Shown in pieces: positions 1 to 64,000 of a stretch of DNA of 64,000 nucleotides. Positions within the stretch are counted from its first letter, which is position 1; each line of letters starts with the position of its first letter. This DNA is from Eubacteriales bacterium (GTDB lineage Bacteria > Bacillota > Clostridia > Oscillospirales > CAG-272). The translations under genes were made by a program, and so were the position numbers. The notes beneath the pieces were generated by a model that saw only the letters and a list, made by a program, of their open reading frames with translations, was not told the origin of the DNA and did no database searches. The stretch lies in NCBI GenBank assembly GCA_045612105.1, contig JAZKYL010000147.1, positions 884 through 64,883 of the forward strand, given 5' to 3'.

Positions 1-282
1 GAGCGCGAGAAAAACCATGCTCTTGAGGAGACAAATTCAATTCTCTCGGCTTATCTTGCCGTTCTGATCGAGAAAAACGGTGAAGCAAGGGTTCCGCGTC
101 GGCTTGTTCGTGATGCTATCGGTAATTACCGCGCTTGCGTGGAGGTCTTGGGCGACGACTATCTTATAAGGATATTGCGCCCTTGCGGTGATGCGCCCGT
201 AGCCGATGGCGGCAGAGAAGCAGCTGCCGATGAGTCCGACGCTGAAAGAGGTGATTCTCTTGGGAGCGATATACCGCGATAA
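1..282 (+). CDS. 3' end of an upstream ORF (hypothetical, phage region), truncated by window edge
   Basis: Frame 1 is open from nt 1 to TAA at 280-282 (own translation EREKNHALEETNSILSAYLAVLIEKNGEARVPRRLV...). No family recognised. It overlaps the start of the next gene. Confidence 0.3.
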   Translation, partial: EREKNHALEETNSILSAYLAVLIEKNGEARVPRRLVRDAIGNYRACVEVLGDDYLIRILRPCGDAPVADGGREAAADESDAERGDSLGSDIPR

Positions 283-970
283 GAAATACGAGGAGTGGCT
301 TGAGGCATTCGGGCTTGAGTATTTACGCTGTCTTTCCGAGGCGGGATTCAGCGAAGATGAAATTGCTCAACGTATGGGTCTTGAACCTGAAATTCTGTAT
401 AAGTGGAAGAGGAAGCATCGTGAGTTTGCCGAGGCTTTGGCTCTTGGCAGGCCCGATTCGGATTTTCATGTCATAAATGCGCTATATAGAAAGGCTACCG
501 GATTTAACGTGGAGCTTAAGAAGACCTACAAGCTGAAAAAGATCGATTTTGATCCCGATACGGGAAAAAAGATACGGGAATACGAGGAGCTTGCCACGGG
601 GGTGGACGAGACCTTTATTCCCGCCGATCTCAGCGCGGAGAAATACTGGCTTGAGAGCAGACAGGGTGAAAAGTGGAGCAGATCGTCCCGTAACAGCGAT
701 GCTACTGACGGTGGGGGTGGCGGAGTTGTTATTATTCCCGAGGCTGACTCGATCGACGGTGTTGATGAAGAGTCGGGCTGTGGTGAAGCTGATATGAAAA
801 ATGCTTATCGAAATTCGGAGGAGTACAAGCTATATATTGAGGATTTTGAAGAGAACCGTGATCTTGTGCGGTCGCCGTATGGGGTGAGATCGGCTTTCGC
901 GAAAGAAGAGAAGGCTGCTATGGCGGTGAAGTCTTGGAGATCGGGAGGTGGCAATGAAGGCATTGAGTGA
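206..970 (+). CDS. phage terminase small subunit (putative)
   Basis: 254-aa ORF with an HTH-like segment (SEAGFSEDEIAQRMGLEPEILYKWKRKHREF). It lies directly upstream of the large terminase and overlaps it. Start is uncertain (ATG 206 or ATG 230). Confidence 0.6.
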   Translation: MAAEKQLPMSPTLKEVILLGAIYRDKKYEEWLEAFGLEYLRCLSEAGFSEDEIAQRMGLEPEILYKWKRKHREFAEALALGRPDSDFHVINALYRKATGFNVELKKTYKLKKIDFDPDTGKKIREYEELATGVDETFIPADLSAEKYWLESRQGEKWSRSSRNSDATDGGGGGVVIIPEADSIDGVDEESGCGEADMKNAYRNSEEYKLYIEDFEENRDLVRSPYGVRSAFAKEEKAAMAVKSWRSGGGNEGIE

Positions 971-2417
971 TTCCCCCGTGCGTGTGATATGGACACCTCA
1001 GCCGAGGCAGGCGGAATTTATGCGTCGGCTTGAAGATGAGGCACTCTATGGCGGTGCGGCGGGTGGCGGCAAGAGTGATTGCGCCCTTGCCGAGGCTCTC
1101 AGGCAGATACATATTCCGCATTATCGAGGTCTTATTTTGCGTAAGACTTATCCACAGCTCTCTGAGCTTATTGACCGTTCCTTTTCGATATATACGGGGG
1201 CGGTTCCAGAGGCTGTTTTCAATGACGGCAAGCATTTCTGGCAGTTTCCGTCGGGGGCGAAGATATATTTCGGGTCTTTGGCGCACACCGACGACAGGTA
1301 CAATTATCAGGGTAAGCGTTATGATTTTATTGATTTCGATGAGCTGACGCAGTTTACCTATGACGAGTACAGCTATCTGTTTTCGCGAAACCGTCCCAGC
1401 GGAGAGGGAACCAGGTGCTATATGAGGGCGCAAGCCAACCCCGGAGGGATCGGTCACGGTTGGGTAAAGGAGAGATTTATTACCCCCGCGCCGCCCATGA
1501 CCACCATTTGGGAGACGGTAAAGGTGCGTTTCCCCGACGGCAGAGAAGAAGAGAGACGAAAATCGAGAATTTTCGTGCCTTCCACAATATTTGATAACGA
1601 GATATTGCTTCGAAACGATCCCGATTATCTGACCCGTCTTGCCTCTCTGCCCGAAGCCGAGCGAGCGGCTCTGCTTTACGGAGATTGGAACGGGTTTTCG
1701 GGTCAGGTCTTTACCGAGTGGCGAAACGACCCCGACAATTATTTTGAGAGAGTCAACACTCACGTTATTTCGCCCTTTAAAATACCCAAGGATTGGAATG
1801 TATATCGCAGCTTTGACTGGGGGTATTCGCGCCCCTTTTCGGTTGGATGGTATGCCGAGGACAAAGACGGCACGCTTTACCGTATCCGCGAGCTTTACGG
1901 CTGCACAAAGACCCCAAACGAGGGGGTCAGGTGGGAGGCCTCGCGTGTGGCGCAGGAGATCAGGCGTATTGAAGCCGAGGATGAAAATCTGCGCGGCAGA
2001 ACTATTCACGGTATTGCCGACCCTGCCATTTATCAGAAGAACGGCGGTGAGAGCATTGGCGGAATTATGGAAAAACAATGTGTCTATTGGGATAGAGCCG
2101 ACAACTCTCGAATTGCCGGTAAACAACAGATACACAACCGTCTTGCATTTGATGAACGCGGTATACCGAGGCTTTACGTTTTTTCCTCCTGCCGTCAGTT
2201 TATTCGAACCTTTCCTTGTCTCGTTTACAGTTCAAGCGACGTTGAGGACGTTGACACTACGGGCGAGGATCATATTTACGACGAGCTTCGTTATATGTGT
2301 ATGGAACGTCCGCTGTCTTACAGAAGTAGGGATCGCTCTGTTTATTTCTCTGAGGACCCTTTGGAACAGAGGGGAGTCAATACCGATTACTGTTTGAGAG
2401 CAAAGTATAAGCAATAA
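954..2417 (+). CDS. phage terminase large subunit
   Basis: Walker-A-like GGAAGGGKSD near the N-terminus. Size and order (terS-terL-portal) are typical. The GGGAGG RBS at 943-948 favours ATG 954 over the track's GTG 948. Confidence 0.9.
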   Translation: MKALSDSPVRVIWTPQPRQAEFMRRLEDEALYGGAAGGGKSDCALAEALRQIHIPHYRGLILRKTYPQLSELIDRSFSIYTGAVPEAVFNDGKHFWQFPSGAKIYFGSLAHTDDRYNYQGKRYDFIDFDELTQFTYDEYSYLFSRNRPSGEGTRCYMRAQANPGGIGHGWVKERFITPAPPMTTIWETVKVRFPDGREEERRKSRIFVPSTIFDNEILLRNDPDYLTRLASLPEAERAALLYGDWNGFSGQVFTEWRNDPDNYFERVNTHVISPFKIPKDWNVYRSFDWGYSRPFSVGWYAEDKDGTLYRIRELYGCTKTPNEGVRWEASRVAQEIRRIEAEDENLRGRTIHGIADPAIYQKNGGESIGGIMEKQCVYWDRADNSRIAGKQQIHNRLAFDERGIPRLYVFSSCRQFIRTFPCLVYSSSDVEDVDTTGEDHIYDELRYMCMERPLSYRSRDRSVYFSEDPLEQRGVNTDYCLRAKYKQ

Positions 2418-2435
2418 AGAAAGGAACAATAGATA

Positions 2436-3998
2436 ATGAATGAAAATAGTTTGAGAACTCCCGACATTTCTCGGGCGGTCAAGACTCTGATAGGCTATAA
2501 GCGTGAAAAACGTGCCCTTGAAGAGAGGGTACGGGTTGAGGGCGAGGTTTGGAAAAGAGTATATGGGGGAGGTGCATCTTCATCATGGATCTTCAACAGT
2601 ATCGTCAACAAGCACGCGGACGTGATAGACAGTATTCCTACCTGCGCCTGTATTCCCCGTGAAAAGCAAGATGAGGCTTATGCCGAGATGCTTTCAAAAA
2701 TTGTGCCCGTTATTACCGCAAGGTGTGATTTTGAGCAGGTATATTCAGACAATTCCTGGGAAAAGCTGAAGCATGGCACTGCCGTTTACGGCATTTTTTG
2801 GAACACTGATCTTGAGGACGGTCTTGGTGATATTGATATCCGCGCGATCTCAACGTCGGATATTTTCTGGGAAATGGGTGTCACGAATATTCAGGACAGC
2901 AAAAATCTTTTTATAATCAAGCTTTGCGATACCGAAGAGATCGAGGCGAGGTTTGAGAATTTTGATTATTCCGTTTGCCGTGATTCCGATTCGTCTCTTC
3001 GCTCGGCTCTTGAGATCGGAGGAGGGGACGGCAAGTGTCTTTTGGTGGATTGGTATTACAAGCGAGTTTTAAGCGACGGATCTGTTGCGCTTCATCTTTG
3101 CAAATTCATTGGCGATCACGTTCTTTACGCGTCGGAATCTGACGAGGGGTGTGGTGCGGGTTGGTATCATCACGGACTTTATCCCGTGGTCATCGACAGA
3201 CTGTATCCTACCGACACGGTCTGCGGTTTCGGTCTTATTTCTATAGCTAACGTGACACAGAATTACATCAACCGCATTGACGAGGATATGCTGGGGTATG
3301 CCGATTGGGCTTCCAAGGTCCGCTTTTGGGCAAAGAGAAGCCTTGGTGTCAACGAAAAAGAGTTTCTTGATCTTGGGCGCAGTATCGTTGAGGTGGAGGG
3401 AGACATTGATGAAGAAAAGCTTCGTCAGATCGAGATCTCTCCCATTGACGACAGTGTTATTGACATCAAACGTATGAAGATCGATGAGCTTAAGGAGATA
3501 ACCGGCTCCCGTGACGTTTCCCAGGGTGGATATTCCAGCAGCGTTACTGCCGCCAGTGCTATCAGTATTCTTCGTGAGGCCGGTGCGAAGTCCTCCCGAG
3601 ACGGAATTGAGGAAAGCTTCAGGGCTTACGTGAAGATCGTTGCTATTATGATCGAGCTGATCAGACAATTTTATTGCGAAAAGAGGATCTTTCGCATTGT
3701 GGGAGACAGCGGCAGAAGGGAATATATCGAAATATCCGGCAAGGAGCTGATGAGAGATGACGGAAGGCATGCTCATTTTGATATTGAAGTGACTGCTTTG
3801 AAAAAATCGCCCACCGAGTCGGCGCAGAAGAATCAATTTGCCAAGGAACTTTACGATTCGGGAGCTTTCAAGCGTGAAAATGCCACTGAGACCCTTATGA
3901 TGCTTGAGCTTATGGATTTTGAGGGTGTGGGCAATCTTAAGGCGAATCTCAAGTCGCTTTACGGTGAGGACATAGCAAAGGGAGGCTGTGCGCAGTGA
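2436..3998 (+). CDS. phage portal protein
   Basis: 520-aa ORF immediately after terL. Size and position are typical of a portal. Its stop overlaps the next start (GTGA). Confidence 0.75.
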   Translation: MNENSLRTPDISRAVKTLIGYKREKRALEERVRVEGEVWKRVYGGGASSSWIFNSIVNKHADVIDSIPTCACIPREKQDEAYAEMLSKIVPVITARCDFEQVYSDNSWEKLKHGTAVYGIFWNTDLEDGLGDIDIRAISTSDIFWEMGVTNIQDSKNLFIIKLCDTEEIEARFENFDYSVCRDSDSSLRSALEIGGGDGKCLLVDWYYKRVLSDGSVALHLCKFIGDHVLYASESDEGCGAGWYHHGLYPVVIDRLYPTDTVCGFGLISIANVTQNYINRIDEDMLGYADWASKVRFWAKRSLGVNEKEFLDLGRSIVEVEGDIDEEKLRQIEISPIDDSVIDIKRMKIDELKEITGSRDVSQGGYSSSVTAASAISILREAGAKSSRDGIEESFRAYVKIVAIMIELIRQFYCEKRIFRIVGDSGRREYIEISGKELMRDDGRHAHFDIEVTALKKSPTESAQKNQFAKELYDSGAFKRENATETLMMLELMDFEGVGNLKANLKSLYGEDIAKGGCAQ

Positions 3999-4339
3999 TA
4001 GTAGCTGATTTTTCTAGAAAAAGGGGAGGCTTCAGGCTTCGCATTGAGGGACACGCGGAATACGGCAAGGCGGGAGAAGACATTGTCTGCGCCGCGGTCT
4101 CCAGTGTTTTTTACGCTCTTTGCGGTTTTTTGCTGAATTTTAAGAAAGACACGTTACGTGTGAATGAGATCGAGAGCGGTCTTGCAGAGATCGAGTGTGG
4201 GGATGAGTGTGAGGACTATCTTCAGCTTACCTGTCTCGGTCTTTGGCAGATAGCGGCAGCCTATCCACAGCATATGAAGGTCAATATTGGCGCGTGGGAG
4301 TGGCGAATGGTTCCGCCGCAAGTCGAGATCCCTATATAA
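3995..4339 (+). CDS. Prp-like (ribosomal-processing cysteine protease family, DUF464) phage prohead protease
   Basis: 114 aa. FRLRIEGHAEYG...GEDIVCAAVS matches the His/Cys signature of the Prp family. AAGGGAGG RBS is present. It lies between portal and scaffold. Confidence 0.8.
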   Translation: MIVADFSRKRGGFRLRIEGHAEYGKAGEDIVCAAVSSVFYALCGFLLNFKKDTLRVNEIESGLAEIECGDECEDYLQLTCLGLWQIAAAYPQHMKVNIGAWEWRMVPPQVEIPI

Positions 4340-4345
4340 CACCGT

Positions 4346-4942
4346 TTGGTGGGAAAGGATTACGTTTTACCTATGGAAGAAAACAGAATTATTGATGATA
4401 TGCCCGAGATACAAGTATCTGACGGCGATGTCGCGGGCGAAATACTCTCTTTGGAGGACTCTATCGGGGAGAATCCCGAGGATACCGATGCTATCGGTGA
4501 GGATGAGGGAGAGGTCGGCTCTTCCCAAAAAAAGATACGTTCTGAACGCGAAGAATACGATTTTTTGATAAAAAAACGTTTCAAGGAGCTTTATGCCGAG
4601 GATACCCAGAGGCTTATCAACCGACGTTTCCGCAAGTACAAGGTTATGGAGGAGAGATACAAGCTTCTTGAAGAGTCTTTGGCGCAAAAGGAGGCGGAGA
4701 TCGGTGAAAATATGCAAAAAATTGCAGATTTTGACGGTCTTTTGCGCTCTGAGGTCGAAAAGGCGATAAAGGAGACCGAGGAGAGGGTCATTTCGGAGAT
4801 AAGAGCCAAACAGCTTCGTCCCACGGAGAATGGAGCTATGCCGAGGATGAGTCCGTCGCCTTTTGACGTATCAAGACTTTCCCGCGATGACAGGGCAAGG
4901 CTTGCCAAGCGCGCTGCCGGCGGGGAGAAGATAAAATTTTAA
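4346..4942 (+). CDS. phage scaffolding protein (putative)
   Basis: 198-aa acidic, coiled-coil-like protein (E/K/R-rich) between the protease and the capsid gene. Start is ambiguous (TTG 4346, GTG 4349, ATG 4373). Confidence 0.55.
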   Translation: MVGKDYVLPMEENRIIDDMPEIQVSDGDVAGEILSLEDSIGENPEDTDAIGEDEGEVGSSQKKIRSEREEYDFLIKKRFKELYAEDTQRLINRRFRKYKVMEERYKLLEESLAQKEAEIGENMQKIADFDGLLRSEVEKAIKETEERVISEIRAKQLRPTENGAMPRMSPSPFDVSRLSRDDRARLAKRAAGGEKIKF

Positions 4943-5013
4943 TGCAAGCTGTTGCATTATATTACAAGATAAAAAACAGGGCGGGAGCCCTCAGAAAAAG
5001 AAAGGATGTAAAA

Positions 5014-6294
5014 ATGGAAAATTTGAGATTTAATATTCAGCTTTTCGGAGCAGGCGAGAAGGTGCTTGGCACCGAGGGTGAGATCAACACAAAGACCGGC
5101 GCTGTTGCAGAATATGCCGAGGGAGAGGGACTTTCTCCCGAGATGCGCACCTATTATTCCGATTATCTTATCGACAATGCCGAGCCTGCGCTTGTTCACG
5201 ATCGCTTTGCGCAGAAGCACAAGATCCCTGTGGGCGGTGGCAAGTCGGTTCAGTTCCGCAAGTATGATCCGCTGCCCAAGCTGACCGATCCTATTGCCGA
5301 GGGTATCACTCCCACGGGTCAGACTATAAATATGGGCATCGTCAACGCGACTGTTGCTCAGTACGGCGGTTACGTTGAGCTTACCGACCTGCTTCTTATG
5401 ACCGCCATCGACAACAATCTTTGCATGGCGACCAAGCTTCTTGGTTCTCAGGCAGGCAGAACTCTCGACACTATTTCCCGCGAGGTGCTTGTGGGCGGTA
5501 CCAACGTACAGTTTGCCGAGGGTCAGGTCAGCGCGCGTTGCCAGCTTCAGGGCGGCAAGACTGCGGGTGAAAACCACTATCTTACCGTTGATGCTGTGCG
5601 CAAGGCGGTGAGATTCCTCAAAAACCAGAACGCGGAGAAGATCGACGGCGCTTACGTGGCGATCATTCATCCCGACTGCGCTTACGATCTTATGAGCGAC
5701 CCCAACTGGAGATATCCTCATCAGTATGCCGAGCCTTCGGCTATTTTCGAGGGTGAGCTTGGCAAGATCGAGGGGGTTCGCTTCATTGAGAGCACCGAAG
5801 CCAAGGTCTTCCACGCGGAGGATTTGGCAAGTAACGCGAGAGTTCTCAAGGTGAGTGAGAAGGCGGCTGCGACATCAACGGTCAAGTTCAGCGGCGGCAA
5901 TGTTACAGCAGGTTCTCTTGTGGGCAGAGAGGTGCTTATCGGCGGTAAGAAATATTACGTTTCTGCCAACACCGCAAGCTCTATGACCCTTACTACCGAC
6001 AGCACCAAAGCAACTGCGGCAAGCGTTTCCTGTGACGTTGACACCGTGATCTATCCCGGTGAGGCGGGTAGTGAGGGCAGAGACGTTTACGCGACTCTTG
6101 TCTTCGGCGAAAACGCTTACGGCACAACGGCTTTGGCTGACGGAGGTCTTGAGCACATCGTCAAGCAGCTTGGCTCTGCCGGCTCCTCCGACCCTCTCAA
6201 TCAGAGAGCGACTGTTGGTTGGAAGGCGACCAAGGTTACCGTTCGTCTCGTTGAGGCATTTATGATCCGTATCGAGACCGCCGCGTCGGTATAA
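5014..6294 (+). CDS. phage major capsid protein
   Basis: 426 aa counted from ATG 5014 (RBS AAAGGA). Position after the scaffold and overall composition fit a major capsid. The N-terminus MENLRFNIQLFGAGE resembles a Prp cleavage site. Confidence 0.8.
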   Translation: MENLRFNIQLFGAGEKVLGTEGEINTKTGAVAEYAEGEGLSPEMRTYYSDYLIDNAEPALVHDRFAQKHKIPVGGGKSVQFRKYDPLPKLTDPIAEGITPTGQTINMGIVNATVAQYGGYVELTDLLLMTAIDNNLCMATKLLGSQAGRTLDTISREVLVGGTNVQFAEGQVSARCQLQGGKTAGENHYLTVDAVRKAVRFLKNQNAEKIDGAYVAIIHPDCAYDLMSDPNWRYPHQYAEPSAIFEGELGKIEGVRFIESTEAKVFHAEDLASNARVLKVSEKAAATSTVKFSGGNVTAGSLVGREVLIGGKKYYVSANTASSMTLTTDSTKATAASVSCDVDTVIYPGEAGSEGRDVYATLVFGENAYGTTALADGGLEHIVKQLGSAGSSDPLNQRATVGWKATKVTVRLVEAFMIRIETAASV

Positions 6295-6581
6295 GATCAG
6301 GGGGAGAATGCAGGGGAAGCCTTTTGGAAAAAGGCTCCCCCTGCACCGCCGCGAAAACTTCAATAAGGATAGTTGAAGTTACGGACGGTTTAGGTTTAGA
6401 GACGGTGGAGATTTTGGACGGTGCTTATCTGCTATCGTGTTGCAAGTATAATTGAACCGTTCAAGACACACAAGATTTGATCTAAAAAACAATTTTCAAG
6501 AGCTTTGAGGATCCCTAAGGGACTTTTACCAAAAGTCCCTTAGGTGGGGTGCGGGGCAAAGCCCTGCGAGAAAGGGGAAAT

Positions 6582-6950
6582 ATGTCAAAATTGAATGAAA
6601 CGATTGCCGCGATACGCGCGGAATATGAAGAGAGACTTGCAGAGAAGGAGGCTGAGAACGCGATCCTTCGCGGTGAGAGGATGATCGCTGCTGAGAAGGC
6701 TCGCGCGGCGGCTAAGGAATACGAGGATTATCTCAACGAGTACGTTTCGGTGAAGCTTTTCCGTGACAACGACCGATACAAGGACGACGTTTACGTAGCG
6801 GTCAACGGTCAGAACTGCGTTATCAAGCGCGGCGAGTGGGTGAAGATCAAGAGAAAGTTTGCTCTGGTTCTTGACGCGTCGGAGATCCAGGATATGAAGA
6901 CTGCTGAGTTTATTGAGAGAGAGCAGAAGAAATTTACAGAGGCTAACTGA
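6582..6950 (+). CDS. hypothetical phage protein (coiled-coil N-terminus)
   Basis: ATG 6582 is preceded by AAAGGGG. 122 aa. A terminator follows. No family recognised. Confidence 0.55.
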   Translation: MSKLNETIAAIRAEYEERLAEKEAENAILRGERMIAAEKARAAAKEYEDYLNEYVSVKLFRDNDRYKDDVYVAVNGQNCVIKRGEWVKIKRKFALVLDASEIQDMKTAEFIEREQKKFTEAN

Positions 6951-6962
6951 ATATTTGTCGCT

Positions 6963-7000
6963 CCTTCGTTGTGTGTTGATGCAACGAAGGGGTGTTTTTT
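6963..7000 (+). terminator. rho-independent terminator closing the phage head module
   Basis: Stem CCTTCGTTG (6963-6971) pairs with CAACGAAGG (6982-6990), followed by GGTGTTTTTT. Confidence 0.7.
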
Positions 7001-7074
7001 ATTGTGACTTAATGATAAAATTTATAACTTAATTTTATTATTATTTTATATTTACTTTAATTATTATAAATAAC

Positions 7075-7103
7075 TTGACAAACGTTCAATGCGGTGATAT
7101 AAT
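7075..7103 (+). promoter_or_regulatory. sigma-A promoter (TTGACA-17-TATAAT with extended -10 TG)
   Basis: TTGACA at 7075-7080, 17-nt spacer, TGaTATAAT with the -10 box at 7098-7103. Confidence 0.6.
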
Positions 7104-7107
7104 TATA

Positions 7108-7278
7108 CTGCGACACAATTTAATACATGATTTCGATTAAAAGTGGGTATTTTTATACTGATAAAAATACGTACTCCTTTTTCATATGCTTTTAATCGAA
7201 ATCGAGAGTTAATGAAATTGTGTCGCAGCAAATGGAGCGACGTATTTTTTGTGCGTGGCTACGGCTGCGCACTTTTTT
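7108..7278 (+). ncRNA. candidate structured small RNA or attenuating leader (three-tier nested hairpin plus terminator)
   Basis: Perfect nested stems: 7108-7121/7215-7228 (14 bp), 7130-7143/7189-7202 (14 bp), 7147-7156/7161-7170 (10 bp). A terminator-like hairpin at 7251-7271 is followed by a T-run at 7272-7278. The element starts a few nt after the promoter -10 box. Confidence 0.3.
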
Positions 7279-7472
7279 TATTTTTTGTTGGATTGAAAAA
7301 TGAAAAAATCAAAAAAATTCAGAAAAACGTGTCAGCTTTTATATTAATTTACGACTAATATTATTAGTGGGGATTAATGCTGCCGGTTTGCGCGCGGCGG
7401 GTTCCCAAAGCATCAAGATAATACGGTCCCGAGTGGATCTGAATTATAATTTTCATTTTAAGGAGAAAAAGG

Positions 7473-10400
7473 ATGAAAAAGACACAGTTTACAGCTGTTT
7501 TGCTGTCACTTTGCTTCGTTTTATTGGCTTTTGCCATAGGCGTTTTTGCGGTTGACGGTGAAATAGTCAGCGGAGACGTGAGCGGCGATGGGGTAGTGGA
7601 TATTAAAGACCTTATCCTATTGCGTCAGTATCTCGCTAATTTGAACTATGATACAGGCATTTCTTCGGTTGAGGTAAGTGCCGGTGCGGATGTGGATGGC
7701 AACGGTTTGGTTCGTCTTCACGATCTTTATCTTTTGAGAGAATATCTTGTAGATAAGGATTTTGATGACGATACAGAGGATACCGAGAGTGAGGAAACTA
7801 CGGAGGCTGAAACCGAGACGGAGCCCGAAATCAAATATAGCGAGGGGCTTGAATTTATTTCAAACGGCGACGGCACTTGCTACTTAAACGGAACGGGAAT
7901 TTGTACTGATACCGACATTGTTATTCCGCCGGTTTCTCCTGCGGGGGACAGGGTTACAAGGATCGGTGAAATGCTAATTATGGGCACCAATGTTACGAGC
8001 GTAGTGATTCCCGACAGTGTCACAATGATTGACACTAACGCGTTTCAAGGTTGCGAGAGTCTTACGAGTGTAACCATTGGAGACGGTGTTACAAGCATTG
8101 GTGATTCTGCGTTCAGAGGTTGCTCGAGTCTTACGAGCATCGTTTTCGGTGAAAACAGTCGGATCACAAGCATTGGTTATTCTGCGTTCTCGGGTTGCAC
8201 AAGCCTTACGAGCATAACTATCCCCGACAGTGTTACAAGCATTGGGGAGCATGCATTCAGTTGCTCGGGTCTTACGAGCATGACGATACCTAATAGTGTG
8301 ACGAGCATTGGTAATTATGCATTCTATGATTGCTCGGGTCTTGCGAGCATAACTATCCCCGACAGTGTAACAAGCATTGGTGGTGATGCGTTCTACGGTT
8401 GTTCGGGTCTTACGAGCATCGTTTTCGGTGAAAACAGTCAGATCACAAGCATTGGTTATTCTGCGTTCTCGGGTTGCACAAGCCTTACGAGCATAACTAT
8501 CCCCGACAGTGTTACAAGCATTGGTGATTATGCGTTCTCGCATTGCTCAAGCCTTGAGAGCATAACGATTCCCGACAGTGTAACAAGCATTGGTGATTTG
8601 GTGTTCATGAACTGTTCAAATCTTGAGAGTGTAACTATTGGTAGCGGTGTTACAAGCATTGGTATTTCTGCGTTCCAAGGTTGCACAAGTCTTACGAGTG
8701 TCAAAATCGGCAGTGGTATCATAGTTATTGAGTGGGCGGCATTCTCCGGTTGCTCAAGTCTTGAGACGGTATATTATAATGGAAGCAGGGCGTGTTGGTT
8801 GAAGATCAGCATTGATTCGGGTAACGAATACCTAACGAATGCGAATATAATTTTTGATATCGAATGCGTTTTCGGTGACTGGGTCACTGTGAAGGGTGCG
8901 AGCTGCACCGAGGACGGTGAGATGGAGCGCGTTTGCGAGTGCGGCGAAAAGGAGACTCAAACAATAGCGGCATTGGGTCATACTGAGGTTATTGACGCGG
9001 CGGTTGCGGCGACTTGTACCGAGAGCGGTTTGACCGAGGGTAAGCACTGTGGTGTTTGCGGTGAGGTTCTTGTTGAGCAAGAAGTTATTGCAGCACTTGG
9101 TCACACCGAGGTTGTTGACGCGGCGGTTGCGGCGACTTGTACCGAGAGCGGTTTGACCGAGGGCAAGCACTGCTCGGTTTGCGGTGAGGTTCTTGTTGAG
9201 CAAGAAGTTATTGCGGCACTTGGTCACACCGAGGTTATTGATGCGGCGGTGGCGGCGACTTGTACCGAGAGCGGTTTGACAGAAGGAAAGCACTGTGGTG
9301 TTTGTGATGTAGTTCTTGTTGAGCAAGAAGTTATTGCGGCACTTGGACACACCGAGGTTATTGACGAGGCGGTAGCGGTTACTTGTACCGAGAGCGGTTT
9401 GACAGAAGGAAAGCACTGTGGTGTTTGCGATGTAGTTCTTGTTGAGCAAGAGGTTATTGCGGCACTTGGTCACACTGCGGGTCAAACTGTTGTAGAGAAT
9501 AACGTAGCACCCGATTGTGTAAACAACGGTTCTTACGACAACGTAATTTACTGTACCGTGTGTGGCGATGAGATTACCAGAAATACAGTTACTGTTGACG
9601 CGCTGGGTCACGATGAGGTTATTGACGCGGCGGTTGAGGCGACTTGTACCGAGAGCGGTTTGACCGAGGGTAAGCACTGTGGTGTTTGTGATGTAGTTCT
9701 TGTTGAGCAAGAAGTTATTGCGGCACTTGGTCACACTGAGGGTTCTGCGGTAATGGAGAATCAGGTATCCTCTACTTGTGTTGTAAACGGTGGATACGAT
9801 AGCGTGGTCTACTGTTCGGTATGTACAACAGAGATTTCGAGAACGTCTGTGACACTTCCTTTGGCGGAGCATACGGTTGTTGACCGTGAATGTACCGTAT
9901 GTGATTATATTGAGCCCAGCGTAGGCTTGGCATATACGTTAAGTGACGATGGCACTTACTATTCCGTTAGCGGTAAAGGTGAGTGTACGGATATGATAAT
10001 CGTTATTCCCGACACATACAACGGTTTGCCGGTTAGAGAAATCGGAAAGCTTGCGTTCAATAATTTCTCGGGTACGACCGTGCATATTCCCGCATCGGTA
10101 TCCATGATAGGAGAAAGAGCTTTCAGTGGTTACTCAAGTAATCTTTCCTCTATTCAGGTGGCGGTAGACAACCCATATTACAAATCCGTGAACGGCACGG
10201 TTTACAGCAAGGACGGTTCTGTGCTTGTTTGCTATGCACCGAACAATCCCGCAAAGACATTCACACTTCCGGATAATGTAACAGAAATCGGTGCGTACGC
10301 TTTTAGTTATGCGGATGTGCTGACAAGATTTGTAACCACAAAGAACAGCTCTCTTACAAAGATCGGTGATTGGGCATTTGAAGAAGCTACTTACATCAGT

Positions 10401-13400
10401 GAGTTTGTGCTTCCCGATACTATATGCGAATTGGGAGAGGGTGCTTTTTCCAGCTGTAAGTCGTTGGAGCAGATCCCGAATCTCGGACAGGTAACCGAAA
10501 TTGCTCCGTATCTATTCAATGACTGTAACTGGGAGCTTCACGAGGTCGTGATCCCCGATGGAATTACAACGATTGGGGAGTGGGCTTTCAGTTATTGTGA
10601 TGAACTTGAATTCGTATGGATTCCTACGAGTGTAACGTACATAGGTGATTCTGCATTTGATAACGCTTTTGGCTATACAACGATAGAATATCTCGGAACC
10701 CGTGCGGAGTGGGATAGTGTTACAAAGCATTACTATTTTGCCAAAAACTATTTGGTTCGTTGTGCCGGAGAGATGAGTGAGAATCTTTCCTTCACGCTTT
10801 CCTCTGACGGTACGTATTACATACTTAGCGGAATCGGAACGTGCACAGACAAGGATCTGTTGATTCCTTCGAGCTACAACGGAAAGCCTGTTAAGGAAAT
10901 TGCAAGCGGTGCTTTCAATTCTACTTTGGTAAGAGTTACGATTCCCGACAGTGTTGAAATAATCGGAAGCCAGGCGTTCTACTATAACTATTATCTCACC
11001 CGCGTAGAGCTTGGCAATGGAATCAAAAGCATTGGTGATTCTGCGTTCTACGGTTGCTCGGGTCTTACAAGTATAACTATACCCAATAGTGTAACGAGTA
11101 TAGGTAATTCTGCGTTCTTTAATTGCTCAAACCTTACAAGTGTAACTATCGGAAACAGTGTCACCAGCATTGGTTCTTCTGCGTTCGAGGGTTGCTCGGA
11201 TCTTGAAAGTATTGTTGTCGAAAATGGTAATTCCAAATATCACAGTGCAGGGAACTGTATAATAGAGACCGAAAGCAAAACGCTTATACTCGGTTGCAAA
11301 AACAGTGTAATTCCCACGGACGGCAGTGTAACAAGCATTGGTGATTCTGCGTTCGACGGTTGCTCGGGTCTTACGAGCGTAGTGATTCCCGACAGTGTAA
11401 TAAGCATTGGTAATTATGCGTTCTATAATTGTGATAACCTTACGAGCATAACTATACCGGAAGGTGTAACAAGCATTGAAAGTTGCGCCTTTGCTCACTG
11501 CGACAGTCTTGTTAGCGTGACTGTGCCGCGCTCGGTCACCTTTATCGGCTGGAATGCATTTTACTCTTGTGATAATCTGACCATTTACTGTAACCGTGTG
11601 GAGGCGCATCCGAATTGGGATAGTAGTTGGAATTCCTCAAATTGTCCTGTAGAATGGCTTACTCCCAGCGAGGGACTGGAATATATATGTCACGGCTCGT
11701 ATTACTACGTAAGTGGCGTTGGTGACTGCCGCTATGATTCGGTTATCGTTATTCCTTCTACCTATCAGTCACTTCCTGTTATCGGAATTGAGTCTTATGC
11801 GTTTGAATACTGCTGGGCAGAGGAGATAATTCTTCCCGATTCTATCCTATATATTGAAGATTATGCGTTCTATTATGCATCGAGCCTTGTGAGCATTGAC
11901 ATCCCTTCGAGTATCATTTACATAGGTGCATATGCTTTTGATGGTTGCTACTATCTTGAAAAGGTTAATTTTGAGGACACGAGCTGCTGGTATGTGAACG
12001 GTGCTTCGATGTCTGCTGAAATGTCCGATCCTGTTTTGATGGCGGAGTATCTGACCTATACGTACTCGAACAGCACATGGAATCATCACTACAATGCATA
12101 TGGCTATGAGAATCCATATTTCATTAGTTTTCCGACCTGCACGGAAGACGGTTTGGTAGAGTATTATTTCGACTGTTTTTATTGTTACGAAAGGGTGGCA
12201 ACCTATCGTAGTATTATTCCGGCGACGGGACATGAAGGTACGTATGAATACGCACAAGAAAATTACACACCTCCTACATGTACCGTAGCCGGCGGATATG
12301 ATGGCATCTATAATTGCTATAGTTGCGGTGAATATGCATATACGGAATACGTAACCGTTCCCGCAACCGGTCACACCGAGGTTATTGATGCACAAGTTAA
12401 TCCTACTTGTACTACCGGTGGACTGACACAAGGAAAGCACTGTTCGGTTTGCGAGGTGATTATCGTACCTCAATATGAGATCAATGCGCTTGGACATACC
12501 TACAATTCGGTTACAACTATGCCTTCTTGTACGGAACAGGGTTACACAACACACACCTGTTATTGCGGTTATACGTACATTGATTCCTACGTTGACGCAC
12601 CGGGTCACGATGAGGTGATTGACGCGGCGGTTGAGGCAACTTGTACCAAGAGCGGTCTTACCGAGGGCAAGCACTGTGGTGTTTGCGATGTAGTTCTTGT
12701 TGAGCAAGAGGTTGTTGCGGCATTAGGTCACACATATAATGATGAAAATACCTGTATCGCTTGTGGAGATTATAAGGATAAGGGAGTTGTGTTTACTCTT
12801 TCGGGTAATGAGTACAGTGTGACGGGTTATACCGGAAGTGCAACCGAGATTATCATTCCTTCCACGTATAAGGGTTATCCTGTTACGAGCATTGGCGATA
12901 CTGCGTTCTATGGTTGCGCTGATATTAAGAGTATCACGATTCCCGAGGGAGTCACGAATATTGGCGAAAGTTCGTTCTACGGATGCATTAGCCTGAGGAC
13001 TATTTCAATTCCAAATAGTATAATTGATGTTGGTGATTCTGCATTCAGAGATTGTACAAAGCTTGCCTATAAATATTACGAAAACGCATGCTATCTCGGT
13101 AATGAAGCAAATCCTTACGTAGTACTTTTAAAAGCAGTAAGTAGTGAAATTCTTTACTGTGACGTTCATGAAAATACGAAGGTCATCTATAGTGGTGCGT
13201 TCCAGTGGAACGGAAGACTTGTTAGCGTTCAAATTCCGAACAGTGTCACGAGCATTGGTTCCTATGCTTTCTACTATTGTAGTAATATGGGTCAAGTTAG
13301 TATTCCCAGAAACGTGACGAGAATTGGCAATTGCGCATTCACTCATTGTTTAATACAAACTGTCAATATCGGAAACAAGATGACGACCATTGGGTATGCT

Positions 13401-15242
13401 GTGTTTGCTGAATGCGAAAGACTTACCAAAGTCACAATCGCAAGTAGTGTTACAAGTATCGAGAAGGAGGCTTTCGAAGGATGCACAAACCTTACGAGCA
13501 TCACAATCCCCAGTAGTGTAACAAGTATTGATGGAAGCGCATTCTCGGGATGCACAAACCTTACGAGCATCACTGTACAGAGTGGCAACACCAAATATCA
13601 CAGTAGAGGTAACTGCTTGATAGAAACTGCAAGCAAGGAATTGATATTAGGATGCAAAAACAGTGTTATACCCACAGATGGTAGTGTCACAAGCATTGGT
13701 GAATCTGCGTTCGAAGGTTGCTCGGGTCTTACGAGCGTAACAATTCCCGACGGTGTTACAAGCATTGGTAATTCTGCGTTCTCCGGTTGCTCGGGTCTTG
13801 AGACGGTATATTATAATGGATGCAGAGGGAGTTGGTCAGGGATCAGCATTGATTCGAATAACGGATATCTAACGAATGCGAATATAATTTTTGCCATCGA
13901 ATGCGTTTTCGGTGACTGGGTAACGACAAAGAATGCGACCTGCACCGAGTACGGTGTGATGGAACGCGTTTACGAGTGCGGTGAAAAGGAGACTACGGTG
14001 ATAGCAGCACTTGGACACACCGAGGTTGTTGACGCGGCGGTTGCAGCAACTTGTACTGAGAGCGGTTTGACTGAGGGTAAGCATTGCTCGGTTTGCGGTG
14101 AGGTGCTTGTTGAGCAGGTTGTTGTGGCACCTGGACACACCGAGGTAATTGACGCGGCGGTGGCGGCTACCTGTACCGAGAGCGGTTTGACAGAAGGCAA
14201 GCACTGTGGTGTTTGCGATGAGGTTATTGTGGCGCAGGTCGTTGCCCCAGCACTGGGACACAACGTAGGTGCAGACGGTTTTTGTGCTAAGTGTGACGAG
14301 CCTTTATGTGCTACCTCGGGCATATCGTATTCGATCTCCGAGGACGGAACGTATGCGATAGTGTCTGGCTATACCGGTTCCTATACCCGTGTAGTGATAG
14401 CGAGTGAATATGAAAGTCTTCCGGTAAAAATGATCGGTAACCGTGCTTTTTATGATAATGACAGCATCACAAAAGTACATATCCCCGACAGTGTCACGAG
14501 CATTGGTTCTTATGCGTTTGCGTTTTGCTCAAAATTCACAAGTATAACCATCGGAAATGGTGTCACAAGTATTGGGGATGGTGCATTCTACTATTGCTCG
14601 GGTCTTACGAGCATAACGATTCCCGACAGTGTAACAAGCATTGGTTATAATGTGTTCTACTATTGCTCGGGTCTTGAAAGTATTATTGTCGAAAATGGTA
14701 ATTCCAAATATCATAGTGCGGGGAACTGTATAATAGAAACCGAAAGTAAGACGCTTATACTCGGTTGCAAAAACAGTGTGATACCCACGGACGGCAGTGT
14801 AACAAGCATAGGTAATTATGCATTCAATAATTGTGATGATCTTACGAGCATAACTATCCCCGACAGTGTGACGAGCATTGGTGATGATGCGTTTTACTGG
14901 TGCTCGGGTCTTACGTGCGTTGTTTTCGGTGAAAACAGCCAGCTTACAAGCATTGGAAGTAGTGCGTTCAGCGGTTGCTCGGGTCTTACGAGCATAACGA
15001 TTCCCGACGGTGTAACAAGCATTGATTCTTTTGCGTTTAGCTATTGCCGTGGCCTTGCGAGCATAACAATCCCCGATAGTGTCACAAGCATTGGTTATTC
15101 TGCTTTCAACAATTGCGACGGTCTTGAGACGGTATGTTATACGGGAACCGAGGAAGAATGGGCGGCTATCAGCAAGGGTTCTTCTAATGATCCCCTCACT
15201 AGTGCCGTAATTATCTGCAACTATGTTCCCGAGGGGCAATAA
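7473..15242 (+). CDS. giant secreted cell-surface protein: signal peptide, N-terminal dockerin, BspA-type leucine-rich repeats, Cys-containing 41-aa repeats
   Basis: 2589-aa ORF with AAGGAG RBS and signal peptide MKKTQFTAVLLSLCFVLLAFAIGVFA. The dockerin (nt 7572-7751) has two Ca-loop motifs, DVSGDGVVDIKD and DVDGNGLVRLHD. There are many SVTSIGxxAFxGCSxLTSITIPD repeats of about 23 aa. Confidence 0.9.
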   Translation: MKKTQFTAVLLSLCFVLLAFAIGVFAVDGEIVSGDVSGDGVVDIKDLILLRQYLANLNYDTGISSVEVSAGADVDGNGLVRLHDLYLLREYLVDKDFDDDTEDTESEETTEAETETEPEIKYSEGLEFISNGDGTCYLNGTGICTDTDIVIPPVSPAGDRVTRIGEMLIMGTNVTSVVIPDSVTMIDTNAFQGCESLTSVTIGDGVTSIGDSAFRGCSSLTSIVFGENSRITSIGYSAFSGCTSLTSITIPDSVTSIGEHAFSCSGLTSMTIPNSVTSIGNYAFYDCSGLASITIPDSVTSIGGDAFYGCSGLTSIVFGENSQITSIGYSAFSGCTSLTSITIPDSVTSIGDYAFSHCSSLESITIPDSVTSIGDLVFMNCSNLESVTIGSGVTSIGISAFQGCTSLTSVKIGSGIIVIEWAAFSGCSSLETVYYNGSRACWLKISIDSGNEYLTNANIIFDIECVFGDWVTVKGASCTEDGEMERVCECGEKETQTIAALGHTEVIDAAVAATCTESGLTEGKHCGVCGEVLVEQEVIAALGHTEVVDAAVAATCTESGLTEGKHCSVCGEVLVEQEVIAALGHTEVIDAAVAATCTESGLTEGKHCGVCDVVLVEQEVIAALGHTEVIDEAVAVTCTESGLTEGKHCGVCDVVLVEQEVIAALGHTAGQTVVENNVAPDCVNNGSYDNVIYCTVCGDEITRNTVTVDALGHDEVIDAAVEATCTESGLTEGKHCGVCDVVLVEQEVIAALGHTEGSAVMENQVSSTCVVNGGYDSVVYCSVCTTEISRTSVTLPLAEHTVVDRECTVCDYIEPSVGLAYTLSDDGTYYSVSGKGECTDMIIVIPDTYNGLPVREIGKLAFNNFSGTTVHIPASVSMIGERAFSGYSSNLSSIQVAVDNPYYKSVNGTVYSKDGSVLVCYAPNNPAKTFTLPDNVTEIGAYAFSYADVLTRFVTTKNSSLTKIGDWAFEEATYISEFVLPDTICELGEGAFSSCKSLEQIPNLGQVTEIAPYLFNDCNWELHEVVIPDGITTIGEWAFSYCDELEFVWIPTSVTYIGDSAFDNAFGYTTIEYLGTRAEWDSVTKHYYFAKNYLVRCAGEMSENLSFTLSSDGTYYILSGIGTCTDKDLLIPSSYNGKPVKEIASGAFNSTLVRVTIPDSVEIIGSQAFYYNYYLTRVELGNGIKSIGDSAFYGCSGLTSITIPNSVTSIGNSAFFNCSNLTSVTIGNSVTSIGSSAFEGCSDLESIVVENGNSKYHSAGNCIIETESKTLILGCKNSVIPTDGSVTSIGDSAFDGCSGLTSVVIPDSVISIGNYAFYNCDNLTSITIPEGVTSIESCAFAHCDSLVSVTVPRSVTFIGWNAFYSCDNLTIYCNRVEAHPNWDSSWNSSNCPVEWLTPSEGLEYICHGSYYYVSGVGDCRYDSVIVIPSTYQSLPVIGIESYAFEYCWAEEIILPDSILYIEDYAFYYASSLVSIDIPSSIIYIGAYAFDGCYYLEKVNFEDTSCWYVNGASMSAEMSDPVLMAEYLTYTYSNSTWNHHYNAYGYENPYFISFPTCTEDGLVEYYFDCFYCYERVATYRSIIPATGHEGTYEYAQENYTPPTCTVAGGYDGIYNCYSCGEYAYTEYVTVPATGHTEVIDAQVNPTCTTGGLTQGKHCSVCEVIIVPQYEINALGHTYNSVTTMPSCTEQGYTTHTCYCGYTYIDSYVDAPGHDEVIDAAVEATCTKSGLTEGKHCGVCDVVLVEQEVVAALGHTYNDENTCIACGDYKDKGVVFTLSGNEYSVTGYTGSATEIIIPSTYKGYPVTSIGDTAFYGCADIKSITIPEGVTNIGESSFYGCISLRTISIPNSIIDVGDSAFRDCTKLAYKYYENACYLGNEANPYVVLLKAVSSEILYCDVHENTKVIYSGAFQWNGRLVSVQIPNSVTSIGSYAFYYCSNMGQVSIPRNVTRIGNCAFTHCLIQTVNIGNKMTTIGYAVFAECERLTKVTIASSVTSIEKEAFEGCTNLTSITIPSSVTSIDGSAFSGCTNLTSITVQSGNTKYHSRGNCLIETASKELILGCKNSVIPTDGSVTSIGESAFEGCSGLTSVTIPDGVTSIGNSAFSGCSGLETVYYNGCRGSWSGISIDSNNGYLTNANIIFAIECVFGDWVTTKNATCTEYGVMERVYECGEKETTVIAALGHTEVVDAAVAATCTESGLTEGKHCSVCGEVLVEQVVVAPGHTEVIDAAVAATCTESGLTEGKHCGVCDEVIVAQVVAPALGHNVGADGFCAKCDEPLCATSGISYSISEDGTYAIVSGYTGSYTRVVIASEYESLPVKMIGNRAFYDNDSITKVHIPDSVTSIGSYAFAFCSKFTSITIGNGVTSIGDGAFYYCSGLTSITIPDSVTSIGYNVFYYCSGLESIIVENGNSKYHSAGNCIIETESKTLILGCKNSVIPTDGSVTSIGNYAFNNCDDLTSITIPDSVTSIGDDAFYWCSGLTCVVFGENSQLTSIGSSAFSGCSGLTSITIPDGVTSIDSFAFSYCRGLASITIPDSVTSIGYSAFNNCDGLETVCYTGTEEEWAAISKGSSNDPLTSAVIICNYVPEGQ
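8970..9872 (+). repeat. in-gene tandem array 1 of the 41-aa (123-nt) repeat ALGHTEVIDAAVAATCTESGLTEGKHCGVCGEVLVEQEVIA
   Basis: About seven units with a 123-nt period (starts near 8970, 9093, 9216, 9339, ...). Several are nearly identical at the nucleotide level. Two are diverged, longer variants. Confidence 0.85.
12219..12773 (+). repeat. in-gene array 2 of the GH...C-x10-C-x2-C repeat (diverged units)
   Basis: Units begin ATGHEG, ATGHTEVIDAQV, ALGHTYN, APGHDEVIDAAVEATCTKSG and ALGHTYND. Confidence 0.7.
14004..14310 (+). repeat. in-gene array 3 of the 41-aa Cys repeat
   Basis: Two near-identical units (GHTEVVDAAVAATCTESGLTEGKHCSVCGEVLVEQ) plus one degenerate unit. The flanking sequence 13780-14000 duplicates 8740-8960. 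Confidence 0.75.
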
Positions 15243-15251
15243 ATGATTTTG

Positions 15252-15274
15252 GGCGGCTTTCGAGCCGCCTTTTT
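15252..15274 (+). terminator. rho-independent terminator of the giant gene
   Basis: GGCGGCT (15252-15258), loop TTCG, AGCCGCC (15263-15269), then TTTTT. Confidence 0.8.
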
Positions 15275-15304
15275 CAAATTTTGATTTGTCGGAGAGATAA
15301 AATA

Positions 15305-15486
15305 ATGAAATGTTTCGCAAGCGAAACATTTCATGATGCTTCGCATCATGAAATGTGCTACGCACATGAAATGAAATTCGCCTTCATTCATATGCGCTTC
15401 TGCGCATTTCATGTTCCCAAGGAACATTTCATGGCGCAGCCATTTCATTTGCCGAAGGCAAATTTCATTGCGCACCTTTGGTGCGC
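15305..15486. repeat. tandem array of nine short, non-identical stem-loops with constant ATG...CAT stem bases and GAA/TTC linkers
   Basis: Hairpins at 15305-15334, 15327-15355, 15353-15367, 15371-15387, 15392-15407, 15411-15427, 15431-15443, 15447-15463 and 15470-15486. Spacing is about 18-23 nt. Confidence 0.8.
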
Positions 15487-15516
15487 TAAATTGCAATTTA
15501 TACGTTTAAGTTTTTC

Positions 15517-15545
15517 TTGACATGGGGAGAAAATGGTGATATAAT
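15517..15545 (+). promoter_or_regulatory. sigma-A promoter for the membrane-protein gene
   Basis: TTGACA at 15517-15522, 17-nt spacer, TGaTATAAT with the -10 box at 15540-15545. Confidence 0.6.
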
Positions 15546-15581
15546 TTAATTGAAAACTATTGAAAGGTTTAGGTTTTTGAT

Positions 15582-17261
15582 ATGAAGAAGATGAGTTTGA
15601 GGGGTAAAGTTATTTTATCTGTTATTTCGGGTATTGTTTTTACGCTTTTATTCTTTTATTTTGCGGTTCCTGCCATCAATCCCTCGTATCCCGGGTTTTG
15701 GGTGAGTCTTACGCTTGTGATTTTGTCGTTTGCGTATCCTTTTCTCTTTACAAAGGGTGAAGGTAAGACTGTAAAGAGAGAAAAGAAGACAAAGAGCGGT
15801 GTTATCAACATTCAATTTGATATGAACGGGTCGAATCTCAACAAGATAGTGGTTATTTTAGTTGCGATCCCGATCGTTATAATGATACTTGGCAATATTA
15901 TTTCGTCCACGGTATTCAACGCAAAGGGTTACGCGGCGGTCATCGAGGTGACCGAGGCGGATTTTGCCACCGATATGAAGGAGACGAATGAGGTCACCAA
16001 CATAGCTCTCATGGACGGTGACTCGGCGAGATATCTTGGCAACAAGACTCTTGGAAGTCTTTCGCATATGGTTTCCCAATACGTGGTATCCGACAACTAC
16101 ACTCAGATCAACTACAAATACACGCCCAAGAAGGTTGCAAACCTTGAGCACGCAGACTTTTTCAAGTGGTTTGCCAATATGGAGGAGGGTGTACCCGGAT
16201 ACGTTATGGTCGATCCTGTAAATAACAGCGCGGAGTACGTTGAGCTGAAAAAGCCCTTAAAGTACGTTGACAGCGCGTATTTTGGCGACGATCTTATGAG
16301 AAAGCTTCGTTTTGACTATCCTACAAAGATATTTGACGATTTTATCAGCTTTGAGGTTGATGACGAGGGAAATCCTTACTACATCATCACCTGTCTTAAG
16401 CCCAAGGTATTTCCTTTTGGCGCAATGGACGTTTCCGAGGCGATAATTTTCGATCCTTGCACCGGCGAGAGCCAGCTTTACGCGGTTGAGGATGTTCCCG
16501 CTTGGGTTGATGCTGTCTATTCGGGTGATCTTGCAGAGGAAAAGTACAACTGGTACGGCACTCTGTCTGGTGGCTTTATCAACAGTATTATCGGAAACAA
16601 GGACTGCAAGCAGACCACCGACGATTACGGTTACATCGTTATCGGTGACGACGTTTGGTATTACACGGGTGTTACCTCGGTGACGGCGGACGAGTCCAAC
16701 ATTGGATTTATCATTTCAAATGCCAGAACGGGAGAATACAAATATTATCCTGTAATCGGTGCTGAGGAGCACGGTGCTATGAACGCGGCTGAGGGTGAGG
16801 TTCAGGAAAAGGGATACGTGGCTTCCTTCCCGTCTCTTGTTAACGTTTCGGGTCAGGCATCTTACATTATGGTATTGAAGGATGCGGCAGGCTACGTTAA
16901 GCTTTACGCTCTCGTTAACGTTGAGCATCCCAGTGTTGTGGCTACAGCTCCCAATCAGGCGGAGGCTATGAAGGCTTACAAGGCGCTTATGGTTGAGAAT
17001 GGCATTACTGAAGAGGAAAAAGCACCCGAGGTTGAGACGAAGAATGCGGAGATCACGGTTGCCGAGATCAAAACTTATACGGTTGACGGAAACACGGTAT
17101 TCTATATCGTTGGTGACGACGGCTACTATTACAAGGGCCTTCTTCGCGACGATGAGTCTTTGATATTCGTATCGGTTGGTGACAAGCTTTCGGTCGAGTA
17201 TTCGGAGGGTGACGGTAACAAGATAAGAATTATTAAGAATTTTGACACGGTTCAGGAATAA
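15582..17261 (+). CDS. hypothetical membrane protein (N-terminal TM helices, large extracytoplasmic domain)
   Basis: 559-aa ORF with three hydrophobic segments in the first ~115 aa, followed by a soluble domain. No family recognised. Confidence 0.8.
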   Translation: MKKMSLRGKVILSVISGIVFTLLFFYFAVPAINPSYPGFWVSLTLVILSFAYPFLFTKGEGKTVKREKKTKSGVINIQFDMNGSNLNKIVVILVAIPIVIMILGNIISSTVFNAKGYAAVIEVTEADFATDMKETNEVTNIALMDGDSARYLGNKTLGSLSHMVSQYVVSDNYTQINYKYTPKKVANLEHADFFKWFANMEEGVPGYVMVDPVNNSAEYVELKKPLKYVDSAYFGDDLMRKLRFDYPTKIFDDFISFEVDDEGNPYYIITCLKPKVFPFGAMDVSEAIIFDPCTGESQLYAVEDVPAWVDAVYSGDLAEEKYNWYGTLSGGFINSIIGNKDCKQTTDDYGYIVIGDDVWYYTGVTSVTADESNIGFIISNARTGEYKYYPVIGAEEHGAMNAAEGEVQEKGYVASFPSLVNVSGQASYIMVLKDAAGYVKLYALVNVEHPSVVATAPNQAEAMKAYKALMVENGITEEEKAPEVETKNAEITVAEIKTYTVDGNTVFYIVGDDGYYYKGLLRDDESLIFVSVGDKLSVEYSEGDGNKIRIIKNFDTVQE

Positions 17262-17327
17262 TTTTCTTAAAATCTGCTTAATAATGTACTGATATAATTA
17301 ATTGAATAAAAGAGAGGAGGACGGGTC

Positions 17328-18410
17328 ATGGCTACTGTTTTTGATTATTTGAAATGGAGAGGTGACCTGTCCTTTTCCGATGTCAGGGTAAACGAGGTCG
17401 ACAGTATTATCTTCGCTATGCTGACTTATATTGATTTCGGCGAGCTTTGCGGAGCTGATGAGCTGCTTCTTCGTGAGTCGGCTGTCGATTATTGCAGTGA
17501 CGGGAAGTATGACAGTGTAAATCTTGGGCTTATTATGCCTTCAAAGCAGATAAACAAGATGTTTTGCGACGCGGCAACGTCGAGGCGGTTTGGCGGCGTG
17601 AGGGTGACCGATTTTGTTGAGGAGACCAGTGACGAGGACGGTTATCAGTTTTCAGCGGTGACCTTTCATCTGTCGGGAAAGCAGATGGTGCTTGCTTTCA
17701 GGGGTACGGACGACTCTATTGTGGGTTGGAGAGAGGATTTTTGTCTTTCTTTTCTTGACGAGATACCCGCCCAGAGGATGGCGGTTGAGTATCTTGAGAG
17801 GATGGCGGCGAAGTATCCCGACGAGAGGATATATCTGACGGGGCATTCGAAGGGTGGAAATTTGGCGGTCTATTCGGCTGTGAAATGCTCGGAGTTAATT
17901 GCTTCGAGGATAGTTCGAGCTTACTGCAACGACGGTCCCGGGCTTACGGCTGAGACGGTTGGATCCCACAATTTCAAAAAAAGACAGAGAAAGCTGACGG
18001 TTTTGATACCGCAATCGTCCTATATTGGCATTATGTTTGAAAAGGGCGAGAAATACAAGGTGGTCAAGTGCCGCGGTGTGGGTGTTTTTCAGCACGATCC
18101 TTATTATTGGGAGCTTGAGGGTCCCGAGTACGTTAAGCTGCCCGAGCTTTCCAAGTGGGGCAAGCAAAACGAGCAGAAATTCCGCGTGGGAATGGCTAAG
18201 ATGACGGCTGACGAAAAGCGGGAGTTTGTGGAGACCTTTTTCTCGCTGGTTGAGGCAACGGGGGCGAGGACTCTTTCGGAGTTTGCCGACGGTGGGCTCA
18301 GACGGATAGTGTCGATCATCAAGGGATACGGAGGGCTTGACAAGCAGAAGAGGGAAATGATGCTGGCGATCATTCTGAGGCTGCTTGATATTAAGAAGCA
18401 TAAAGGGTGA
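17328..18410 (+). CDS. Mbeg1-like (DUF2974) alpha/beta hydrolase, lipase-like
   Basis: 360 aa with GAGGAGG RBS. It has FRGTDDSIVGWREDF and the nucleophile elbow GHSKGGNLA typical of DUF2974. Confidence 0.8.
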   Translation: MATVFDYLKWRGDLSFSDVRVNEVDSIIFAMLTYIDFGELCGADELLLRESAVDYCSDGKYDSVNLGLIMPSKQINKMFCDAATSRRFGGVRVTDFVEETSDEDGYQFSAVTFHLSGKQMVLAFRGTDDSIVGWREDFCLSFLDEIPAQRMAVEYLERMAAKYPDERIYLTGHSKGGNLAVYSAVKCSELIASRIVRAYCNDGPGLTAETVGSHNFKKRQRKLTVLIPQSSYIGIMFEKGEKYKVVKCRGVGVFQHDPYYWELEGPEYVKLPELSKWGKQNEQKFRVGMAKMTADEKREFVETFFSLVEATGARTLSEFADGGLRRIVSIIKGYGGLDKQKREMMLAIILRLLDIKKHKG

Positions 18411-18474
18411 TTATCAAGCCTATCGGCGCGATAAAAGTGAAGAACGAAGAGTTAAAAGTGAAGAATTTTGGTTG

Positions 18475-18500
18475 AAAACCGCCCCCTGGCGGTTTTCTTC
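18475..18500 (+). terminator. rho-independent terminator
   Basis: AAAACCGCC (18475-18483), loop CCCT, GGCGGTTTT (18488-18496), then CTTC. Confidence 0.65.
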
Positions 18501-18517
18501 ATTGTTAGATAAATTGC

Positions 18518-18870
18518 GATTTAACGGGGACGCGGGGGGACGCGCGCCTCCGGCGGCGAGCTTTTTGAAAAAAGCTCGGCAAAAACTTCCCCCAAAAAAA
18601 GGGAAAAATTTCACCAATGATGTCATTTGAAACCATATTGATTTGAACCGAAGTTTATCTTCTATCGTGTTTCGGGTGTATAGGAAACTCTTTTGATTAA
18701 AGAGTTTCCAACTAAACTTGCAACACGATAGCAGTGGAGCTTTGATCAAAATTCTAACGGTTTCACAAGATGAAATGGCTACACGTTTAACCATTTTTCA
18801 GGGAAGCTTTTTGGCTCCACCTTTTTCTCGAAAAAGGTGGAACGCGTCTCCCCCGCGTCCCCGATAAATC
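18518..18870. repeat. 353-bp non-coding element bounded by imperfect terminal inverted repeats (MITE-like or large structured RNA)
   Basis: Left end GATTTAACGGGGACGCGGGGGGACGCG (18518-18544). The reverse complement of the right end (18843-18870) is GATTTATCGGGGACGCGGGGGAGACGCG. Internal perfect hairpins lie at 18558-18577, 18683-18709 (nested inside 18662-18671/18722-18731) and 18817-18840. Confidence 0.45.
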
Positions 18871-18892
18871 AAAATTTGAAACAATCTAAAAA

Positions 18893-20110
18893 TTATTTTC
18901 CCTTGATTCGCTTCCAATACTCCTCGGCTGCCTTCTCGGTCTTATTATCGCCGTAGAAATAGTATTTCTTATTTTTCAGATCATCGGGAAGATACTGCTG
19001 CTCAACGTATCTGTTCGGATAATCGTGGGGATATTTATAACCCTTGAAAAGCGGACTTTGAAGGTGCACAGGAGGAGTGATTCCCTTTCCTGCTCTGACG
19101 TCCTCAAGGGCAGCGTCAACCGCCAAATGCTGGGTGTTGGATTTTGGCGCAGTCGCAAGCATTATTGCCGCGTTACCGAGCGGTATTCTCGCCTCGGGAA
19201 GACCAAGCTCCCTTGCGGAATCGCAACAAGCCTTGACTATCACTGCCGCCATTGGATATGCCAAACCTATATCCTCGCTCGCAATCACCTGCAAACGACG
19301 GCAAAGCGAGATAATATCCCCCTGCTCCACCATTTTCGCAACGTAAAATGCCGCCGCATCGGGATCGGAGCCGCGAATCGACTTTTGCAGACAACCCAAC
19401 ATATCGTAATGCACGTCGTCGTTGTAATTGCCCACACCGTAGTTGAACTGATCTGCGTCCGCTGGTGTAATCTCATTATCTGCGGCAAAATATGCATTCT
19501 CAAAAAGTCCGATGGATCGGCGAACATCGCCCCCCGCCGCCTTTGCAATATACTCTGAAGTCGCTTGCGTTACAGTCTTTTCGGTACCGTTCTCCTTATT
19601 GAGATAATCAAGTGCCTTGTAAAGCATCTTTGCGCACTCGCTCGGCTCAACCGTCTTGAATTCAAAAAGTGACGAACGGGATATGATAGCGTTATAAATA
19701 TAAAAATGAGGATTTTCTGTGGTGGACGCAATAAGAGTCACTCTTCCGTCCTCAATATATTCAAGAAGAGCCTGCTGCTGCTTTCGGTTAAAATACTGTA
19801 TCTCATCAATATACAAAAGAGTTCCGTTTGAACCGAAAAGACTTGCAGAGCCGTTTAAAACCTCCTTAACCTCGGAAAGCGATGCACTTGTGGCATTCAG
19901 CTTATGAAAATCCATCCCCGATTGCTTCGCAATGATCGAAGCCGCCGTAGTTTTTCCCGTACCGGGAGGGCCGAAGAAGATCATATTGGTGATACGACCG
20001 CCCTCCATCATGCGCCGAATAACTCCGCGTTCACCGAAAAGATGCTTCTGACCTGCTATGTCGTCTATTGTCTGCGGACGCAAAAGATCCGCCAACTGTG
20101 CGTTTCTCAT
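18893..20110 (-). CDS. rarA: replication-associated recombination protein A (AAA+ ATPase)
   Basis: 405 aa with Walker A FFGPPGTGKTT, LLYIDEIQYFNRKQQ, and a MgsA/RarA-type C-terminal domain. Confidence 0.9.
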   Translation of the reverse strand: MRNAQLADLLRPQTIDDIAGQKHLFGERGVIRRMMEGGRITNMIFFGPPGTGKTTAASIIAKQSGMDFHKLNATSASLSEVKEVLNGSASLFGSNGTLLYIDEIQYFNRKQQQALLEYIEDGRVTLIASTTENPHFYIYNAIISRSSLFEFKTVEPSECAKMLYKALDYLNKENGTEKTVTQATSEYIAKAAGGDVRRSIGLFENAYFAADNEITPADADQFNYGVGNYNDDVHYDMLGCLQKSIRGSDPDAAAFYVAKMVEQGDIISLCRRLQVIASEDIGLAYPMAAVIVKACCDSARELGLPEARIPLGNAAIMLATAPKSNTQHLAVDAALEDVRAGKGITPPVHLQSPLFKGYKYPHDYPNRYVEQQYLPDDLKNKKYYFYGDNKTEKAAEEYWKRIKGK

Positions 20111-20122
20111 TTTCTTTATCCT

Positions 20123-21049
20123 TTATTCAAAAACTCCCGCAGAAAGATATCTCTCTCCCGTATCGGGTAAAATTACAACTATGTTTTTTCCTTGATTCTC
20201 GGCTCTCTCCGCAATCTTTTTCGCCGCGCAAATTGCAGCTCCCGAAGATATTCCAACCAGTATTCCTTCGGTCTTGGCAATTTCTCTTGTGTATTCATAT
20301 GCCTCGTCGTCGGTGACCGTAATTATCTCATCAACAACCGAAAGATCAAGATTTTCAGGCAAGAATCCCGCCCCGATGCCTTGTATCTTGTGCGCTCCGA
20401 CTCTGCCTTCGGTAAGATATGGCGATGACGCAGGCTCAACGGCGACGACCTTGATCTTCGGATTCTTTTCCTTCAAAAATCTACCCGTTCCGCTGACCGT
20501 TCCGCCGGTTCCCGCGCAAGAAATAAAAATATCCACCTCTCCGTCGGTGTCATTCCATATTTCGGGACCCGTGGTCTTATAATGAGCGATAGGATTTGCG
20601 GGATTGTCAAACTGACCCGCAATTATCGCATTAGGGATCGATCTCACAAGCTCCTCCGCCTTCTCGATCGCGCCCTTCATACCGAGCGAGCCATCGGTCA
20701 GCACCAACTCGGCACCGTAAGCCGTCATAAGCATTCGCCTCTCTTTTGACATAGTGTCGGGCATAACGATAATAGCTTTATATCCCTTTGACGCACATAT
20801 CGCCGCAAGTCCAATGCCTGTATTTCCCGACGTAGGCTCGATTATCGTGCTTTCCGCCGTTAATCTTCCCTCTCTCTCGTACTCCTCGATCATCTCGAGA
20901 GCAACTCTGTCCTTGATCGAGCCTGCGGGATTGAACAACTCAATTTTAGCAAGAAGCTTTGCTGAAAGCTCGTATTTATGTTCAAAATTTCTCAGCTCAA
21001 GTAACGGCGTTCTGCCAATAAGAGCCGAAAGTGAATCATATATCTTCAT
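20123..21049 (-). CDS. cysK: cysteine synthase A (O-acetylserine sulfhydrylase)
   Basis: 308 aa with the PLP-enzyme motifs NPAGSIKDR and EPTSGNTGIGLA, and GTGGT. It ends 12 nt upstream of the rarA start codon, so the two are probably co-transcribed. Confidence 0.92.
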   Translation of the reverse strand: MKIYDSLSALIGRTPLLELRNFEHKYELSAKLLAKIELFNPAGSIKDRVALEMIEEYEREGRLTAESTIIEPTSGNTGIGLAAICASKGYKAIIVMPDTMSKERRMLMTAYGAELVLTDGSLGMKGAIEKAEELVRSIPNAIIAGQFDNPANPIAHYKTTGPEIWNDTDGEVDIFISCAGTGGTVSGTGRFLKEKNPKIKVVAVEPASSPYLTEGRVGAHKIQGIGAGFLPENLDLSVVDEIITVTDDEAYEYTREIAKTEGILVGISSGAAICAAKKIAERAENQGKNIVVILPDTGERYLSAGVFE

Positions 21050-21144
21050 AAAATCTTCCGTCCTTAGGAATCACTGTTTATCATAAAGTATAGCACATTC
21101 AGGCACAAAAATCAACATTAAAAACTAAATTTAAAAGATTTCTC

Positions 21145-21173
21145 TTGATTTTTCACGGTTTATGTGTTATCAT
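21145..21173 (+). promoter_or_regulatory. putative sigma-A promoter (TTGATT-17-TGtTATCAT)
   Basis: TTGATT at 21145-21150 and TATCAT at 21168-21173 with an upstream TG. It lies upstream of the lipoprotein gene. Confidence 0.4.
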
Positions 21174-21205
21174 ATTTTTAATTACTATTAATTGGGGAGA
21201 TCATT

Positions 21206-23272
21206 ATGAAAAAAACGGTCAAACAAATTTCCATTATCCTGTGTCTGTCTCTGCTCTTCTCAGTATTCGCCGCTTGTTCGAAAAAGCCTGAGGAAACAAC
21301 CCAAACAACGTTACAGACCTCGACAGAAACGACGGAAAAAATCTCAGAAACTACGGAGACAACGTCAAAAGCCAGTGAAAGCTCCGGAGAAACTACCGAG
21401 GGAACTACAGTTGAAATTGACGAAACTACTCGGGAAGAGACAGACACAACTAATATAGCAACCACGCAAGGAAACGATAATACTGAAATAGAAACCACGC
21501 TCACAGAAACCGACGCGCATACAACTCTTGTTGAAAGTGTTGCAGAAACAGAAATCCATACCGAAACCCTAAGCGATACTATCACCGTGACGGAGTGTGT
21601 TACGGAAACGGAAACACACACGGAAACAGAAATACTTACCGAGTCCGAAATCACCACCGAAGCCGATATTATTACCGAAAGTGAATCCGTGGAGACCGAA
21701 ATGGTAGAGGACATAGTAAGCTTCATTGACTATTCACGAAACAGCTCAAGAACCTATCACGACCTAAAAAACAGCGGCGATATAGCTATGTCCTTCACTG
21801 TTCCCAGCGGATACCTAAAAACCCTTTATCTCAATATAACCGACAATGGCTCTTATACCGATTGCCGTATCGGCGTAAGCATATACGTCTTCGACGGAAA
21901 ATATAAAACCTCCGTTGAAACTGAGCCCATTTATAATGAATACATAACCTCTACTCTCCGCACCTATGCAATCGAATTCGAAGACGGACAGATTGGAGCC
22001 GGTAATTATCTTGTGGTTGTCAGATACGTTGATGTTGTAGTATCTCATAATGCTTCAGCTACCCCCTCTCCCAGTGCCGATGAGCCGTCCGATAACGAAG
22101 AGATTGAAGACGTTAATACCGATACAGTATCTGCTACTGACACCGAAAGTGATACTCTTAGTGAAACAGAGACGGCAACAGAAACAGAAACAGAAACAGA
22201 AACTGAAACTGAAACTGAAACTGAAACTGAAACAAGTCCCAGCATACCCATCGAAGACCTTTACCATTGCAAGATCATAAGAGATACCTGTTGGGTACCT
22301 AAGTCTACCCCCGATGAATATGAGCAATACGATCTGAAGAGCTACGCAAACGGCAAACACATCAAGAGCTTTGCAATGGCAGGCGGCATTGTTATTGTTC
22401 ACGGAGCGCCCGCTGAGGAAGAGATCACCGATAACACCGACGATGAAACAAAAACCGAAGACGACAATGTCGCAAAAGTCATCCTTTTAGGCGGTCAGTC
22501 AAACGCTACCGGTGCATCCGTAAATAATTACCTTAAGAACCATGTGACTGCTGAACAGTATCAAAAATACGTCGAAGGGTTCTCTAACGTCAAGATACTC
22601 TACACCAACGGCTCTACCTCTGGCGGATTCCATACCACAACCATTACCGAAGAGTTTGTTGCTACAAAGCTCGGTCAGGGATACCAACCCTCTAATTTTG
22701 GTCCCGAGCTCGGCCTTGCAGCATATCTCAGCGAGACCTATCCCCACGAAACCTTCTATATCATAAAATATGCCATAGGTGGCTCGGGACTTTACAGTGC
22801 CTGGAACCCTACCGATTCTGAGAGAAATCAGTGTCTTGTAGAATTTAAAGATAAAGTCGATATGGGTCTTTCGCTTCTTGAAGATGAAGGACTCGACCCC
22901 CAAATAGTGGCTTTCCTCTGGATGCAGGGAGAAGGCGATGCATCTACGTTCTACCGTGCCCACGAGTATTATGAGCTTCAGAAGGCTCTCGTTGAAGATA
23001 TTCGCTACGAATATGATTTCTATGCTCCCGAACAAGGCATAGCTTTCATAGATGCGGCAATCAGCAACTCCGGACTTTGGTCATCCTGGTTCATTGTCAA
23101 CGATTGTAAGCTCAGATATTCCAAGGAGTCCGAAATGAACTACTATATCGACACAAACGCATACGGACTTACAACGCTATACGAAAACAATGACCTCGCT
23201 CACTACGACTCTGGCTCTATGCTTCTTCTTGGCAAGCTTTATGGAATGATGATTTCCGAAGTCATTGATTAA
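21206..23272 (+). CDS. lipoprotein with T/E-rich low-complexity linkers and a C-terminal SASA/DUF303-type (SGNH-like) carbohydrate esterase domain
   Basis: 688 aa. Signal plus lipobox-like LLFSVFAAC. Esterase motifs LLGGQSNATG, FLWMQGEGD and DLAHYD, as in the sialate O-acetylesterase family. Confidence 0.8.
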   Translation: MKKTVKQISIILCLSLLFSVFAACSKKPEETTQTTLQTSTETTEKISETTETTSKASESSGETTEGTTVEIDETTREETDTTNIATTQGNDNTEIETTLTETDAHTTLVESVAETEIHTETLSDTITVTECVTETETHTETEILTESEITTEADIITESESVETEMVEDIVSFIDYSRNSSRTYHDLKNSGDIAMSFTVPSGYLKTLYLNITDNGSYTDCRIGVSIYVFDGKYKTSVETEPIYNEYITSTLRTYAIEFEDGQIGAGNYLVVVRYVDVVVSHNASATPSPSADEPSDNEEIEDVNTDTVSATDTESDTLSETETATETETETETETETETETETSPSIPIEDLYHCKIIRDTCWVPKSTPDEYEQYDLKSYANGKHIKSFAMAGGIVIVHGAPAEEEITDNTDDETKTEDDNVAKVILLGGQSNATGASVNNYLKNHVTAEQYQKYVEGFSNVKILYTNGSTSGGFHTTTITEEFVATKLGQGYQPSNFGPELGLAAYLSETYPHETFYIIKYAIGGSGLYSAWNPTDSERNQCLVEFKDKVDMGLSLLEDEGLDPQIVAFLWMQGEGDASTFYRAHEYYELQKALVEDIRYEYDFYAPEQGIAFIDAAISNSGLWSSWFIVNDCKLRYSKESEMNYYIDTNAYGLTTLYENNDLAHYDSGSMLLLGKLYGMMISEVID
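22181..22234 (+). repeat. hexanucleotide microsatellite (GAAACW)x9 encoding (ET)9
   Basis: Read directly from the sequence: gaaaca x3, gaaact x5, gaaaca x1. Confidence 0.9.
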
Positions 23273-23287
23273 TTTAACAAAATAACT

Positions 23288-23328
23288 AAATCCACAAGTG
23301 ATTGCAAAAGCTTCACTTGTGGATTTTT
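23288..23328 (+). terminator. rho-independent terminator
   Basis: AAATCCACAAGTGA (23288-23301) pairs with TCACTTGTGGATTT (23313-23326), followed by TT. Confidence 0.75.
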
Positions 23329-23357
23329 ACAAAAATCAAAAAAAATGCCAATTAATG

Positions 23358-23385
23358 TTGACAAAACAGATAATTGTGCTATAAT
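23358..23385 (+). promoter_or_regulatory. sigma-A promoter of the feo operon
   Basis: TTGACA at 23358-23363, 16-nt spacer, TGcTATAAT with the -10 box at 23380-23385. Confidence 0.65.
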
Positions 23386-23392
23386 ATTATGT

Positions 23393-23410
23393 GGTTAGCA
23401 AAGGCTAACT
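23393..23410. promoter_or_regulatory. candidate operator: inverted repeat GGTTAGC-N4-GCTAAC just downstream of the -10 box
   Basis: GGTTAGC (23393-23399), AAAG, GCTAAC (23404-23409). The same arms recur at 23718-23735. Confidence 0.5.
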
Positions 23411-23455
23411 TGCGTTTGAATATTATTTCACATATACATTTTGGGAGGTTCCTTT

Positions 23456-23668
23456 ATGAATTTACGCAATGCTGAGGAAGGAAAAGAATACGTCATCAAA
23501 GAAATACATACCGACGATGAAGAGCTGGATGCGTTTCTCTTCTCCTTGGGCTGCTACTGCGGCGAGCCTATCACCGTTATTTCTCACCTCAAGGGCGGTT
23601 GCGTGGTCTCCATAAAGGACGGAAGGTATCATATTGACAATGAGCTTGCCGCGGCAATCATCGTCTGA
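23456..23668 (+). CDS. feoA: ferrous iron transport protein A
   Basis: 70 aa counted from ATG 23456 (GGGAGG RBS at 23443-23448). FeoA/SH3-like sequence. It lies directly upstream of feoB. Confidence 0.85.
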   Translation: MNLRNAEEGKEYVIKEIHTDDEELDAFLFSLGCYCGEPITVISHLKGGCVVSIKDGRYHIDNELAAAIIV

Positions 23669-23717
23669 CCCTTCTTCAAAAGAAAAAATCATCCTCAAGA
23701 TTATTTTTTTGCCTCGT

Positions 23718-23735
23718 GGTTAGCCAACGCTAACC
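23718..23735. promoter_or_regulatory. second copy of the GGTTAGC-N4-GCTAACC inverted repeat (feoA-feoB spacer)
   Basis: GGTTAGC (23718-23724), CAAC, GCTAACC (23729-23735). Confidence 0.5.
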
Positions 23736-23804
23736 AATCGGGCTTTAGTATAACGGTAAATATTTTTCAAAATAATTTTTTCATAGGTCTCAGGAGGAGA
23801 ATTA

Positions 23805-25850
23805 ATGAGAATCGCACTTGCGGGCAACCCCAATAGCGGTAAAACTACAATGTTTAACGCTCTTACCGGCAAAAACGAAAAGGTCGGAAACTGGGCGGGC
23901 GTTACCGTTGATAAGAAAGAGCACCCCATCAAAAGAAGCTATACAGTCGGCACGGCAGACCTGATTGCGGTAGACCTTCCCGGAGCATACTCCATGTCTC
24001 CCTTCACAGGGGAGGAGAGCATCACAAGCTCCTACGTCAAAAACGAAGCCCCCGACGTTATCATCAATATCGTCGACGCTACCAACCTCAGCCGAAGTCT
24101 GTTCTTCACGACACAACTCCTCGAGCTCGGTATTCCCATGGTCATAGCTCTCAATAAAGCCGACGTTAATAAGAAAAAGGAAACAACCATCGATTCGGGC
24201 GCGCTCTCCGAAAAGCTCGGCTGCCCCGTTGTGGATACCACCTCAACCTCGGGTCACGGCCTCAAGGAGCTGATCTCGGAGGCTGTTTCTATCATCGGAA
24301 AGGGTCAGACCGCTCCCTACGCGCAGGGCGACGTTGACCTCAGCGAAAAAGCGGCTGTTGTCAAGGCCGATAAAAAGAGATTCGAATTTGTAAACAATAT
24401 TGTTAAAGAGGTCGAGAACAGAAAGATTCTCACAAAAAACAAGAACGCTCAGGACAAAATTGACAATATACTCACCAACAAGTGGTTGGGTATTCCGATC
24501 TTTGCTGTGGTTATGTTCCTGGTATTCCAGATCTCACAAGCTTGGGTTGGCGAATGGCTTGCCAACGGTATCGATTTCGGTGACTACCACGTATGGGGGC
24601 TCGTAGATTGTATCGGCTGGTTCAAGGGTATTGTCGAGGGCTGGATGGAAGGTGCTCACGTGCTGCTCCAGGCGATCGTGCTTGAAGGACTTATCGAGGG
24701 TGTTGCCGCAGTCGTCGGTTTCCTGCCTCTCGTCATGATAATGTACTTCCTCATCGCGCTCCTTGAGGATTGCGGATATATGGCGCGCGCTACCATCGTG
24801 CTTGACCCAATCTTCAAAAAGGTCGGTCTTTCCGGTAAATCGGTAATTCCCTTCGTTGTCGGTACGGGATGCGCCGTTCCGGGTGTTATGGCTTGCCGCA
24901 CCATCAGAAACGAGAGAGAGCGCAGAGCAACCGCTATGCTTGCACCCTTTATGCCCTGCGGCGCAAAGCTTCCCGTTATTTCCCTCTTTGTCGGCTCCTT
25001 CTTCCCCGGTCAGGGGTGGATCGGTACTCTGATGTACTTCGTAGGTATCGTTATCATTCTTCTTTGCGCGCTCCTTGTCAATAAGCTCAACGGTATCAAG
25101 AGCAAGAAGAACTTCTTTATCATCGAGATGCCCGAATACAAGGCCCCCTCGGTCTGGCGCGCATTTAAGTCTATGTGTCAGAGAGGCTGGTCTTACATAG
25201 TCAAGGCGGGCACTGTCATTCTCGTTTGTAACTTCATTATTTATATGATGCAGAACTTCAACTGGAGCTTCCAAATGGTTGAAAACGCAGACGAATCCAT
25301 TCTCGCGACTATCGCGACCCCCGTGGCTTATCTTATAGCTCCCGTAGTTGGAGTAGTTATGTGGCAGCTTGCGGCATCCGCAGTTACCGGATTCATCGCA
25401 AAGGAGTGCGTTGTAGGTACTCTTGCAACCTGCTTAGCTTTCGAGCATCTTATCGGCGAGGATCTTGAGATCATCGAGGGCGGAACGACTATTGCCTCCG
25501 CCATTGGTATCGTTCCCGTTGCGGCTCTCGCATTCCTTATGTTCAATCTTTTCACTCCCCCCTGCTTTGCGGCAATGGGTGCTATGAATTCCGAGATCAA
25601 GAGCAAAAAGTGGCTTTTCGCAGGCATTGGAATTCAGTTTGCGGTTGGATTTACCGTTGGCTTCCTTACATTCTTCTTAGGCACTCTCTTCACCGGTGGA
25701 AGCTTCGGCGAGATTTGGATGCCTATCGTAGGTTGGGCTATAGTTGCGTCTCTTACCGCGCTCTTCACCGTACTCATCATCGTGAAGAATAGGCAGGTCA
25801 AGACCGAATCCACAAACAAAGCACAGAAAAAAGAAACTGTAAACGTATAA
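23805..25850 (+). CDS. feoB: ferrous iron transporter B
   Basis: 681 aa. N-terminal G-domain GNPNSGKTTMFNALTG, then a polytopic membrane domain. Confidence 0.95.
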   Translation: MRIALAGNPNSGKTTMFNALTGKNEKVGNWAGVTVDKKEHPIKRSYTVGTADLIAVDLPGAYSMSPFTGEESITSSYVKNEAPDVIINIVDATNLSRSLFFTTQLLELGIPMVIALNKADVNKKKETTIDSGALSEKLGCPVVDTTSTSGHGLKELISEAVSIIGKGQTAPYAQGDVDLSEKAAVVKADKKRFEFVNNIVKEVENRKILTKNKNAQDKIDNILTNKWLGIPIFAVVMFLVFQISQAWVGEWLANGIDFGDYHVWGLVDCIGWFKGIVEGWMEGAHVLLQAIVLEGLIEGVAAVVGFLPLVMIMYFLIALLEDCGYMARATIVLDPIFKKVGLSGKSVIPFVVGTGCAVPGVMACRTIRNERERRATAMLAPFMPCGAKLPVISLFVGSFFPGQGWIGTLMYFVGIVIILLCALLVNKLNGIKSKKNFFIIEMPEYKAPSVWRAFKSMCQRGWSYIVKAGTVILVCNFIIYMMQNFNWSFQMVENADESILATIATPVAYLIAPVVGVVMWQLAASAVTGFIAKECVVGTLATCLAFEHLIGEDLEIIEGGTTIASAIGIVPVAALAFLMFNLFTPPCFAAMGAMNSEIKSKKWLFAGIGIQFAVGFTVGFLTFFLGTLFTGGSFGEIWMPIVGWAIVASLTALFTVLIIVKNRQVKTESTNKAQKKETVNV

Positions 25851-25865
25851 ATTGGAGATAAAAAT

Positions 25866-26063
25866 ATGGGACCCGTTGATTTTATAATAATTGCGATCAT
25901 CGCGCTTATCGTCGGCGGTGCCGTCGCATACATTATCAAGGCTAAGAAAAGCGGCAAGAAATGTATCGGCTGTCCCGACGGAGGCTCCTGCGGAAAAAGC
26001 GGCGGATGTCAAGGCGGCTGTTCAGGTTGCCGTGGCGAATGCAACTGTGATGATGAAAAATAA
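25866..26063 (+). CDS. FeoB-associated Cys-rich membrane protein
   Basis: 65 aa: one TM helix, then CIGCPDGGSCGKSGGCQGGCSGCRGECNC. It lies immediately after feoB. Confidence 0.8.
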   Translation: MGPVDFIIIAIIALIVGGAVAYIIKAKKSGKKCIGCPDGGSCGKSGGCQGGCSGCRGECNCDDEK

Positions 26064-26074
26064 GTAATATTTTT

Positions 26075-26114
26075 GATACCGAGAACGTCAAATGCGTTTT
26101 CGGTATCTTTTTTT
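26075..26114 (+). terminator. rho-independent terminator of the feo operon
   Basis: 13-bp stem 26075-26087/26095-26107, followed by a T7 run at 26108-26114. Confidence 0.8.
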
Positions 26115-26238
26115 AATTTCGGGACAAAATAAAAAACAAATTATTAACTTTTTTTGTCAAAGCTAAAAATTTGATTACTTTGTATGATAAAAAAGCAAAA
26201 TTCACACCAAAAACCGTCAAAAAAATCACTTTTCACTC

Positions 26239-26267
26239 TTGATTTTTGACAAATAATGTGTTATAGT
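26239..26267 (+). promoter_or_regulatory. putative sigma-A promoter (TTGATT-17-TGtTATAGT)
   Basis: TTGATT at 26239-26244 and TATAGT at 26262-26267 with an upstream TG. Confidence 0.4.
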
Positions 26268-26307
26268 ATATATTGGTGAAATTTGAGACCAAAATCTAAG
26301 GAGATAT

Positions 26308-26967
26308 ATGATTACCTACGAACAGATAAAAAAAGATGATGCTATCAGAGTCTACGTCAAGGAGGCAGACGCTTCCCTTGCCGCTCTTGGATATACCGAG
26401 CATAGCTTCGCCCACGTTACAAAGGTCGCCGAGACCGCGGGATATATTCTGTCGGCACTGGGACACGGTGAAAGAACCGTTGAGCTTGCCAAGATAGCAG
26501 GATTTCTTCACGATATAGGAAATCTCGTAAACCGAGTCGATCACTCTCAAAGCGGAGCAATAATTGCCTTCCGTATCCTCGATAAAATGGGTATGGATCC
26601 CTTAGAGATCGCGACTATAGTCACGGCAATCGGAAACCACGACGAGGGCACGGGTGTTCCCGTAAACGCTGTCGCGGCTGCATTGATCCTTGCCGACAAA
26701 AGCGATGTCCGCCGTTCAAGAGTCAGAGGCAGCAAAATTGAGGTCGGCGACATTCACGACCACGTCAACTACTCGGTCACTAACGCGGATCTGACAATAA
26801 ACGAGGATAAAACTGTTATCACCCTTGATCTGACTATCGATACCTCCTTCAGCTCTGTAATGGACTATTTTGAAATATTTCTTGGCAGAATGATCCTCTG
26901 CCGTAAAGCTGCGGATAAGCTTGGGCTTAAGTTTAAGCTAATAATCAACAAGCAACAGCTTTTATAA
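26308..26967 (+). CDS. HD-domain phosphohydrolase
   Basis: 219 aa with the motifs HSFAHV...FLHDIGN...GNHDE. Confidence 0.8.
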   Translation: MITYEQIKKDDAIRVYVKEADASLAALGYTEHSFAHVTKVAETAGYILSALGHGERTVELAKIAGFLHDIGNLVNRVDHSQSGAIIAFRILDKMGMDPLEIATIVTAIGNHDEGTGVPVNAVAAALILADKSDVRRSRVRGSKIEVGDIHDHVNYSVTNADLTINEDKTVITLDLTIDTSFSSVMDYFEIFLGRMILCRKAADKLGLKFKLIINKQQLL

Positions 26968-27002
26968 TTTGACAAAAATTTATATCTATATAAGGAGAAA
27001 AA

Positions 27003-28685
27003 ATGACAAGCGAACAAATTATGCAATTAATCCAGAGCCTTATCTGGCTTCTGGCAGGTGTAGGCATATTTATTGTCGGCATGAACTTTTTAGGTGACGC
27101 GCTTGAAAAGAGTGCGGGAAACGGAATGAAAAAGCTGCTCGGCAAGATCAGCAACAACCGATTTGCGGGTGTTGGTATCGGCGCGGGTGTAACAGCAATC
27201 ATTCAAAGCTCCTCGGCAACATCGGTTATGGTCATCGGTCTCGTAAACGCGGGAGTTATGACTCTGATGCAGGCAACGCCGATCATCATGGGCGCAAATA
27301 TCGGTACCACCATCACCGGCGTGCTGGTTGCCCTTAAAAACGACTATTTCAATATGGTCATGTATCTTCTCGCATTTGCGGGAGTTATGATGGGATTTTC
27401 CAAAAATTCCAAGGTGAAGCTTATCGGAAGCCTCTTCTGCGGTCTCGGACTTATCTTCGTAGGTCTTGAGCTTATGAGCAGCGACCAGGCTTTTGGAAAC
27501 GACCTCGTTCAAGGTATGTTCACAAGCATCTTTGAAAAGATCGAATTCCCCCTGCTTCTCATTCTCGTTGGAATTATTTTCACGGGACTTATTCAAAGCT
27601 CCTCCGCCGCAACCGGTGTAGTTATTACAATGGTTGGAACCGGAGTGCTTCCCCTCGAACTCGCACTCTTTATTGTCCTTGGCGCAAATATCGGAACCTG
27701 CGTCACCGCACTTCTCGCATCTGTCGGTGCTAACGTCAATTCCAAGAGAGTTGCGCTGATACATTTTACATTCAACGTTATCGGAACTGTTCTCTTCACC
27801 ACAGTTATCTGGATATTCAAGGAGCCTGCGGTAAATCTGCTCGTTTCGATGTTCCCCGGAGACGATCCGATGTCACTCCAAATGAGAGTTTCAGTTTTCC
27901 ACGTAATATTCAATGTGACCACCACCGTTATCCTTCTTCCATTCGTAAAGGCGCTCGTCAAATACTCCTGCGTTGTTATCAAGGATAAGAAGGCTAAGGA
28001 GGAGATCCTTACCCTCAAATATGTCGACGAAAGACTTCTCTCCACTCCTCCTATCGCTCTTATGCAGGTCAAGAAGGAAATGGATTATATGCTGTCTCTC
28101 GTTGAAGAAAACGCGTCTCTCTCCTTCGTAGCTATGGACACAGGCTCCTCTGAGCATGACGAAAGGATCAAACGAAACGAGGAAATCATCGACTTTACAA
28201 ACAGCGCGCTGACCAAGTTTCTTATCAAGCTTTCAAGCGGTGTGGATCAGAACGACGAAAAAACTATCGGTGCATATTTCCACGTGCTTAACGACCTTGA
28301 GCGTATAGGCGACCACGCAGAAAACTTCCACGAGATCGGAATTGAAATGATCGGTAAGGATATATCCTTCTCCGAAAAGGCACAAGGTGAGATCGCGGCT
28401 ATGCGAGATAGCGTTATGCAGATGTTTGAAATCTCAAAGGATGCTTTTGAGAATCTCAACAAAGACAGATTGGGTAGCCTTACCGAGCTTGAAGAGAGCG
28501 TAGACGTAAAAAAGAAGGAGCTCATCGCAAGTCACTTTGCCCGTCTTGCTGAGGGCAACTGTAACGTAGACGTCAGCCCCTATTATTCCTCTGTTGTCGT
28601 AGGACTTGAAAGAGTCGCCGACCATCTGGTTAACGTCGGATATAGTATAGTTAACCCCACGGGATCTCAGAAAGAGGACAATTAA
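27003..28685 (+). CDS. Na/Pi cotransporter family protein with C-terminal PhoU-like domain
   Basis: 560 aa. Duplicated QSSSA(T/A) motifs in the membrane domain and a PhoU-like helical C-terminus (ERIGDHAEN, ERVADH). Confidence 0.85.
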   Translation: MTSEQIMQLIQSLIWLLAGVGIFIVGMNFLGDALEKSAGNGMKKLLGKISNNRFAGVGIGAGVTAIIQSSSATSVMVIGLVNAGVMTLMQATPIIMGANIGTTITGVLVALKNDYFNMVMYLLAFAGVMMGFSKNSKVKLIGSLFCGLGLIFVGLELMSSDQAFGNDLVQGMFTSIFEKIEFPLLLILVGIIFTGLIQSSSAATGVVITMVGTGVLPLELALFIVLGANIGTCVTALLASVGANVNSKRVALIHFTFNVIGTVLFTTVIWIFKEPAVNLLVSMFPGDDPMSLQMRVSVFHVIFNVTTTVILLPFVKALVKYSCVVIKDKKAKEEILTLKYVDERLLSTPPIALMQVKKEMDYMLSLVEENASLSFVAMDTGSSEHDERIKRNEEIIDFTNSALTKFLIKLSSGVDQNDEKTIGAYFHVLNDLERIGDHAENFHEIGIEMIGKDISFSEKAQGEIAAMRDSVMQMFEISKDAFENLNKDRLGSLTELEESVDVKKKELIASHFARLAEGNCNVDVSPYYSSVVVGLERVADHLVNVGYSIVNPTGSQKEDN

Positions 28686-28740
28686 TCAATACCTATCAGC
28701 AAATATTTTTTAATCCATCAGAAACAGAAAGGATCAGTTT

Positions 28741-30534
28741 ATGGACATTTTTGACATTTTGTCGCTTGTATGCGGCCTGGCTCTCTTCCTTTACGGTATG
28801 GACGTAATGGGAACCGCGCTGAAGAAAAGTGCGGGACGTAAACTCAAGACTATTCTCGGTAACCTGACCTCAAGCAAGCTCAAGGGCTTTTTACTGGGTC
28901 TCGGCGTAACGGCTATTATTCAGTCGTCGTCTGCTACCACCGTAATGGTAGTCGGTTTCGTAAACTCCGGAACCATGCTTCTCTCTCAGGCGATAAGCGT
29001 TATTCTCGGTGCAAACTTAGGTACTGCCGTCACCGCTTGGCTGACAGCACTTAACGGTATCGAGGGCGGTGCAGATGCAACCGCTTGGTTGGCATACTTA
29101 AAGCCTGACGCATGGATGCCTATCCTCGCACTTATCGGTATTGCCCTCATCATGTTCTCTAAGAAGGACAAGATGAAGGATATGGGCGCGATACTTATGG
29201 GCTTTGCCGTACTTATGGTTGGTATGGATCTTATGTCCGGCGCAGTAAGCGGACTTAAGAACGATCCCGAGTTTGCAAGCATTCTCACTCTCTTCAACAA
29301 TCCCCTCTTCGGTGTACTTGCGGGAACTATACTGACGGCTATCGTTCAGTCCTCCTCGGCATCCATCGGTATTTTGCAGGCATTGTCGGTAACGGGAGCT
29401 ATCTCCTTTGGAACGGCTATCCCGATCATTCTCGGTCAGAATATCGGTACCTGCGTAACCGCTATGCTCTCCGCTATGGGTGCTAACAAGAACGGTAAGA
29501 GAACCGCCGTGGCTCACCTCTTCTTCAACGTGATCGGCGTTACCTTCTGGTTGGGTATGTATTATCTCGTCGGTTGGATCCTCAATCTTACCGGTGTTTA
29601 CGACATCTTTGCGTTGGCAAACGGCACCACTATCAACATGTGGGGGATCGCCGCGGTTCACACCATATTCAAGATACTCGCTATCGCGCTTATGTGGCCC
29701 TTTACCAAGCTGCTTGAAAAGCTTGCTTGCGCTATCGTCAAGGGCGACGACAAGAAGGGCGACGAGTACACCTCTATGCTTGATGAGCGTCTCCTTGATA
29801 CCCCCGAGGTCGCAATCGAGCGTTGCCGTACAGTTGCCGCAAAAATGGCAGAGCTTTCAATAGTTCCATTCAACAAAGCTATCCAACTTATCAAGAATTA
29901 CGATCCTAAAGTGGCTCAGGAGATCCGTGATGCCGAAGACAAGGTCGATACCTATGAGGACGCTCTAGGTTCCTATCTTGTTAAGCTATCTGCTCGCAGT
30001 ATGACCGAGGCAGATAGCCTTGAAGTAACAAAACTTCTCCATATGATCGGTGACTTTGAGCGAATTTCCGACCACTCGGTCAACCTTCTGGAATCTGCCG
30101 AGGAAATGAAGGACAAGGAACTTTCCTTCTCCGAATACGCTCAGCGCGAGCTTCAGGTCATGTACGACGCTCTGGGCGAGATCACAGCGATTACTCAGCA
30201 AGCGTTTACCGAAGCCAACGTCGACAAGGCAACCTTGGTCGAGCCTCTTGAGCAGGTAGTTGACTACCTCAAGGATCAGATCAAGCTTCAACACGTTATC
30301 AGAGTTCAGAAGAGCCAGTGTACCATCGAGCACGGCTTCGTTCTCTCGGATATCCTAAACAATCTCGAGAGAGTTTCCGACCACTGCTCCAACATCGCGG
30401 GCTGTCTTATTGAAATCTCCCGTCACGATGATCTTAACCTCCACAATTACCTCCACGAGGTTAAGGCGGGAGGTAAGGAATTCCAGGAGAATTACAGCAA
30501 ATACATGGAAAAGTATTCTCTTCCTACCGAATAA
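28741..30534 (+). CDS. Na/Pi cotransporter family protein with PhoU-like domain (tandem paralogue)
   Basis: 597 aa with the same architecture (IIQSSSATTVM, IVQSSSASIG, ERISDHS, ERVSDHC). Confidence 0.85.
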   Translation: MDIFDILSLVCGLALFLYGMDVMGTALKKSAGRKLKTILGNLTSSKLKGFLLGLGVTAIIQSSSATTVMVVGFVNSGTMLLSQAISVILGANLGTAVTAWLTALNGIEGGADATAWLAYLKPDAWMPILALIGIALIMFSKKDKMKDMGAILMGFAVLMVGMDLMSGAVSGLKNDPEFASILTLFNNPLFGVLAGTILTAIVQSSSASIGILQALSVTGAISFGTAIPIILGQNIGTCVTAMLSAMGANKNGKRTAVAHLFFNVIGVTFWLGMYYLVGWILNLTGVYDIFALANGTTINMWGIAAVHTIFKILAIALMWPFTKLLEKLACAIVKGDDKKGDEYTSMLDERLLDTPEVAIERCRTVAAKMAELSIVPFNKAIQLIKNYDPKVAQEIRDAEDKVDTYEDALGSYLVKLSARSMTEADSLEVTKLLHMIGDFERISDHSVNLLESAEEMKDKELSFSEYAQRELQVMYDALGEITAITQQAFTEANVDKATLVEPLEQVVDYLKDQIKLQHVIRVQKSQCTIEHGFVLSDILNNLERVSDHCSNIAGCLIEISRHDDLNLHNYLHEVKAGGKEFQENYSKYMEKYSLPTE

Positions 30535-30539
30535 AAAGC

Positions 30540-30581
30540 ATAACACCTCATCAAGCCAAAAGCAAGATGAGGTGTTATTTA
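30540..30581. terminator. bidirectional terminator between convergent genes
   Basis: ATAACACCTCATC (30540-30552) pairs with GATGAGGTGTTAT (30566-30578). An A-run lies before it and T-rich sequence after it. Confidence 0.7.
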
Positions 30582-30590
30582 TATAATAGA

Positions 30591-31919
30591 TCAATAATGA
30601 TATTTTTTCTTCTGAGCCAAGATAAAGCATAACGTAACAGCGAAAGCCATCAACTCAGCCACAACTATTGAGATCCATATTCCGTCCATATCGAATATCA
30701 AAGGCAAAATAATGACCGCCGCGACCTGAAAAACAAGAGTTCGTAAAAACGAGATGATCGCCGAAATCAAGCCGTTATTGAGCGCAGTGAAGAAGGACGA
30801 GCCGAAGATCGTAATCCCACAGAACAAAAATGAAAATGAATATATATAGAAACCTCTCTCCGTAAGAGTAAAAAGCTCGGGATCATAACCCACGAAGATT
30901 TTCGACATAGGAGATGCAAGCAATATCGACGCGCCCAGCATACAAACCGAGGTAATGCCGATAACAATAAAGCTTTTCTTCAGCAGATTTTTCATTTCGG
31001 CATGATTAGCCGCACCGTAATTATAGCCTATCAGCGGCGCAGTACCTATGGAGTATCCAATAAAGATCGCCATAAAGATCATACTGACGTACATAAGGAC
31101 TCCGTAAGCAGCAACTCCATCCTCGCCCGCATATTTCATAAGCTGGAAATTGTAAAGCATACTGACCAGCGACATCGAAATATTACTCATAAGCTCAGAT
31201 GAGCCGTTTGTACAAGCCCTGAATAATGCTCTGCCGTCAAAATTTGTTTTTGTCAGCCTTAAAAGGCTGGTATTCGGACGCATAAAATATATAAGCGAAA
31301 CGAATCCGCCAACAGCTTGACTGAGCGCTGTCGCCAGTGCCGCGCCCACAAGCCCCATAGGAAATACCGCCACAAGGAGCGCGTCAAGTACCATATTTGT
31401 AACACCCGACGCAACCGTTACCGCCAATCCAAGCTTTGGCTTTTCAGCGGTAATAAAGAAGCTTTGGAACTCCATCTGCAGCATAAACGGAACCAGTGTC
31501 GCAAGAATTATTCTACCGTATATCACGCAACTCTCAAGCATTTCACCTTCGGCACCGAGAAGTGCCGCCACTGGTCGGATAAATATAATCCCCAAAACGC
31601 TGATAACAACACCTACACCGATAGAAACGTAAACCAACAGTGAAAAAATTCGATTTGCCCTCTCGCGGTCCCCTTCACCAAGGGTTTTCGCCACAAGCGC
31701 GCTTCCGCCCGTACCAAACATAAATCCGAAGGCACCGAGGATCATCAAAAACGGAAATATAAAATTTACCGCAGCAAACTCAGCCTTGCCGACAAAATTA
31801 GAAACAAAAAAACCGTCCACCACGCCGTATATCGAGGTAAAAATCATCATCGCGATAGAAGGGATAGTAAACCTGATCAGCTTACCGTAGGTAAAGTGAT
31901 CCGAAAGCTGTATTTTCAT
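30591..31919 (-). CDS. MATE family efflux transporter
   Basis: About 442 aa with 12 predicted hydrophobic segments and a MATE-like sequence. ATG 31919 is preferred over the track's TTG 31922. Confidence 0.85.
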   Translation of the reverse strand: MKIQLSDHFTYGKLIRFTIPSIAMMIFTSIYGVVDGFFVSNFVGKAEFAAVNFIFPFLMILGAFGFMFGTGGSALVAKTLGEGDRERANRIFSLLVYVSIGVGVVISVLGIIFIRPVAALLGAEGEMLESCVIYGRIILATLVPFMLQMEFQSFFITAEKPKLGLAVTVASGVTNMVLDALLVAVFPMGLVGAALATALSQAVGGFVSLIYFMRPNTSLLRLTKTNFDGRALFRACTNGSSELMSNISMSLVSMLYNFQLMKYAGEDGVAAYGVLMYVSMIFMAIFIGYSIGTAPLIGYNYGAANHAEMKNLLKKSFIVIGITSVCMLGASILLASPMSKIFVGYDPELFTLTERGFYIYSFSFLFCGITIFGSSFFTALNNGLISAIISFLRTLVFQVAAVIILPLIFDMDGIWISIVVAELMAFAVTLCFILAQKKKYHY

Positions 31920-32031
31920 CAAAAAAACGTCCTTTCTCTAAAACAACACTCCTATTATAGCCGAATGGCACTCAAAAGTCAAGCCTGTTTGAAAAACATG
32001 ACGCTCATCGGCTGTTTTTTTCGCTAAATTA

Positions 32032-32060
32032 TTGCAAATCCGATGAAAATATGATAGAAT
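32032..32060 (+). promoter_or_regulatory. sigma-A promoter of metF-metH
   Basis: TTGCAA at 32032-32037, 17-nt spacer, TGaTAGAAT with the -10 box at 32055-32060. Confidence 0.55.
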
Positions 32061-32140
32061 AAAATTAATATTTATTTTCAAGAAGGTTTTAGCGTGAAAG
32101 TTACTTCTTGACTTATAGTGAAATGATCTTTTTCACGCGC

Positions 32141-32164
32141 GAATTTTGCCATATGGCAAAATTC
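32141..32164. promoter_or_regulatory. perfect 24-nt palindrome in the metF leader (operator or RNA hairpin)
   Basis: GAATTTTGCCATATGGCAAAATTC read directly from the sequence. Confidence 0.5.
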
Positions 32165-32210
32165 ATCGATTACTTTTTGTACCGCCGTGCGCGGCGAAAT
32201 GGAGATTATT

Positions 32211-33089
32211 ATGAAACTTACAGAAATTCTCGAAAAAGGCACACCGCATCTATCCTTCGAGGTGTTCCCTCCCAAGACTACAACTGCATTTGATAGCGTC
32301 AAGCTTGCTACCGAGGAGATCGCCAAACTAAAGCCCTCATTTATGAGCGTCACCTACGGCGCGGGCGGCGGAACAAGTCAATATACCCTTGATATCGCAA
32401 AGAATATCAAAGCAGAGTACGGTGTTCCAACATTAGCGCACCTGACCTGCGTTTCCTCAACTAAAGAAACAGTCCACAATATGATCGACCGCATAAAGGA
32501 CGCGGGAATACAGAATATTATGGCACTTCGCGGAGATATCCCCGCAGACAAGCTTGACGAGGACAGAACGCTTTGGACGTATCATCATGCCATCGACCTT
32601 ATCCGCGAGCTTAAGGAATCGGGTGCTGATTTTTGCATCGGCGGTGCTTGCTACCCCGAGATACACCCCGAAAGCGTAGATCAAAAGACCGATATAAAAT
32701 ATCTCAAAGAAAAGGTTGACGCAGGCTGTGATTTTCTCACAACACAAATGTTTTTCGATAATAATCTGCTCTACAATTTCCTTTATAAGATCCGTGAAGC
32801 AGGTATCACAGTGCCGATCATCCCCGGAATTATGCCTATTACAAACGCCAACCAGGTGGCAAGATCTATAAAACTCTCAGGCTCATTTATGCCCCAGAGA
32901 TTTAAATCTCTCGTGGATAAATTTGGTGATAATCCCGAGGCTATGAAGCAAGCAGGCATCGCCTATGCCACCGATCAGATAATCGATCTCTATGCCAACG
33001 GCATCACCAACGTACACGTTTATTCAATGAACAAGCCCGACGTTGCTGAAAAGATACAAAATAATCTTTCGGCAATTATCGGCAAATAA
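32211..33089 (+). CDS. metF: methylenetetrahydrofolate reductase
   Basis: 292 aa counted from ATG 32211 (GGAGA RBS). LSFEVFPPKT...SVTYGAGGGT is typical of MetF. Confidence 0.9.
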   Translation: MKLTEILEKGTPHLSFEVFPPKTTTAFDSVKLATEEIAKLKPSFMSVTYGAGGGTSQYTLDIAKNIKAEYGVPTLAHLTCVSSTKETVHNMIDRIKDAGIQNIMALRGDIPADKLDEDRTLWTYHHAIDLIRELKESGADFCIGGACYPEIHPESVDQKTDIKYLKEKVDAGCDFLTTQMFFDNNLLYNFLYKIREAGITVPIIPGIMPITNANQVARSIKLSGSFMPQRFKSLVDKFGDNPEAMKQAGIAYATDQIIDLYANGITNVHVYSMNKPDVAEKIQNNLSAIIGK

Positions 33090-33104
33090 AATATTAGGTT
33101 TATT

Positions 33105-35510
33105 ATGAACATACTTGATTATTTAGAAAATAACGTACTCATCCTCGACGGTGGTATGGGAACGCTCCTTCAGGCAAACGGACTTGAGGCTGGCGAGCTT
33201 CCCGAGAGATGGAATATCTCACACCCCGATGTGATTCAGAAAATACACCGCGATTACTACGACGCAGGCTCAAACGTAGTATCCACCAACACCTTCGGCG
33301 CAAATCTCTTGAAGTTTTCAGCCGACGAGCTTGACGGGATAATACGCGCGGCGGTCGAAAACGCAAGAATCGCAAAAGATACAACAAAAAACAAAGGTGA
33401 AAAATTCATCGCCCTCGATATAGGTCCCTCGGGAAAGCTTTTGAAGCCTTACGGCGACCTTGATTTCGAGGATGCAGTCGCGCTTTTTGCCGAGACGGTA
33501 AAGCTTGGTGTAAAATACGGCGTTGACCTTATCTTCATCGAAACTATGAACGATAGCTACGAGACCAAAGCGGCTCTCCTCGCGGCTAAAGAGAATTCTT
33601 CTCTTCCCGTTTTCGTCTCCAATGCCTACGGCTCCGATGCAAGACTTATGACAGGCGCGTCTCCCGCGGCAATGGTAGCTATGCTTGAGGGTATGGGTGC
33701 CGACGCTATTGGAGCGAATTGCTCTTTAGGCCCCCGTCAGCTCGCACCTATTGTTGAAGAGCTTTTGGAATATGCGTCAGTTCCCGTTCTTTTGAAGCCT
33801 AACGCGGGACTTCCCGAGATCAAAGGCGGAAAAACCGTCTACGATATCACCCCCAAGGAGTTCGGCAAAGAGGTTGCAGCCCTTGTAAATAAAGGAGTCC
33901 GCATCTGTGGCGGATGCTGCGGAACAACTCCGGAATATATCAAGGCTATCAAGGATAATAGTTTAAGCCTTGTCACTCAGACCAAAAAAGAGCGCACACT
34001 CGTCTCCTCATACACCCATGCCGTTGATTTCAATAATGCCCCAATACTAATCGGTGAACGCATAAATCCCACGGGCAAAAAGAGATTCAAGCAGGCGCTT
34101 CGCGATAATGATCTTGATTTTATCCTCAAAGAAGGGCTTGATCAAGAGTCCTGCGGAGTCCACATTCTCGACGTGAATGTAGGTCTGCCCGAGATCGACG
34201 AAGCGGAAATGATAAAAACCGTGGTCTGCGAACTGCAAGCAGTCACGGCACTTCCCCTTCAGATCGACACCGCAAATCCCGTAGCTATGGAGGCTGCCCT
34301 TCGCCGATATAACGGCAAGGCAATGATCAATTCGGTCAACGGCAAATCCGACTCAATGGCAGCGATCTTCCCTCTCGTCAAAAAATACGGCGGCGTTGTG
34401 GTCGCTCTCACACTTGACGAGGACGGAATCCCCGAAACGATCGACGGTAGGGTCGAAATCGCAAAAAAGATACTCGATACCGCTGCAAAGTACGGAATAG
34501 ATAAAAATGATATCGTTTTCGACACCCTTACTATGACGGTCTCTGCCGAACCGAATGCCGCAAAGGTAACCCTCGGCGCGCTCCGCAAAATCCGCGAGGA
34601 GCTTGGTTGTAACACCGTTCTGGGTGTTTCAAACGTCTCCTTCGGTCTGCCAAACAGAGATATTCTCAACGGCATCTTCTTCGCAAACGCCCTTGAAAAC
34701 GGTCTCACCGCGGCGATAATGAACCCCTACTCGGCCGAGATGATGAAAACCTACCATTCCTATCGCGCCCTTAACGGTCTCGACGAAAATTTCGCGGATT
34801 ATATGGCATTTGCATCAACCGTTGAGTTGGGTGCGGCAACCACAAGAGGAGCGTCATCAAAATCAGCCAATCCTGACAGTATCTACTCGCTGAAGGATGC
34901 CATCGTCAAGGGACTCAAGGAAAAGGCGAAAGAATTGACCGCCGCAATGCTCGACACAACCGAGCCTCTTGAAATAGTCAGAAATCATATCATCCCCGCC
35001 CTCGATTTCGTGGGCAAAGGCTTTGAAAATCACACGATCTATCTCCCCGGTCTCCTTATGAGTGCCGAGTCTGCAAAATCGGCATTCGAGCCTATAAGTA
35101 AAAGACTTGCCGCAGCTAAAGATGAGACAAGTCAACGCTTGACTGTAATTATTGCAACAGTCAAAGGCGACATCCACGACATCGGCAAAAATATCGTCTC
35201 TCTGCTCCTCGAGAATTACGGCTTCAAGGTCATTGATCTTGGCAAAGACGTGTCTCCTGAGGCAATCTTAGCGGCGACAGAAGCACGCCATGCCCCCATT
35301 GTCGGTCTCAGCGCGCTGATGACCACCACCGTCCCCGCAATGGAGGAGACGATCAAGCTTCTCCGTAAAAATGCCCCTTGGTGCAAGATAGTTGTGGGCG
35401 GTGCGGTACTGACCGAGGAATATGCCAAAATGATCGGTGCGGATAAATATGCCGCAGACGCTATGGAAACGGTCAGGTATGCTGAGAGTGTTGAGGTTGA
35501 ATTTAAATGA
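33105..35510 (+). CDS. metH: methionine synthase, short form (Hcy-methyltransferase, pterin-binding and B12-binding domains, no reactivation domain)
   Basis: 801 aa. N-terminal LILDGGMGT, a pterin-binding region, and the B12 motif GDIHDIGKNIV. It is about 400 aa shorter than E. coli MetH. Confidence 0.9.
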   Translation: MNILDYLENNVLILDGGMGTLLQANGLEAGELPERWNISHPDVIQKIHRDYYDAGSNVVSTNTFGANLLKFSADELDGIIRAAVENARIAKDTTKNKGEKFIALDIGPSGKLLKPYGDLDFEDAVALFAETVKLGVKYGVDLIFIETMNDSYETKAALLAAKENSSLPVFVSNAYGSDARLMTGASPAAMVAMLEGMGADAIGANCSLGPRQLAPIVEELLEYASVPVLLKPNAGLPEIKGGKTVYDITPKEFGKEVAALVNKGVRICGGCCGTTPEYIKAIKDNSLSLVTQTKKERTLVSSYTHAVDFNNAPILIGERINPTGKKRFKQALRDNDLDFILKEGLDQESCGVHILDVNVGLPEIDEAEMIKTVVCELQAVTALPLQIDTANPVAMEAALRRYNGKAMINSVNGKSDSMAAIFPLVKKYGGVVVALTLDEDGIPETIDGRVEIAKKILDTAAKYGIDKNDIVFDTLTMTVSAEPNAAKVTLGALRKIREELGCNTVLGVSNVSFGLPNRDILNGIFFANALENGLTAAIMNPYSAEMMKTYHSYRALNGLDENFADYMAFASTVELGAATTRGASSKSANPDSIYSLKDAIVKGLKEKAKELTAAMLDTTEPLEIVRNHIIPALDFVGKGFENHTIYLPGLLMSAESAKSAFEPISKRLAAAKDETSQRLTVIIATVKGDIHDIGKNIVSLLLENYGFKVIDLGKDVSPEAILAATEARHAPIVGLSALMTTTVPAMEETIKLLRKNAPWCKIVVGGAVLTEEYAKMIGADKYAADAMETVRYAESVEVEFK

Positions 35511-35512
35511 CA

Positions 35513-35576
35513 CCGTCACTCCGACCAACAGAAAAAGGAGGCTTTCGCCTCCTTTTTCTGTTGGTCGGAGTGACGG
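35513..35576. terminator. 30-bp perfect hairpin (terminator core AAAAAGGAGGC/GCCTCCTTTTT extended by a tRNA-Pro 3'-end fragment)
   Basis: Left arm 35513-35542, loop TTTC, right arm 35547-35576. It starts 3 nt after the metH stop. Confidence 0.75.
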
Positions 35577-35582
35577 GATTCA
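35563..35582 (-). repeat. 20-nt duplicate of the tRNA-Pro 3' end (att-like scar)
   Basis: TGGTCGGAGTGACGGGATTC is identical to 35684-35703. Confidence 0.8.
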
Positions 35583-35640
35583 GAACATTTACGCAAATTT
35601 GCAAGCAAATTTGGTGGTGGATTCAAATGGCACCGCCCAT

Positions 35641-35691
35641 TCCGACCATAACAAAAAGGAGGCGTAAAGCCTCCTTTTTGTTATGGTCGGA
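35641..35691 (-). terminator. terminator hairpin downstream of tRNA-Pro; one arm includes the tRNA 3' end
   Basis: 23-bp stem 35641-35663/35669-35691 with loop GTAAA. Confidence 0.7.
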
Positions 35692-35760
35692 GTGACGGGA
35701 TTCGAACCCACGACCTCTTGGTCCCGAACCAAGCGCACTACCAAACTGTGCCACACCCCG
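35684..35760 (-). tRNA. tRNA-Pro (anticodon CGG), CCA encoded
   Basis: The reverse complement folds as a cloverleaf. Acceptor CGGGGTG/CACTCCG, D stem GCAC/GTGC, anticodon stem CTTGG/CCAAG with loop TTCGGGA, T loop TTCGAAT. 77 nt. Confidence 0.9.
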
Positions 35761-35780
35761 TTCTATCTCAAACAAGGGGT

Positions 35781-35809
35781 ATTATAGCACATTTTTGACT
35801 ATTTGTCAA
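35781..35809 (-). promoter_or_regulatory. sigma-A promoter of tRNA-Pro
   Basis: On the minus strand: TTGACA (35809-35804), 17-nt spacer, TGcTATAAT with the -10 box at 35786-35781. Confidence 0.65.
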
Positions 35810-35856
35810 GTGTTTAAAATTATTTATTTAAATAAATTCAATTAATGTATACGATT

Positions 35857-37080
35857 TTACATCACAAACTGGAACACACAGAATGCCGCGTAAATTCCAA
35901 GCAAAGTAATTCCCTGCCAACGCTTCAGCTTACCCTTGATAAGCGCGGGAATCGTCATCAGAAGCATTACGGTAAACATAACCGGAATGTCAATTACAAG
36001 AGACGCGTTCATTCCAGCGATCATTTTCTCGGCAGGAACAGCAAAGGGCGAGATAGTTATTGCCGCACCGCTTACAAGCACGAGATTGAAAATGTTCGCG
36101 CCGATAATATTACCGAGCGACAGCGAGCTGTGACCCTTCGCAAGCGCAGTAATTGCGGTTACAAGCTCGGGAAGCGAGGTTCCGAGAGCCACAAAGGTAA
36201 GAGCTATAACGCTTTCGGGAACACCAAGCTCGGTAGCGATAACGGTACCGTTGTCAACGAGAAGTGTCGCGCCGACGGCAATAACGATTGCACCGAAAAT
36301 CATGTAAATAATATTTGAATTAAGCAAACCAAGCTTGTTGGAAGTAATCGCCTTAATAAGACCAATCACAAGCAGGATAACACCCGCAACACCTACTATA
36401 TAGAAGGTGTTGAGCAGGTCTCCGAAGCTTGCGCCCTCGGGAAGAACGCCGAGAGGCTTGTCGGCGGAAACCAGAGCAACTATGTGACAGATCTGTGCCG
36501 CAATAAGTCCAACACCAACGATAATAAAACCAAGGAAATCACCAAGAGAGCTTTGCTTTTCCTCTTCAACCTCGTCGTCAAGAGCATCTACAACGTGTTC
36601 AACAGTCTTCTCCTCGGGCTTCATATTTTTAAATGCCTGAATCACCTGGAAGGCCATATAGCCAAGGAATCCCAAAAGAAGCACGATTCCCGCAATTCTT
36701 GTAAAGCCTTCTGGTGAGAAATAAGCGATCAGCGAATAGAAGATCGCCGCGCAGAAGAAGAAAATAACGGGAAATACCAGCGTTTTTCTTTCAGCCTTTG
36801 CGGGTCGGATCGCAATCGTAAGAGCAGCGATGAGAGCGGTATTACAGATGATAGAGCCGATGGCGTTGCCGTATGCCATAGATCCTGTTCCCTGCGCAGC
36901 CGCAGTCGCCGATACCATAACTTCGGGCAGAGTTGTTCCGATAGATACAACGGTCGCTCCAATAAGTATCTCGGGAATGTGGAATCTTTTAGCGATTCCG
37001 GTTGAACCATCAACGAACCAGTCGCCGCCTTTAATAAGCAAAACAAGTCCGATAGCAAATAAAACTACGTTAATTATCAT
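35857..37080 (-). CDS. calcium/sodium antiporter (CaCA / YrbG family)
   Basis: About 407 aa. Alpha-repeat motifs GATVVSIGTTLPE and ALTFVALGTSLPEL. ATG 37080 with a GGAGG RBS is preferred over TTG 37092. Confidence 0.88.
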   Translation of the reverse strand: MIINVVLFAIGLVLLIKGGDWFVDGSTGIAKRFHIPEILIGATVVSIGTTLPEVMVSATAAAQGTGSMAYGNAIGSIICNTALIAALTIAIRPAKAERKTLVFPVIFFFCAAIFYSLIAYFSPEGFTRIAGIVLLLGFLGYMAFQVIQAFKNMKPEEKTVEHVVDALDDEVEEEKQSSLGDFLGFIIVGVGLIAAQICHIVALVSADKPLGVLPEGASFGDLLNTFYIVGVAGVILLVIGLIKAITSNKLGLLNSNIIYMIFGAIVIAVGATLLVDNGTVIATELGVPESVIALTFVALGTSLPELVTAITALAKGHSSLSLGNIIGANIFNLVLVSGAAITISPFAVPAEKMIAGMNASLVIDIPVMFTVMLLMTIPALIKGKLKRWQGITLLGIYAAFCVFQFVM

Positions 37081-37236
37081 TTTTGCCTCCAAAAAATATA
37101 CATTTATAATATTTTACCACACAAAAACCTTTTTGTCAACAGGGTTTTCATGTTATTTTATTCAAATTCAAATATCATAAAAAAGAGCCTCTCATGCACC
37201 CAAAAGCGCGTGAAAGACTCCTTTTACTAATTATTA

Positions 37237-37461
37237 TCAAGCCTTTCTCTCTTCAAGAAATCGGCAAACGTCGCCAACGGTCTCAAATCTTACAGGCTCG
37301 GTAAACCTGAATCCGAATGCCGCCTCGATCTCCATAGCAAAGAGCATGATCGACAATGAATCAAGTCCAAGATCGTCGATAAGCTTTGTTGACTCGGTAA
37401 CCGAATCCATATCAATGTTTTTATTTACTTTTCCAAGTATTTCTTTAAGCTGTTCAAGCAT
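37237..37461 (-). CDS. acpP: acyl carrier protein
   Basis: 74 aa with the phosphopantetheine attachment motif LGLDSLS. Confidence 0.85.
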   Translation of the reverse strand: MLEQLKEILGKVNKNIDMDSVTESTKLIDDLGLDSLSIMLFAMEIEAAFGFRFTEPVRFETVGDVCRFLEERKA

Positions 37462-37490
37462 ATTTTTATCCTTTTTCCTTTCTTATCTGA

Positions 37491-38621
37491 TTATAAGTTT
37501 TTTACGTATGAACGGCGACGTTTATGCTGTTTCTGATCGAAGTATTTCCACTGCGCCAGAACCTGAGTGTTGGTTTCAAGGTTGAGATTAGTCTCAAAAT
37601 AATCGATCTCGCCGCTCTCAAGATATTCGGTCATTTTGTGGAGCATAACGGCATTAACACCCGCCGATTGATACTCGGGAAGTATCGCCACCAAGGCAAG
37701 ATCAACCACCCTCGGCTTTTTCACAAGCTTCAGAAGCTTTAAAAGCGTTGTGGGTGTCAATCTTCCTCCGCTCTTCTGTAAGGACTCACCAAATCCGGGA
37801 ATACAAAGGGCGAAGGACACCACCTTGTCGTTCTCATCACATATAATTATCAAATATTTCTTGTTGATCACAAGCATAAACTGATCGATTATCTGCGCTT
37901 TCATTTCTTCGGTAAATGGTACGGTTCCGTAAAGATGACGGTAGCATAGGTCGATGCACTCAAATACTCCGTCCTTATATTTAGAGATATATTCCTTCTT
38001 CGACATCGAGTCGGGATCAACCACGTGAAGCTTGCTAAGCTCAAGGGCGCGCTCGGCAACTCTCTCAAGCATAATATTCTTTTCCTTTGGAGCGCGAAGC
38101 TGAGATTCAAGCCAATCTATCTCCTTTACGTATCCGCATCCTTCGATAAGCGCGGGATAGTAGTCGTAATTGTACTGCTCCTCAAAGGTAGAAAGCTGAT
38201 CGAATCCCTCGATAAGCAATCCCTCTCTCTCAAGGTCACTGTAACCAAGAGGACCGCAGACCGTATCAAGGCCTCTGGCTCTTCCCCACGCTTCAAGAGC
38301 GTCGAAAAGTGCCTTTGCCACGTCAAGGTCATCTGTCGCGTCAAATCTTGTAAAACGAAGCCTTTTTTCGTTATGAATCTCATTGGATTGCTTCTGCAAA
38401 ATTCCTTGAATCCGTCCTACCGTCTTTCCGTCCTTCTCAGCCAGGAAAAACACCGACTCGCAAGTGTTTGCGTATGCGTTTTTGTCGGTAAACATCTGCA
38501 TCTCGTCACCGTAAAGGGGCGGAACGAAATAAGGGCAATCCTTATACATACGTAAAGGAAACTCAACAAACTTTTTCCGCTGCTTTTTGGTCTGTACTTC
38601 AATAACCTTAATATCAGCCAT
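37491..38621 (-). CDS. GNAT-like acyltransferase of unknown specificity (two-lobed, ~376 aa)
   Basis: 376-aa ORF. The C-terminal part (VAILPEYQSAGVNAVML) is GNAT-like. It lies between degV and acpP in an apparent operon. The family assignment is tentative. Confidence 0.6.
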   Translation of the reverse strand: MADIKVIEVQTKKQRKKFVEFPLRMYKDCPYFVPPLYGDEMQMFTDKNAYANTCESVFFLAEKDGKTVGRIQGILQKQSNEIHNEKRLRFTRFDATDDLDVAKALFDALEAWGRARGLDTVCGPLGYSDLEREGLLIEGFDQLSTFEEQYNYDYYPALIEGCGYVKEIDWLESQLRAPKEKNIMLERVAERALELSKLHVVDPDSMSKKEYISKYKDGVFECIDLCYRHLYGTVPFTEEMKAQIIDQFMLVINKKYLIIICDENDKVVSFALCIPGFGESLQKSGGRLTPTTLLKLLKLVKKPRVVDLALVAILPEYQSAGVNAVMLHKMTEYLESGEIDYFETNLNLETNTQVLAQWKYFDQKQHKRRRSYVKNL

Positions 38622-38623
38622 TG

Positions 38624-39538
38624 TTATACCTCGTCAAGAGACTCATCGTTACGGCGAATGAATGCAAGACCGTATCCCGCAACCCAGGGACCGTTATGAC
38701 AGCCGCTGACAGGCGACATAATAACGTCTTCGTGATTGGTCTTGATACCGTGCTTCTCTTCTATCTCCTTAAGTTGAACCAGAAGCGACGGACCTGTGTA
38801 AATGTGCCAAAGCAGATAATCCTCGGGAGAACGGTCGCCGATAAGCTCCTTTAACACCTCGCAGGTCTGATTAAGTGCTTTTTTCTGAGTTCTGACGCTC
38901 TGTAAAGGCACGATCTCACCGTCGCGCGTAAAGTGGATAACGGGACAGATGCTGAGCATTTTACCCATAAGTGCCTTACCGCCCTTAAGTCTGCCATTGT
39001 AAATAAGATAATCAAGTCTGCCTGCCACACCGAGAAATTCCTGACGGTTCATCATCCAAGCGATCTCCTTAAGGATAGTCTCGGTAGGAATACCCTCCTC
39101 TATCATCTCTGCCGCCTTAATAGCAAGCAAGCCCTCGCCAAAGCAGGTGATCTTGGAATTGATGACGTGAATATTCATCTTATCCTTGTACTCCTCGGCA
39201 ATAAGACGAATGAGGTTATACGTGCCGCCTAAAGCCGCGCTGATGCAGATTACAATAAGCTCACCATAACCCTCTTCATATGCCTTATCAAAATGAGACA
39301 TTATCTCCTCTCTCGTAGGCATCGACGTATAGGGCAGATTGTCTTTGGGGTTCTCAAGAGTCTCAAGCTCCGCGTAAAAAGCCACGGGATCGAGATCAAA
39401 GCCCTCAAGATACTCCTTGCCGTTAAAATGCATATGTACGCGAATTATGTCAATATTCTTTTCTCTATATCTCTCGGGAGCGTACTCAATGCAACCCGTA
39501 GACGTACACATTACTTTTCTTTTGGTCTCCATAATCAT
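38624..39538 (-). CDS. DegV family fatty-acid-binding protein (FakB-like)
   Basis: 304 aa with DegV-like sequence. Its start overlaps the plsX stop. Confidence 0.8.
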   Translation of the reverse strand: MIMETKRKVMCTSTGCIEYAPERYREKNIDIIRVHMHFNGKEYLEGFDLDPVAFYAELETLENPKDNLPYTSMPTREEIMSHFDKAYEEGYGELIVICISAALGGTYNLIRLIAEEYKDKMNIHVINSKITCFGEGLLAIKAAEMIEEGIPTETILKEIAWMMNRQEFLGVAGRLDYLIYNGRLKGGKALMGKMLSICPVIHFTRDGEIVPLQSVRTQKKALNQTCEVLKELIGDRSPEDYLLWHIYTGPSLLVQLKEIEEKHGIKTNHEDVIMSPVSGCHNGPWVAGYGLAFIRRNDESLDEV

Positions 39539-40530
39539 CTATTGTCCTTTCCGTAAAATATGTCTCTGTTTTTAACAATATTCAAAAGCATAGCCGAGGT
39601 ATTTGTAATAGAATCAGCGTTTGCCGAGCCTCTCGCCTTGATTATTGGTTTGCCCGCGCCAAGCACGATACCGCCGCCAAGCGAATTGAAATCGTAAATG
39701 CCCATAAGATGCTTAACCAGCTTCATTATCTCGGCACTTCCCGTCGCCTTCGAATATTTAACAATATCGGTTATGATTCTTCTGGCAATTCCCTCTGAAT
39801 TCTTGAATACCTGATTGCCCGCAAAGCCCTCGGCAACAAGCACGTCGCAGTCACCCGAAAGCGCGCGGTTGCCTTCGATATTACCGACGAAATTAAGGTC
39901 TTTTTCCTCCTTGAGAAGCGCGTGGGTAGCCTTAACAAGCTTGTTTCCCTTGGTCTCCTCCGCGCCGTTGGAAAGAAGTCCTATCCTCGGGTTTTCGATA
40001 TTGTAATAATCTCTCATAAAATCCGAGCCCATATGAGCAAAATCCACCAGATGCTCCGCGTTACAGTCGATATTTGCACCCGTGTCTACAAGGCAGGTAA
40101 ATCCACCCGTCTCTGCGGGAAGTATAGCCGCAAGCGCAGGTCTTTTCAGCACCTTTGCGGGAACGTAGCGAAGCGAGCCCGCAAGCAAAGCTCCCGTGCT
40201 TCCCGCGTTGATAAGACCAACTATATCTTCTCTCTCTCCGGTGGCAACAAGTGCCTTCACAAGAGAAGACTCGGTCTTTCTGAATATCGCCTCCATAGGA
40301 TTGTCGTAGTTTGTTACAACGTCGTCCGCGTGAACAACTTCAACACGCTCTTTGTCATATTCAAGCTCGGAAAGCTTTTTACCAATAGCCTCCTTGTCAC
40401 CAAACAGAACGATGGCAAGGTCGTCATTCTGTCTTAATGCGTTGACCGCTCCCTCCACAAGTATCTCGGGACCGTTATCACTGCCCATTACGTCTATTGC
40501 TATCTTATAATAATTCATATCAAAAAGCAC
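39535..40530 (-). CDS. plsX: phosphate acyltransferase PlsX
   Basis: 331 aa. KIAIDVMGSDNGP at the N-terminus is typical of PlsX. Confidence 0.92.
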   Translation of the reverse strand: MLFDMNYYKIAIDVMGSDNGPEILVEGAVNALRQNDDLAIVLFGDKEAIGKKLSELEYDKERVEVVHADDVVTNYDNPMEAIFRKTESSLVKALVATGEREDIVGLINAGSTGALLAGSLRYVPAKVLKRPALAAILPAETGGFTCLVDTGANIDCNAEHLVDFAHMGSDFMRDYYNIENPRIGLLSNGAEETKGNKLVKATHALLKEEKDLNFVGNIEGNRALSGDCDVLVAEGFAGNQVFKNSEGIARRIITDIVKYSKATGSAEIMKLVKHLMGIYDFNSLGGGIVLGAGKPIIKARGSANADSITNTSAMLLNIVKNRDIFYGKDNR

Positions 40531-40541
40531 CTTTCACTATA

Positions 40542-42197
40542 TTATTCAACCGCCACAAGGTAATCGTAGATATCCTGACCGCCAATAAGCACCTGAAGCT
40601 CAAGGTCCTCAAACCTTTCCTCAATCGCCTCGGTCATCTCTACTCTCTCTTCTTCACTTACCCGAGCACCCACAAAAAGCGTAATAAGCTCGCGACAGTC
40701 AATATCGTCTATCTTCTCTATCATTTCGCAGGTCGCCTCAATAACGTCATTCTTCGAAGTAACTATCTCACCGCCAAGAATACCGATATATTCGCCTCGC
40801 TTGATGTCAAGTCCACCAACCGAAGTATCCCTGATAGCAACCGTCACCTCGCCCGAGCAAACACCGTCCTTCGCGGCTAAAATATCTTCTATCTGCTCGT
40901 CAATGCTTTCAACCGACGAATTAAATACCGAAAGCGCCGCGTATCCCTCGGGAAGAGTTTTGGTGGGAATAACCGTCACGTTTTCGCCGCCCCAAAGCTC
41001 CGCCGCCTGACTTGCGGTAAGCAGAATGTTGCCGTTGTTGGGAAACACAAGTATGTGATCGACGTTAAGGCTATCAAATGCCGACAAAAACTGCTCAGCC
41101 GCAGGATTTCCCGTCTGACCGCCGTTGATAACCACGTCAGCTCCCAACGACTCAAAAAGTGCCGTCATACCGTCGCCGGTTGCCACGGTTACTACTCCGT
41201 AACGCTTGTGCGGCTTCTTTTTCTCATTCTCGGCTTTTTCAAGCTTTTCGGAATGCTGAAGACTCATATTCTCAATTTTAACGTTCAAAAACTCACCGTA
41301 TTTCTGGCAAAGTATCAATATATCGCTGGGTGTCGGGGTGTGAGCGTGTACCTTAAGTACATCCCCGTCCCTGATAGCAACAATAGACTCGCAACCCATA
41401 CCTTCAAGTGCAGCTACGAATTCTTTTTCACTGAAATCCTCGGACTCACCCTTGATCTTTTGCAATCTGACGAGACATTCGGTGCAATAACCGTATTCAA
41501 GAGAGCTTTCCGAGGTAAACAGATCGTAGTTGACCTCAACCTTCTCCTCTGCACCATAGCTGACGTTCACCGCCTCGTCTTCAGAAACAAGCGACTCGTA
41601 CATTCCCTTAATAATGCAAAGATATCCCGCGCCTCCGCTGTCAACAACGTCAGCCTCGGTGAGAACGGGAAGGATCTCCTTTGTCCTTTCAAGAGATCTC
41701 TCGGCTTCTTCAATATTCAGCTTCAAAAAATCTTCGACCGTACTGTCATCTCCAATGTGAGAACCCGCATATTCCGCACTCTCTCTGAAAACCGTAAGTA
41801 TAGTTCCCTCAACAGGATTAGCTACCGCAGTATAGGAACGCTCAACTCCCGCCAGACAAGCATTGGCAAGATCTCTGGTGCTTGCCACCTCCTTGTCCGC
41901 AAGAGAGCCGCACATTCCCGCGAAAAACTGCGACAAAATAACCCCTGAATTTCCTCTTGCGCCGAAAAGCGAGCCTTTAGAAAATCCTCCCGCCACGTCG
42001 CAAAGCGAAATATTCTCGTTGGACGGAATCTTCGCAATACCGCTCTCTATAGTCTTGCTCATATTGGTTCCCGTGTCACCGTCGGGCACAGGAAATACGT
42101 TCAGATCGTTTATAGTCTTGATATTTGAACGGATCCCATCGGCACCGCCGCGCAGAATGCGTCGGAACGTGTTTCCGTCAAGCTGTCTTATTTCCAT
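40542..42197 (-). CDS. DAK2-domain protein YloV / fatty acid kinase catalytic subunit FakA-like
   Basis: 551 aa. The N-terminal Dak2 domain has DGDTG and PVPDGDTGTNM, with a YloV-type C-terminal half. Confidence 0.85.
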   Translation of the reverse strand: MEIRQLDGNTFRRILRGGADGIRSNIKTINDLNVFPVPDGDTGTNMSKTIESGIAKIPSNENISLCDVAGGFSKGSLFGARGNSGVILSQFFAGMCGSLADKEVASTRDLANACLAGVERSYTAVANPVEGTILTVFRESAEYAGSHIGDDSTVEDFLKLNIEEAERSLERTKEILPVLTEADVVDSGGAGYLCIIKGMYESLVSEDEAVNVSYGAEEKVEVNYDLFTSESSLEYGYCTECLVRLQKIKGESEDFSEKEFVAALEGMGCESIVAIRDGDVLKVHAHTPTPSDILILCQKYGEFLNVKIENMSLQHSEKLEKAENEKKKPHKRYGVVTVATGDGMTALFESLGADVVINGGQTGNPAAEQFLSAFDSLNVDHILVFPNNGNILLTASQAAELWGGENVTVIPTKTLPEGYAALSVFNSSVESIDEQIEDILAAKDGVCSGEVTVAIRDTSVGGLDIKRGEYIGILGGEIVTSKNDVIEATCEMIEKIDDIDCRELITLFVGARVSEEERVEMTEAIEERFEDLELQVLIGGQDIYDYLVAVE

Positions 42198-42219
42198 AAT
42201 TTTACTCCGTCAATATAAT

Positions 42220-42753
42220 TTAAGCCTCTGCTCTATTCAAAAGCGGCTCTACCATAAGTACCGTCGCCTCCGCAAGACTGTTAATGTCATAACTCGTCTC
42301 CTTCAAGAGATGATCCCTTACCACACTAACAAATCCGCCGATAGCAAATGAGAGCTTAACTCCGTCCTCTGCTTCCTTTACTCTTCCGTCATAATAACGG
42401 TGAAGCCTTTCTCCAAGCTTTGCGCAAAGTACGTCCTGCTTTCCTCTGAAAACTATTTTTAAATAAGACGCTTCTTTCTCCAGCGAACGCAAAAGCCCAA
42501 CAATATATGCCTTGGGATCGTCAAACATCTTATCTTTTTCAGAAAAGCCCGACATCACCTTATCTATGGCAAAATCGTCTATTTCATCCGACAGCTGCGC
42601 CGAATCGGCATAATGATTATAAAAAGTAGTCTTATTTATCATCGCTACCTCGCAGATATCCTTGACCTTTATTTTCTCAGGCATAAGCTTTGTCCTGAGA
42701 GTTAAAAAAGCCTCTTTGATCTGCTTTCTGGTCTTTACCATTCTAAGATCCAT
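42220..42753 (-). CDS. TetR family transcriptional regulator
   Basis: 177 aa with an N-terminal HTH (IKVKDICEVAMINKTTFYNHY). It is the first gene of the minus-strand lipid operon. Confidence 0.85.
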   Translation of the reverse strand: MDLRMVKTRKQIKEAFLTLRTKLMPEKIKVKDICEVAMINKTTFYNHYADSAQLSDEIDDFAIDKVMSGFSEKDKMFDDPKAYIVGLLRSLEKEASYLKIVFRGKQDVLCAKLGERLHRYYDGRVKEAEDGVKLSFAIGGFVSVVRDHLLKETSYDINSLAEATVLMVEPLLNRAEA

Positions 42754-42897
42754 AGCTTTACCTCACCTTTCATATATAATTTATGCAAAGATAATCAACT
42801 TTAGTTGTATAAGTATATTATAGTCGTTTTTTGTCGAATTGTCAACAAAGTCTAAACCGAATTTTTCCTAAATTAACACAGTTTAACTTCAGTTAAC

Positions 42898-42937
42898 AAA
42901 AAAATACGGGAAACACCGAAATGCTTCCCGTATTTTT
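42898..42937 (-). terminator. rho-independent terminator ending the cohesin operon (bidirectional shape)
   Basis: ATACGGGAA (42904-42912) pairs with TTCCCGTAT (42925-42933), flanked by an A7 run and a T5 run. Confidence 0.75.
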
Positions 42938-42949
42938 CAATTGATCAGA

Positions 42950-44092
42950 TTAAATATCCTTCTTTTTCTTAATAAAGGTCAATGCTCCAAGTAATACTAC
43001 CGAAAACAGTGCGCCAAAGCTTATGGAAGATCCGCAACCCCAGGATTTATCGGGATTCTTGTCGCTTTCAACTTCCGCCTTGGTGCTCTCTTCACTTGCG
43101 GAAGTGTCCTTGGCACTATCGGTTACATCCCCGATCGTAAGGTCGGTTGTATTCTCAATTCTATCCTCAGTTGTATCCTCGGTTGTGTCCTCGGTTCTAA
43201 CATCGGTCTTATCATCGCTTGCCTCTGTCACTGTAACAGTTTCCTCAACCTCATTCTTAGGCAAAGTCGTTTCCTCATCCTTTGAAGAATCATTGTTGTT
43301 CGAGTTGTCACCTGAAGAAGGGTCGTTGTTCGAGTTGTCGCCCGAAGGAGGGTTATTGTTTTCCTCATCTGAAGTGGATTCCGCTTCAGTAATAATTCCG
43401 CCTTCGGTATCCTCCGCAGCTTGAGTCTCATCCGTAATAACGTCAGTTTCCTTATCGGGATCAGTAACGCCACAGTCGGTTTCTGTTTCTGCTTTGTTGG
43501 TTGTGTCCTCCTCTGTACCTATAGCGACACCTTGAGATTCGGTCTCACTCTCAACAGTTTCTTCGCTTACGAATATTTCATCGGTCTCTGTTGTTACCAC
43601 GTCAGCCGTAGTTTCATCGGTCACAGACTCAATAGGACCGCCTAAAACGTTGATCTTTATAGGCTCAATATTTACAGTAACGTCTTCCAGCTTAGCATTG
43701 CAACATTCATAAACTTTTACTATAATAACATTCTCACCAAATTTTGCGTTTTCACCAATTCTGAAGGTAATAGTAACTAACGTTCCCGTGGCGGTTGAAT
43801 CGCTTACTGAATCCCAAAGAATATTCAATCCGACGGTTATATCTTTCTTTATAGTACCGTTCTTTACGTCAACCACCTCAAAATCATCCGTTGAAGGCAC
43901 ATTGATCCTCATACCGGCGAATCCGGGATTGCTTTCAACATTAAGAACGACCTCTACCAACTCTCCTCTCTCGCCCTCTGCATCCGACACGGTGATCGTC
44001 ATAACGTCAGACGCAGAAACTCCGACACAGAGTAAAGAGAAAACCATAAGAACCGTTACGGTTATTAATAAGATTTTTTTAATTGCAGTCAT
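42950..44092 (-). CDS. cohesin-domain anchoring protein (signal peptide, cohesin, T/E/D-rich linker, C-terminal GCGSS-TM-KKKK tail)
   Basis: 380 aa. The cohesin-like module is coded at about 43637-44011 (...VVLNVESNPGFAGMRINV...). There is no LPXTG and no SLH. The hydrophobic C-terminus is followed by KKKKDI. Confidence 0.8.
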   Translation of the reverse strand: MTAIKKILLITVTVLMVFSLLCVGVSASDVMTITVSDAEGERGELVEVVLNVESNPGFAGMRINVPSTDDFEVVDVKNGTIKKDITVGLNILWDSVSDSTATGTLVTITFRIGENAKFGENVIIVKVYECCNAKLEDVTVNIEPIKINVLGGPIESVTDETTADVVTTETDEIFVSEETVESETESQGVAIGTEEDTTNKAETETDCGVTDPDKETDVITDETQAAEDTEGGIITEAESTSDEENNNPPSGDNSNNDPSSGDNSNNNDSSKDEETTLPKNEVEETVTVTEASDDKTDVRTEDTTEDTTEDRIENTTDLTIGDVTDSAKDTSASEESTKAEVESDKNPDKSWGCGSSISFGALFSVVLLGALTFIKKKKDI

Positions 44093-44114
44093 ATAATTAT
44101 ATCCTTGTAATTTT

Positions 44115-44804
44115 TTAATTTTGCTTGCCTAACACTACCGAAGAATGTCCCGTTTCGTAATCATAATTAGCAAGATACTGACGGATAAGTATAAGGTCTT
44201 TACCATCAACTGAACCATCATCGTTTGCGTCAGAACCGTAGAGCTCGTCGGAAGAGTTGCCATTAGTCAAATACTCTCTGAGCTTGATAACGTCAAGTGT
44301 ATCGACATTATCGTCACCGTTTACGTCACCGTACATAGGCGCAAGAGGCTCTCCGAGCACTTTGATCTTTATAGGCTCAATGCTTATACTAACGGGATCC
44401 AACTCATCATTAAAACACTCAATAACTCTGATATTAATGGTGTTCTCGCCTGCCTGCGCGCGATCGCCGATCCTAAATGTAACAGTAAGTAATGTTCCCG
44501 TAGCGGTTGAATCACTTGCAGAATCCCAAAGAATATTCTTTCCGCTGGTCATCGTTTTCATGACCGTGCCGTTCTTTACCTCCACGACCTCAAAATCCTC
44601 AGTCTGAGACACGTTAATCATCAAAGCGCAGAATCCGGGATTGCTTTCAACATTAAGAACGACCTCTACCAACTCTCCTCTTTCGCCTTCAGCAACAGAT
44701 GTAGTAACCGTCATAACGTCAGACGCAGAGACTCCGACACAGAGTGAGGAAAAAATCATAAGAACCGTTACGGTTATTAATAAGATTCTTTTTATTGCAT
44801 TCAT
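44115..44804 (-). CDS. adaptor scaffoldin: signal peptide, cohesin, dockerin
   Basis: 229 aa. The cohesin is coded at about 44346-44723. The dockerin (44118-44336) has the loops DVNGDDNVDTLD and DANDDGSVDGKD. Confidence 0.85.
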   Translation of the reverse strand: MNAIKRILLITVTVLMIFSSLCVGVSASDVMTVTTSVAEGERGELVEVVLNVESNPGFCALMINVSQTEDFEVVEVKNGTVMKTMTSGKNILWDSASDSTATGTLLTVTFRIGDRAQAGENTINIRVIECFNDELDPVSISIEPIKIKVLGEPLAPMYGDVNGDDNVDTLDVIKLREYLTNGNSSDELYGSDANDDGSVDGKDLILIRQYLANYDYETGHSSVVLGKQN

Positions 44805-44829
44805 ATGATGTATAAATCCTTATAACTTA

Positions 44830-47800
44830 TTAATATTGCTTGCCTAACACTACCGAAGAATGTCCCGTTTCGTAATCATAATTAGCAAGATACTGACGGA
44901 TAAGTATAAGGTCTCTGCTATCAACCACACCGTCATCGTTTGCATCAGAACCGTAGAGGTCGTCGGAAGCGTTGATGCCGACTAAATACTCTCTGAGCTT
45001 GATAATATCAAGGGTATCGATATCATTGTCACCGTCCACGTCACCGTACATAGACACATAGTTATCTATGTAATCCGTAGTGCTTGTATTAGTTCCGGTA
45101 GCAAGCGTGAAGCTCTCCATATCCCTATTGAATTTACAGATATCCTCAAGATCATCACTCATTCCGACATAAGCAATATCTATGTAGTCCTCGGTTGACA
45201 TAACAGAACCGAAAACGTCGAAACGAAGATACTTTGCCGCATATTCACCGTTTCCGTTTGCAGCAAAAGTAGAGCTCTTGCCGAACTTAGAAAGATCAAC
45301 CACCAAAAGGTGCCATTCACCGTCGCCTATAGCTACGTTATTTATTGCAAAATAATCGCTGGCTTGGGCACTTGAATTGACCGTGCTACAGTAAATATCA
45401 AATGAGGTTACCGTTTTTGTATTGGTAGAGGGCAATCTGTATTTTACAGCAACGTACTGTCCTGTAACAGAAGAAGAACTGCCTGCATAGGCATTGAAAT
45501 AAGCCTCGGAGGAAGTGCCGTCGCTATAAAGTCTTACGTAGCCTCCGTTTTCCATATAACGAGTACTTCTTATACCGTGCTTCTTAGTGGCGATCAACTG
45601 TATCTCACCGGGAGTCTGATATACGTTAATAGGATCCACGTCAGCTATGCCTTCCTCGGGCCAGCCTGCGAAATCATCGGAGGCAACGACCTTGAAGGTT
45701 CTGCTCTCTACGTCGGTCATATCAACCGCGAACGAATAAGAATAGGTTCCGTCATCGTCAAGATATACCATATATCCGTCGTAGCTGTGATGATAACCGT
45801 GAGTATCTGGGGTCTTATAGGAGCTTACGTCGTATTCTACCCACTTGCCGTCGATCTTTTCATAGATCTTGGGATTAGTGAGCTTGTTGAAGCCGTAAGT
45901 ATGGACAGCAACGTTATTGGTTCCGCCCGAAAGAGTAAACTCAACGCTCTCGCCGTTAGCCGACTTCACTCTGGGAACAAAGGGGCTATCTATCTTACTT
46001 CCCTCACCTACGGTTACGGTAAGAGGATCAAGACAAGTGTTAGCGCGAATATTCTGCATATTGGTGTCGTCAGCGGAATCTGTCCAACCCCAAGGAGATA
46101 TGACCATATTCAGGTTAATGGTGTCACCGGGATTGAGAGTTACAGTTCCCAGATCCATAGAAAGGCTATAAACGTAATTCTTGCCGACCATAACGAAATT
46201 ATCGTCACGCTCAACGCCACCAATAACTATCTCGGAGTCGTAAAGAACGAAACCGAGGTTTGCGTTGTTCACAGACCAGCTTGCGCTCTCGGAATAGAGA
46301 TCGTAAAGCGCAACGTAAGGACAATTCTTACCGAGAACAAGCGTTTCTGCGGTATCAGTGCCGTTTGTAGCCTTGTGAACTACACCCTGCTCTCCCAAAT
46401 ATCCGAGTTTCTGATAATATCCCGCATAACCCTCAAAGGAGTAGAACGAGAAATCATTTGCGAAATCATTGATAGTAACCGCACCAAGTATCTCATATTC
46501 GATCTCATAATAAGCGCGAAGCTCATCGGTCTGAGGCATTTCAATGTGCTTATACGTAACTTTGATCTTACCGTCATCGGAAATGTAGGACATATCCGCA
46601 TCGACGTAGACGGGACCCGAAGAATTTATAATGTTTGAGATATTCTCCGTACCGTTCTTGTTACCTGCGGCATCGGTGTACTGTAAGAAATACTGATATC
46701 CCGCATGAGTGTGCTGAGGCTGATTGCTGTATTCATCACCCTCAAGCTCAAACCAATAATCCATCGACTGAGAACGGAAGTCGGGCAGAGTCCAAAGATC
46801 GCGAGCACCGAACCAAGGAGCAATACAGCTGGTCTCGGTAGTACCAACGGAAAGATGATAATAAGGGTTAAAATACTGAATAGATGATAACTGCTTAAGA
46901 GGAAATCTTCCCCAATTCTGATAGAGATTGAGCACCGTGAAGGTAAGGCTCTCGTTAGCGCCAAGGCTGAGCGGGAACACGGTCTCACTGTAAACCATAT
47001 CGCCTGCATCGTAGATAGGCTCCTCATTCTCTCCTCCGAAGTTCTTGGAAACCTCCATAGGAATAGGAAGCAGCATATTGTTTTCATCGAGAAGCGCAGC
47101 ACCCTCAAGGCTTCCGCCCTCATAAAAGCCTGAGTAAACATAAATGTTTCTGTCGCTGCTGTCACCTGTAAAGGTAGCCGTTGCGCTGTAATGCTTGTTC
47201 CACTCGGCAAAGAAAGGAGTATTAAAGCCTGTACCGCCGATAGAAAGCTTATATGCTCCGCGAAGCGCATCGTATGTATATGATGTATCACAAGTAATAG
47301 TGCTCAGGGGAGATCTTTCATTCTCCGCCTCGGCAATAAACGCATCAAGCGTATCGTTTTCGTCGGTATAAATACGCTGACCCATACGGTAGTCGTTACT
47401 TGTATTGGTAACTTTTGCCTCATTTATATTTGTTGTATTAGGATCATCAACAGGATAAGCAGAAATAGCGCCTCCCGTGGGAGTAGAAGCCTGAGTTATA
47501 GTATAAATACCGTTAGCAAGTGTTACAGTCAGCTTACCGCTGTTCTCGTGAACAGGCAGAATATATCCGAAAACACCTACACCCGTCACGTGGAAACCAA
47601 CGTACTCTGCAGTGCTCCAATCAACCCCTTCAAGAGACGAGTGAGTTCCGTTTGCGTCCTTAACCACCAATGCGTCAACTTTGCTCTGCGCAAGCTCGGT
47701 GATCATTCCCACCTCGGCAATTCCCGAAACGTCCTCGGTTGCAACGAAGTGAAGCTCCTGATGAAGCTTGTCGGAATAGGTGTGGAAGGTTCTGTCAAGT

Positions 47801-48741
47801 CTGAGCGCAGGGATCGAGCCCTCTACGTTAACTATGCTCACGTCCTTGAGAGAAACCGTCGCGCCCACTGTCTTACCCAAATCAAATCTGATTCCGCATA
47901 CGTCGCCAGTGTAATTCGAAACGCCGTTAATAAATACGGTATAGGTATGATACTCGCCGTCGTTAACGAGGTCAAAGCTAACACTCTGCGCTTCGCTGTG
48001 TCCCGTGGCACCGTTTGCAAGAATATATATCTTTCCCGTGGTAGCATTTGCATCGGTAATTTTCGCGGTAAATCTTATAGCGTTGTATGAGGTGGCAGCA
48101 TATTTCGTGCAGCTATGGTAACCCATTGTCGTCTTGTGCGGTACATACACGTACGGATTAGTTGTGGTTGCGGTATAGGAAAGCTCGCCGTTCGAAGTGG
48201 TTTTGTTTCCAACACCGTTTGTGCCCGTAAATTTGGAAATGTCGATCGCAGTCTCATTGGTCGTCGGCAGATCGCCGCCAAAACTTTGACCGAGCATATG
48301 CACGTCATAATAGTAAAAACCGTGCTTATATATATTTACCCTTGCCGTATTAGTTGACTTAGAGGTATAATATACTCCCCCGTCGTTCATTTTAACGTAA
48401 GCGTCCATAGTACCCGCAAGGTATTCTTTGCCGCTTGCGCTCTTCAAGGAAGATACCTGATTGTTCTTCGCAATAGACAAATAATAGTCCAGCGACATAT
48501 TTTTATTCTTCACCGTAAATCCGTCACGGCTTTCGTCGATATACTTCGCGGTAATGCCGTTTGCCATAGCATTGGCATATTCTATCGACTCAGAAAAACC
48601 GTTTCCGACCGAGAAAGTTGTTCCCGTTGCACCATCGCCTGTAACCGCATCCTCGGCAAATACAACAAAGGTATTCGCGGAGAGAAGCAAACATATCGCA
48701 AGGATCATAGAAAACACTCTCAACATCTTGTTTCCATTCAT
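44830..48741 (-). CDS. giant secreted dockerin protein, paralogue 1 (unknown core family)
   Basis: 1303 aa counted from ATG 48741 (GAAGGAG RBS; the track starts at TTG 48747). Signal peptide, conserved core shared with the next two genes, and a C-terminal dockerin (DVDGDNDIDTLD, DANDDGVVDSRD). Confidence 0.9.
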   Translation of the reverse strand: MNGNKMLRVFSMILAICLLLSANTFVVFAEDAVTGDGATGTTFSVGNGFSESIEYANAMANGITAKYIDESRDGFTVKNKNMSLDYYLSIAKNNQVSSLKSASGKEYLAGTMDAYVKMNDGGVYYTSKSTNTARVNIYKHGFYYYDVHMLGQSFGGDLPTTNETAIDISKFTGTNGVGNKTTSNGELSYTATTTNPYVYVPHKTTMGYHSCTKYAATSYNAIRFTAKITDANATTGKIYILANGATGHSEAQSVSFDLVNDGEYHTYTVFINGVSNYTGDVCGIRFDLGKTVGATVSLKDVSIVNVEGSIPALRLDRTFHTYSDKLHQELHFVATEDVSGIAEVGMITELAQSKVDALVVKDANGTHSSLEGVDWSTAEYVGFHVTGVGVFGYILPVHENSGKLTVTLANGIYTITQASTPTGGAISAYPVDDPNTTNINEAKVTNTSNDYRMGQRIYTDENDTLDAFIAEAENERSPLSTITCDTSYTYDALRGAYKLSIGGTGFNTPFFAEWNKHYSATATFTGDSSDRNIYVYSGFYEGGSLEGAALLDENNMLLPIPMEVSKNFGGENEEPIYDAGDMVYSETVFPLSLGANESLTFTVLNLYQNWGRFPLKQLSSIQYFNPYYHLSVGTTETSCIAPWFGARDLWTLPDFRSQSMDYWFELEGDEYSNQPQHTHAGYQYFLQYTDAAGNKNGTENISNIINSSGPVYVDADMSYISDDGKIKVTYKHIEMPQTDELRAYYEIEYEILGAVTINDFANDFSFYSFEGYAGYYQKLGYLGEQGVVHKATNGTDTAETLVLGKNCPYVALYDLYSESASWSVNNANLGFVLYDSEIVIGGVERDDNFVMVGKNYVYSLSMDLGTVTLNPGDTINLNMVISPWGWTDSADDTNMQNIRANTCLDPLTVTVGEGSKIDSPFVPRVKSANGESVEFTLSGGTNNVAVHTYGFNKLTNPKIYEKIDGKWVEYDVSSYKTPDTHGYHHSYDGYMVYLDDDGTYSYSFAVDMTDVESRTFKVVASDDFAGWPEEGIADVDPINVYQTPGEIQLIATKKHGIRSTRYMENGGYVRLYSDGTSSEAYFNAYAGSSSSVTGQYVAVKYRLPSTNTKTVTSFDIYCSTVNSSAQASDYFAINNVAIGDGEWHLLVVDLSKFGKSSTFAANGNGEYAAKYLRFDVFGSVMSTEDYIDIAYVGMSDDLEDICKFNRDMESFTLATGTNTSTTDYIDNYVSMYGDVDGDNDIDTLDIIKLREYLVGINASDDLYGSDANDDGVVDSRDLILIRQYLANYDYETGHSSVVLGKQY

Positions 48742-48783
48742 TTTCAAAACTCCTTCATGTCAAATTTTTTGGACATCATATAT

Positions 48784-48812
48784 ATAATAACATAACTTCT
48801 TCCATTTGTCAA
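48784..48812 (-). promoter_or_regulatory. sigma-A promoter of paralogue 1 (TTGACA-17-TATTAT)
   Basis: Minus strand: TTGACA at 48812-48807 and TATTAT at 48789-48784. Confidence 0.5.
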
Positions 48813-48931
48813 CAACATATGATTTTATTAATTACATATATTGTAATATTTTAAAACCAAATTTATCATTTACAAATTATCCCCCACGCAACGAAGGTCA
48901 CGTGGGGGAGCAAAAAAACACTCAAAAATTA

Positions 48932-51900
48932 TTAATCTGTGCTATCCGTGATCTGGGGACCCAGAACAACAGTTGATTCACCGGTATCGTAGTTGTAATT
49001 CGCGAGATACTGACGAAGAAGGATCAGATCAAGCGTATTAATGCTTCCGTCACAGTTGACATCTGCACCTGCGCTTACTTTTACAGTTGACTCGCCTGTC
49101 TCATAATTGAAATTAGCGATGTATTCTCTCAAGGTAACGACGTCCTTGGTGGTTATCTTCGTGCTTCCGTCATCAACTACCTTACCGTAGGCATAGGATC
49201 GGAAAGTCACAGTACCTGCTGTAACCGCAGTATTAACTCCCTGACCCGAGATAGAGTTTGCGTCAACTACCTTGACCGAGAAATCGTACTGTGAATCCTC
49301 TTCAAGGTCGAAATTAGCCTTAAATGCAAGATTAATAAGCGTTCCGTCCTCTGAAGAATCATAAGTATTGCTCCATATGATATGTGAGCCGTTTACCGAA
49401 AGTCCTTCAAGCATGTCTCCGTTCACATATCCCATAAAAGTGAATTTGGTATTGTCGTATACGGGCATAATGTCGAGATAGGAAATACCCGTGTTATTTT
49501 GAATGTTTACAGGAATGATGAAAAGATCGTCGGGATTGATAACGGGACTTGCAACGCTGATGTTTACGATCTCGTTTTCTTCAGGCGCGGTTATTTGAGA
49601 ATAGAGTCTCGTACCCGCCGTTATGTCAGCCGTACTATACAGCATCCATGCGTCCTTAAAGTTCGTGTCGTAAGCGAAAATCTCGGAGATGCTGTCAGTC
49701 ATACCGACGTATGCCACGTCCATATAGGTGCCCGTTGGAATCTCAACACCATTGAGGAAGTCGATTCTCATATATCTTGTAAGACAGGTTCCGTCTGCTT
49801 CCGGCTTAAAGGTTTTAGACGGGAACGATGCAGCATCAAATATTGCCAGATGCCAAGCATCGTCAAAAAACACTTTATGATTGTCTATAACATAGCTATC
49901 AGAACTGGTTGCATTTGCATTTTCCGTACTGGTATACATCTCTATATACGCGCTATCCTGAACTGTCTGATCTGTTGTAGAGGGCAGTCTGTACTTGATA
50001 ACCACGTATTTACCTGTGTTTACAGGGTCTGTAGCAGCATAAAGATTTGTATAAAACTCTTTTTGACCGGTAGCTTTCGGGGCAAAACGAACGAAAGTTA
50101 CTCCGCTTTCGTCGGTTTGAGCGTCGGAAGCGACAGCATTGCTGTTTACCATAATGTTCCTAGCGCGAAGGTCATCTCCCGCAAAAAGCACGTTCATATT
50201 CTGGAGAGACACGTTGCTGTCAACACTAAGCTCCCAGCCGTCGAATGCCGTATCAGCGACGACCTTGAATTTCCTTGCCTGATCGCCATTTAGAGTAATT
50301 ACAAACGAGTAGGAATACGTTCCGTCTTCACTATTGTAGTAAACGTTGTAGCCGTCGTAGCTGTGTCCGTCACCGTTGACGTCGGGAGTTGTAGCCGAGC
50401 ATACGACGTAGTCGACCCACTTCGATTCCATTTCTGACCACTCCTGGATCTTGGGGTCGGTAAGCATTGTAAAGCCGTCAACACGGATGGTCTGATTACT
50501 TTCATCACCCGAAACGGTAAAGATTGCCTCGGTGCCGTTTGTGGTCTTGACTCTGGGGAGATATACGCTTTCGACGACCTCCGCATTTTCAACGGGAGTT
50601 ATCGTAACAGGTCTGAGAGCCATATCTGCTCGAACGTCACGAACGTTCTTATCCTGAATGTCGTCGTATGTTCCCTCCATCTCCTGAGAACCCCAAGGAA
50701 GAAGAATTGCGTTGATGGTAATGCTATCGCCCGCCTTGAGTGTTACCGCTTCGAGGTTAAGAGACAACGAAAGCTTGCCGCCAAGATCGTTGAGAACGAA
50801 GCGAGGGGTTTCAGTTGCATCCTTGATAGAGATATCGGAACCGCATACGATGAGGCCTAAGTTGGCATAACCGCCACGGTTGTGATCACTGGTAGCACCG
50901 TCCATATCAAAGAAGGAGAAATAAGGATAATAGCTACCAAGCGTATACTGCTCAGATGTTCCCTTTGCTTTTGCAGTAGCTACATAACACTTATTGTCTG
51001 TACCAAGATAACCAACACGCTGATAGAGACCCGTGGGATCCATCGATTCTACAGAATAGAATTGGAAATCTCTGCTGAAGTCTGTGAAGCTGACGTCTCC
51101 AAGTATCTCGTACTTAATTTGATAATAGGTTCTGTTCTCGTCGGTCTGAGGCATCTCCATATGAGTGTAGGTTACTCTGATATTGCCGTCATCGGAGATA
51201 TTCTGCATTTCTATCTCGGCGTAGGTAGGACCGTGAGAGGTTATGACATTGTTGTAGTTTTCACTTCCGTTAAAATTGCCTTCTGAATCGGTATACATCA
51301 GCCACTTGTGGTCACCGCAGGTAGGATGCTGAGGCTGATCGCTCCAGAACGGCGCAGACATCGGACGGAAGTCGGGCAGCGTTGAGTAGGTTCTGTTCGC
51401 AGCCTTTGTAGAATACATAGGAGTTATACAGGTAGACTCCGTAACACCCGTGGACAAATGATAGTAAGGAGTTGAGAACTGGATCCACGAGATCTGCTTC
51501 AAGGGATATTTTCCCCAGTTCTGATAAGCATTTACTACGGTATATTCAGCGCTTGAATTCGCCTTAACCTCCATCGGGAAGATAGATTCGCCGTAGGATG
51601 TGTCGTCAATGTTGAAGAGTCTTGGATTCTCCTCCGAGAAGTTCTTACCGACCTGAACAGGCACGGGGATCAACATTTCGTTTGCGTCAAGCAATACGGC
51701 ACTTTCAAGACAGCCACCGGTGGTTGCGGTCATCACCCATATCTTGCGATCTTTTTCGTCGCCCGTTACGGTAAAGTTTACGTGGAATTTCTTATTGATC
51801 GCTGAAAGGGCAGGCTCGCTGAAGCCGTGAAAGCCATCTATATTAAATTTATAGATGCCGCGGATAGCGTCGTATCCGACAAAACTGCCGTCGCAATCTT

Positions 51901-53341
51901 CGCTTACTTCGATATTCTCCGAAGTAAGAGGCTCTCTCTCGATTTCTGCCTCTGCAATGAAGTCAGTGAGGGTATCATTCGTATCGGTATAAATTCTTTG
52001 ACCTATGTAGAAGTCGTTTCCGTTAGGGATCTCCATGCCTTCATACGAAGGAATGAGAGTGCCGCCTGCAGGCTTGTTGATCTGTGTTATGACGTAATAA
52101 TCGGTGCCATCTATAGTCTTTTCAGTCACGGTAAGCTCGCCGCCCGAGCCGTCGCAGGGCATAATATATCCGAATACACCGACGCCCGTAATGCAAAATC
52201 CGGCGTACTCATCCTTCTCGAAAACGTATTCGCTAACGTCATTCTTGGGGATCTTCACCTCGACACCGAACTCTGTGATTTTCTCTACGGTCTTGGTGGT
52301 TGCAAACTGAGTAAAGCTATGCATCTTGTCGGTATAAACGAGGAATGAACGGGCAACCTGAAGTCCCTCGATCGAGTCCCCCATATCGACCTGAACTACC
52401 GCCAACTCGCTGACGGTAAAGGTTTCGTCTATTCCACCCGAAAAGTCAAGGCGAAGTCTGCCTATCGTTCCGGAGTAATCACTACCGTTAAACATAGGCA
52501 CCATATATTCACGCGATTGACCGTCGCCTATAACGCTGAACGAGACACTTTTATATTGGGTAAAGCCGGTTGCGCCGCTTACCTCATAAAAGAAGGTCGC
52601 GCCCGTAATTCCCTCAGAGACGGCCATTGTTATACTGATGTAGTTATATGTGCCTGCGGGATACGCGATGCTTTCGTATTTATAGCCTCTAAGGCTATCC
52701 ATCCAACTGGGATCGGACTCTCCGAACACTATATAAGGGTCCAATGTATTAAGGTCACCGGTATTGGTGATCGTTCCCGAAACGCTTCCGGGTGACGACT
52801 TTGAGCCACCCGAGGTTACAGTGACATCTAAACTGTTTTGAACCCAGAAGTTCTTTACGTCATGGGTTTCCCCGTCCTCCTTCGTTGTGGGAGAACCGGC
52901 AAGGAAGTCTTGACCCTCAAATCTCGCGTCGTAATAGTAGTATCCGAAACGGTGAAGGTTAGCAGTAGCGACAGAAGAAGAATTGGAGGCGTAAATCCTA
53001 TCTTTACCATCGATCGTGACAAAAGCGTCCATCGTGTTTTCGATGTAGGTTTTTGTGCCATCTTTAGTCGTTAAAGAAGCTACCTGCTTATTGCCTTCCG
53101 CATTAAGCTCATAGGTTAGGTTCATCTGCTGATTTTTAACGATGAACTGTTCTCTGTTTTCATCGGCAAAGTATGCCTGAACTCCGTTTGCCAACGAATC
53201 TGCATTTTCAATAATCACGCTCTCGTCGATAGGAGTGATCTCGCCCGCAGCAACCGCGGGAAGCACACCTATACAGAACGACGACAGAAGCATTGCAATC
53301 GATAACGTGACAGTCAGAATTCTTGTTGAAAATTTCTTCAT
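48932..53341 (-). CDS. giant secreted protein, paralogue 2 (unknown core, cohesin, dockerin)
   Basis: 1469 aa counted from ATG 53341 (GGAAGGTG RBS; the track ORF starts upstream at 53437). Signal peptide MKKFSTRILTVTLSIAMLLSSFCIGVLPAVAA. C-terminal cohesin and dockerin. Confidence 0.9.
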   Translation of the reverse strand: MKKFSTRILTVTLSIAMLLSSFCIGVLPAVAAGEITPIDESVIIENADSLANGVQAYFADENREQFIVKNQQMNLTYELNAEGNKQVASLTTKDGTKTYIENTMDAFVTIDGKDRIYASNSSSVATANLHRFGYYYYDARFEGQDFLAGSPTTKEDGETHDVKNFWVQNSLDVTVTSGGSKSSPGSVSGTITNTGDLNTLDPYIVFGESDPSWMDSLRGYKYESIAYPAGTYNYISITMAVSEGITGATFFYEVSGATGFTQYKSVSFSVIGDGQSREYMVPMFNGSDYSGTIGRLRLDFSGGIDETFTVSELAVVQVDMGDSIEGLQVARSFLVYTDKMHSFTQFATTKTVEKITEFGVEVKIPKNDVSEYVFEKDEYAGFCITGVGVFGYIMPCDGSGGELTVTEKTIDGTDYYVITQINKPAGGTLIPSYEGMEIPNGNDFYIGQRIYTDTNDTLTDFIAEAEIEREPLTSENIEVSEDCDGSFVGYDAIRGIYKFNIDGFHGFSEPALSAINKKFHVNFTVTGDEKDRKIWVMTATTGGCLESAVLLDANEMLIPVPVQVGKNFSEENPRLFNIDDTSYGESIFPMEVKANSSAEYTVVNAYQNWGKYPLKQISWIQFSTPYYHLSTGVTESTCITPMYSTKAANRTYSTLPDFRPMSAPFWSDQPQHPTCGDHKWLMYTDSEGNFNGSENYNNVITSHGPTYAEIEMQNISDDGNIRVTYTHMEMPQTDENRTYYQIKYEILGDVSFTDFSRDFQFYSVESMDPTGLYQRVGYLGTDNKCYVATAKAKGTSEQYTLGSYYPYFSFFDMDGATSDHNRGGYANLGLIVCGSDISIKDATETPRFVLNDLGGKLSLSLNLEAVTLKAGDSITINAILLPWGSQEMEGTYDDIQDKNVRDVRADMALRPVTITPVENAEVVESVYLPRVKTTNGTEAIFTVSGDESNQTIRVDGFTMLTDPKIQEWSEMESKWVDYVVCSATTPDVNGDGHSYDGYNVYYNSEDGTYSYSFVITLNGDQARKFKVVADTAFDGWELSVDSNVSLQNMNVLFAGDDLRARNIMVNSNAVASDAQTDESGVTFVRFAPKATGQKEFYTNLYAATDPVNTGKYVVIKYRLPSTTDQTVQDSAYIEMYTSTENANATSSDSYVIDNHKVFFDDAWHLAIFDAASFPSKTFKPEADGTCLTRYMRIDFLNGVEIPTGTYMDVAYVGMTDSISEIFAYDTNFKDAWMLYSTADITAGTRLYSQITAPEENEIVNISVASPVINPDDLFIIPVNIQNNTGISYLDIMPVYDNTKFTFMGYVNGDMLEGLSVNGSHIIWSNTYDSSEDGTLINLAFKANFDLEEDSQYDFSVKVVDANSISGQGVNTAVTAGTVTFRSYAYGKVVDDGSTKITTKDVVTLREYIANFNYETGESTVKVSAGADVNCDGSINTLDLILLRQYLANYNYDTGESTVVLGPQITDSTD
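49193..49570 (-). other. cohesin module inside paralogue 2
   Basis: IVNISVASPVINPDDLFIIPVNIQNNTGISYLDIMPVYDNTKFTF...TVTF, followed by the dockerin at about 48956-49192. Confidence 0.7.
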
Positions 53342-53449
53342 ATCGCACCTTCCAGAAATAAAATTTTCCCCAAGAGCAATATTAAATTGCCCTCGGGGAA
53401 GGTCGTGGTCTGCATTTGTGCATACACATTTATGCATACCGTTTATTAA

Positions 53450-53478
53450 ATTATAACATAGTCACCAAATCTTGTCAA
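53450..53478 (-). promoter_or_regulatory. sigma-A promoter of paralogue 2 (TTGACA-17-TATAAT)
   Basis: Minus strand: TTGACA at 53478-53473 and TATAAT at 53455-53450. Confidence 0.6.
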
Positions 53479-53540
53479 TGATAAAAATCAGACAAAAATA
53501 TGTTTATTCTGTAATTTGAGCGATCTTGATGAATGCCCGT

Positions 53541-56500
53541 TTACTTTGCTCCGAGCTGTACGCCGGGGGTATTGCTGTCGTAGTCGTAATTTGCCAGATA
53601 CTGACGAAGAAGAATGATATCCTTCATATTCACCTCTCCGTCGCCATTGGCATCAGCTCCCGAAGCGAGAACAAATGCGGGAGTATCGGTCTCGGTATTA
53701 TAATTCGCCAAATATTCTCTGAGCTTGCTTACGTCCAAAACAGAGATTCCCAAGTCTCCGTTAGCGTTACCGTATTTGGATCCTATCCACACGGTCTCTC
53801 CGGTCGCCTTTTTGATTATCTTATTTCCATTTGCGCTATAAACGGTATTATTTTCATCTATCACTACCGTAACACCGGTATAATTACCGGAGAAAGCGTT
53901 TTGGTTAGAAATATTCGTAACAGATGCGGGGATCTTGATGCTCTTGACGTTTTCGGTAACAATAGCACCGCTTTCAATTCCGGTTACAGGCAGACCCGCA
54001 TATTCTTCGGGAATCACCAGCGAATTGATCGCGTGTCCGTCAAATCCTACGACAGCAAGGCTTTCGCCGTCGTCGTTTAGAGCATATTCAAGGCCGAATG
54101 TTGCGGGTTCCTCAACAGTAACGCGGAAGGTTCTTGCAGTTGTATCGGTAATTGTAGTTACGAAGGAATAGTTATACTTACCGTTTTCATAAGTAACTGC
54201 ATAACCGTCGTAATCGTGATACGAGCCAGTTGCATCGGGAGTATCCTTGGAGGAAACAACGTATTCTACCCAATTTCCATTCACAAGCTCCTCGATCTTG
54301 GGAACACCCAAGAATTTAAAGCCCTTTGCGAGAACAGTAATGTTAACGTCATCGGCAGCAGTGTCAAATCCGCCGTTGATGGTAAACTGAGCCGAGGATC
54401 CGTTATTTGTAACCACGGTGGGAAGGAAAGCCGAAGCCTCAACGGTACAATCAGCTACCGCAGTTGCCTTATAACCGTTTGCGGCAATCAGTTCTTTTCT
54501 GATTCGTCTTACGTTATTGTCGTTATTAACGTGATATACCTTGCTACCGTCAGCCTGCTCTTTAACGTCAACACTATAATCGGCAGGATCGAATTCAACC
54601 ACGTTGGAATCCTTCCAACCGCCGCCCCAAGGCATAATGATGGCGTTGATCTTGAAGCTATCGCCCTTCTTAAGTGTAACAGCGCCGTCAATATCGAGAG
54701 TAAGGCTTAGAGTCTGATAAGCTTCCTTTACGGCAAAATTCGCGCTGCTCTTCTTTCCTCCTATGACTATCTCCGAGGTATCAACAATAAACGAGAGGTT
54801 TCCGTAGGAAGTAGCGTTCGACATATAATAAACATCGAAATACGGCACATGTGTTCCGAGAGTGTGATATCTCGTCTCCTTTTCCTTGCCGTCGGGCCAG
54901 ATCATTTCTGTGACCTTGCAGTTATTGGTGTTGTCAAGGTAGCCGAGATATTTATAATAGGAATAACCGAAGAATGAATACAGGGAGAAATCTTCTCTGA
55001 AATTATTGATCGTCAGATCCTCTTCAACGGTATAGACTATCTCATAATAGCCTCTGTTCTCATCGGTCTGAGGCATTTCCATATGGTTGATCTCTACCTT
55101 GATCTTACCGTCGTCGGTAACATAATTTGTTGTTACGTCAGCATAGGTGGGTCCATAAGAGCCGATAGCTACGTCGGTGTATTCGGTTCCGATCATCTTA
55201 CCCGTAGAATCTTCATAGCGAAGGAAAGCGTGGTGTCCCGCGTTATAGTGCTGGGGCTGGTTGTTCCAGAAGGGCTGAGACATAGCTCTGTGGTCGGGGA
55301 GCATCTCAAAGTTTCTTCCTCTTGTGGAATAATGAGAGATACAGTTGGTCTCGGTAACACCGGTGGAAAGATGATAATAAGGAACGTAATATCCGATAGA
55401 GGATATCTGCTTGAGGGGATATTTACCCCAATTCTGATAGAGATTGAGGAGAGTGAAGTATTTGTCGTCGTCACCGCCAACGGTTATGGGGAATATTGTG
55501 TCACCGTAAGTAGTGTCGCCGCAATTATAAATCGGCTCTTCCCCTTCAGAGAAGTTCTTACATACCTCAAGAGGTACGGGGAGCATCATATCGTTTACGT
55601 CAAGGAGCGCGGCGCACTCAAGAGCGCCGCTGGAGGTATGGGTCATTACGTAAATATTTCTGTCAGTACCGTCACCCTCTATTCCAAAAGAAACGTTATA
55701 GTGCTTATTGGGAGAATCCTCGTATGCTATGCCAAAGTTCGCTACACCAGAAAGAGTAAAGTAATAGGCACCCTTGATAGGATCGTAGCCCTTGAACTTT
55801 GAACGGGGGGTTGCATCGGTATCGATCTTGATGTTTTCCGCTGTAAGAGGATTTCTTTCGATCTCAGCTTCCTTAAGGAATGCATCGAAGGTATGATTCT
55901 TATCGGTATATATTCGCTGTCCCATTCTGAAATCGTTTGTAGCATCATAAACAGGTGCGAGGATCGTATCGTTGCGAGGAAATACCTCCTGAGTGATAGT
56001 ATAAACGTTGTTCGAAAGAGTAACCTTCATGCTTCCGCTCTTTCCGTCGTAAGGAAGGATGTATCCGAAGATACCAACGTTCTTAATATCAAATCCGATA
56101 TACTCGGCACTTGCCCAATCAACACCGTTAAGAGAAGTGTGAGTTCCGTTCTTATCCTTTACGATAAGCTTGTCAACTGTGCTTGCGTTGATCTCGGTGA
56201 TAACACCGAGAGAATTGATATTGTTAACATCCTTATAGGCAACAACGTGTATCTCCTGATGGAGCTTATCGGAATAGGTATGCATGGTACGGTCGAGGGT
56301 CAAAGGAACCTTATCGTAGGTTATGTTCAGAACCTTGATGTCCTTGATCTGGACGTCTGTTCCCTCCATGCCGTCGAAATCAAACCTCAAGCCGGTGACG
56401 TTACCTGTGTAACCCTTCTCAGCCCATCTCTCGGTGGAGAAAGTGTAGGTATGCCACTCGCCGTCGTTCTTGATATTGTTTCTGATCTTTCCCTTGTCTG

Positions 56501-58298
56501 TTGTGAATGAGGCTCCGTCAATGCTGAACAGAATGTCCATTGATGAAGACGTCTCGCTCTTGATTGTGATCTGAATAGCATTATAGGATTCTGCGGAATA
56601 AGACAGACTTGTTGATCCAACCCAGGTATCAAGGGGGTTAGCTATGGTAAAGCTCAATACACCGTTAGATACCTTAGGCTTTGTGGAATGGTGGGTGGAG
56701 TATTTTGTAAACGTGCTTATATCAAGAGTTTTCGTGGAAGAGACCGTTGCGCTGTTTACAAAATCGTTATCCAGCATATGAACGTCATAGTAATAATAGC
56801 CTAATCTGAAGATATTAGGTCTCGGCTCGGCGGTATAATTACTTGCGTAATAGGTCTTACCTGAAGTAGTTTTCGCGAAGACCTTCATAGTGTTCTGAAT
56901 ATAAGCCGCGCCCGAAGGATCGGTTATAGAAGCAACGGTGGAGTTTCCGCCGGTGGTAAGATTATAGTTAACGCGAACGTTTTGATTCTCGATAGTGTAC
57001 TTATTACGGTTACCATCCTTATTGTAATATGCATCAACACCGTTCACAAGACCGTTTGCATGTGCAATCACATCTTGATTGTTGTTACTGTATTCATATT
57101 TGGGAAATCCGCCTTGATCTTCAAGGCTTCCAACGTAAACGTCCTCAACAAAATCAAGCACACAAAGTGTGGATGTATTCTTCACGGGAACTGCCGCAAA
57201 GGTCACATCAACCCACTGTCCTTCATAATCGGAAAGATCAGCGGCTATTCCGTTACAATTTTTTCCGCTTCCCGCAGCGCACTGATAAGAAGCCTTGACC
57301 TTGGTGCTTGCCGCATCCGCAAAGGTTATACCAAGTTTCTGCTGAGCCGCAGTGATAACGCTATCGCCGGCATTAAAGATCGAGGATCTTCCGTAAAGCG
57401 TGGCATCATTCCAAGTCTTTCCGTCGTCAACCGACCACACGTACTTACTGATACCACCATCTACTACGCTCCAGCCGGAAAATACGAGACAGTTATCTTC
57501 AAAGGTAGTACCGCCATAAAGTATTCTGTCAACACCGGTTTTCGAGCTTCCGCCGCGAGCACTTAATGTTGCTGCTCCGTTCGCACCCATACCGTTGATC
57601 ATATCAAGAGCAGAACAATAAGCGAGATTCGACTTGGTATAAGAGGACGAGGGATCTATATATTCCTCTTTATTTTGATAATTCTCTGCGTCATATGCCT
57701 GAGCCTCAGCCGCTGAATTAAAAAAACCGATATACTCAATATCAATGAAGGCATCCTCGGGAATTGTTCCCGCGTTCATAAAATCAAAACGGAGATAATT
57801 TGCTGAACTTCCATTATAATCTGCTATTTTGGATGCAAGATCAACCGTTACAAGATTCCACTTACCGTTAGCGGTTATAGCAAAATGCTTTGAACTGCTT
57901 GCGGCAACAGGCTTCTTGTTAACCGAATCCGAAAGGATTTCCATAGAAATGCCTGCTGTCTGTGTCCTGTACTTAATAGCAATGACAGGAGCTACAGCAT
58001 GAGCCGTATAAAAAAGATGAAAATACGCTTCCGCTGTGCCCGGACCTCCCGCAGAAAGAAGACGAACAAATTCGGTACCGTTTTTCTTGTAATGAGTTAC
58101 TTCGTCGTATCCCATACAACCATATTTGTCACCCCAGATACCGGGCTCGGCTAGGTCATATATTTCCTGTGCGGTAAATATAAGATCGGTGGTGTCGTAC
58201 TCCAATGCAACCGCGGGCATCGCGGCAAAAGGCATAGAGAGCACCGACATTACAAGCGCCAGCATAAGCGAGACGCCTCTAAACAGTTTCTTTTTCAT
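53541..58298 (-). CDS. giant secreted dockerin protein, paralogue 3 (extra N-terminal modules, LRR segment)
   Basis: 1585 aa counted from ATG 58298 (AGGAGG RBS; the track ORF starts at 58379). Signal peptide MKKKLFRGVSLMLALVMSVLSMPFAAMPAVA. Shared core. BspA-like LRR near the C-terminus. Dockerin with NANGDLGISVLD and DANGDGEVNMKD. Confidence 0.9.
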   Translation of the reverse strand: MKKKLFRGVSLMLALVMSVLSMPFAAMPAVALEYDTTDLIFTAQEIYDLAEPGIWGDKYGCMGYDEVTHYKKNGTEFVRLLSAGGPGTAEAYFHLFYTAHAVAPVIAIKYRTQTAGISMEILSDSVNKKPVAASSSKHFAITANGKWNLVTVDLASKIADYNGSSANYLRFDFMNAGTIPEDAFIDIEYIGFFNSAAEAQAYDAENYQNKEEYIDPSSSYTKSNLAYCSALDMINGMGANGAATLSARGGSSKTGVDRILYGGTTFEDNCLVFSGWSVVDGGISKYVWSVDDGKTWNDATLYGRSSIFNAGDSVITAAQQKLGITFADAASTKVKASYQCAAGSGKNCNGIAADLSDYEGQWVDVTFAAVPVKNTSTLCVLDFVEDVYVGSLEDQGGFPKYEYSNNNQDVIAHANGLVNGVDAYYNKDGNRNKYTIENQNVRVNYNLTTGGNSTVASITDPSGAAYIQNTMKVFAKTTSGKTYYASNYTAEPRPNIFRLGYYYYDVHMLDNDFVNSATVSSTKTLDISTFTKYSTHHSTKPKVSNGVLSFTIANPLDTWVGSTSLSYSAESYNAIQITIKSETSSSMDILFSIDGASFTTDKGKIRNNIKNDGEWHTYTFSTERWAEKGYTGNVTGLRFDFDGMEGTDVQIKDIKVLNITYDKVPLTLDRTMHTYSDKLHQEIHVVAYKDVNNINSLGVITEINASTVDKLIVKDKNGTHTSLNGVDWASAEYIGFDIKNVGIFGYILPYDGKSGSMKVTLSNNVYTITQEVFPRNDTILAPVYDATNDFRMGQRIYTDKNHTFDAFLKEAEIERNPLTAENIKIDTDATPRSKFKGYDPIKGAYYFTLSGVANFGIAYEDSPNKHYNVSFGIEGDGTDRNIYVMTHTSSGALECAALLDVNDMMLPVPLEVCKNFSEGEEPIYNCGDTTYGDTIFPITVGGDDDKYFTLLNLYQNWGKYPLKQISSIGYYVPYYHLSTGVTETNCISHYSTRGRNFEMLPDHRAMSQPFWNNQPQHYNAGHHAFLRYEDSTGKMIGTEYTDVAIGSYGPTYADVTTNYVTDDGKIKVEINHMEMPQTDENRGYYEIVYTVEEDLTINNFREDFSLYSFFGYSYYKYLGYLDNTNNCKVTEMIWPDGKEKETRYHTLGTHVPYFDVYYMSNATSYGNLSFIVDTSEIVIGGKKSSANFAVKEAYQTLSLTLDIDGAVTLKKGDSFKINAIIMPWGGGWKDSNVVEFDPADYSVDVKEQADGSKVYHVNNDNNVRRIRKELIAANGYKATAVADCTVEASAFLPTVVTNNGSSAQFTINGGFDTAADDVNITVLAKGFKFLGVPKIEELVNGNWVEYVVSSKDTPDATGSYHDYDGYAVTYENGKYNYSFVTTITDTTARTFRVTVEEPATFGLEYALNDDGESLAVVGFDGHAINSLVIPEEYAGLPVTGIESGAIVTENVKSIKIPASVTNISNQNAFSGNYTGVTVVIDENNTVYSANGNKIIKKATGETVWIGSKYGNANGDLGISVLDVSKLREYLANYNTETDTPAFVLASGADANGDGEVNMKDIILLRQYLANYDYDSNTPGVQLGAK

Positions 58299-58358
58299 AA
58301 TGAAACCTCCTACTGATGAGTTGTGCAAATCATACAAGTCAATTAAACACTTTGAAAC

Positions 58359-58387
58359 ATAATAACATATTTTCTCCAAAATGTCAA
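58359..58387 (-). promoter_or_regulatory. sigma-A promoter of paralogue 3 (TTGACA-17-TATTAT)
   Basis: Minus strand: TTGACA at 58387-58382 and TATTAT at 58364-58359. Confidence 0.5.
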
Positions 58388-58526
58388 TACTCTTGTATAA
58401 AAATTATAATATAAATCACGGTGTTAGTCTATGGACTATCCGATTGAAATAGCTAAAAAATAGCACTATCTTATACATTTAAAGACCAATCATTTAAGGC
58501 ATATAACTAAAAATCCCCCAACAAAA

Positions 58527-58563
58527 ATATCTCCCGAAAGCCAAATTACCTTTCGGGAGATAT
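58527..58563. terminator. bidirectional rho-independent terminator
   Basis: 14-bp stem ATATCTCCCGAAAG (58527-58540) pairs with CTTTCGGGAGATAT (58550-58563), with T-runs on both strands. Confidence 0.8.
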
Positions 58564-58575
58564 TTTTCTTTTTTG

Positions 58576-60453
58576 TTAAACTCTTTCTTTTTTACCGAAA
58601 TACGTCAGCATCATCTCAAGCACTCTCGAGCTTCCGCTTCCGTTTGGTTGCCAAGGATTGTACCAAGGATTTATTGAGCAATACCGTTCAGCGACGATAT
58701 TTTCCTTTGTCATACCGTACTTTAGGCAAGCATCCAGCGTTTCCTTCGCCTTTTCTCGCTCACCGCACGCGCACCAAGCTTTTATCCAATAGGTCTCACT
58801 CTGCATAGTGTACCATACGTCGCCGTATCCGCCGAAATAAGCCTCGTCCCACATGCTGGCACAGCTGGTCATCCTGCCCGTAAGTCCGCGTTCAAACTGA
58901 CCTCGAATACGAAAGAAATTCTCCATCTTTTGGTGTATCTCACCGCCCGGCTCAATGAAACCGGTATAGAGCAGATAAGGCGCACCGTCGGTGTAATAGC
59001 TGTAATTTTCGCTGTCCTCAAAAGGTACTCCAAGCATATGCGGCAGAATGTAATATTCATCATCCTCATGACCCCTGAAAAGCAAGTCGCGAATGTCCTC
59101 GATCACTTCTGAATAATCGTCAAATATTGCTTTGGTGCGTTCATATTCATCGGACCCATACTGTAAAAGAACTTCGTACATCGAGCGCAATGCCATACAG
59201 TTGTGGCTGTCGGTAAAGGTCCAGAATTGACCTCTTTCGCTCCAATCACTTCCGGTTCCCGCAGGAAATATTCTCTCGTATCCGTCCTCGCGAGGCGACA
59301 TCCTACGTCTGTCTATCCAATCGCGCATAGCGGTCATATATGGCAAAAAGTGTCTGAATTCTCTTTTGCTGTCAGAGTTTTTCAAGTGCTCACAGATTCC
59401 GAACAGCACGGATCCCGTAAAATTGTCCCATCCCGCGGTTGAGCCGATCTTTCCGTGATCCTCACCGTCGATAATAAACCAACGTTCAAGATAGCCGCAA
59501 TAAGCGTTAAAGGAATACTCATATATTCCCGCCTTTTCAAGATTTGTCAGCACCTGGACGCCCTCATACGGCCAGACAAATCTTGCTATATCTCCTTGGC
59601 GCACAGATACCCTGTCCTGCCCCTCGTATCTTGCCAACATCTGCATACACTGAACGGCGCAATGCTTGTAAATCCCGAGATATTTTTCGTCGTCGGTGTC
59701 CGGCAGATATTTGATCTTTTCAACTATTCCCTGCCAGAAATCCACCGCCTCGGCTCGCTTTTTTTTGTAGTCAAAATTCCCTATCGGCTCGTTAGCGCGG
59801 ACGGCACCGGTAAAAGTAACCTTCTCCCACGCAGACAGAGTATATTTCACGTCAAAATAATCCGCCGCCGCAAAGCTGTGCCGACTTTTTGAATCGGTTA
59901 CCCAATCCACATGCAAATTATCCGCCTTGACCGTCAGATATCCCATATCGCTCTCGGCAACCCCTTCTTCGTTCTGCGCCCAAGTGCGTTTCAGCATATA
60001 CCAATTCTTGAAATTCGGACGGTACGGGCTGTACCCCTCTTGATGCTGATTGACCATATATTTTTCCTGCCCGGAACGCGGCATCACGGCAATATTACCT
60101 GAAACGGTCTCGTCGCTATCATTGATAAGAGTTACCTTAAAATATACCGTCGGATTCCGCTCACTGCCCGCAAAAGCCTCAATTTTTGTAAGACACTCTG
60201 CGCGATTTATCACCTCATATATGGGCAGACCGCACTCGACCTCTCTGTATTCGGTCTCATCAAGATCAAATCCCACAGGCTCTTCTCCGTGAAGAAACAA
60301 AACCCCCACTCCGGGCTGACCTACGTGTGTACCGTTGTCAAGCAAAGAGAGCGACAAGATCTTAAAATCGGGACAGAGCAATGCGATCCTTTCTGAAAGC
60401 GGACGATGAAGATAGGCCTTCGTAGTCTTCGGTCTCAACCAAGCCTCTTTCAT
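58576..60453 (-). CDS. cytoplasmic hypothetical protein, possibly a glycoside-hydrolase-like (alpha/alpha)6 enzyme
   Basis: 625 aa with no signal peptide. It is W/Y/E-rich with a helical-repeat-like C-terminal half. Translationally coupled to the AraC gene (ATGA overlap, AAGGAGG RBS). The function call is a guess from context. Confidence 0.7.
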   Translation of the reverse strand: MKEAWLRPKTTKAYLHRPLSERIALLCPDFKILSLSLLDNGTHVGQPGVGVLFLHGEEPVGFDLDETEYREVECGLPIYEVINRAECLTKIEAFAGSERNPTVYFKVTLINDSDETVSGNIAVMPRSGQEKYMVNQHQEGYSPYRPNFKNWYMLKRTWAQNEEGVAESDMGYLTVKADNLHVDWVTDSKSRHSFAAADYFDVKYTLSAWEKVTFTGAVRANEPIGNFDYKKKRAEAVDFWQGIVEKIKYLPDTDDEKYLGIYKHCAVQCMQMLARYEGQDRVSVRQGDIARFVWPYEGVQVLTNLEKAGIYEYSFNAYCGYLERWFIIDGEDHGKIGSTAGWDNFTGSVLFGICEHLKNSDSKREFRHFLPYMTAMRDWIDRRRMSPREDGYERIFPAGTGSDWSERGQFWTFTDSHNCMALRSMYEVLLQYGSDEYERTKAIFDDYSEVIEDIRDLLFRGHEDDEYYILPHMLGVPFEDSENYSYYTDGAPYLLYTGFIEPGGEIHQKMENFFRIRGQFERGLTGRMTSCASMWDEAYFGGYGDVWYTMQSETYWIKAWCACGEREKAKETLDACLKYGMTKENIVAERYCSINPWYNPWQPNGSGSSRVLEMMLTYFGKKERV

Positions 60454-61289
60454 TGATCGCCCTCCTTCTCTTTCAACTGTTTTCTCCAGGAAACAGGCGA
60501 TGTTCCGTAATAATTCTTAAAGCACCTTGAAAAATACTCGTTGTCACAAAATCCGCACTCCTCCGCAACCTCACGTATCGACAGCTCGCTGTTAATAAGC
60601 AGTCTCGCCGCCTTCTCCATGCGCTTTTTCATTACGTATTCCATTATAGTAATGTCGTATTCCTTCTTAAAATGCTCGGTGAGAGTAACGGTACTGTAAT
60701 GAAGCTTAAAAGAAAGATCTGAAAGGGTTATTTTTTTCGATAGATTGTTTTTAATGTAAGACTTTATAAGCTGACCGATAGTCATATCGGCATCCGCCAG
60801 AAGATTATTAGTCTCAATGTACTCGGAAATAAGCGGAAGCAGAGCCGCGAACGCATCAAGCTTCTCTTTTGAATATTTCGGCAGATCCTGAATACTCTTT
60901 TCAAGTTGACTTTTGTTAAGAGTGGGCGACACATCCAAAGCAAGCTTCATAAGCTCCTTTTCGCTCTCGACTCCGTCCTCGATACCCATTCCCACAAAAA
61001 CGTATGCGACGATCTCATCATTTTTATGTATAGGCATCAAAGCTTCATAAATACCGAAAGGACACTTGTACACGTGCAGACCGTTCTTCTCGTATGCCCT
61101 CTCAAGCTCACAATCATCCGATTCAATGCAAATATCCATGCATTTTTGTGATTTGTGTATATTTGAACAGTACAAAGCGCCCGAATAGCGGCGGGCAATT
61201 ATTTTATTTTTGCTGTTGACTATGGCAACGTCCATACCCGATATTTCATAAAAGCTCTGCAAAATATCTTCGATCTTAAGCGAACCCAT
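60450..61289 (-). CDS. AraC family transcriptional regulator with N-terminal PocR-like sensor domain
   Basis: About 279 aa counted from ATG 61289 (GAAGGAGG RBS; the track starts at TTG 61307). Cys-rich PocR-like N-terminal region. C-terminal AraC HTH (...IREVAEECGFCDNEYFSRCFKNYYGTSP). Confidence 0.85.
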   Translation of the reverse strand: MGSLKIEDILQSFYEISGMDVAIVNSKNKIIARRYSGALYCSNIHKSQKCMDICIESDDCELERAYEKNGLHVYKCPFGIYEALMPIHKNDEIVAYVFVGMGIEDGVESEKELMKLALDVSPTLNKSQLEKSIQDLPKYSKEKLDAFAALLPLISEYIETNNLLADADMTIGQLIKSYIKNNLSKKITLSDLSFKLHYSTVTLTEHFKKEYDITIMEYVMKKRMEKAARLLINSELSIREVAEECGFCDNEYFSRCFKNYYGTSPVSWRKQLKEKEGDQ

Positions 61290-61435
61290 AATTCTGCCCT
61301 CCTTCAAAAATCCGTTTTTCCAAATTGAATTACTCTACTGCTTCATAATAGCATAAGACCCGTAAAATTGCAAGCCTTTTTTGCTAAAAAGCCATAAAAT
61401 TTATCGATTTTACGGTTTTACTTATTGATTTGTAG

Positions 61436-61464
61436 TTGTCAAGGCAAAAAAAGTTTGCTATAAT
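61436..61464 (+). promoter_or_regulatory. sigma-A promoter of the oxidoreductase gene
   Basis: TTGTCA at 61436-61441, 17-nt spacer, TGcTATAAT with the -10 box at 61459-61464. Confidence 0.55.
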
Positions 61465-61528
61465 GTACTCGTAAGGCAGAAAAGCCTGCCCAAATTAAAA
61501 ATATTTATTACACAGGAGGATGTGTATC

Positions 61529-62551
61529 ATGAAAGACGGAAAAGTTGTTGTTGGTATTATGGGCCTGCAGTTCGGTCTGCGCCATATGGAAGGAGCTATG
61601 GAAAACGGATACGAGATCGGCGCTATCTGCGACACTCTGCCCGGCAGACTTGAGGATTACGGCACGGAGTACAAGATTCCGAGAGACCGCTGGTACACCG
61701 ATTACAGAGATTGCCTTAATATCGGACTTGACGTTGTAGTTCTTGCGGTTCCCGACCAGATGCACAGACAGATGTCCGAGGATTTTCTTGCCGCAGGAGT
61801 AAACGTACTCTGCGAAAAGCCTCTCGCGCTCAACCGTGAGGATCTTTGCGCAATTATCAAGGCTGAAAAGGCAAGCACCGCACGCTTTATGGTAGGTCAG
61901 GTCTGCCGTTTCACCTCCAATTTCATTCTTGCAAAGCAGATGATCGACGAGGGCAAGATCGGTGACATCTACTTTATCGAATCCGAGTACGCTCACGACT
62001 ATATGAAGATACTTGCCAACGAAAAGGCTTGGAGAGCAGATCCCGCACGTCACGGTATGATCGGTGGCGGTTGCCACGCTGTTGACCTTATGCGCTGGAT
62101 CGCAGGAGACCCCTATGAGATCATGGCATACGGCACGCATAAGCTCCTCCCCACTGTTCCCTACAATGACGCAACCATCGCAATCATGAAGTTCCCCAAC
62201 GACGTCATCGGTAAGGTATTCTGTTCTACCGGTTGTAAGAGAAACTACACCATGAGAACCCTTATCTACGGAACCAAGGGTACCATCATCTGCGACAACA
62301 CATCTCCTACTATCACCTACTTCGGTGTGAATGAGGATCAGACCCACAAGAAGGCTGAGGAGATCCCCGTTGGCACCGTAAACAACCACAACGTAAAGGA
62401 CGAGATCAGAGTATTCGTTGACGCGATCCTCAACAATAAGCCTATCCAGATGTCTGCTACCGAGGGTGCAAAGAGCGCTCAGGCTTGTATCTCTATCGTT
62501 GAGTCCAGCGACACAGGCAAGATCGTACATCCCAATTATAATTTCGATTAA
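61529..62551 (+). CDS. Gfo/Idh/MocA family oxidoreductase
   Basis: 340 aa counted from ATG 61529 (AGGAGG RBS at 61514-61519). Rossmann N-terminus VVVGIMGLQFG and the EKPLA motif. Confidence 0.88.
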   Translation: MKDGKVVVGIMGLQFGLRHMEGAMENGYEIGAICDTLPGRLEDYGTEYKIPRDRWYTDYRDCLNIGLDVVVLAVPDQMHRQMSEDFLAAGVNVLCEKPLALNREDLCAIIKAEKASTARFMVGQVCRFTSNFILAKQMIDEGKIGDIYFIESEYAHDYMKILANEKAWRADPARHGMIGGGCHAVDLMRWIAGDPYEIMAYGTHKLLPTVPYNDATIAIMKFPNDVIGKVFCSTGCKRNYTMRTLIYGTKGTIICDNTSPTITYFGVNEDQTHKKAEEIPVGTVNNHNVKDEIRVFVDAILNNKPIQMSATEGAKSAQACISIVESSDTGKIVHPNYNFD

Positions 62552-62574
62552 TTTGCATAGATTATAATAAATTA

Positions 62575-62617
62575 TCCGTCTGGAACCGAAAATTTAGGTT
62601 GCAGACGGGTATTTTTT
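62575..62617 (+). terminator. rho-independent terminator
   Basis: CCGTCTG (62576-62582) pairs with CAGACGG (62602-62608), with inner AACC/GGTT pairs, followed by GTATTTTTT. Confidence 0.65.
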
Positions 62618-62651
62618 AACAAAAAAGTCACATATAACACAAAAAATATTG

Positions 62652-62680
62652 TTGCAAATGTGAATATTTAATGATATATT
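62652..62680 (+). promoter_or_regulatory. putative sigma-A promoter (TTGCAA-17-TGaTATATT)
   Basis: TTGCAA at 62652-62657 and TATATT at 62675-62680. Confidence 0.45.
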
Positions 62681-62715
62681 AAAGTTACATTTATACTATA
62701 TTTGGGAGGATTTTT

Positions 62716-64000
62716 ATGAAAACTAAAAGACTCATTTCTTTGATCCTTGCAGTAATTCTATCGTTAGGTACGGTAGTTTATACTGCATCTGCTTCCGAAG
62801 CTTCTGCAAGCACAAACGCAGATATTCTCCTCGGCGACGTTAATGACGACGGGACCGTCGACACAAAAGATATTATTCTTTTGCGTCAGTATTTCGCAAA
62901 CTATAATTACGACACCGGCAAAGCACCGTTCGAGATTGGTGACAGCGCAGACGTAAACGGTGACGGAGAAATCAATTCGACCGACATTGTCGAATTAAGA
63001 GATATTCTCGTCAATAAAGTTTATCCCGATGATGAAGACTCAAAGATCGGTGAGACTATTGATGCGGAATATGCCGCTGATTTCACGGTTGCAAAGGTTT
63101 TCTCCGATAATATGGTCGTCCAGAGAAACGAGCAAATACGCGTTTGGGGCTTTGCTCCCGAAAGCGAGAACGGCAAAAAGGTTTCCGCTACCTTCAAGGG
63201 TATGTTCGCGGAGGCACTTGTTGAGAACGGTGAGTGGTGCATCACCTTTGGTGCGCGACTCGTTGAAAACGTAAACGGCGCACAGATGAAGATATACACC
63301 GATACCAAGACAGTTGCGTTCGAAAACGTCCTTGTCGGCGACGTTTATCTCGTTATGGGTCAGTCCAACGCGGCGTATAACGTAGAACAGCATCTCAAGT
63401 ACGACGATCCCGCAACTCAGGGTGGCGGATTGGATGCCATAGATGAGAATTCCATAATAAGACTCAATTATCTTAACGGTTCGGGCGGCGAATACAGCAA
63501 AAAAGGAACTGATTACGTTTATTCAGACCTTGAAAACACCACCTTCTGGACAAAGACCACCCAGAACGATACCAAACGCTTCTCTGCATTGGGATATTAT
63601 TTCGCAAGACATATGACCGAAAAGGATCCCACCGTTCCGATTGGTCTTATGGAGGTAGCCGTTGGAGGCGCTCCCCTCGTATCCTTCCTCCCCAACGATC
63701 TTGCTGAAAAGTGGGATGGCGATTACTTAAACACCGCTGACGGCAAATATTATTCCAACGTCAGCAACGAGCATATGGGCAGATACTTCTATAACTGCTA
63801 TCTCGCTCCCGTTTCCAGATATGCCATCGCAGGTGTGCTTTGGTATCAGGGCGAAAGCAACAACGGAATATCCGAGTCAATGAAGTACAATGCTACTTTT
63901 GCGGATTTTATGACCCGTTTGCGTTCAACTCATAACGTAACAAATAAGGACTTCCCCGTATTCATCACCGAGCTTCCTTCTATATATCAAAAGCCCGCGG
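62716..64000 (+). CDS. secreted N-terminal-dockerin SASA/DUF303-type carbohydrate (sialate O-acetyl-) esterase, 3' end beyond window
   Basis: Absent from the ORF track because it runs off the window. In my translation, frame 1 is open from ATG 62716 (GGGAGGA RBS) to nt 64000. Signal peptide, dockerin (62833-63012; DVNDDGTVDTKD, DVNGDGEINSTD), then VYLVMGQSNA and LWYQGESN esterase motifs. Confidence 0.8.
   Translation, partial: MKTKRLISLILAVILSLGTVVYTASASEASASTNADILLGDVNDDGTVDTKDIILLRQYFANYNYDTGKAPFEIGDSADVNGDGEINSTDIVELRDILVNKVYPDDEDSKIGETIDAEYAADFTVAKVFSDNMVVQRNEQIRVWGFAPESENGKKVSATFKGMFAEALVENGEWCITFGARLVENVNGAQMKIYTDTKTVAFENVLVGDVYLVMGQSNAAYNVEQHLKYDDPATQGGGLDAIDENSIIRLNYLNGSGGEYSKKGTDYVYSDLENTTFWTKTTQNDTKRFSALGYYFARHMTEKDPTVPIGLMEVAVGGAPLVSFLPNDLAEKWDGDYLNTADGKYYSNVSNEHMGRYFYNCYLAPVSRYAIAGVLWYQGESNNGISESMKYNATFADFMTRLRSTHNVTNKDFPVFITELPSIYQKPA

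Follow-up and report, generated by a model that had tools for sequence, protein, structure and literature searches.

In this study, we examined three large neighbouring genes in a 64,000-nucleotide stretch of an Eubacteriales genome (the window), and we put the chance at roughly one in two that the core they share represents a new family of glycan-cleaving enzymes exposed on the cell surface, in this genome by way of a local cohesin-dockerin system. A reading of the letters alone had described secreted, dockerin-bearing proteins of 1303, 1469 and 1585 aa with shared blocks. The open reading frames and a core of about 1000 aa were confirmed, paralogues 2 and 3 being 42% and 44% identical to paralogue 1 across ~1000 aligned residues (MAFFT), far beyond chance (Table 1). 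The quoted blocks, such as (H/F)(K/R)xGYYYYD, NxYQNWG(R/K)(F/Y)PLKQ, QPQH and H(I/M)EMPQTDExRxYYxI, are all present with small deviations, paralogue 3 having KNVGIFGYILP instead of TGVGVFGYI and SSIGYY instead of SSIQY. Secretion and dockerins were likewise borne out: each protein begins with a signal peptide and ends in a Dockerin_1 domain that passes the Pfam gathering score. Contrary to the proposed tandem triplication, the nearest relatives of each paralogue are found in other genomes (54-90% identity, versus 42-44% to the local neighbours); the triplication is thus not recent, and three old subfamilies stand side by side. The database protein P0001 is 100% identical to paralogue 1.

Table 1. 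Features of the three genes, their products and the adjoining display genes (window positions)
Feature	Positions	Strand	Remarks
380-aa anchoring protein	42950..44092	minus	signal peptide, cohesin, acidic T/E/D-rich linker, C-terminal hydrophobic segment, KKKKDI
229-aa adaptor	44115..44804	minus	signal peptide + cohesin + dockerin; starts 25 nt after paralogue 1
Paralogue 1	44830..48747	minus	1305 aa from TTG; 1303 aa from ATG at 48741; signal peptide, family core, mobile CBM-like module, type I dockerin
Type I dockerin, paralogue 1	44887..45048	minus	aa 1234-1287; Pfam PF00404, E 4e-7
Mobile CBM-like module, paralogue 1	45160..45564	minus	aa 1062-1196; BLASTP + hhalign
Ig-like beta-sandwich closing the core	45658..46032	minus	aa 906-1030; AF2 secondary structure
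Galactose-mutarotase-like beta-supersandwich	46033..47403	minus	aa 449-905; candidate catalytic domain
N-terminal beta domain, second half	47404..47820	minus	aa 310-448; AF2 secondary structure
Inserted CBM-like jelly roll	47821..48243	minus	aa 169-309, within N-domain; YNAI...DGEYHTYT...IRFD
N-terminal beta domain, first half	48244..48615	minus	aa 45-168, GYYYYD block; AF2, all-beta
Promoter-like site 5' of paralogue 1	48784..48812	minus	consensus scan; sequence upstream of the gene resembles the site of paralogue 3
Terminator-like hairpin 3' of paralogue 2	48880..48909	minus	13-bp stem, 8 GC
Paralogue 2	48932..53341	minus	1469 aa from MKKFST; mechanical ORF up to 53437; signal peptide
Dockerin, paralogue 2	49004-49171	minus	
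Cohesin-like domain, paralogue 2	49190-49528	minus	
Mobile module, paralogue 2	49664-50110	minus	
Core, paralogue 2	50231-53263	minus	
Promoter-like site 5' of paralogue 2	53450..53478	minus	TTGACA-17-TATAAT with TG, 12/12
Paralogue 3	53541..58298	minus	1585 aa from MKKKLF; mechanical ORF up to 58379; signal peptide
Dockerin, paralogue 3	53595-53765	minus	preceded by LRR-like stretch that follows the core
Core, paralogue 3	54105-57077	minus	preceded by extra beta region
Mobile module, paralogue 3	57723-58097	minus	N-terminal
Promoter-like site 5' of paralogue 3	58359..58387	minus	TTGACA-17-TATTAT with TG, consensus scan 11/12

In line with the earlier claim that the core lies outside curated families, Pfam at E ≤ 0.1 matched the dockerins of the three paralogues and nothing on the core (the LRR-like stretch of paralogue 3, without a Pfam match, was judged by eye), and NCBIfam gave no match on the three proteins. 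A 3-sequence profile recovered only dockerins among PDB sequences, and a 60-sequence family profile nothing meaningful, with no match at E ≤ 10; Pfam searches of ten distant or giant relatives gave no match to the core either. The family is large, with hundreds to thousands of unannotated members: representatives, defined as clusters at 50% identity, number 2189 at E ≤ 1e-3, 781 at E ≤ 1e-10 and 343 at E ≤ 1e-30. All members seen derive from uncultured Clostridia of the animal or human gut (ruminant, horse, chicken, human) and are labelled 'hypothetical protein', and the number of paralogues per genome reaches seven or more. Among 477 near-full-length members, a crude regular expression picked out a lipobox-like N-terminus in ~62% and a dockerin in 3%. 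LRR or cohesin modules occur in some members, and no catalytic domain could be recognised in giant relatives (2900-4400 aa). A literature search on PL26, super-sandwich rhamnogalacturonan lyases and new rhamnose-linked GH families returned no relevant characterised counterpart.

Structurally, the conserved unit of ~800 aa is predicted to consist of an N-terminal beta domain, a galactose-mutarotase-like supersandwich and an Ig-like domain. The AF2 model of the full core (m07ed7262098c; pLDDT ~90, pTM 0.88) is almost all-beta, and a model of the supersandwich and Ig region (m437438ce12b5) reached pLDDT 87.4 and pTM 0.88. The first half of the N-terminal domain, whose boundaries were taken from the AF2 secondary-structure string, is also found in a short subfamily (~830-860 aa) from which the inserted jelly roll is missing. 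The second half ends in a variable loop (pLDDT < 50 at core residues 388-404 in AF2), and within it starts the minimal conserved unit of the short relatives, profile positions 313-1010. Apart from the two CBM-like modules, no internal repeats were apparent by inspection; nor do the conserved blocks amount to generic repeats of Ig or beta-sandwich type, as AF2 shows distinct, non-repeated domains and the blocks carry near-invariant polar residues. Module shuffling proved to be real: a ~140-aa module, N-terminal in paralogue 3 (aa 68-192) and placed elsewhere in the other two, matches paralogue 1 aa 1062-1196 (BLASTP E 1e-12, 35% identity) and paralogue 2 aa 1078-1226 (BLASTP E 2e-8). The inserted and mobile modules are homologous (hhalign probability 87.5%, E 3.6e-6), and the inserted jelly roll resembles CBM29, CBM4 and CBM22 in Foldseek (TMt 0.5-0.6, E ~4e-4, 12-15% identity), while Pfam CBM models gave no match in any of the three paralogues.

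To both models, the closest solved structures are OpgG and OpgD of GH186 (Foldseek E 3e-8 to 8e-6, probability 1.0, though with low TM-scores of 0.29-0.37 and rmsd ~20 Å), aligned over ~420-470 columns of 478-513 residues, that is ~90% of the target and both of its domains. Ranking after them are mutarotase-like supersandwich domains of GH36, GH38, GH2, GH101, PL17 and PL26; viral structures (BFVD) gave generic all-beta tail proteins at TM ~0.1 and were discarded as uninformative. The GH186 enzymes (E. coli, Xanthomonas; PDB 1txk, 8ip1, 8ip2, 8x18) are beta-1,2-glucanases, exported like the core proteins, and the core is predicted to share their succession of beta-supersandwich and Ig-like beta-sandwich. 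In OpgD, catalysis takes place in this very fold: D388 acts as the acid, and D300 (base) and R359 take part in the proton relay (PMC10514313). A search of the homologues for invariant acidic or His residues, suggested in the sequence-only reading, returned 19 polar residues conserved at ≥97% among 151 representative sequences, all within the supersandwich region (core residues 433-700): eight Asp/Glu, three Arg, Lys, His, Cys, Asn, two Gln, Trp and Tyr. In paralogue 1 numbering these are E477, R533, E548, K568, N569, D583, W612, Q619, Y630, H631, E638, C641, D656, R658, Q678, E736, D741, E742 and R744; all 19 are kept in the three paralogues, and the sequences that hold them are otherwise only ~35-45% identical. 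The Lys and the His among them, K524 and H587 in core numbering, are candidates for a Lys/His catalytic pair as in PL4. Judged from sequence, the invariant Asp, Glu and Arg residues include candidates for equivalents of OpgD D388, D300 and R359.

Two lyase families offer further parallels. The PL4 rhamnogalacturonan lyase RhgB of Aspergillus (PDB 1nkg) has a catalytic beta-supersandwich followed by a FnIII/Ig-like domain and then a CBM-like jelly roll; paralogues 1 and 2 show the same order, with the mobile CBM-like module after the predicted supersandwich and Ig-like domain. PL4 also acts on a rhamnose-containing polymer, which matches the neighbour signal of the core homologues described below. 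Unlike PL4, however, the core family is about twice as large; 1nkg was absent among the best 50 Foldseek matches of either model, and the Pfam rhamnogalacturonan-lyase models had no match in the three paralogues. The PL26 exo-rhamnogalacturonan lyase of Penicillium chrysogenum (PDB 5xqj/5xqg/5xq3) is, like the core, a large all-beta multidomain protein, and its substrate contains rhamnose. It matches the core models at Foldseek E ~2e-4 and probability 0.99 (TM 0.15-0.28, 7-8% identity), a match that may reflect shared accessory beta domains alone.

Gene neighbourhoods point towards rhamnose. Among 111 close same-strand neighbours of homologues, Pfam identified eight GH106, four GH78, five L-rhamnose isomerase and four GH43 genes, and the arrangement of a GH106-like gene with a family gene was seen at nine loci. 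In the rhamnose-linked clusters the family member has a lipobox and the GH106-like or GH78 rhamnosidases have no signal peptide, suggesting that they are cytoplasmic. One such cluster runs GH106, TMEM164, family gene, GH78, with a lipoprotein as its family member (L045:6988-10677). These links trace back to perhaps 4-5 independent gene arrangements, none of them in the three local subfamilies, and the window holds no rhamnose genes. The neighbours initially offered as glycan-related context fared less well: SASA and Gfo/Idh/MocA genes each occur in 3 of ~78 homologue loci, and as clues SASA, AraC/PocR and Gfo/Idh/MocA show weak recurrence (3-7 of ~78 loci) at low similarity and were set aside. 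The 625-aa upstream protein, which accompanied homologues at none of the loci examined, was dropped as a functional clue; it has no Pfam, NCBIfam or PDB match and forms its own unannotated Clostridia family. One neighbour cluster (c373) proved to be made up of shadow ORFs lying antisense to the family gene itself. Where the sequence-only reading had proposed a new glycan-active or adhesive family, the glycan-active part gains support from the fold and from the rhamnose genes beside homologues, from which we infer function.

The display system was read from the adjoining genes. The dockerins score 30.5, 30.9 and 28.4 bits in paralogues 1, 2 and 3 (Pfam cut-off 22.9) and, as in cellulosomes of the Acetivibrio/Ruminococcus type, all three are C-terminal and of type I, with a duplicated calcium-binding repeat. 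The cohesin of paralogue 2, without a Pfam match, shows homology (E 1e-24) to the 229-aa protein encoded downstream, in which Pfam finds Dockerin_1 (E 2e-9) and a Cohesin below the gathering score (E 7e-4). Placed side by side, the dockerins of this adaptor and paralogue 1 are closely similar, and the first 164 aa of the 380-aa protein are 68% identical to the adaptor. An adjacent cohesin-dockerin adaptor and a putatively membrane-anchored cohesin protein would resemble small scaffoldin systems. The cargo differs from cellulosomal enzymes in that its core lies outside known CAZy modules and only ~3% of the family carry dockerins. The same window also encodes a 2589-aa BspA-LRR dockerin protein.

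The fold and the display genes could also be read otherwise. The three proteins may have no catalytic role and serve at the surface or in the cellulosome, for example as glycan-binding adhesins or as structural proteins, with the supersandwich as a large lectin-like binding platform. This we regard as unlikely, although the supersandwich is accessory in most of the CAZyme matches (GH36 N-domain, GH38 C-domain, GH2 domain 5), the proteins consist solely of beta-sandwich, CBM-like, Ig-like, cohesin, LRR and dockerin modules, and no catalytic domain is recognisable in the giant relatives. The LRR or cohesin modules of some members would suit an adhesive or scaffolding role too, and the BspA-LRR protein indicates that the organism displays adhesin-like proteins. 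Against this, near-invariance of 19 polar residues, eight of them carboxylates, would be expected of a catalytic site rather than of a binding one, separate CBM-like modules are already present in the family, and apparent operons with cytoplasmic rhamnosidases and rhamnose isomerase fit a step that releases importable products. The closest fold match also raises the thought that the core is a divergent true member of GH186, a beta-1,2-glucanase or transglycosylase like OpgG/OpgD, which top the Foldseek matches for both models with nearly the whole target aligned. We consider this very improbable indeed. The TM-score is only 0.29-0.37, with rmsd ~20 Å and 8-10% identity, and the family profile showed no sequence relationship to E. 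coli OpgG (hhalign probability 0.06%); as Pfam gave no non-dockerin match at E ≤ 0.1, MdoG, the model covering OpgG, does not match the core. Unlike GH186, moreover, the core has a different, additional N-terminal domain holding a CBM-like insertion, as well as ~300 extra residues, and belongs to extracellular Gram-positive proteins with surface or cellulosome display rather than to the proteobacterial periplasm, in a context of rhamnose and not beta-1,2-glucan metabolism.

A parallel of function rather than descent is conceivable, since OpgG and OpgD act on the cell's own envelope glucans (PMC10514313). The core could be a housekeeping enzyme for the cell's own wall or exopolysaccharide, with the dockerin-bearing trio as a secondary elaboration. 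Consistent with this, four of five sampled short-subfamily members (P0354, P0269, P0302, P0307) stand alone among mostly housekeeping genes (MreB/MreC/PBP, ClpC/CtsR, GAPDH), outside sugar-utilisation clusters, the fifth (P0380) adjoining YfhO and a GDSL-lipase gene. In addition, the genes of one orthologous group are preceded, at a gap of 26 nt, by a GH25 muramidase-LRR gene; GH25 genes make up eight close neighbours in the Pfam tally and 13 loci in the BLAST-cluster count. This adjacency, however, is part of a conserved gene order that includes rRNA methylase genes, and it may have been inherited without functional meaning. Since CBM-like modules, dockerins and up to seven or more paralogues in one genome suggest foraging for substrates, and the links to signal-peptide-less GH78/GH106 enzymes and RhaA point to nutrient use, we judge an envelope role to be quite improbable.

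For a glycan-cleaving enzyme, whether glycoside hydrolase or polysaccharide lyase, the following mechanism can be envisaged. By analogy with OpgD/OpgG, the active site would lie in the supersandwich region and be built from its near-invariant carboxylates, His, Lys and Arg, and the family-specific CBM-like jelly rolls, one inserted and one mobile, would hold the polymer. Most relatives would be held by a lipoprotein-type N-terminus; the three diverged paralogues would instead use their type I dockerins, hung on the cell through the cohesins of paralogue 2, the adaptor and the membrane-anchored protein. The likely substrates would be rhamnose-containing polysaccharides, from plants (pectic glycans or gums) or from bacteria (wall polysaccharides or exopolysaccharides rich in rhamnose), and the released oligosaccharides would be imported and then trimmed by cytoplasmic GH106/GH78 rhamnosidases. 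The most specific version of this proposal we put forward tentatively, as possible: a new CAZyme family with a catalytic mutarotase-like supersandwich, the Gram-positive surface counterpart of GH186 without sequence kinship, specialised on rhamnose polysaccharides, widespread in gut Clostridia with up to seven or more paralogues, and recruited here by cohesin and dockerin.

To our knowledge, Firmicutes enzymes for rhamnose-bearing glycans are poorly known. Should the core prove catalytic, it would establish a new CAZyme family confined to uncultured gut Clostridia, and would give an annotation to hundreds to thousands of large 'hypothetical proteins', some of them from common human-gut organisms. 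A normally accessory mutarotase-like supersandwich would then itself be catalytic once more, after GH186 and PL4, and the family could explain how rhamnose-bearing glycans such as pectic rhamnogalacturonans, gums and bacterial rhamnans are attacked.

The sequence-only reading had described three giant paralogues built on a common core of ~1000 aa with a shuffled module, and this was confirmed. With starts placed at the signal peptides (MNGNKML..., MKKFST... and MKKKLF...), paralogues 1, 2 and 3 measure 1303, 1469 and 1585 aa, as reported. Paralogues 2 and 3 share 42% and 44% identity with paralogue 1 across ~1000 residues in a MAFFT alignment, in which all of the quoted motif blocks were found, with small deviations in paralogue 3. 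The different placement of a mobile CBM-like module of ~140-170 aa, N-terminal in paralogue 3 and near the C-terminus in paralogues 1 and 2, was confirmed by BLASTP of the paralogue 3 copy against the other two (E 1e-12 and 2e-8). What did not hold was tandem triplication as a recent event: nearest relatives in other genomes (90%, 54% and 65% identity) are closer to the window paralogues than these are to their neighbours, so the trio represents an old set of subfamilies. Gene order is conserved in a related genome, where paralogue 1 is 87% identical.

A promoter-like site of the extended -10 type, close to consensus, precedes every one of the three paralogues, that of paralogue 2 being a perfect consensus, and a strong terminator-like hairpin lies 3' of paralogue 2. 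A terminator-like hairpin with a 15-bp stem and T-run also lies between the paralogue 2 promoter-like site and the ribosome-binding site of that gene. This hairpin could act as an attenuator in the leader, or be the terminator of paralogue 3 lying past the promoter of the following gene. Starting 25 nt beyond paralogue 1, a gene encodes a 229-aa protein with signal peptide, cohesin and dockerin, followed by that of a 380-aa protein, which repeats this signal peptide and cohesin (68% identity over 164 aa) and continues into an acidic linker, with a hydrophobic anchor at the C-terminus. In paralogue 2, too, a homologous cohesin-like domain precedes the dockerin (E 1e-24). Taken together, the locus supplies the cargo, an adaptor and an anchor for a small display system, for which we infer the cohesin-dockerin pairings. 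The two cohesin genes have a common 5' region, in which each has the same AACCGTAACGGTT hairpin 29 nt from its start, and the dockerin of the 229-aa protein closely resembles that of paralogue 1, which suggests that display modules have recently been duplicated or recombined within the locus; a sister genome has one 322-aa gene in place of the two.

Elsewhere in the window, a 2589-aa protein with BspA-type leucine-rich repeats (13 LRR_5 stretches) and a dockerin unusually placed near its N-terminus is a dockerin-tagged surface protein of another type. In the gap beyond its gene lies a facing pair of Gut-1 RNA motifs, which scored 50.1 and 57.6 bits against Rfam RF01706, in each case no lower than the gathering score; no function is known for this RNA. 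Genes for an HTH_Tnp_1 protein, large terminase, P22-like portal and capsid protein at the window start are a prophage or its remnant. A gene for a 625-aa protein without signal peptide overlaps the upstream PocR/AraC regulator gene by 4 nt. This protein matched nothing in Pfam, NCBIfam or PDB and belongs to its own small family (85 clusters, no Pfam domains; named members all from uncultured Clostridia); in the fetched GTDB loci it was not found beside homologues of the paralogues, except in the sister genome L089, which has a 629-aa homologue at the same position.

Features of the window, the core and homologous loci in other genomes (L numbers). Core positions are AlphaFold2 readings; paralogue 1 residue = core + 44
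Feature	Position	Strand
Paralogue 1, long ORF (the three lie head-to-tail)	44830..48747	-
Paralogue 2, long ORF	48932..53437	-
Paralogue 3, long ORF	53541..58379	-
Mobile module, paralogue 1	aa 1062-1196	
Mobile module, paralogue 2	aa 1078-1226	
Mobile module, paralogue 3	aa 68-192	
N-terminal beta domain	core 1-124 and 266-404	
CBM-like jelly roll, inserted	core 125-265	
Supersandwich, large	core ~405-861	
Ig-like domain	core 862-986	
Paralogue 2 promoter-like site	53478-53450	
Terminator-like hairpin	53366-53400	-
AACCGTAACGGTT hairpins, cohesin genes	44051-44063 and 44763-44775	-
2589-aa protein	7473-15242	+
Dockerin of 2589-aa protein	aa 34-92	
Gut-1 motif	15303-15377	+
Gut-1 motif	15401-15470	-
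625-aa protein	58576-60453	-
PocR/AraC regulator	60450-61307	-
Phage-type genes	206-6294	+
Antisense ORFs	L014:7650-11495, L025:470-4417, L031:7752-12272, L051:6992-10813, L053:7461-11336, L054:7836-11699	- (of locus)
TMEM164-family protein	L038, L041, L043, L045, L047, L048, L051 (6022-6831), L070	

That the core cannot be placed in known families was borne out. Pfam matched only Dockerin_1, above gathering score at the C-terminus of each paralogue, NCBIfam gave zero matches for the three, and PDB sequence profiles from 3 or 60 sequences recovered dockerins only, or nothing; nor did Pfam recognise the core in ten relatives that are distant or giant (4372 aa at most). Paralogue 1 has 337 word-seeded relatives, and the 120 listed all have E<=1e-290, 974-2101 aa, no Pfam domains and only the name "hypothetical protein [Clostridia bacterium]". 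When all 1.84 billion representatives were searched with the profile, 2189 proteins matched at E<=1e-3, of which 781 reached E<=1e-10 and 343 reached E<=1e-30; the weaker matches may stem solely from CBM-like or Ig-like modules. Relatives are encoded by 250 stretches in GTDB species genomes; the best 78 of these all lie in MAGs (Clostridia, Eubacteriales, Oscillospiraceae, uncultured Clostridium sp. and one Mageeibacillus sp.), from sheep, goat, deer, yak, cattle or horse gut or faeces where the isolate name tells. Genomes often hold several copies (7 loci in one MAG, 4 in another). The CBM-like insertion is missing from a shorter subfamily of ~830-1010 aa, which comprises 881 clusters at 90% identity; some members, such as the database protein P0244, have a lipoprotein-type signal peptide, and one protein occurs in 287 blocks of the collection, human-gut metagenomes among them. 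The family has neither annotation nor a solved structure, and no curated family shows a detectable link to it in sequence; what is already familiar is the class of its predicted fold and its mode of display, cellulosomal or as a lipoprotein. Opposite the family gene, several homologous loci (GC 52-63%) have an ORF of 1273-1506 aa that runs uninterrupted along the antisense strand, exceeds the called sense ORF in length and shows no similarity to the core. Window genes also bear antisense ORFs (164-353 aa); such ORFs are probably a codon-usage effect and can mislead gene callers.

Structurally, an AlphaFold2 model of the 986-aa core, built with a 60-sequence alignment, is confident and almost all-beta (pLDDT 90, pTM 0.88), as is a second model of residues 405-986 (pLDDT 87.4, pTM 0.88). 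Domain limits were read from secondary structure, confidence dips and comparison with the short subfamily. The inserted jelly roll, matched by Foldseek to CBM29, CBM4 and CBM22, is homologous to the mobile module (hhalign probability 87.5%, E 3.6e-6), giving each protein two copies of a family-specific CBM-like module. When 151 representatives, from clusters at 50% identity, were aligned to the family HMM, conservation reached at least 97% at 47 positions, of which the following are polar: E433, R489, E504, K524, N525, D539, W568, Q575, Y586, H587, E594, C597, D612, R614, Q634, E692, D697, E698 and R700. Every one lies within the supersandwich and is retained in paralogues 1-3, and they correspond to the blocks EAExER, NWG, PLKQ, PYYHLSxGxTExxCI, QPQH and HxEMPQTDExR. 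Judged from the alignment, the pattern resembles that of an active site or ligand site rather than of a generic Ig repeat.

For both models the top Foldseek PDB match was OpgG/OpgD of E. coli and Xanthomonas (probability 1.0; E 1e-6, and 3e-8 after trimming), aligned over 420-470 columns of ~490-residue targets, with TM-scores of only 0.29-0.37 and rmsd of ~20 Å that limit the likeness to fold class and domain order; differing inter-domain geometry could partly explain the low scores. A 2023 study established OpgD and OpgG as beta-1,2-glucanases, founding GH186, in which the supersandwich-type fold is the catalytic domain; in OpgD, D388 is the acid, while D300 and R359 take part in the proton relay (PMC10514313). 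Despite this similar architecture, it is very improbable that the family is a true GH186 beta-1,2-glucanase: its profile aligned to E. coli OpgG with an hhalign probability of 0.06%, so it is not a sequence member. After OpgG/OpgD, the next Foldseek matches were mutarotase-like supersandwich domains of GH36, GH38, GH2 and GH101 enzymes and PL17, along with PL26 exo-rhamnogalacturonan lyase. We give a probability of about one half to the reading that these form a new family of enzymes that are displayed on the surface, cleave glycans and use the mutarotase-like supersandwich for catalysis, in an architecture like that of GH186 without family membership. They may be hydrolases or lyases: the eight carboxylates among the conserved residues would suit the former, and the conserved Lys, His and Arg the latter. 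PL4 rhamnogalacturonan lyase has the same order of supersandwich, Ig-like and CBM-like domains as paralogues 1 and 2, which would also suit a lyase. A non-catalytic binding or adhesive platform is a less likely alternative.

Gene neighbourhoods bear on the substrate. ORFs were called in fetched loci and neighbours clustered; Pfam scans of 111 close same-strand neighbours gave GH106 alpha-L-rhamnosidase-like (8), TMEM164-like membrane protein (8), GH25 (8), RrnaAD (8), L-rhamnose isomerase RhaA (5), GH43 (4) and GH78 rhamnosidase (4), with the RrnaAD recurrence being pure synteny. GH25 adjacency is likewise embedded in conserved synteny, and processing of endogenous envelope glycans seems an unlikely role for the family. 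In nine species-level genomes, the cluster of the ~1230-aa subfamily opens with a GH106-like gene on the same strand; as a rule the TMEM164-like gene and the family member follow, then GH78 in three of the nine. The intervening TMEM164-family protein (~270 aa), found in most rhamnosidase-cluster loci, may serve in transport or acylation. Other subfamilies have a GH78 partner at L042 and L080, or lie downstream of RhaA at L074-L079, counted as one event because the genomes are closely related. Counter to a rhamnose link, four of five sampled short-subfamily members lie among mostly housekeeping genes, the fifth adjoining YfhO and a GDSL-lipase gene, and the 64-kb window holds no rhamnose genes.

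By crude motif count, ~62% of 477 near-full-length members have a lipobox-like N-terminus and 3% have dockerins. In the rhamnosidase clusters the family member has a lipobox (e.g. LAAC|KDKP) and a signal peptide is absent from its GH106-like and GH78 partners, consistent with extracellular cleavage, import and intracellular rhamnose removal. Our leading guess at the substrate of such glycan-cleaving enzymes is rhamnose-containing polysaccharides: the polymer would be cut outside the cell, its products imported and rhamnose removed inside. The family is a strong candidate for a new CAZy family.
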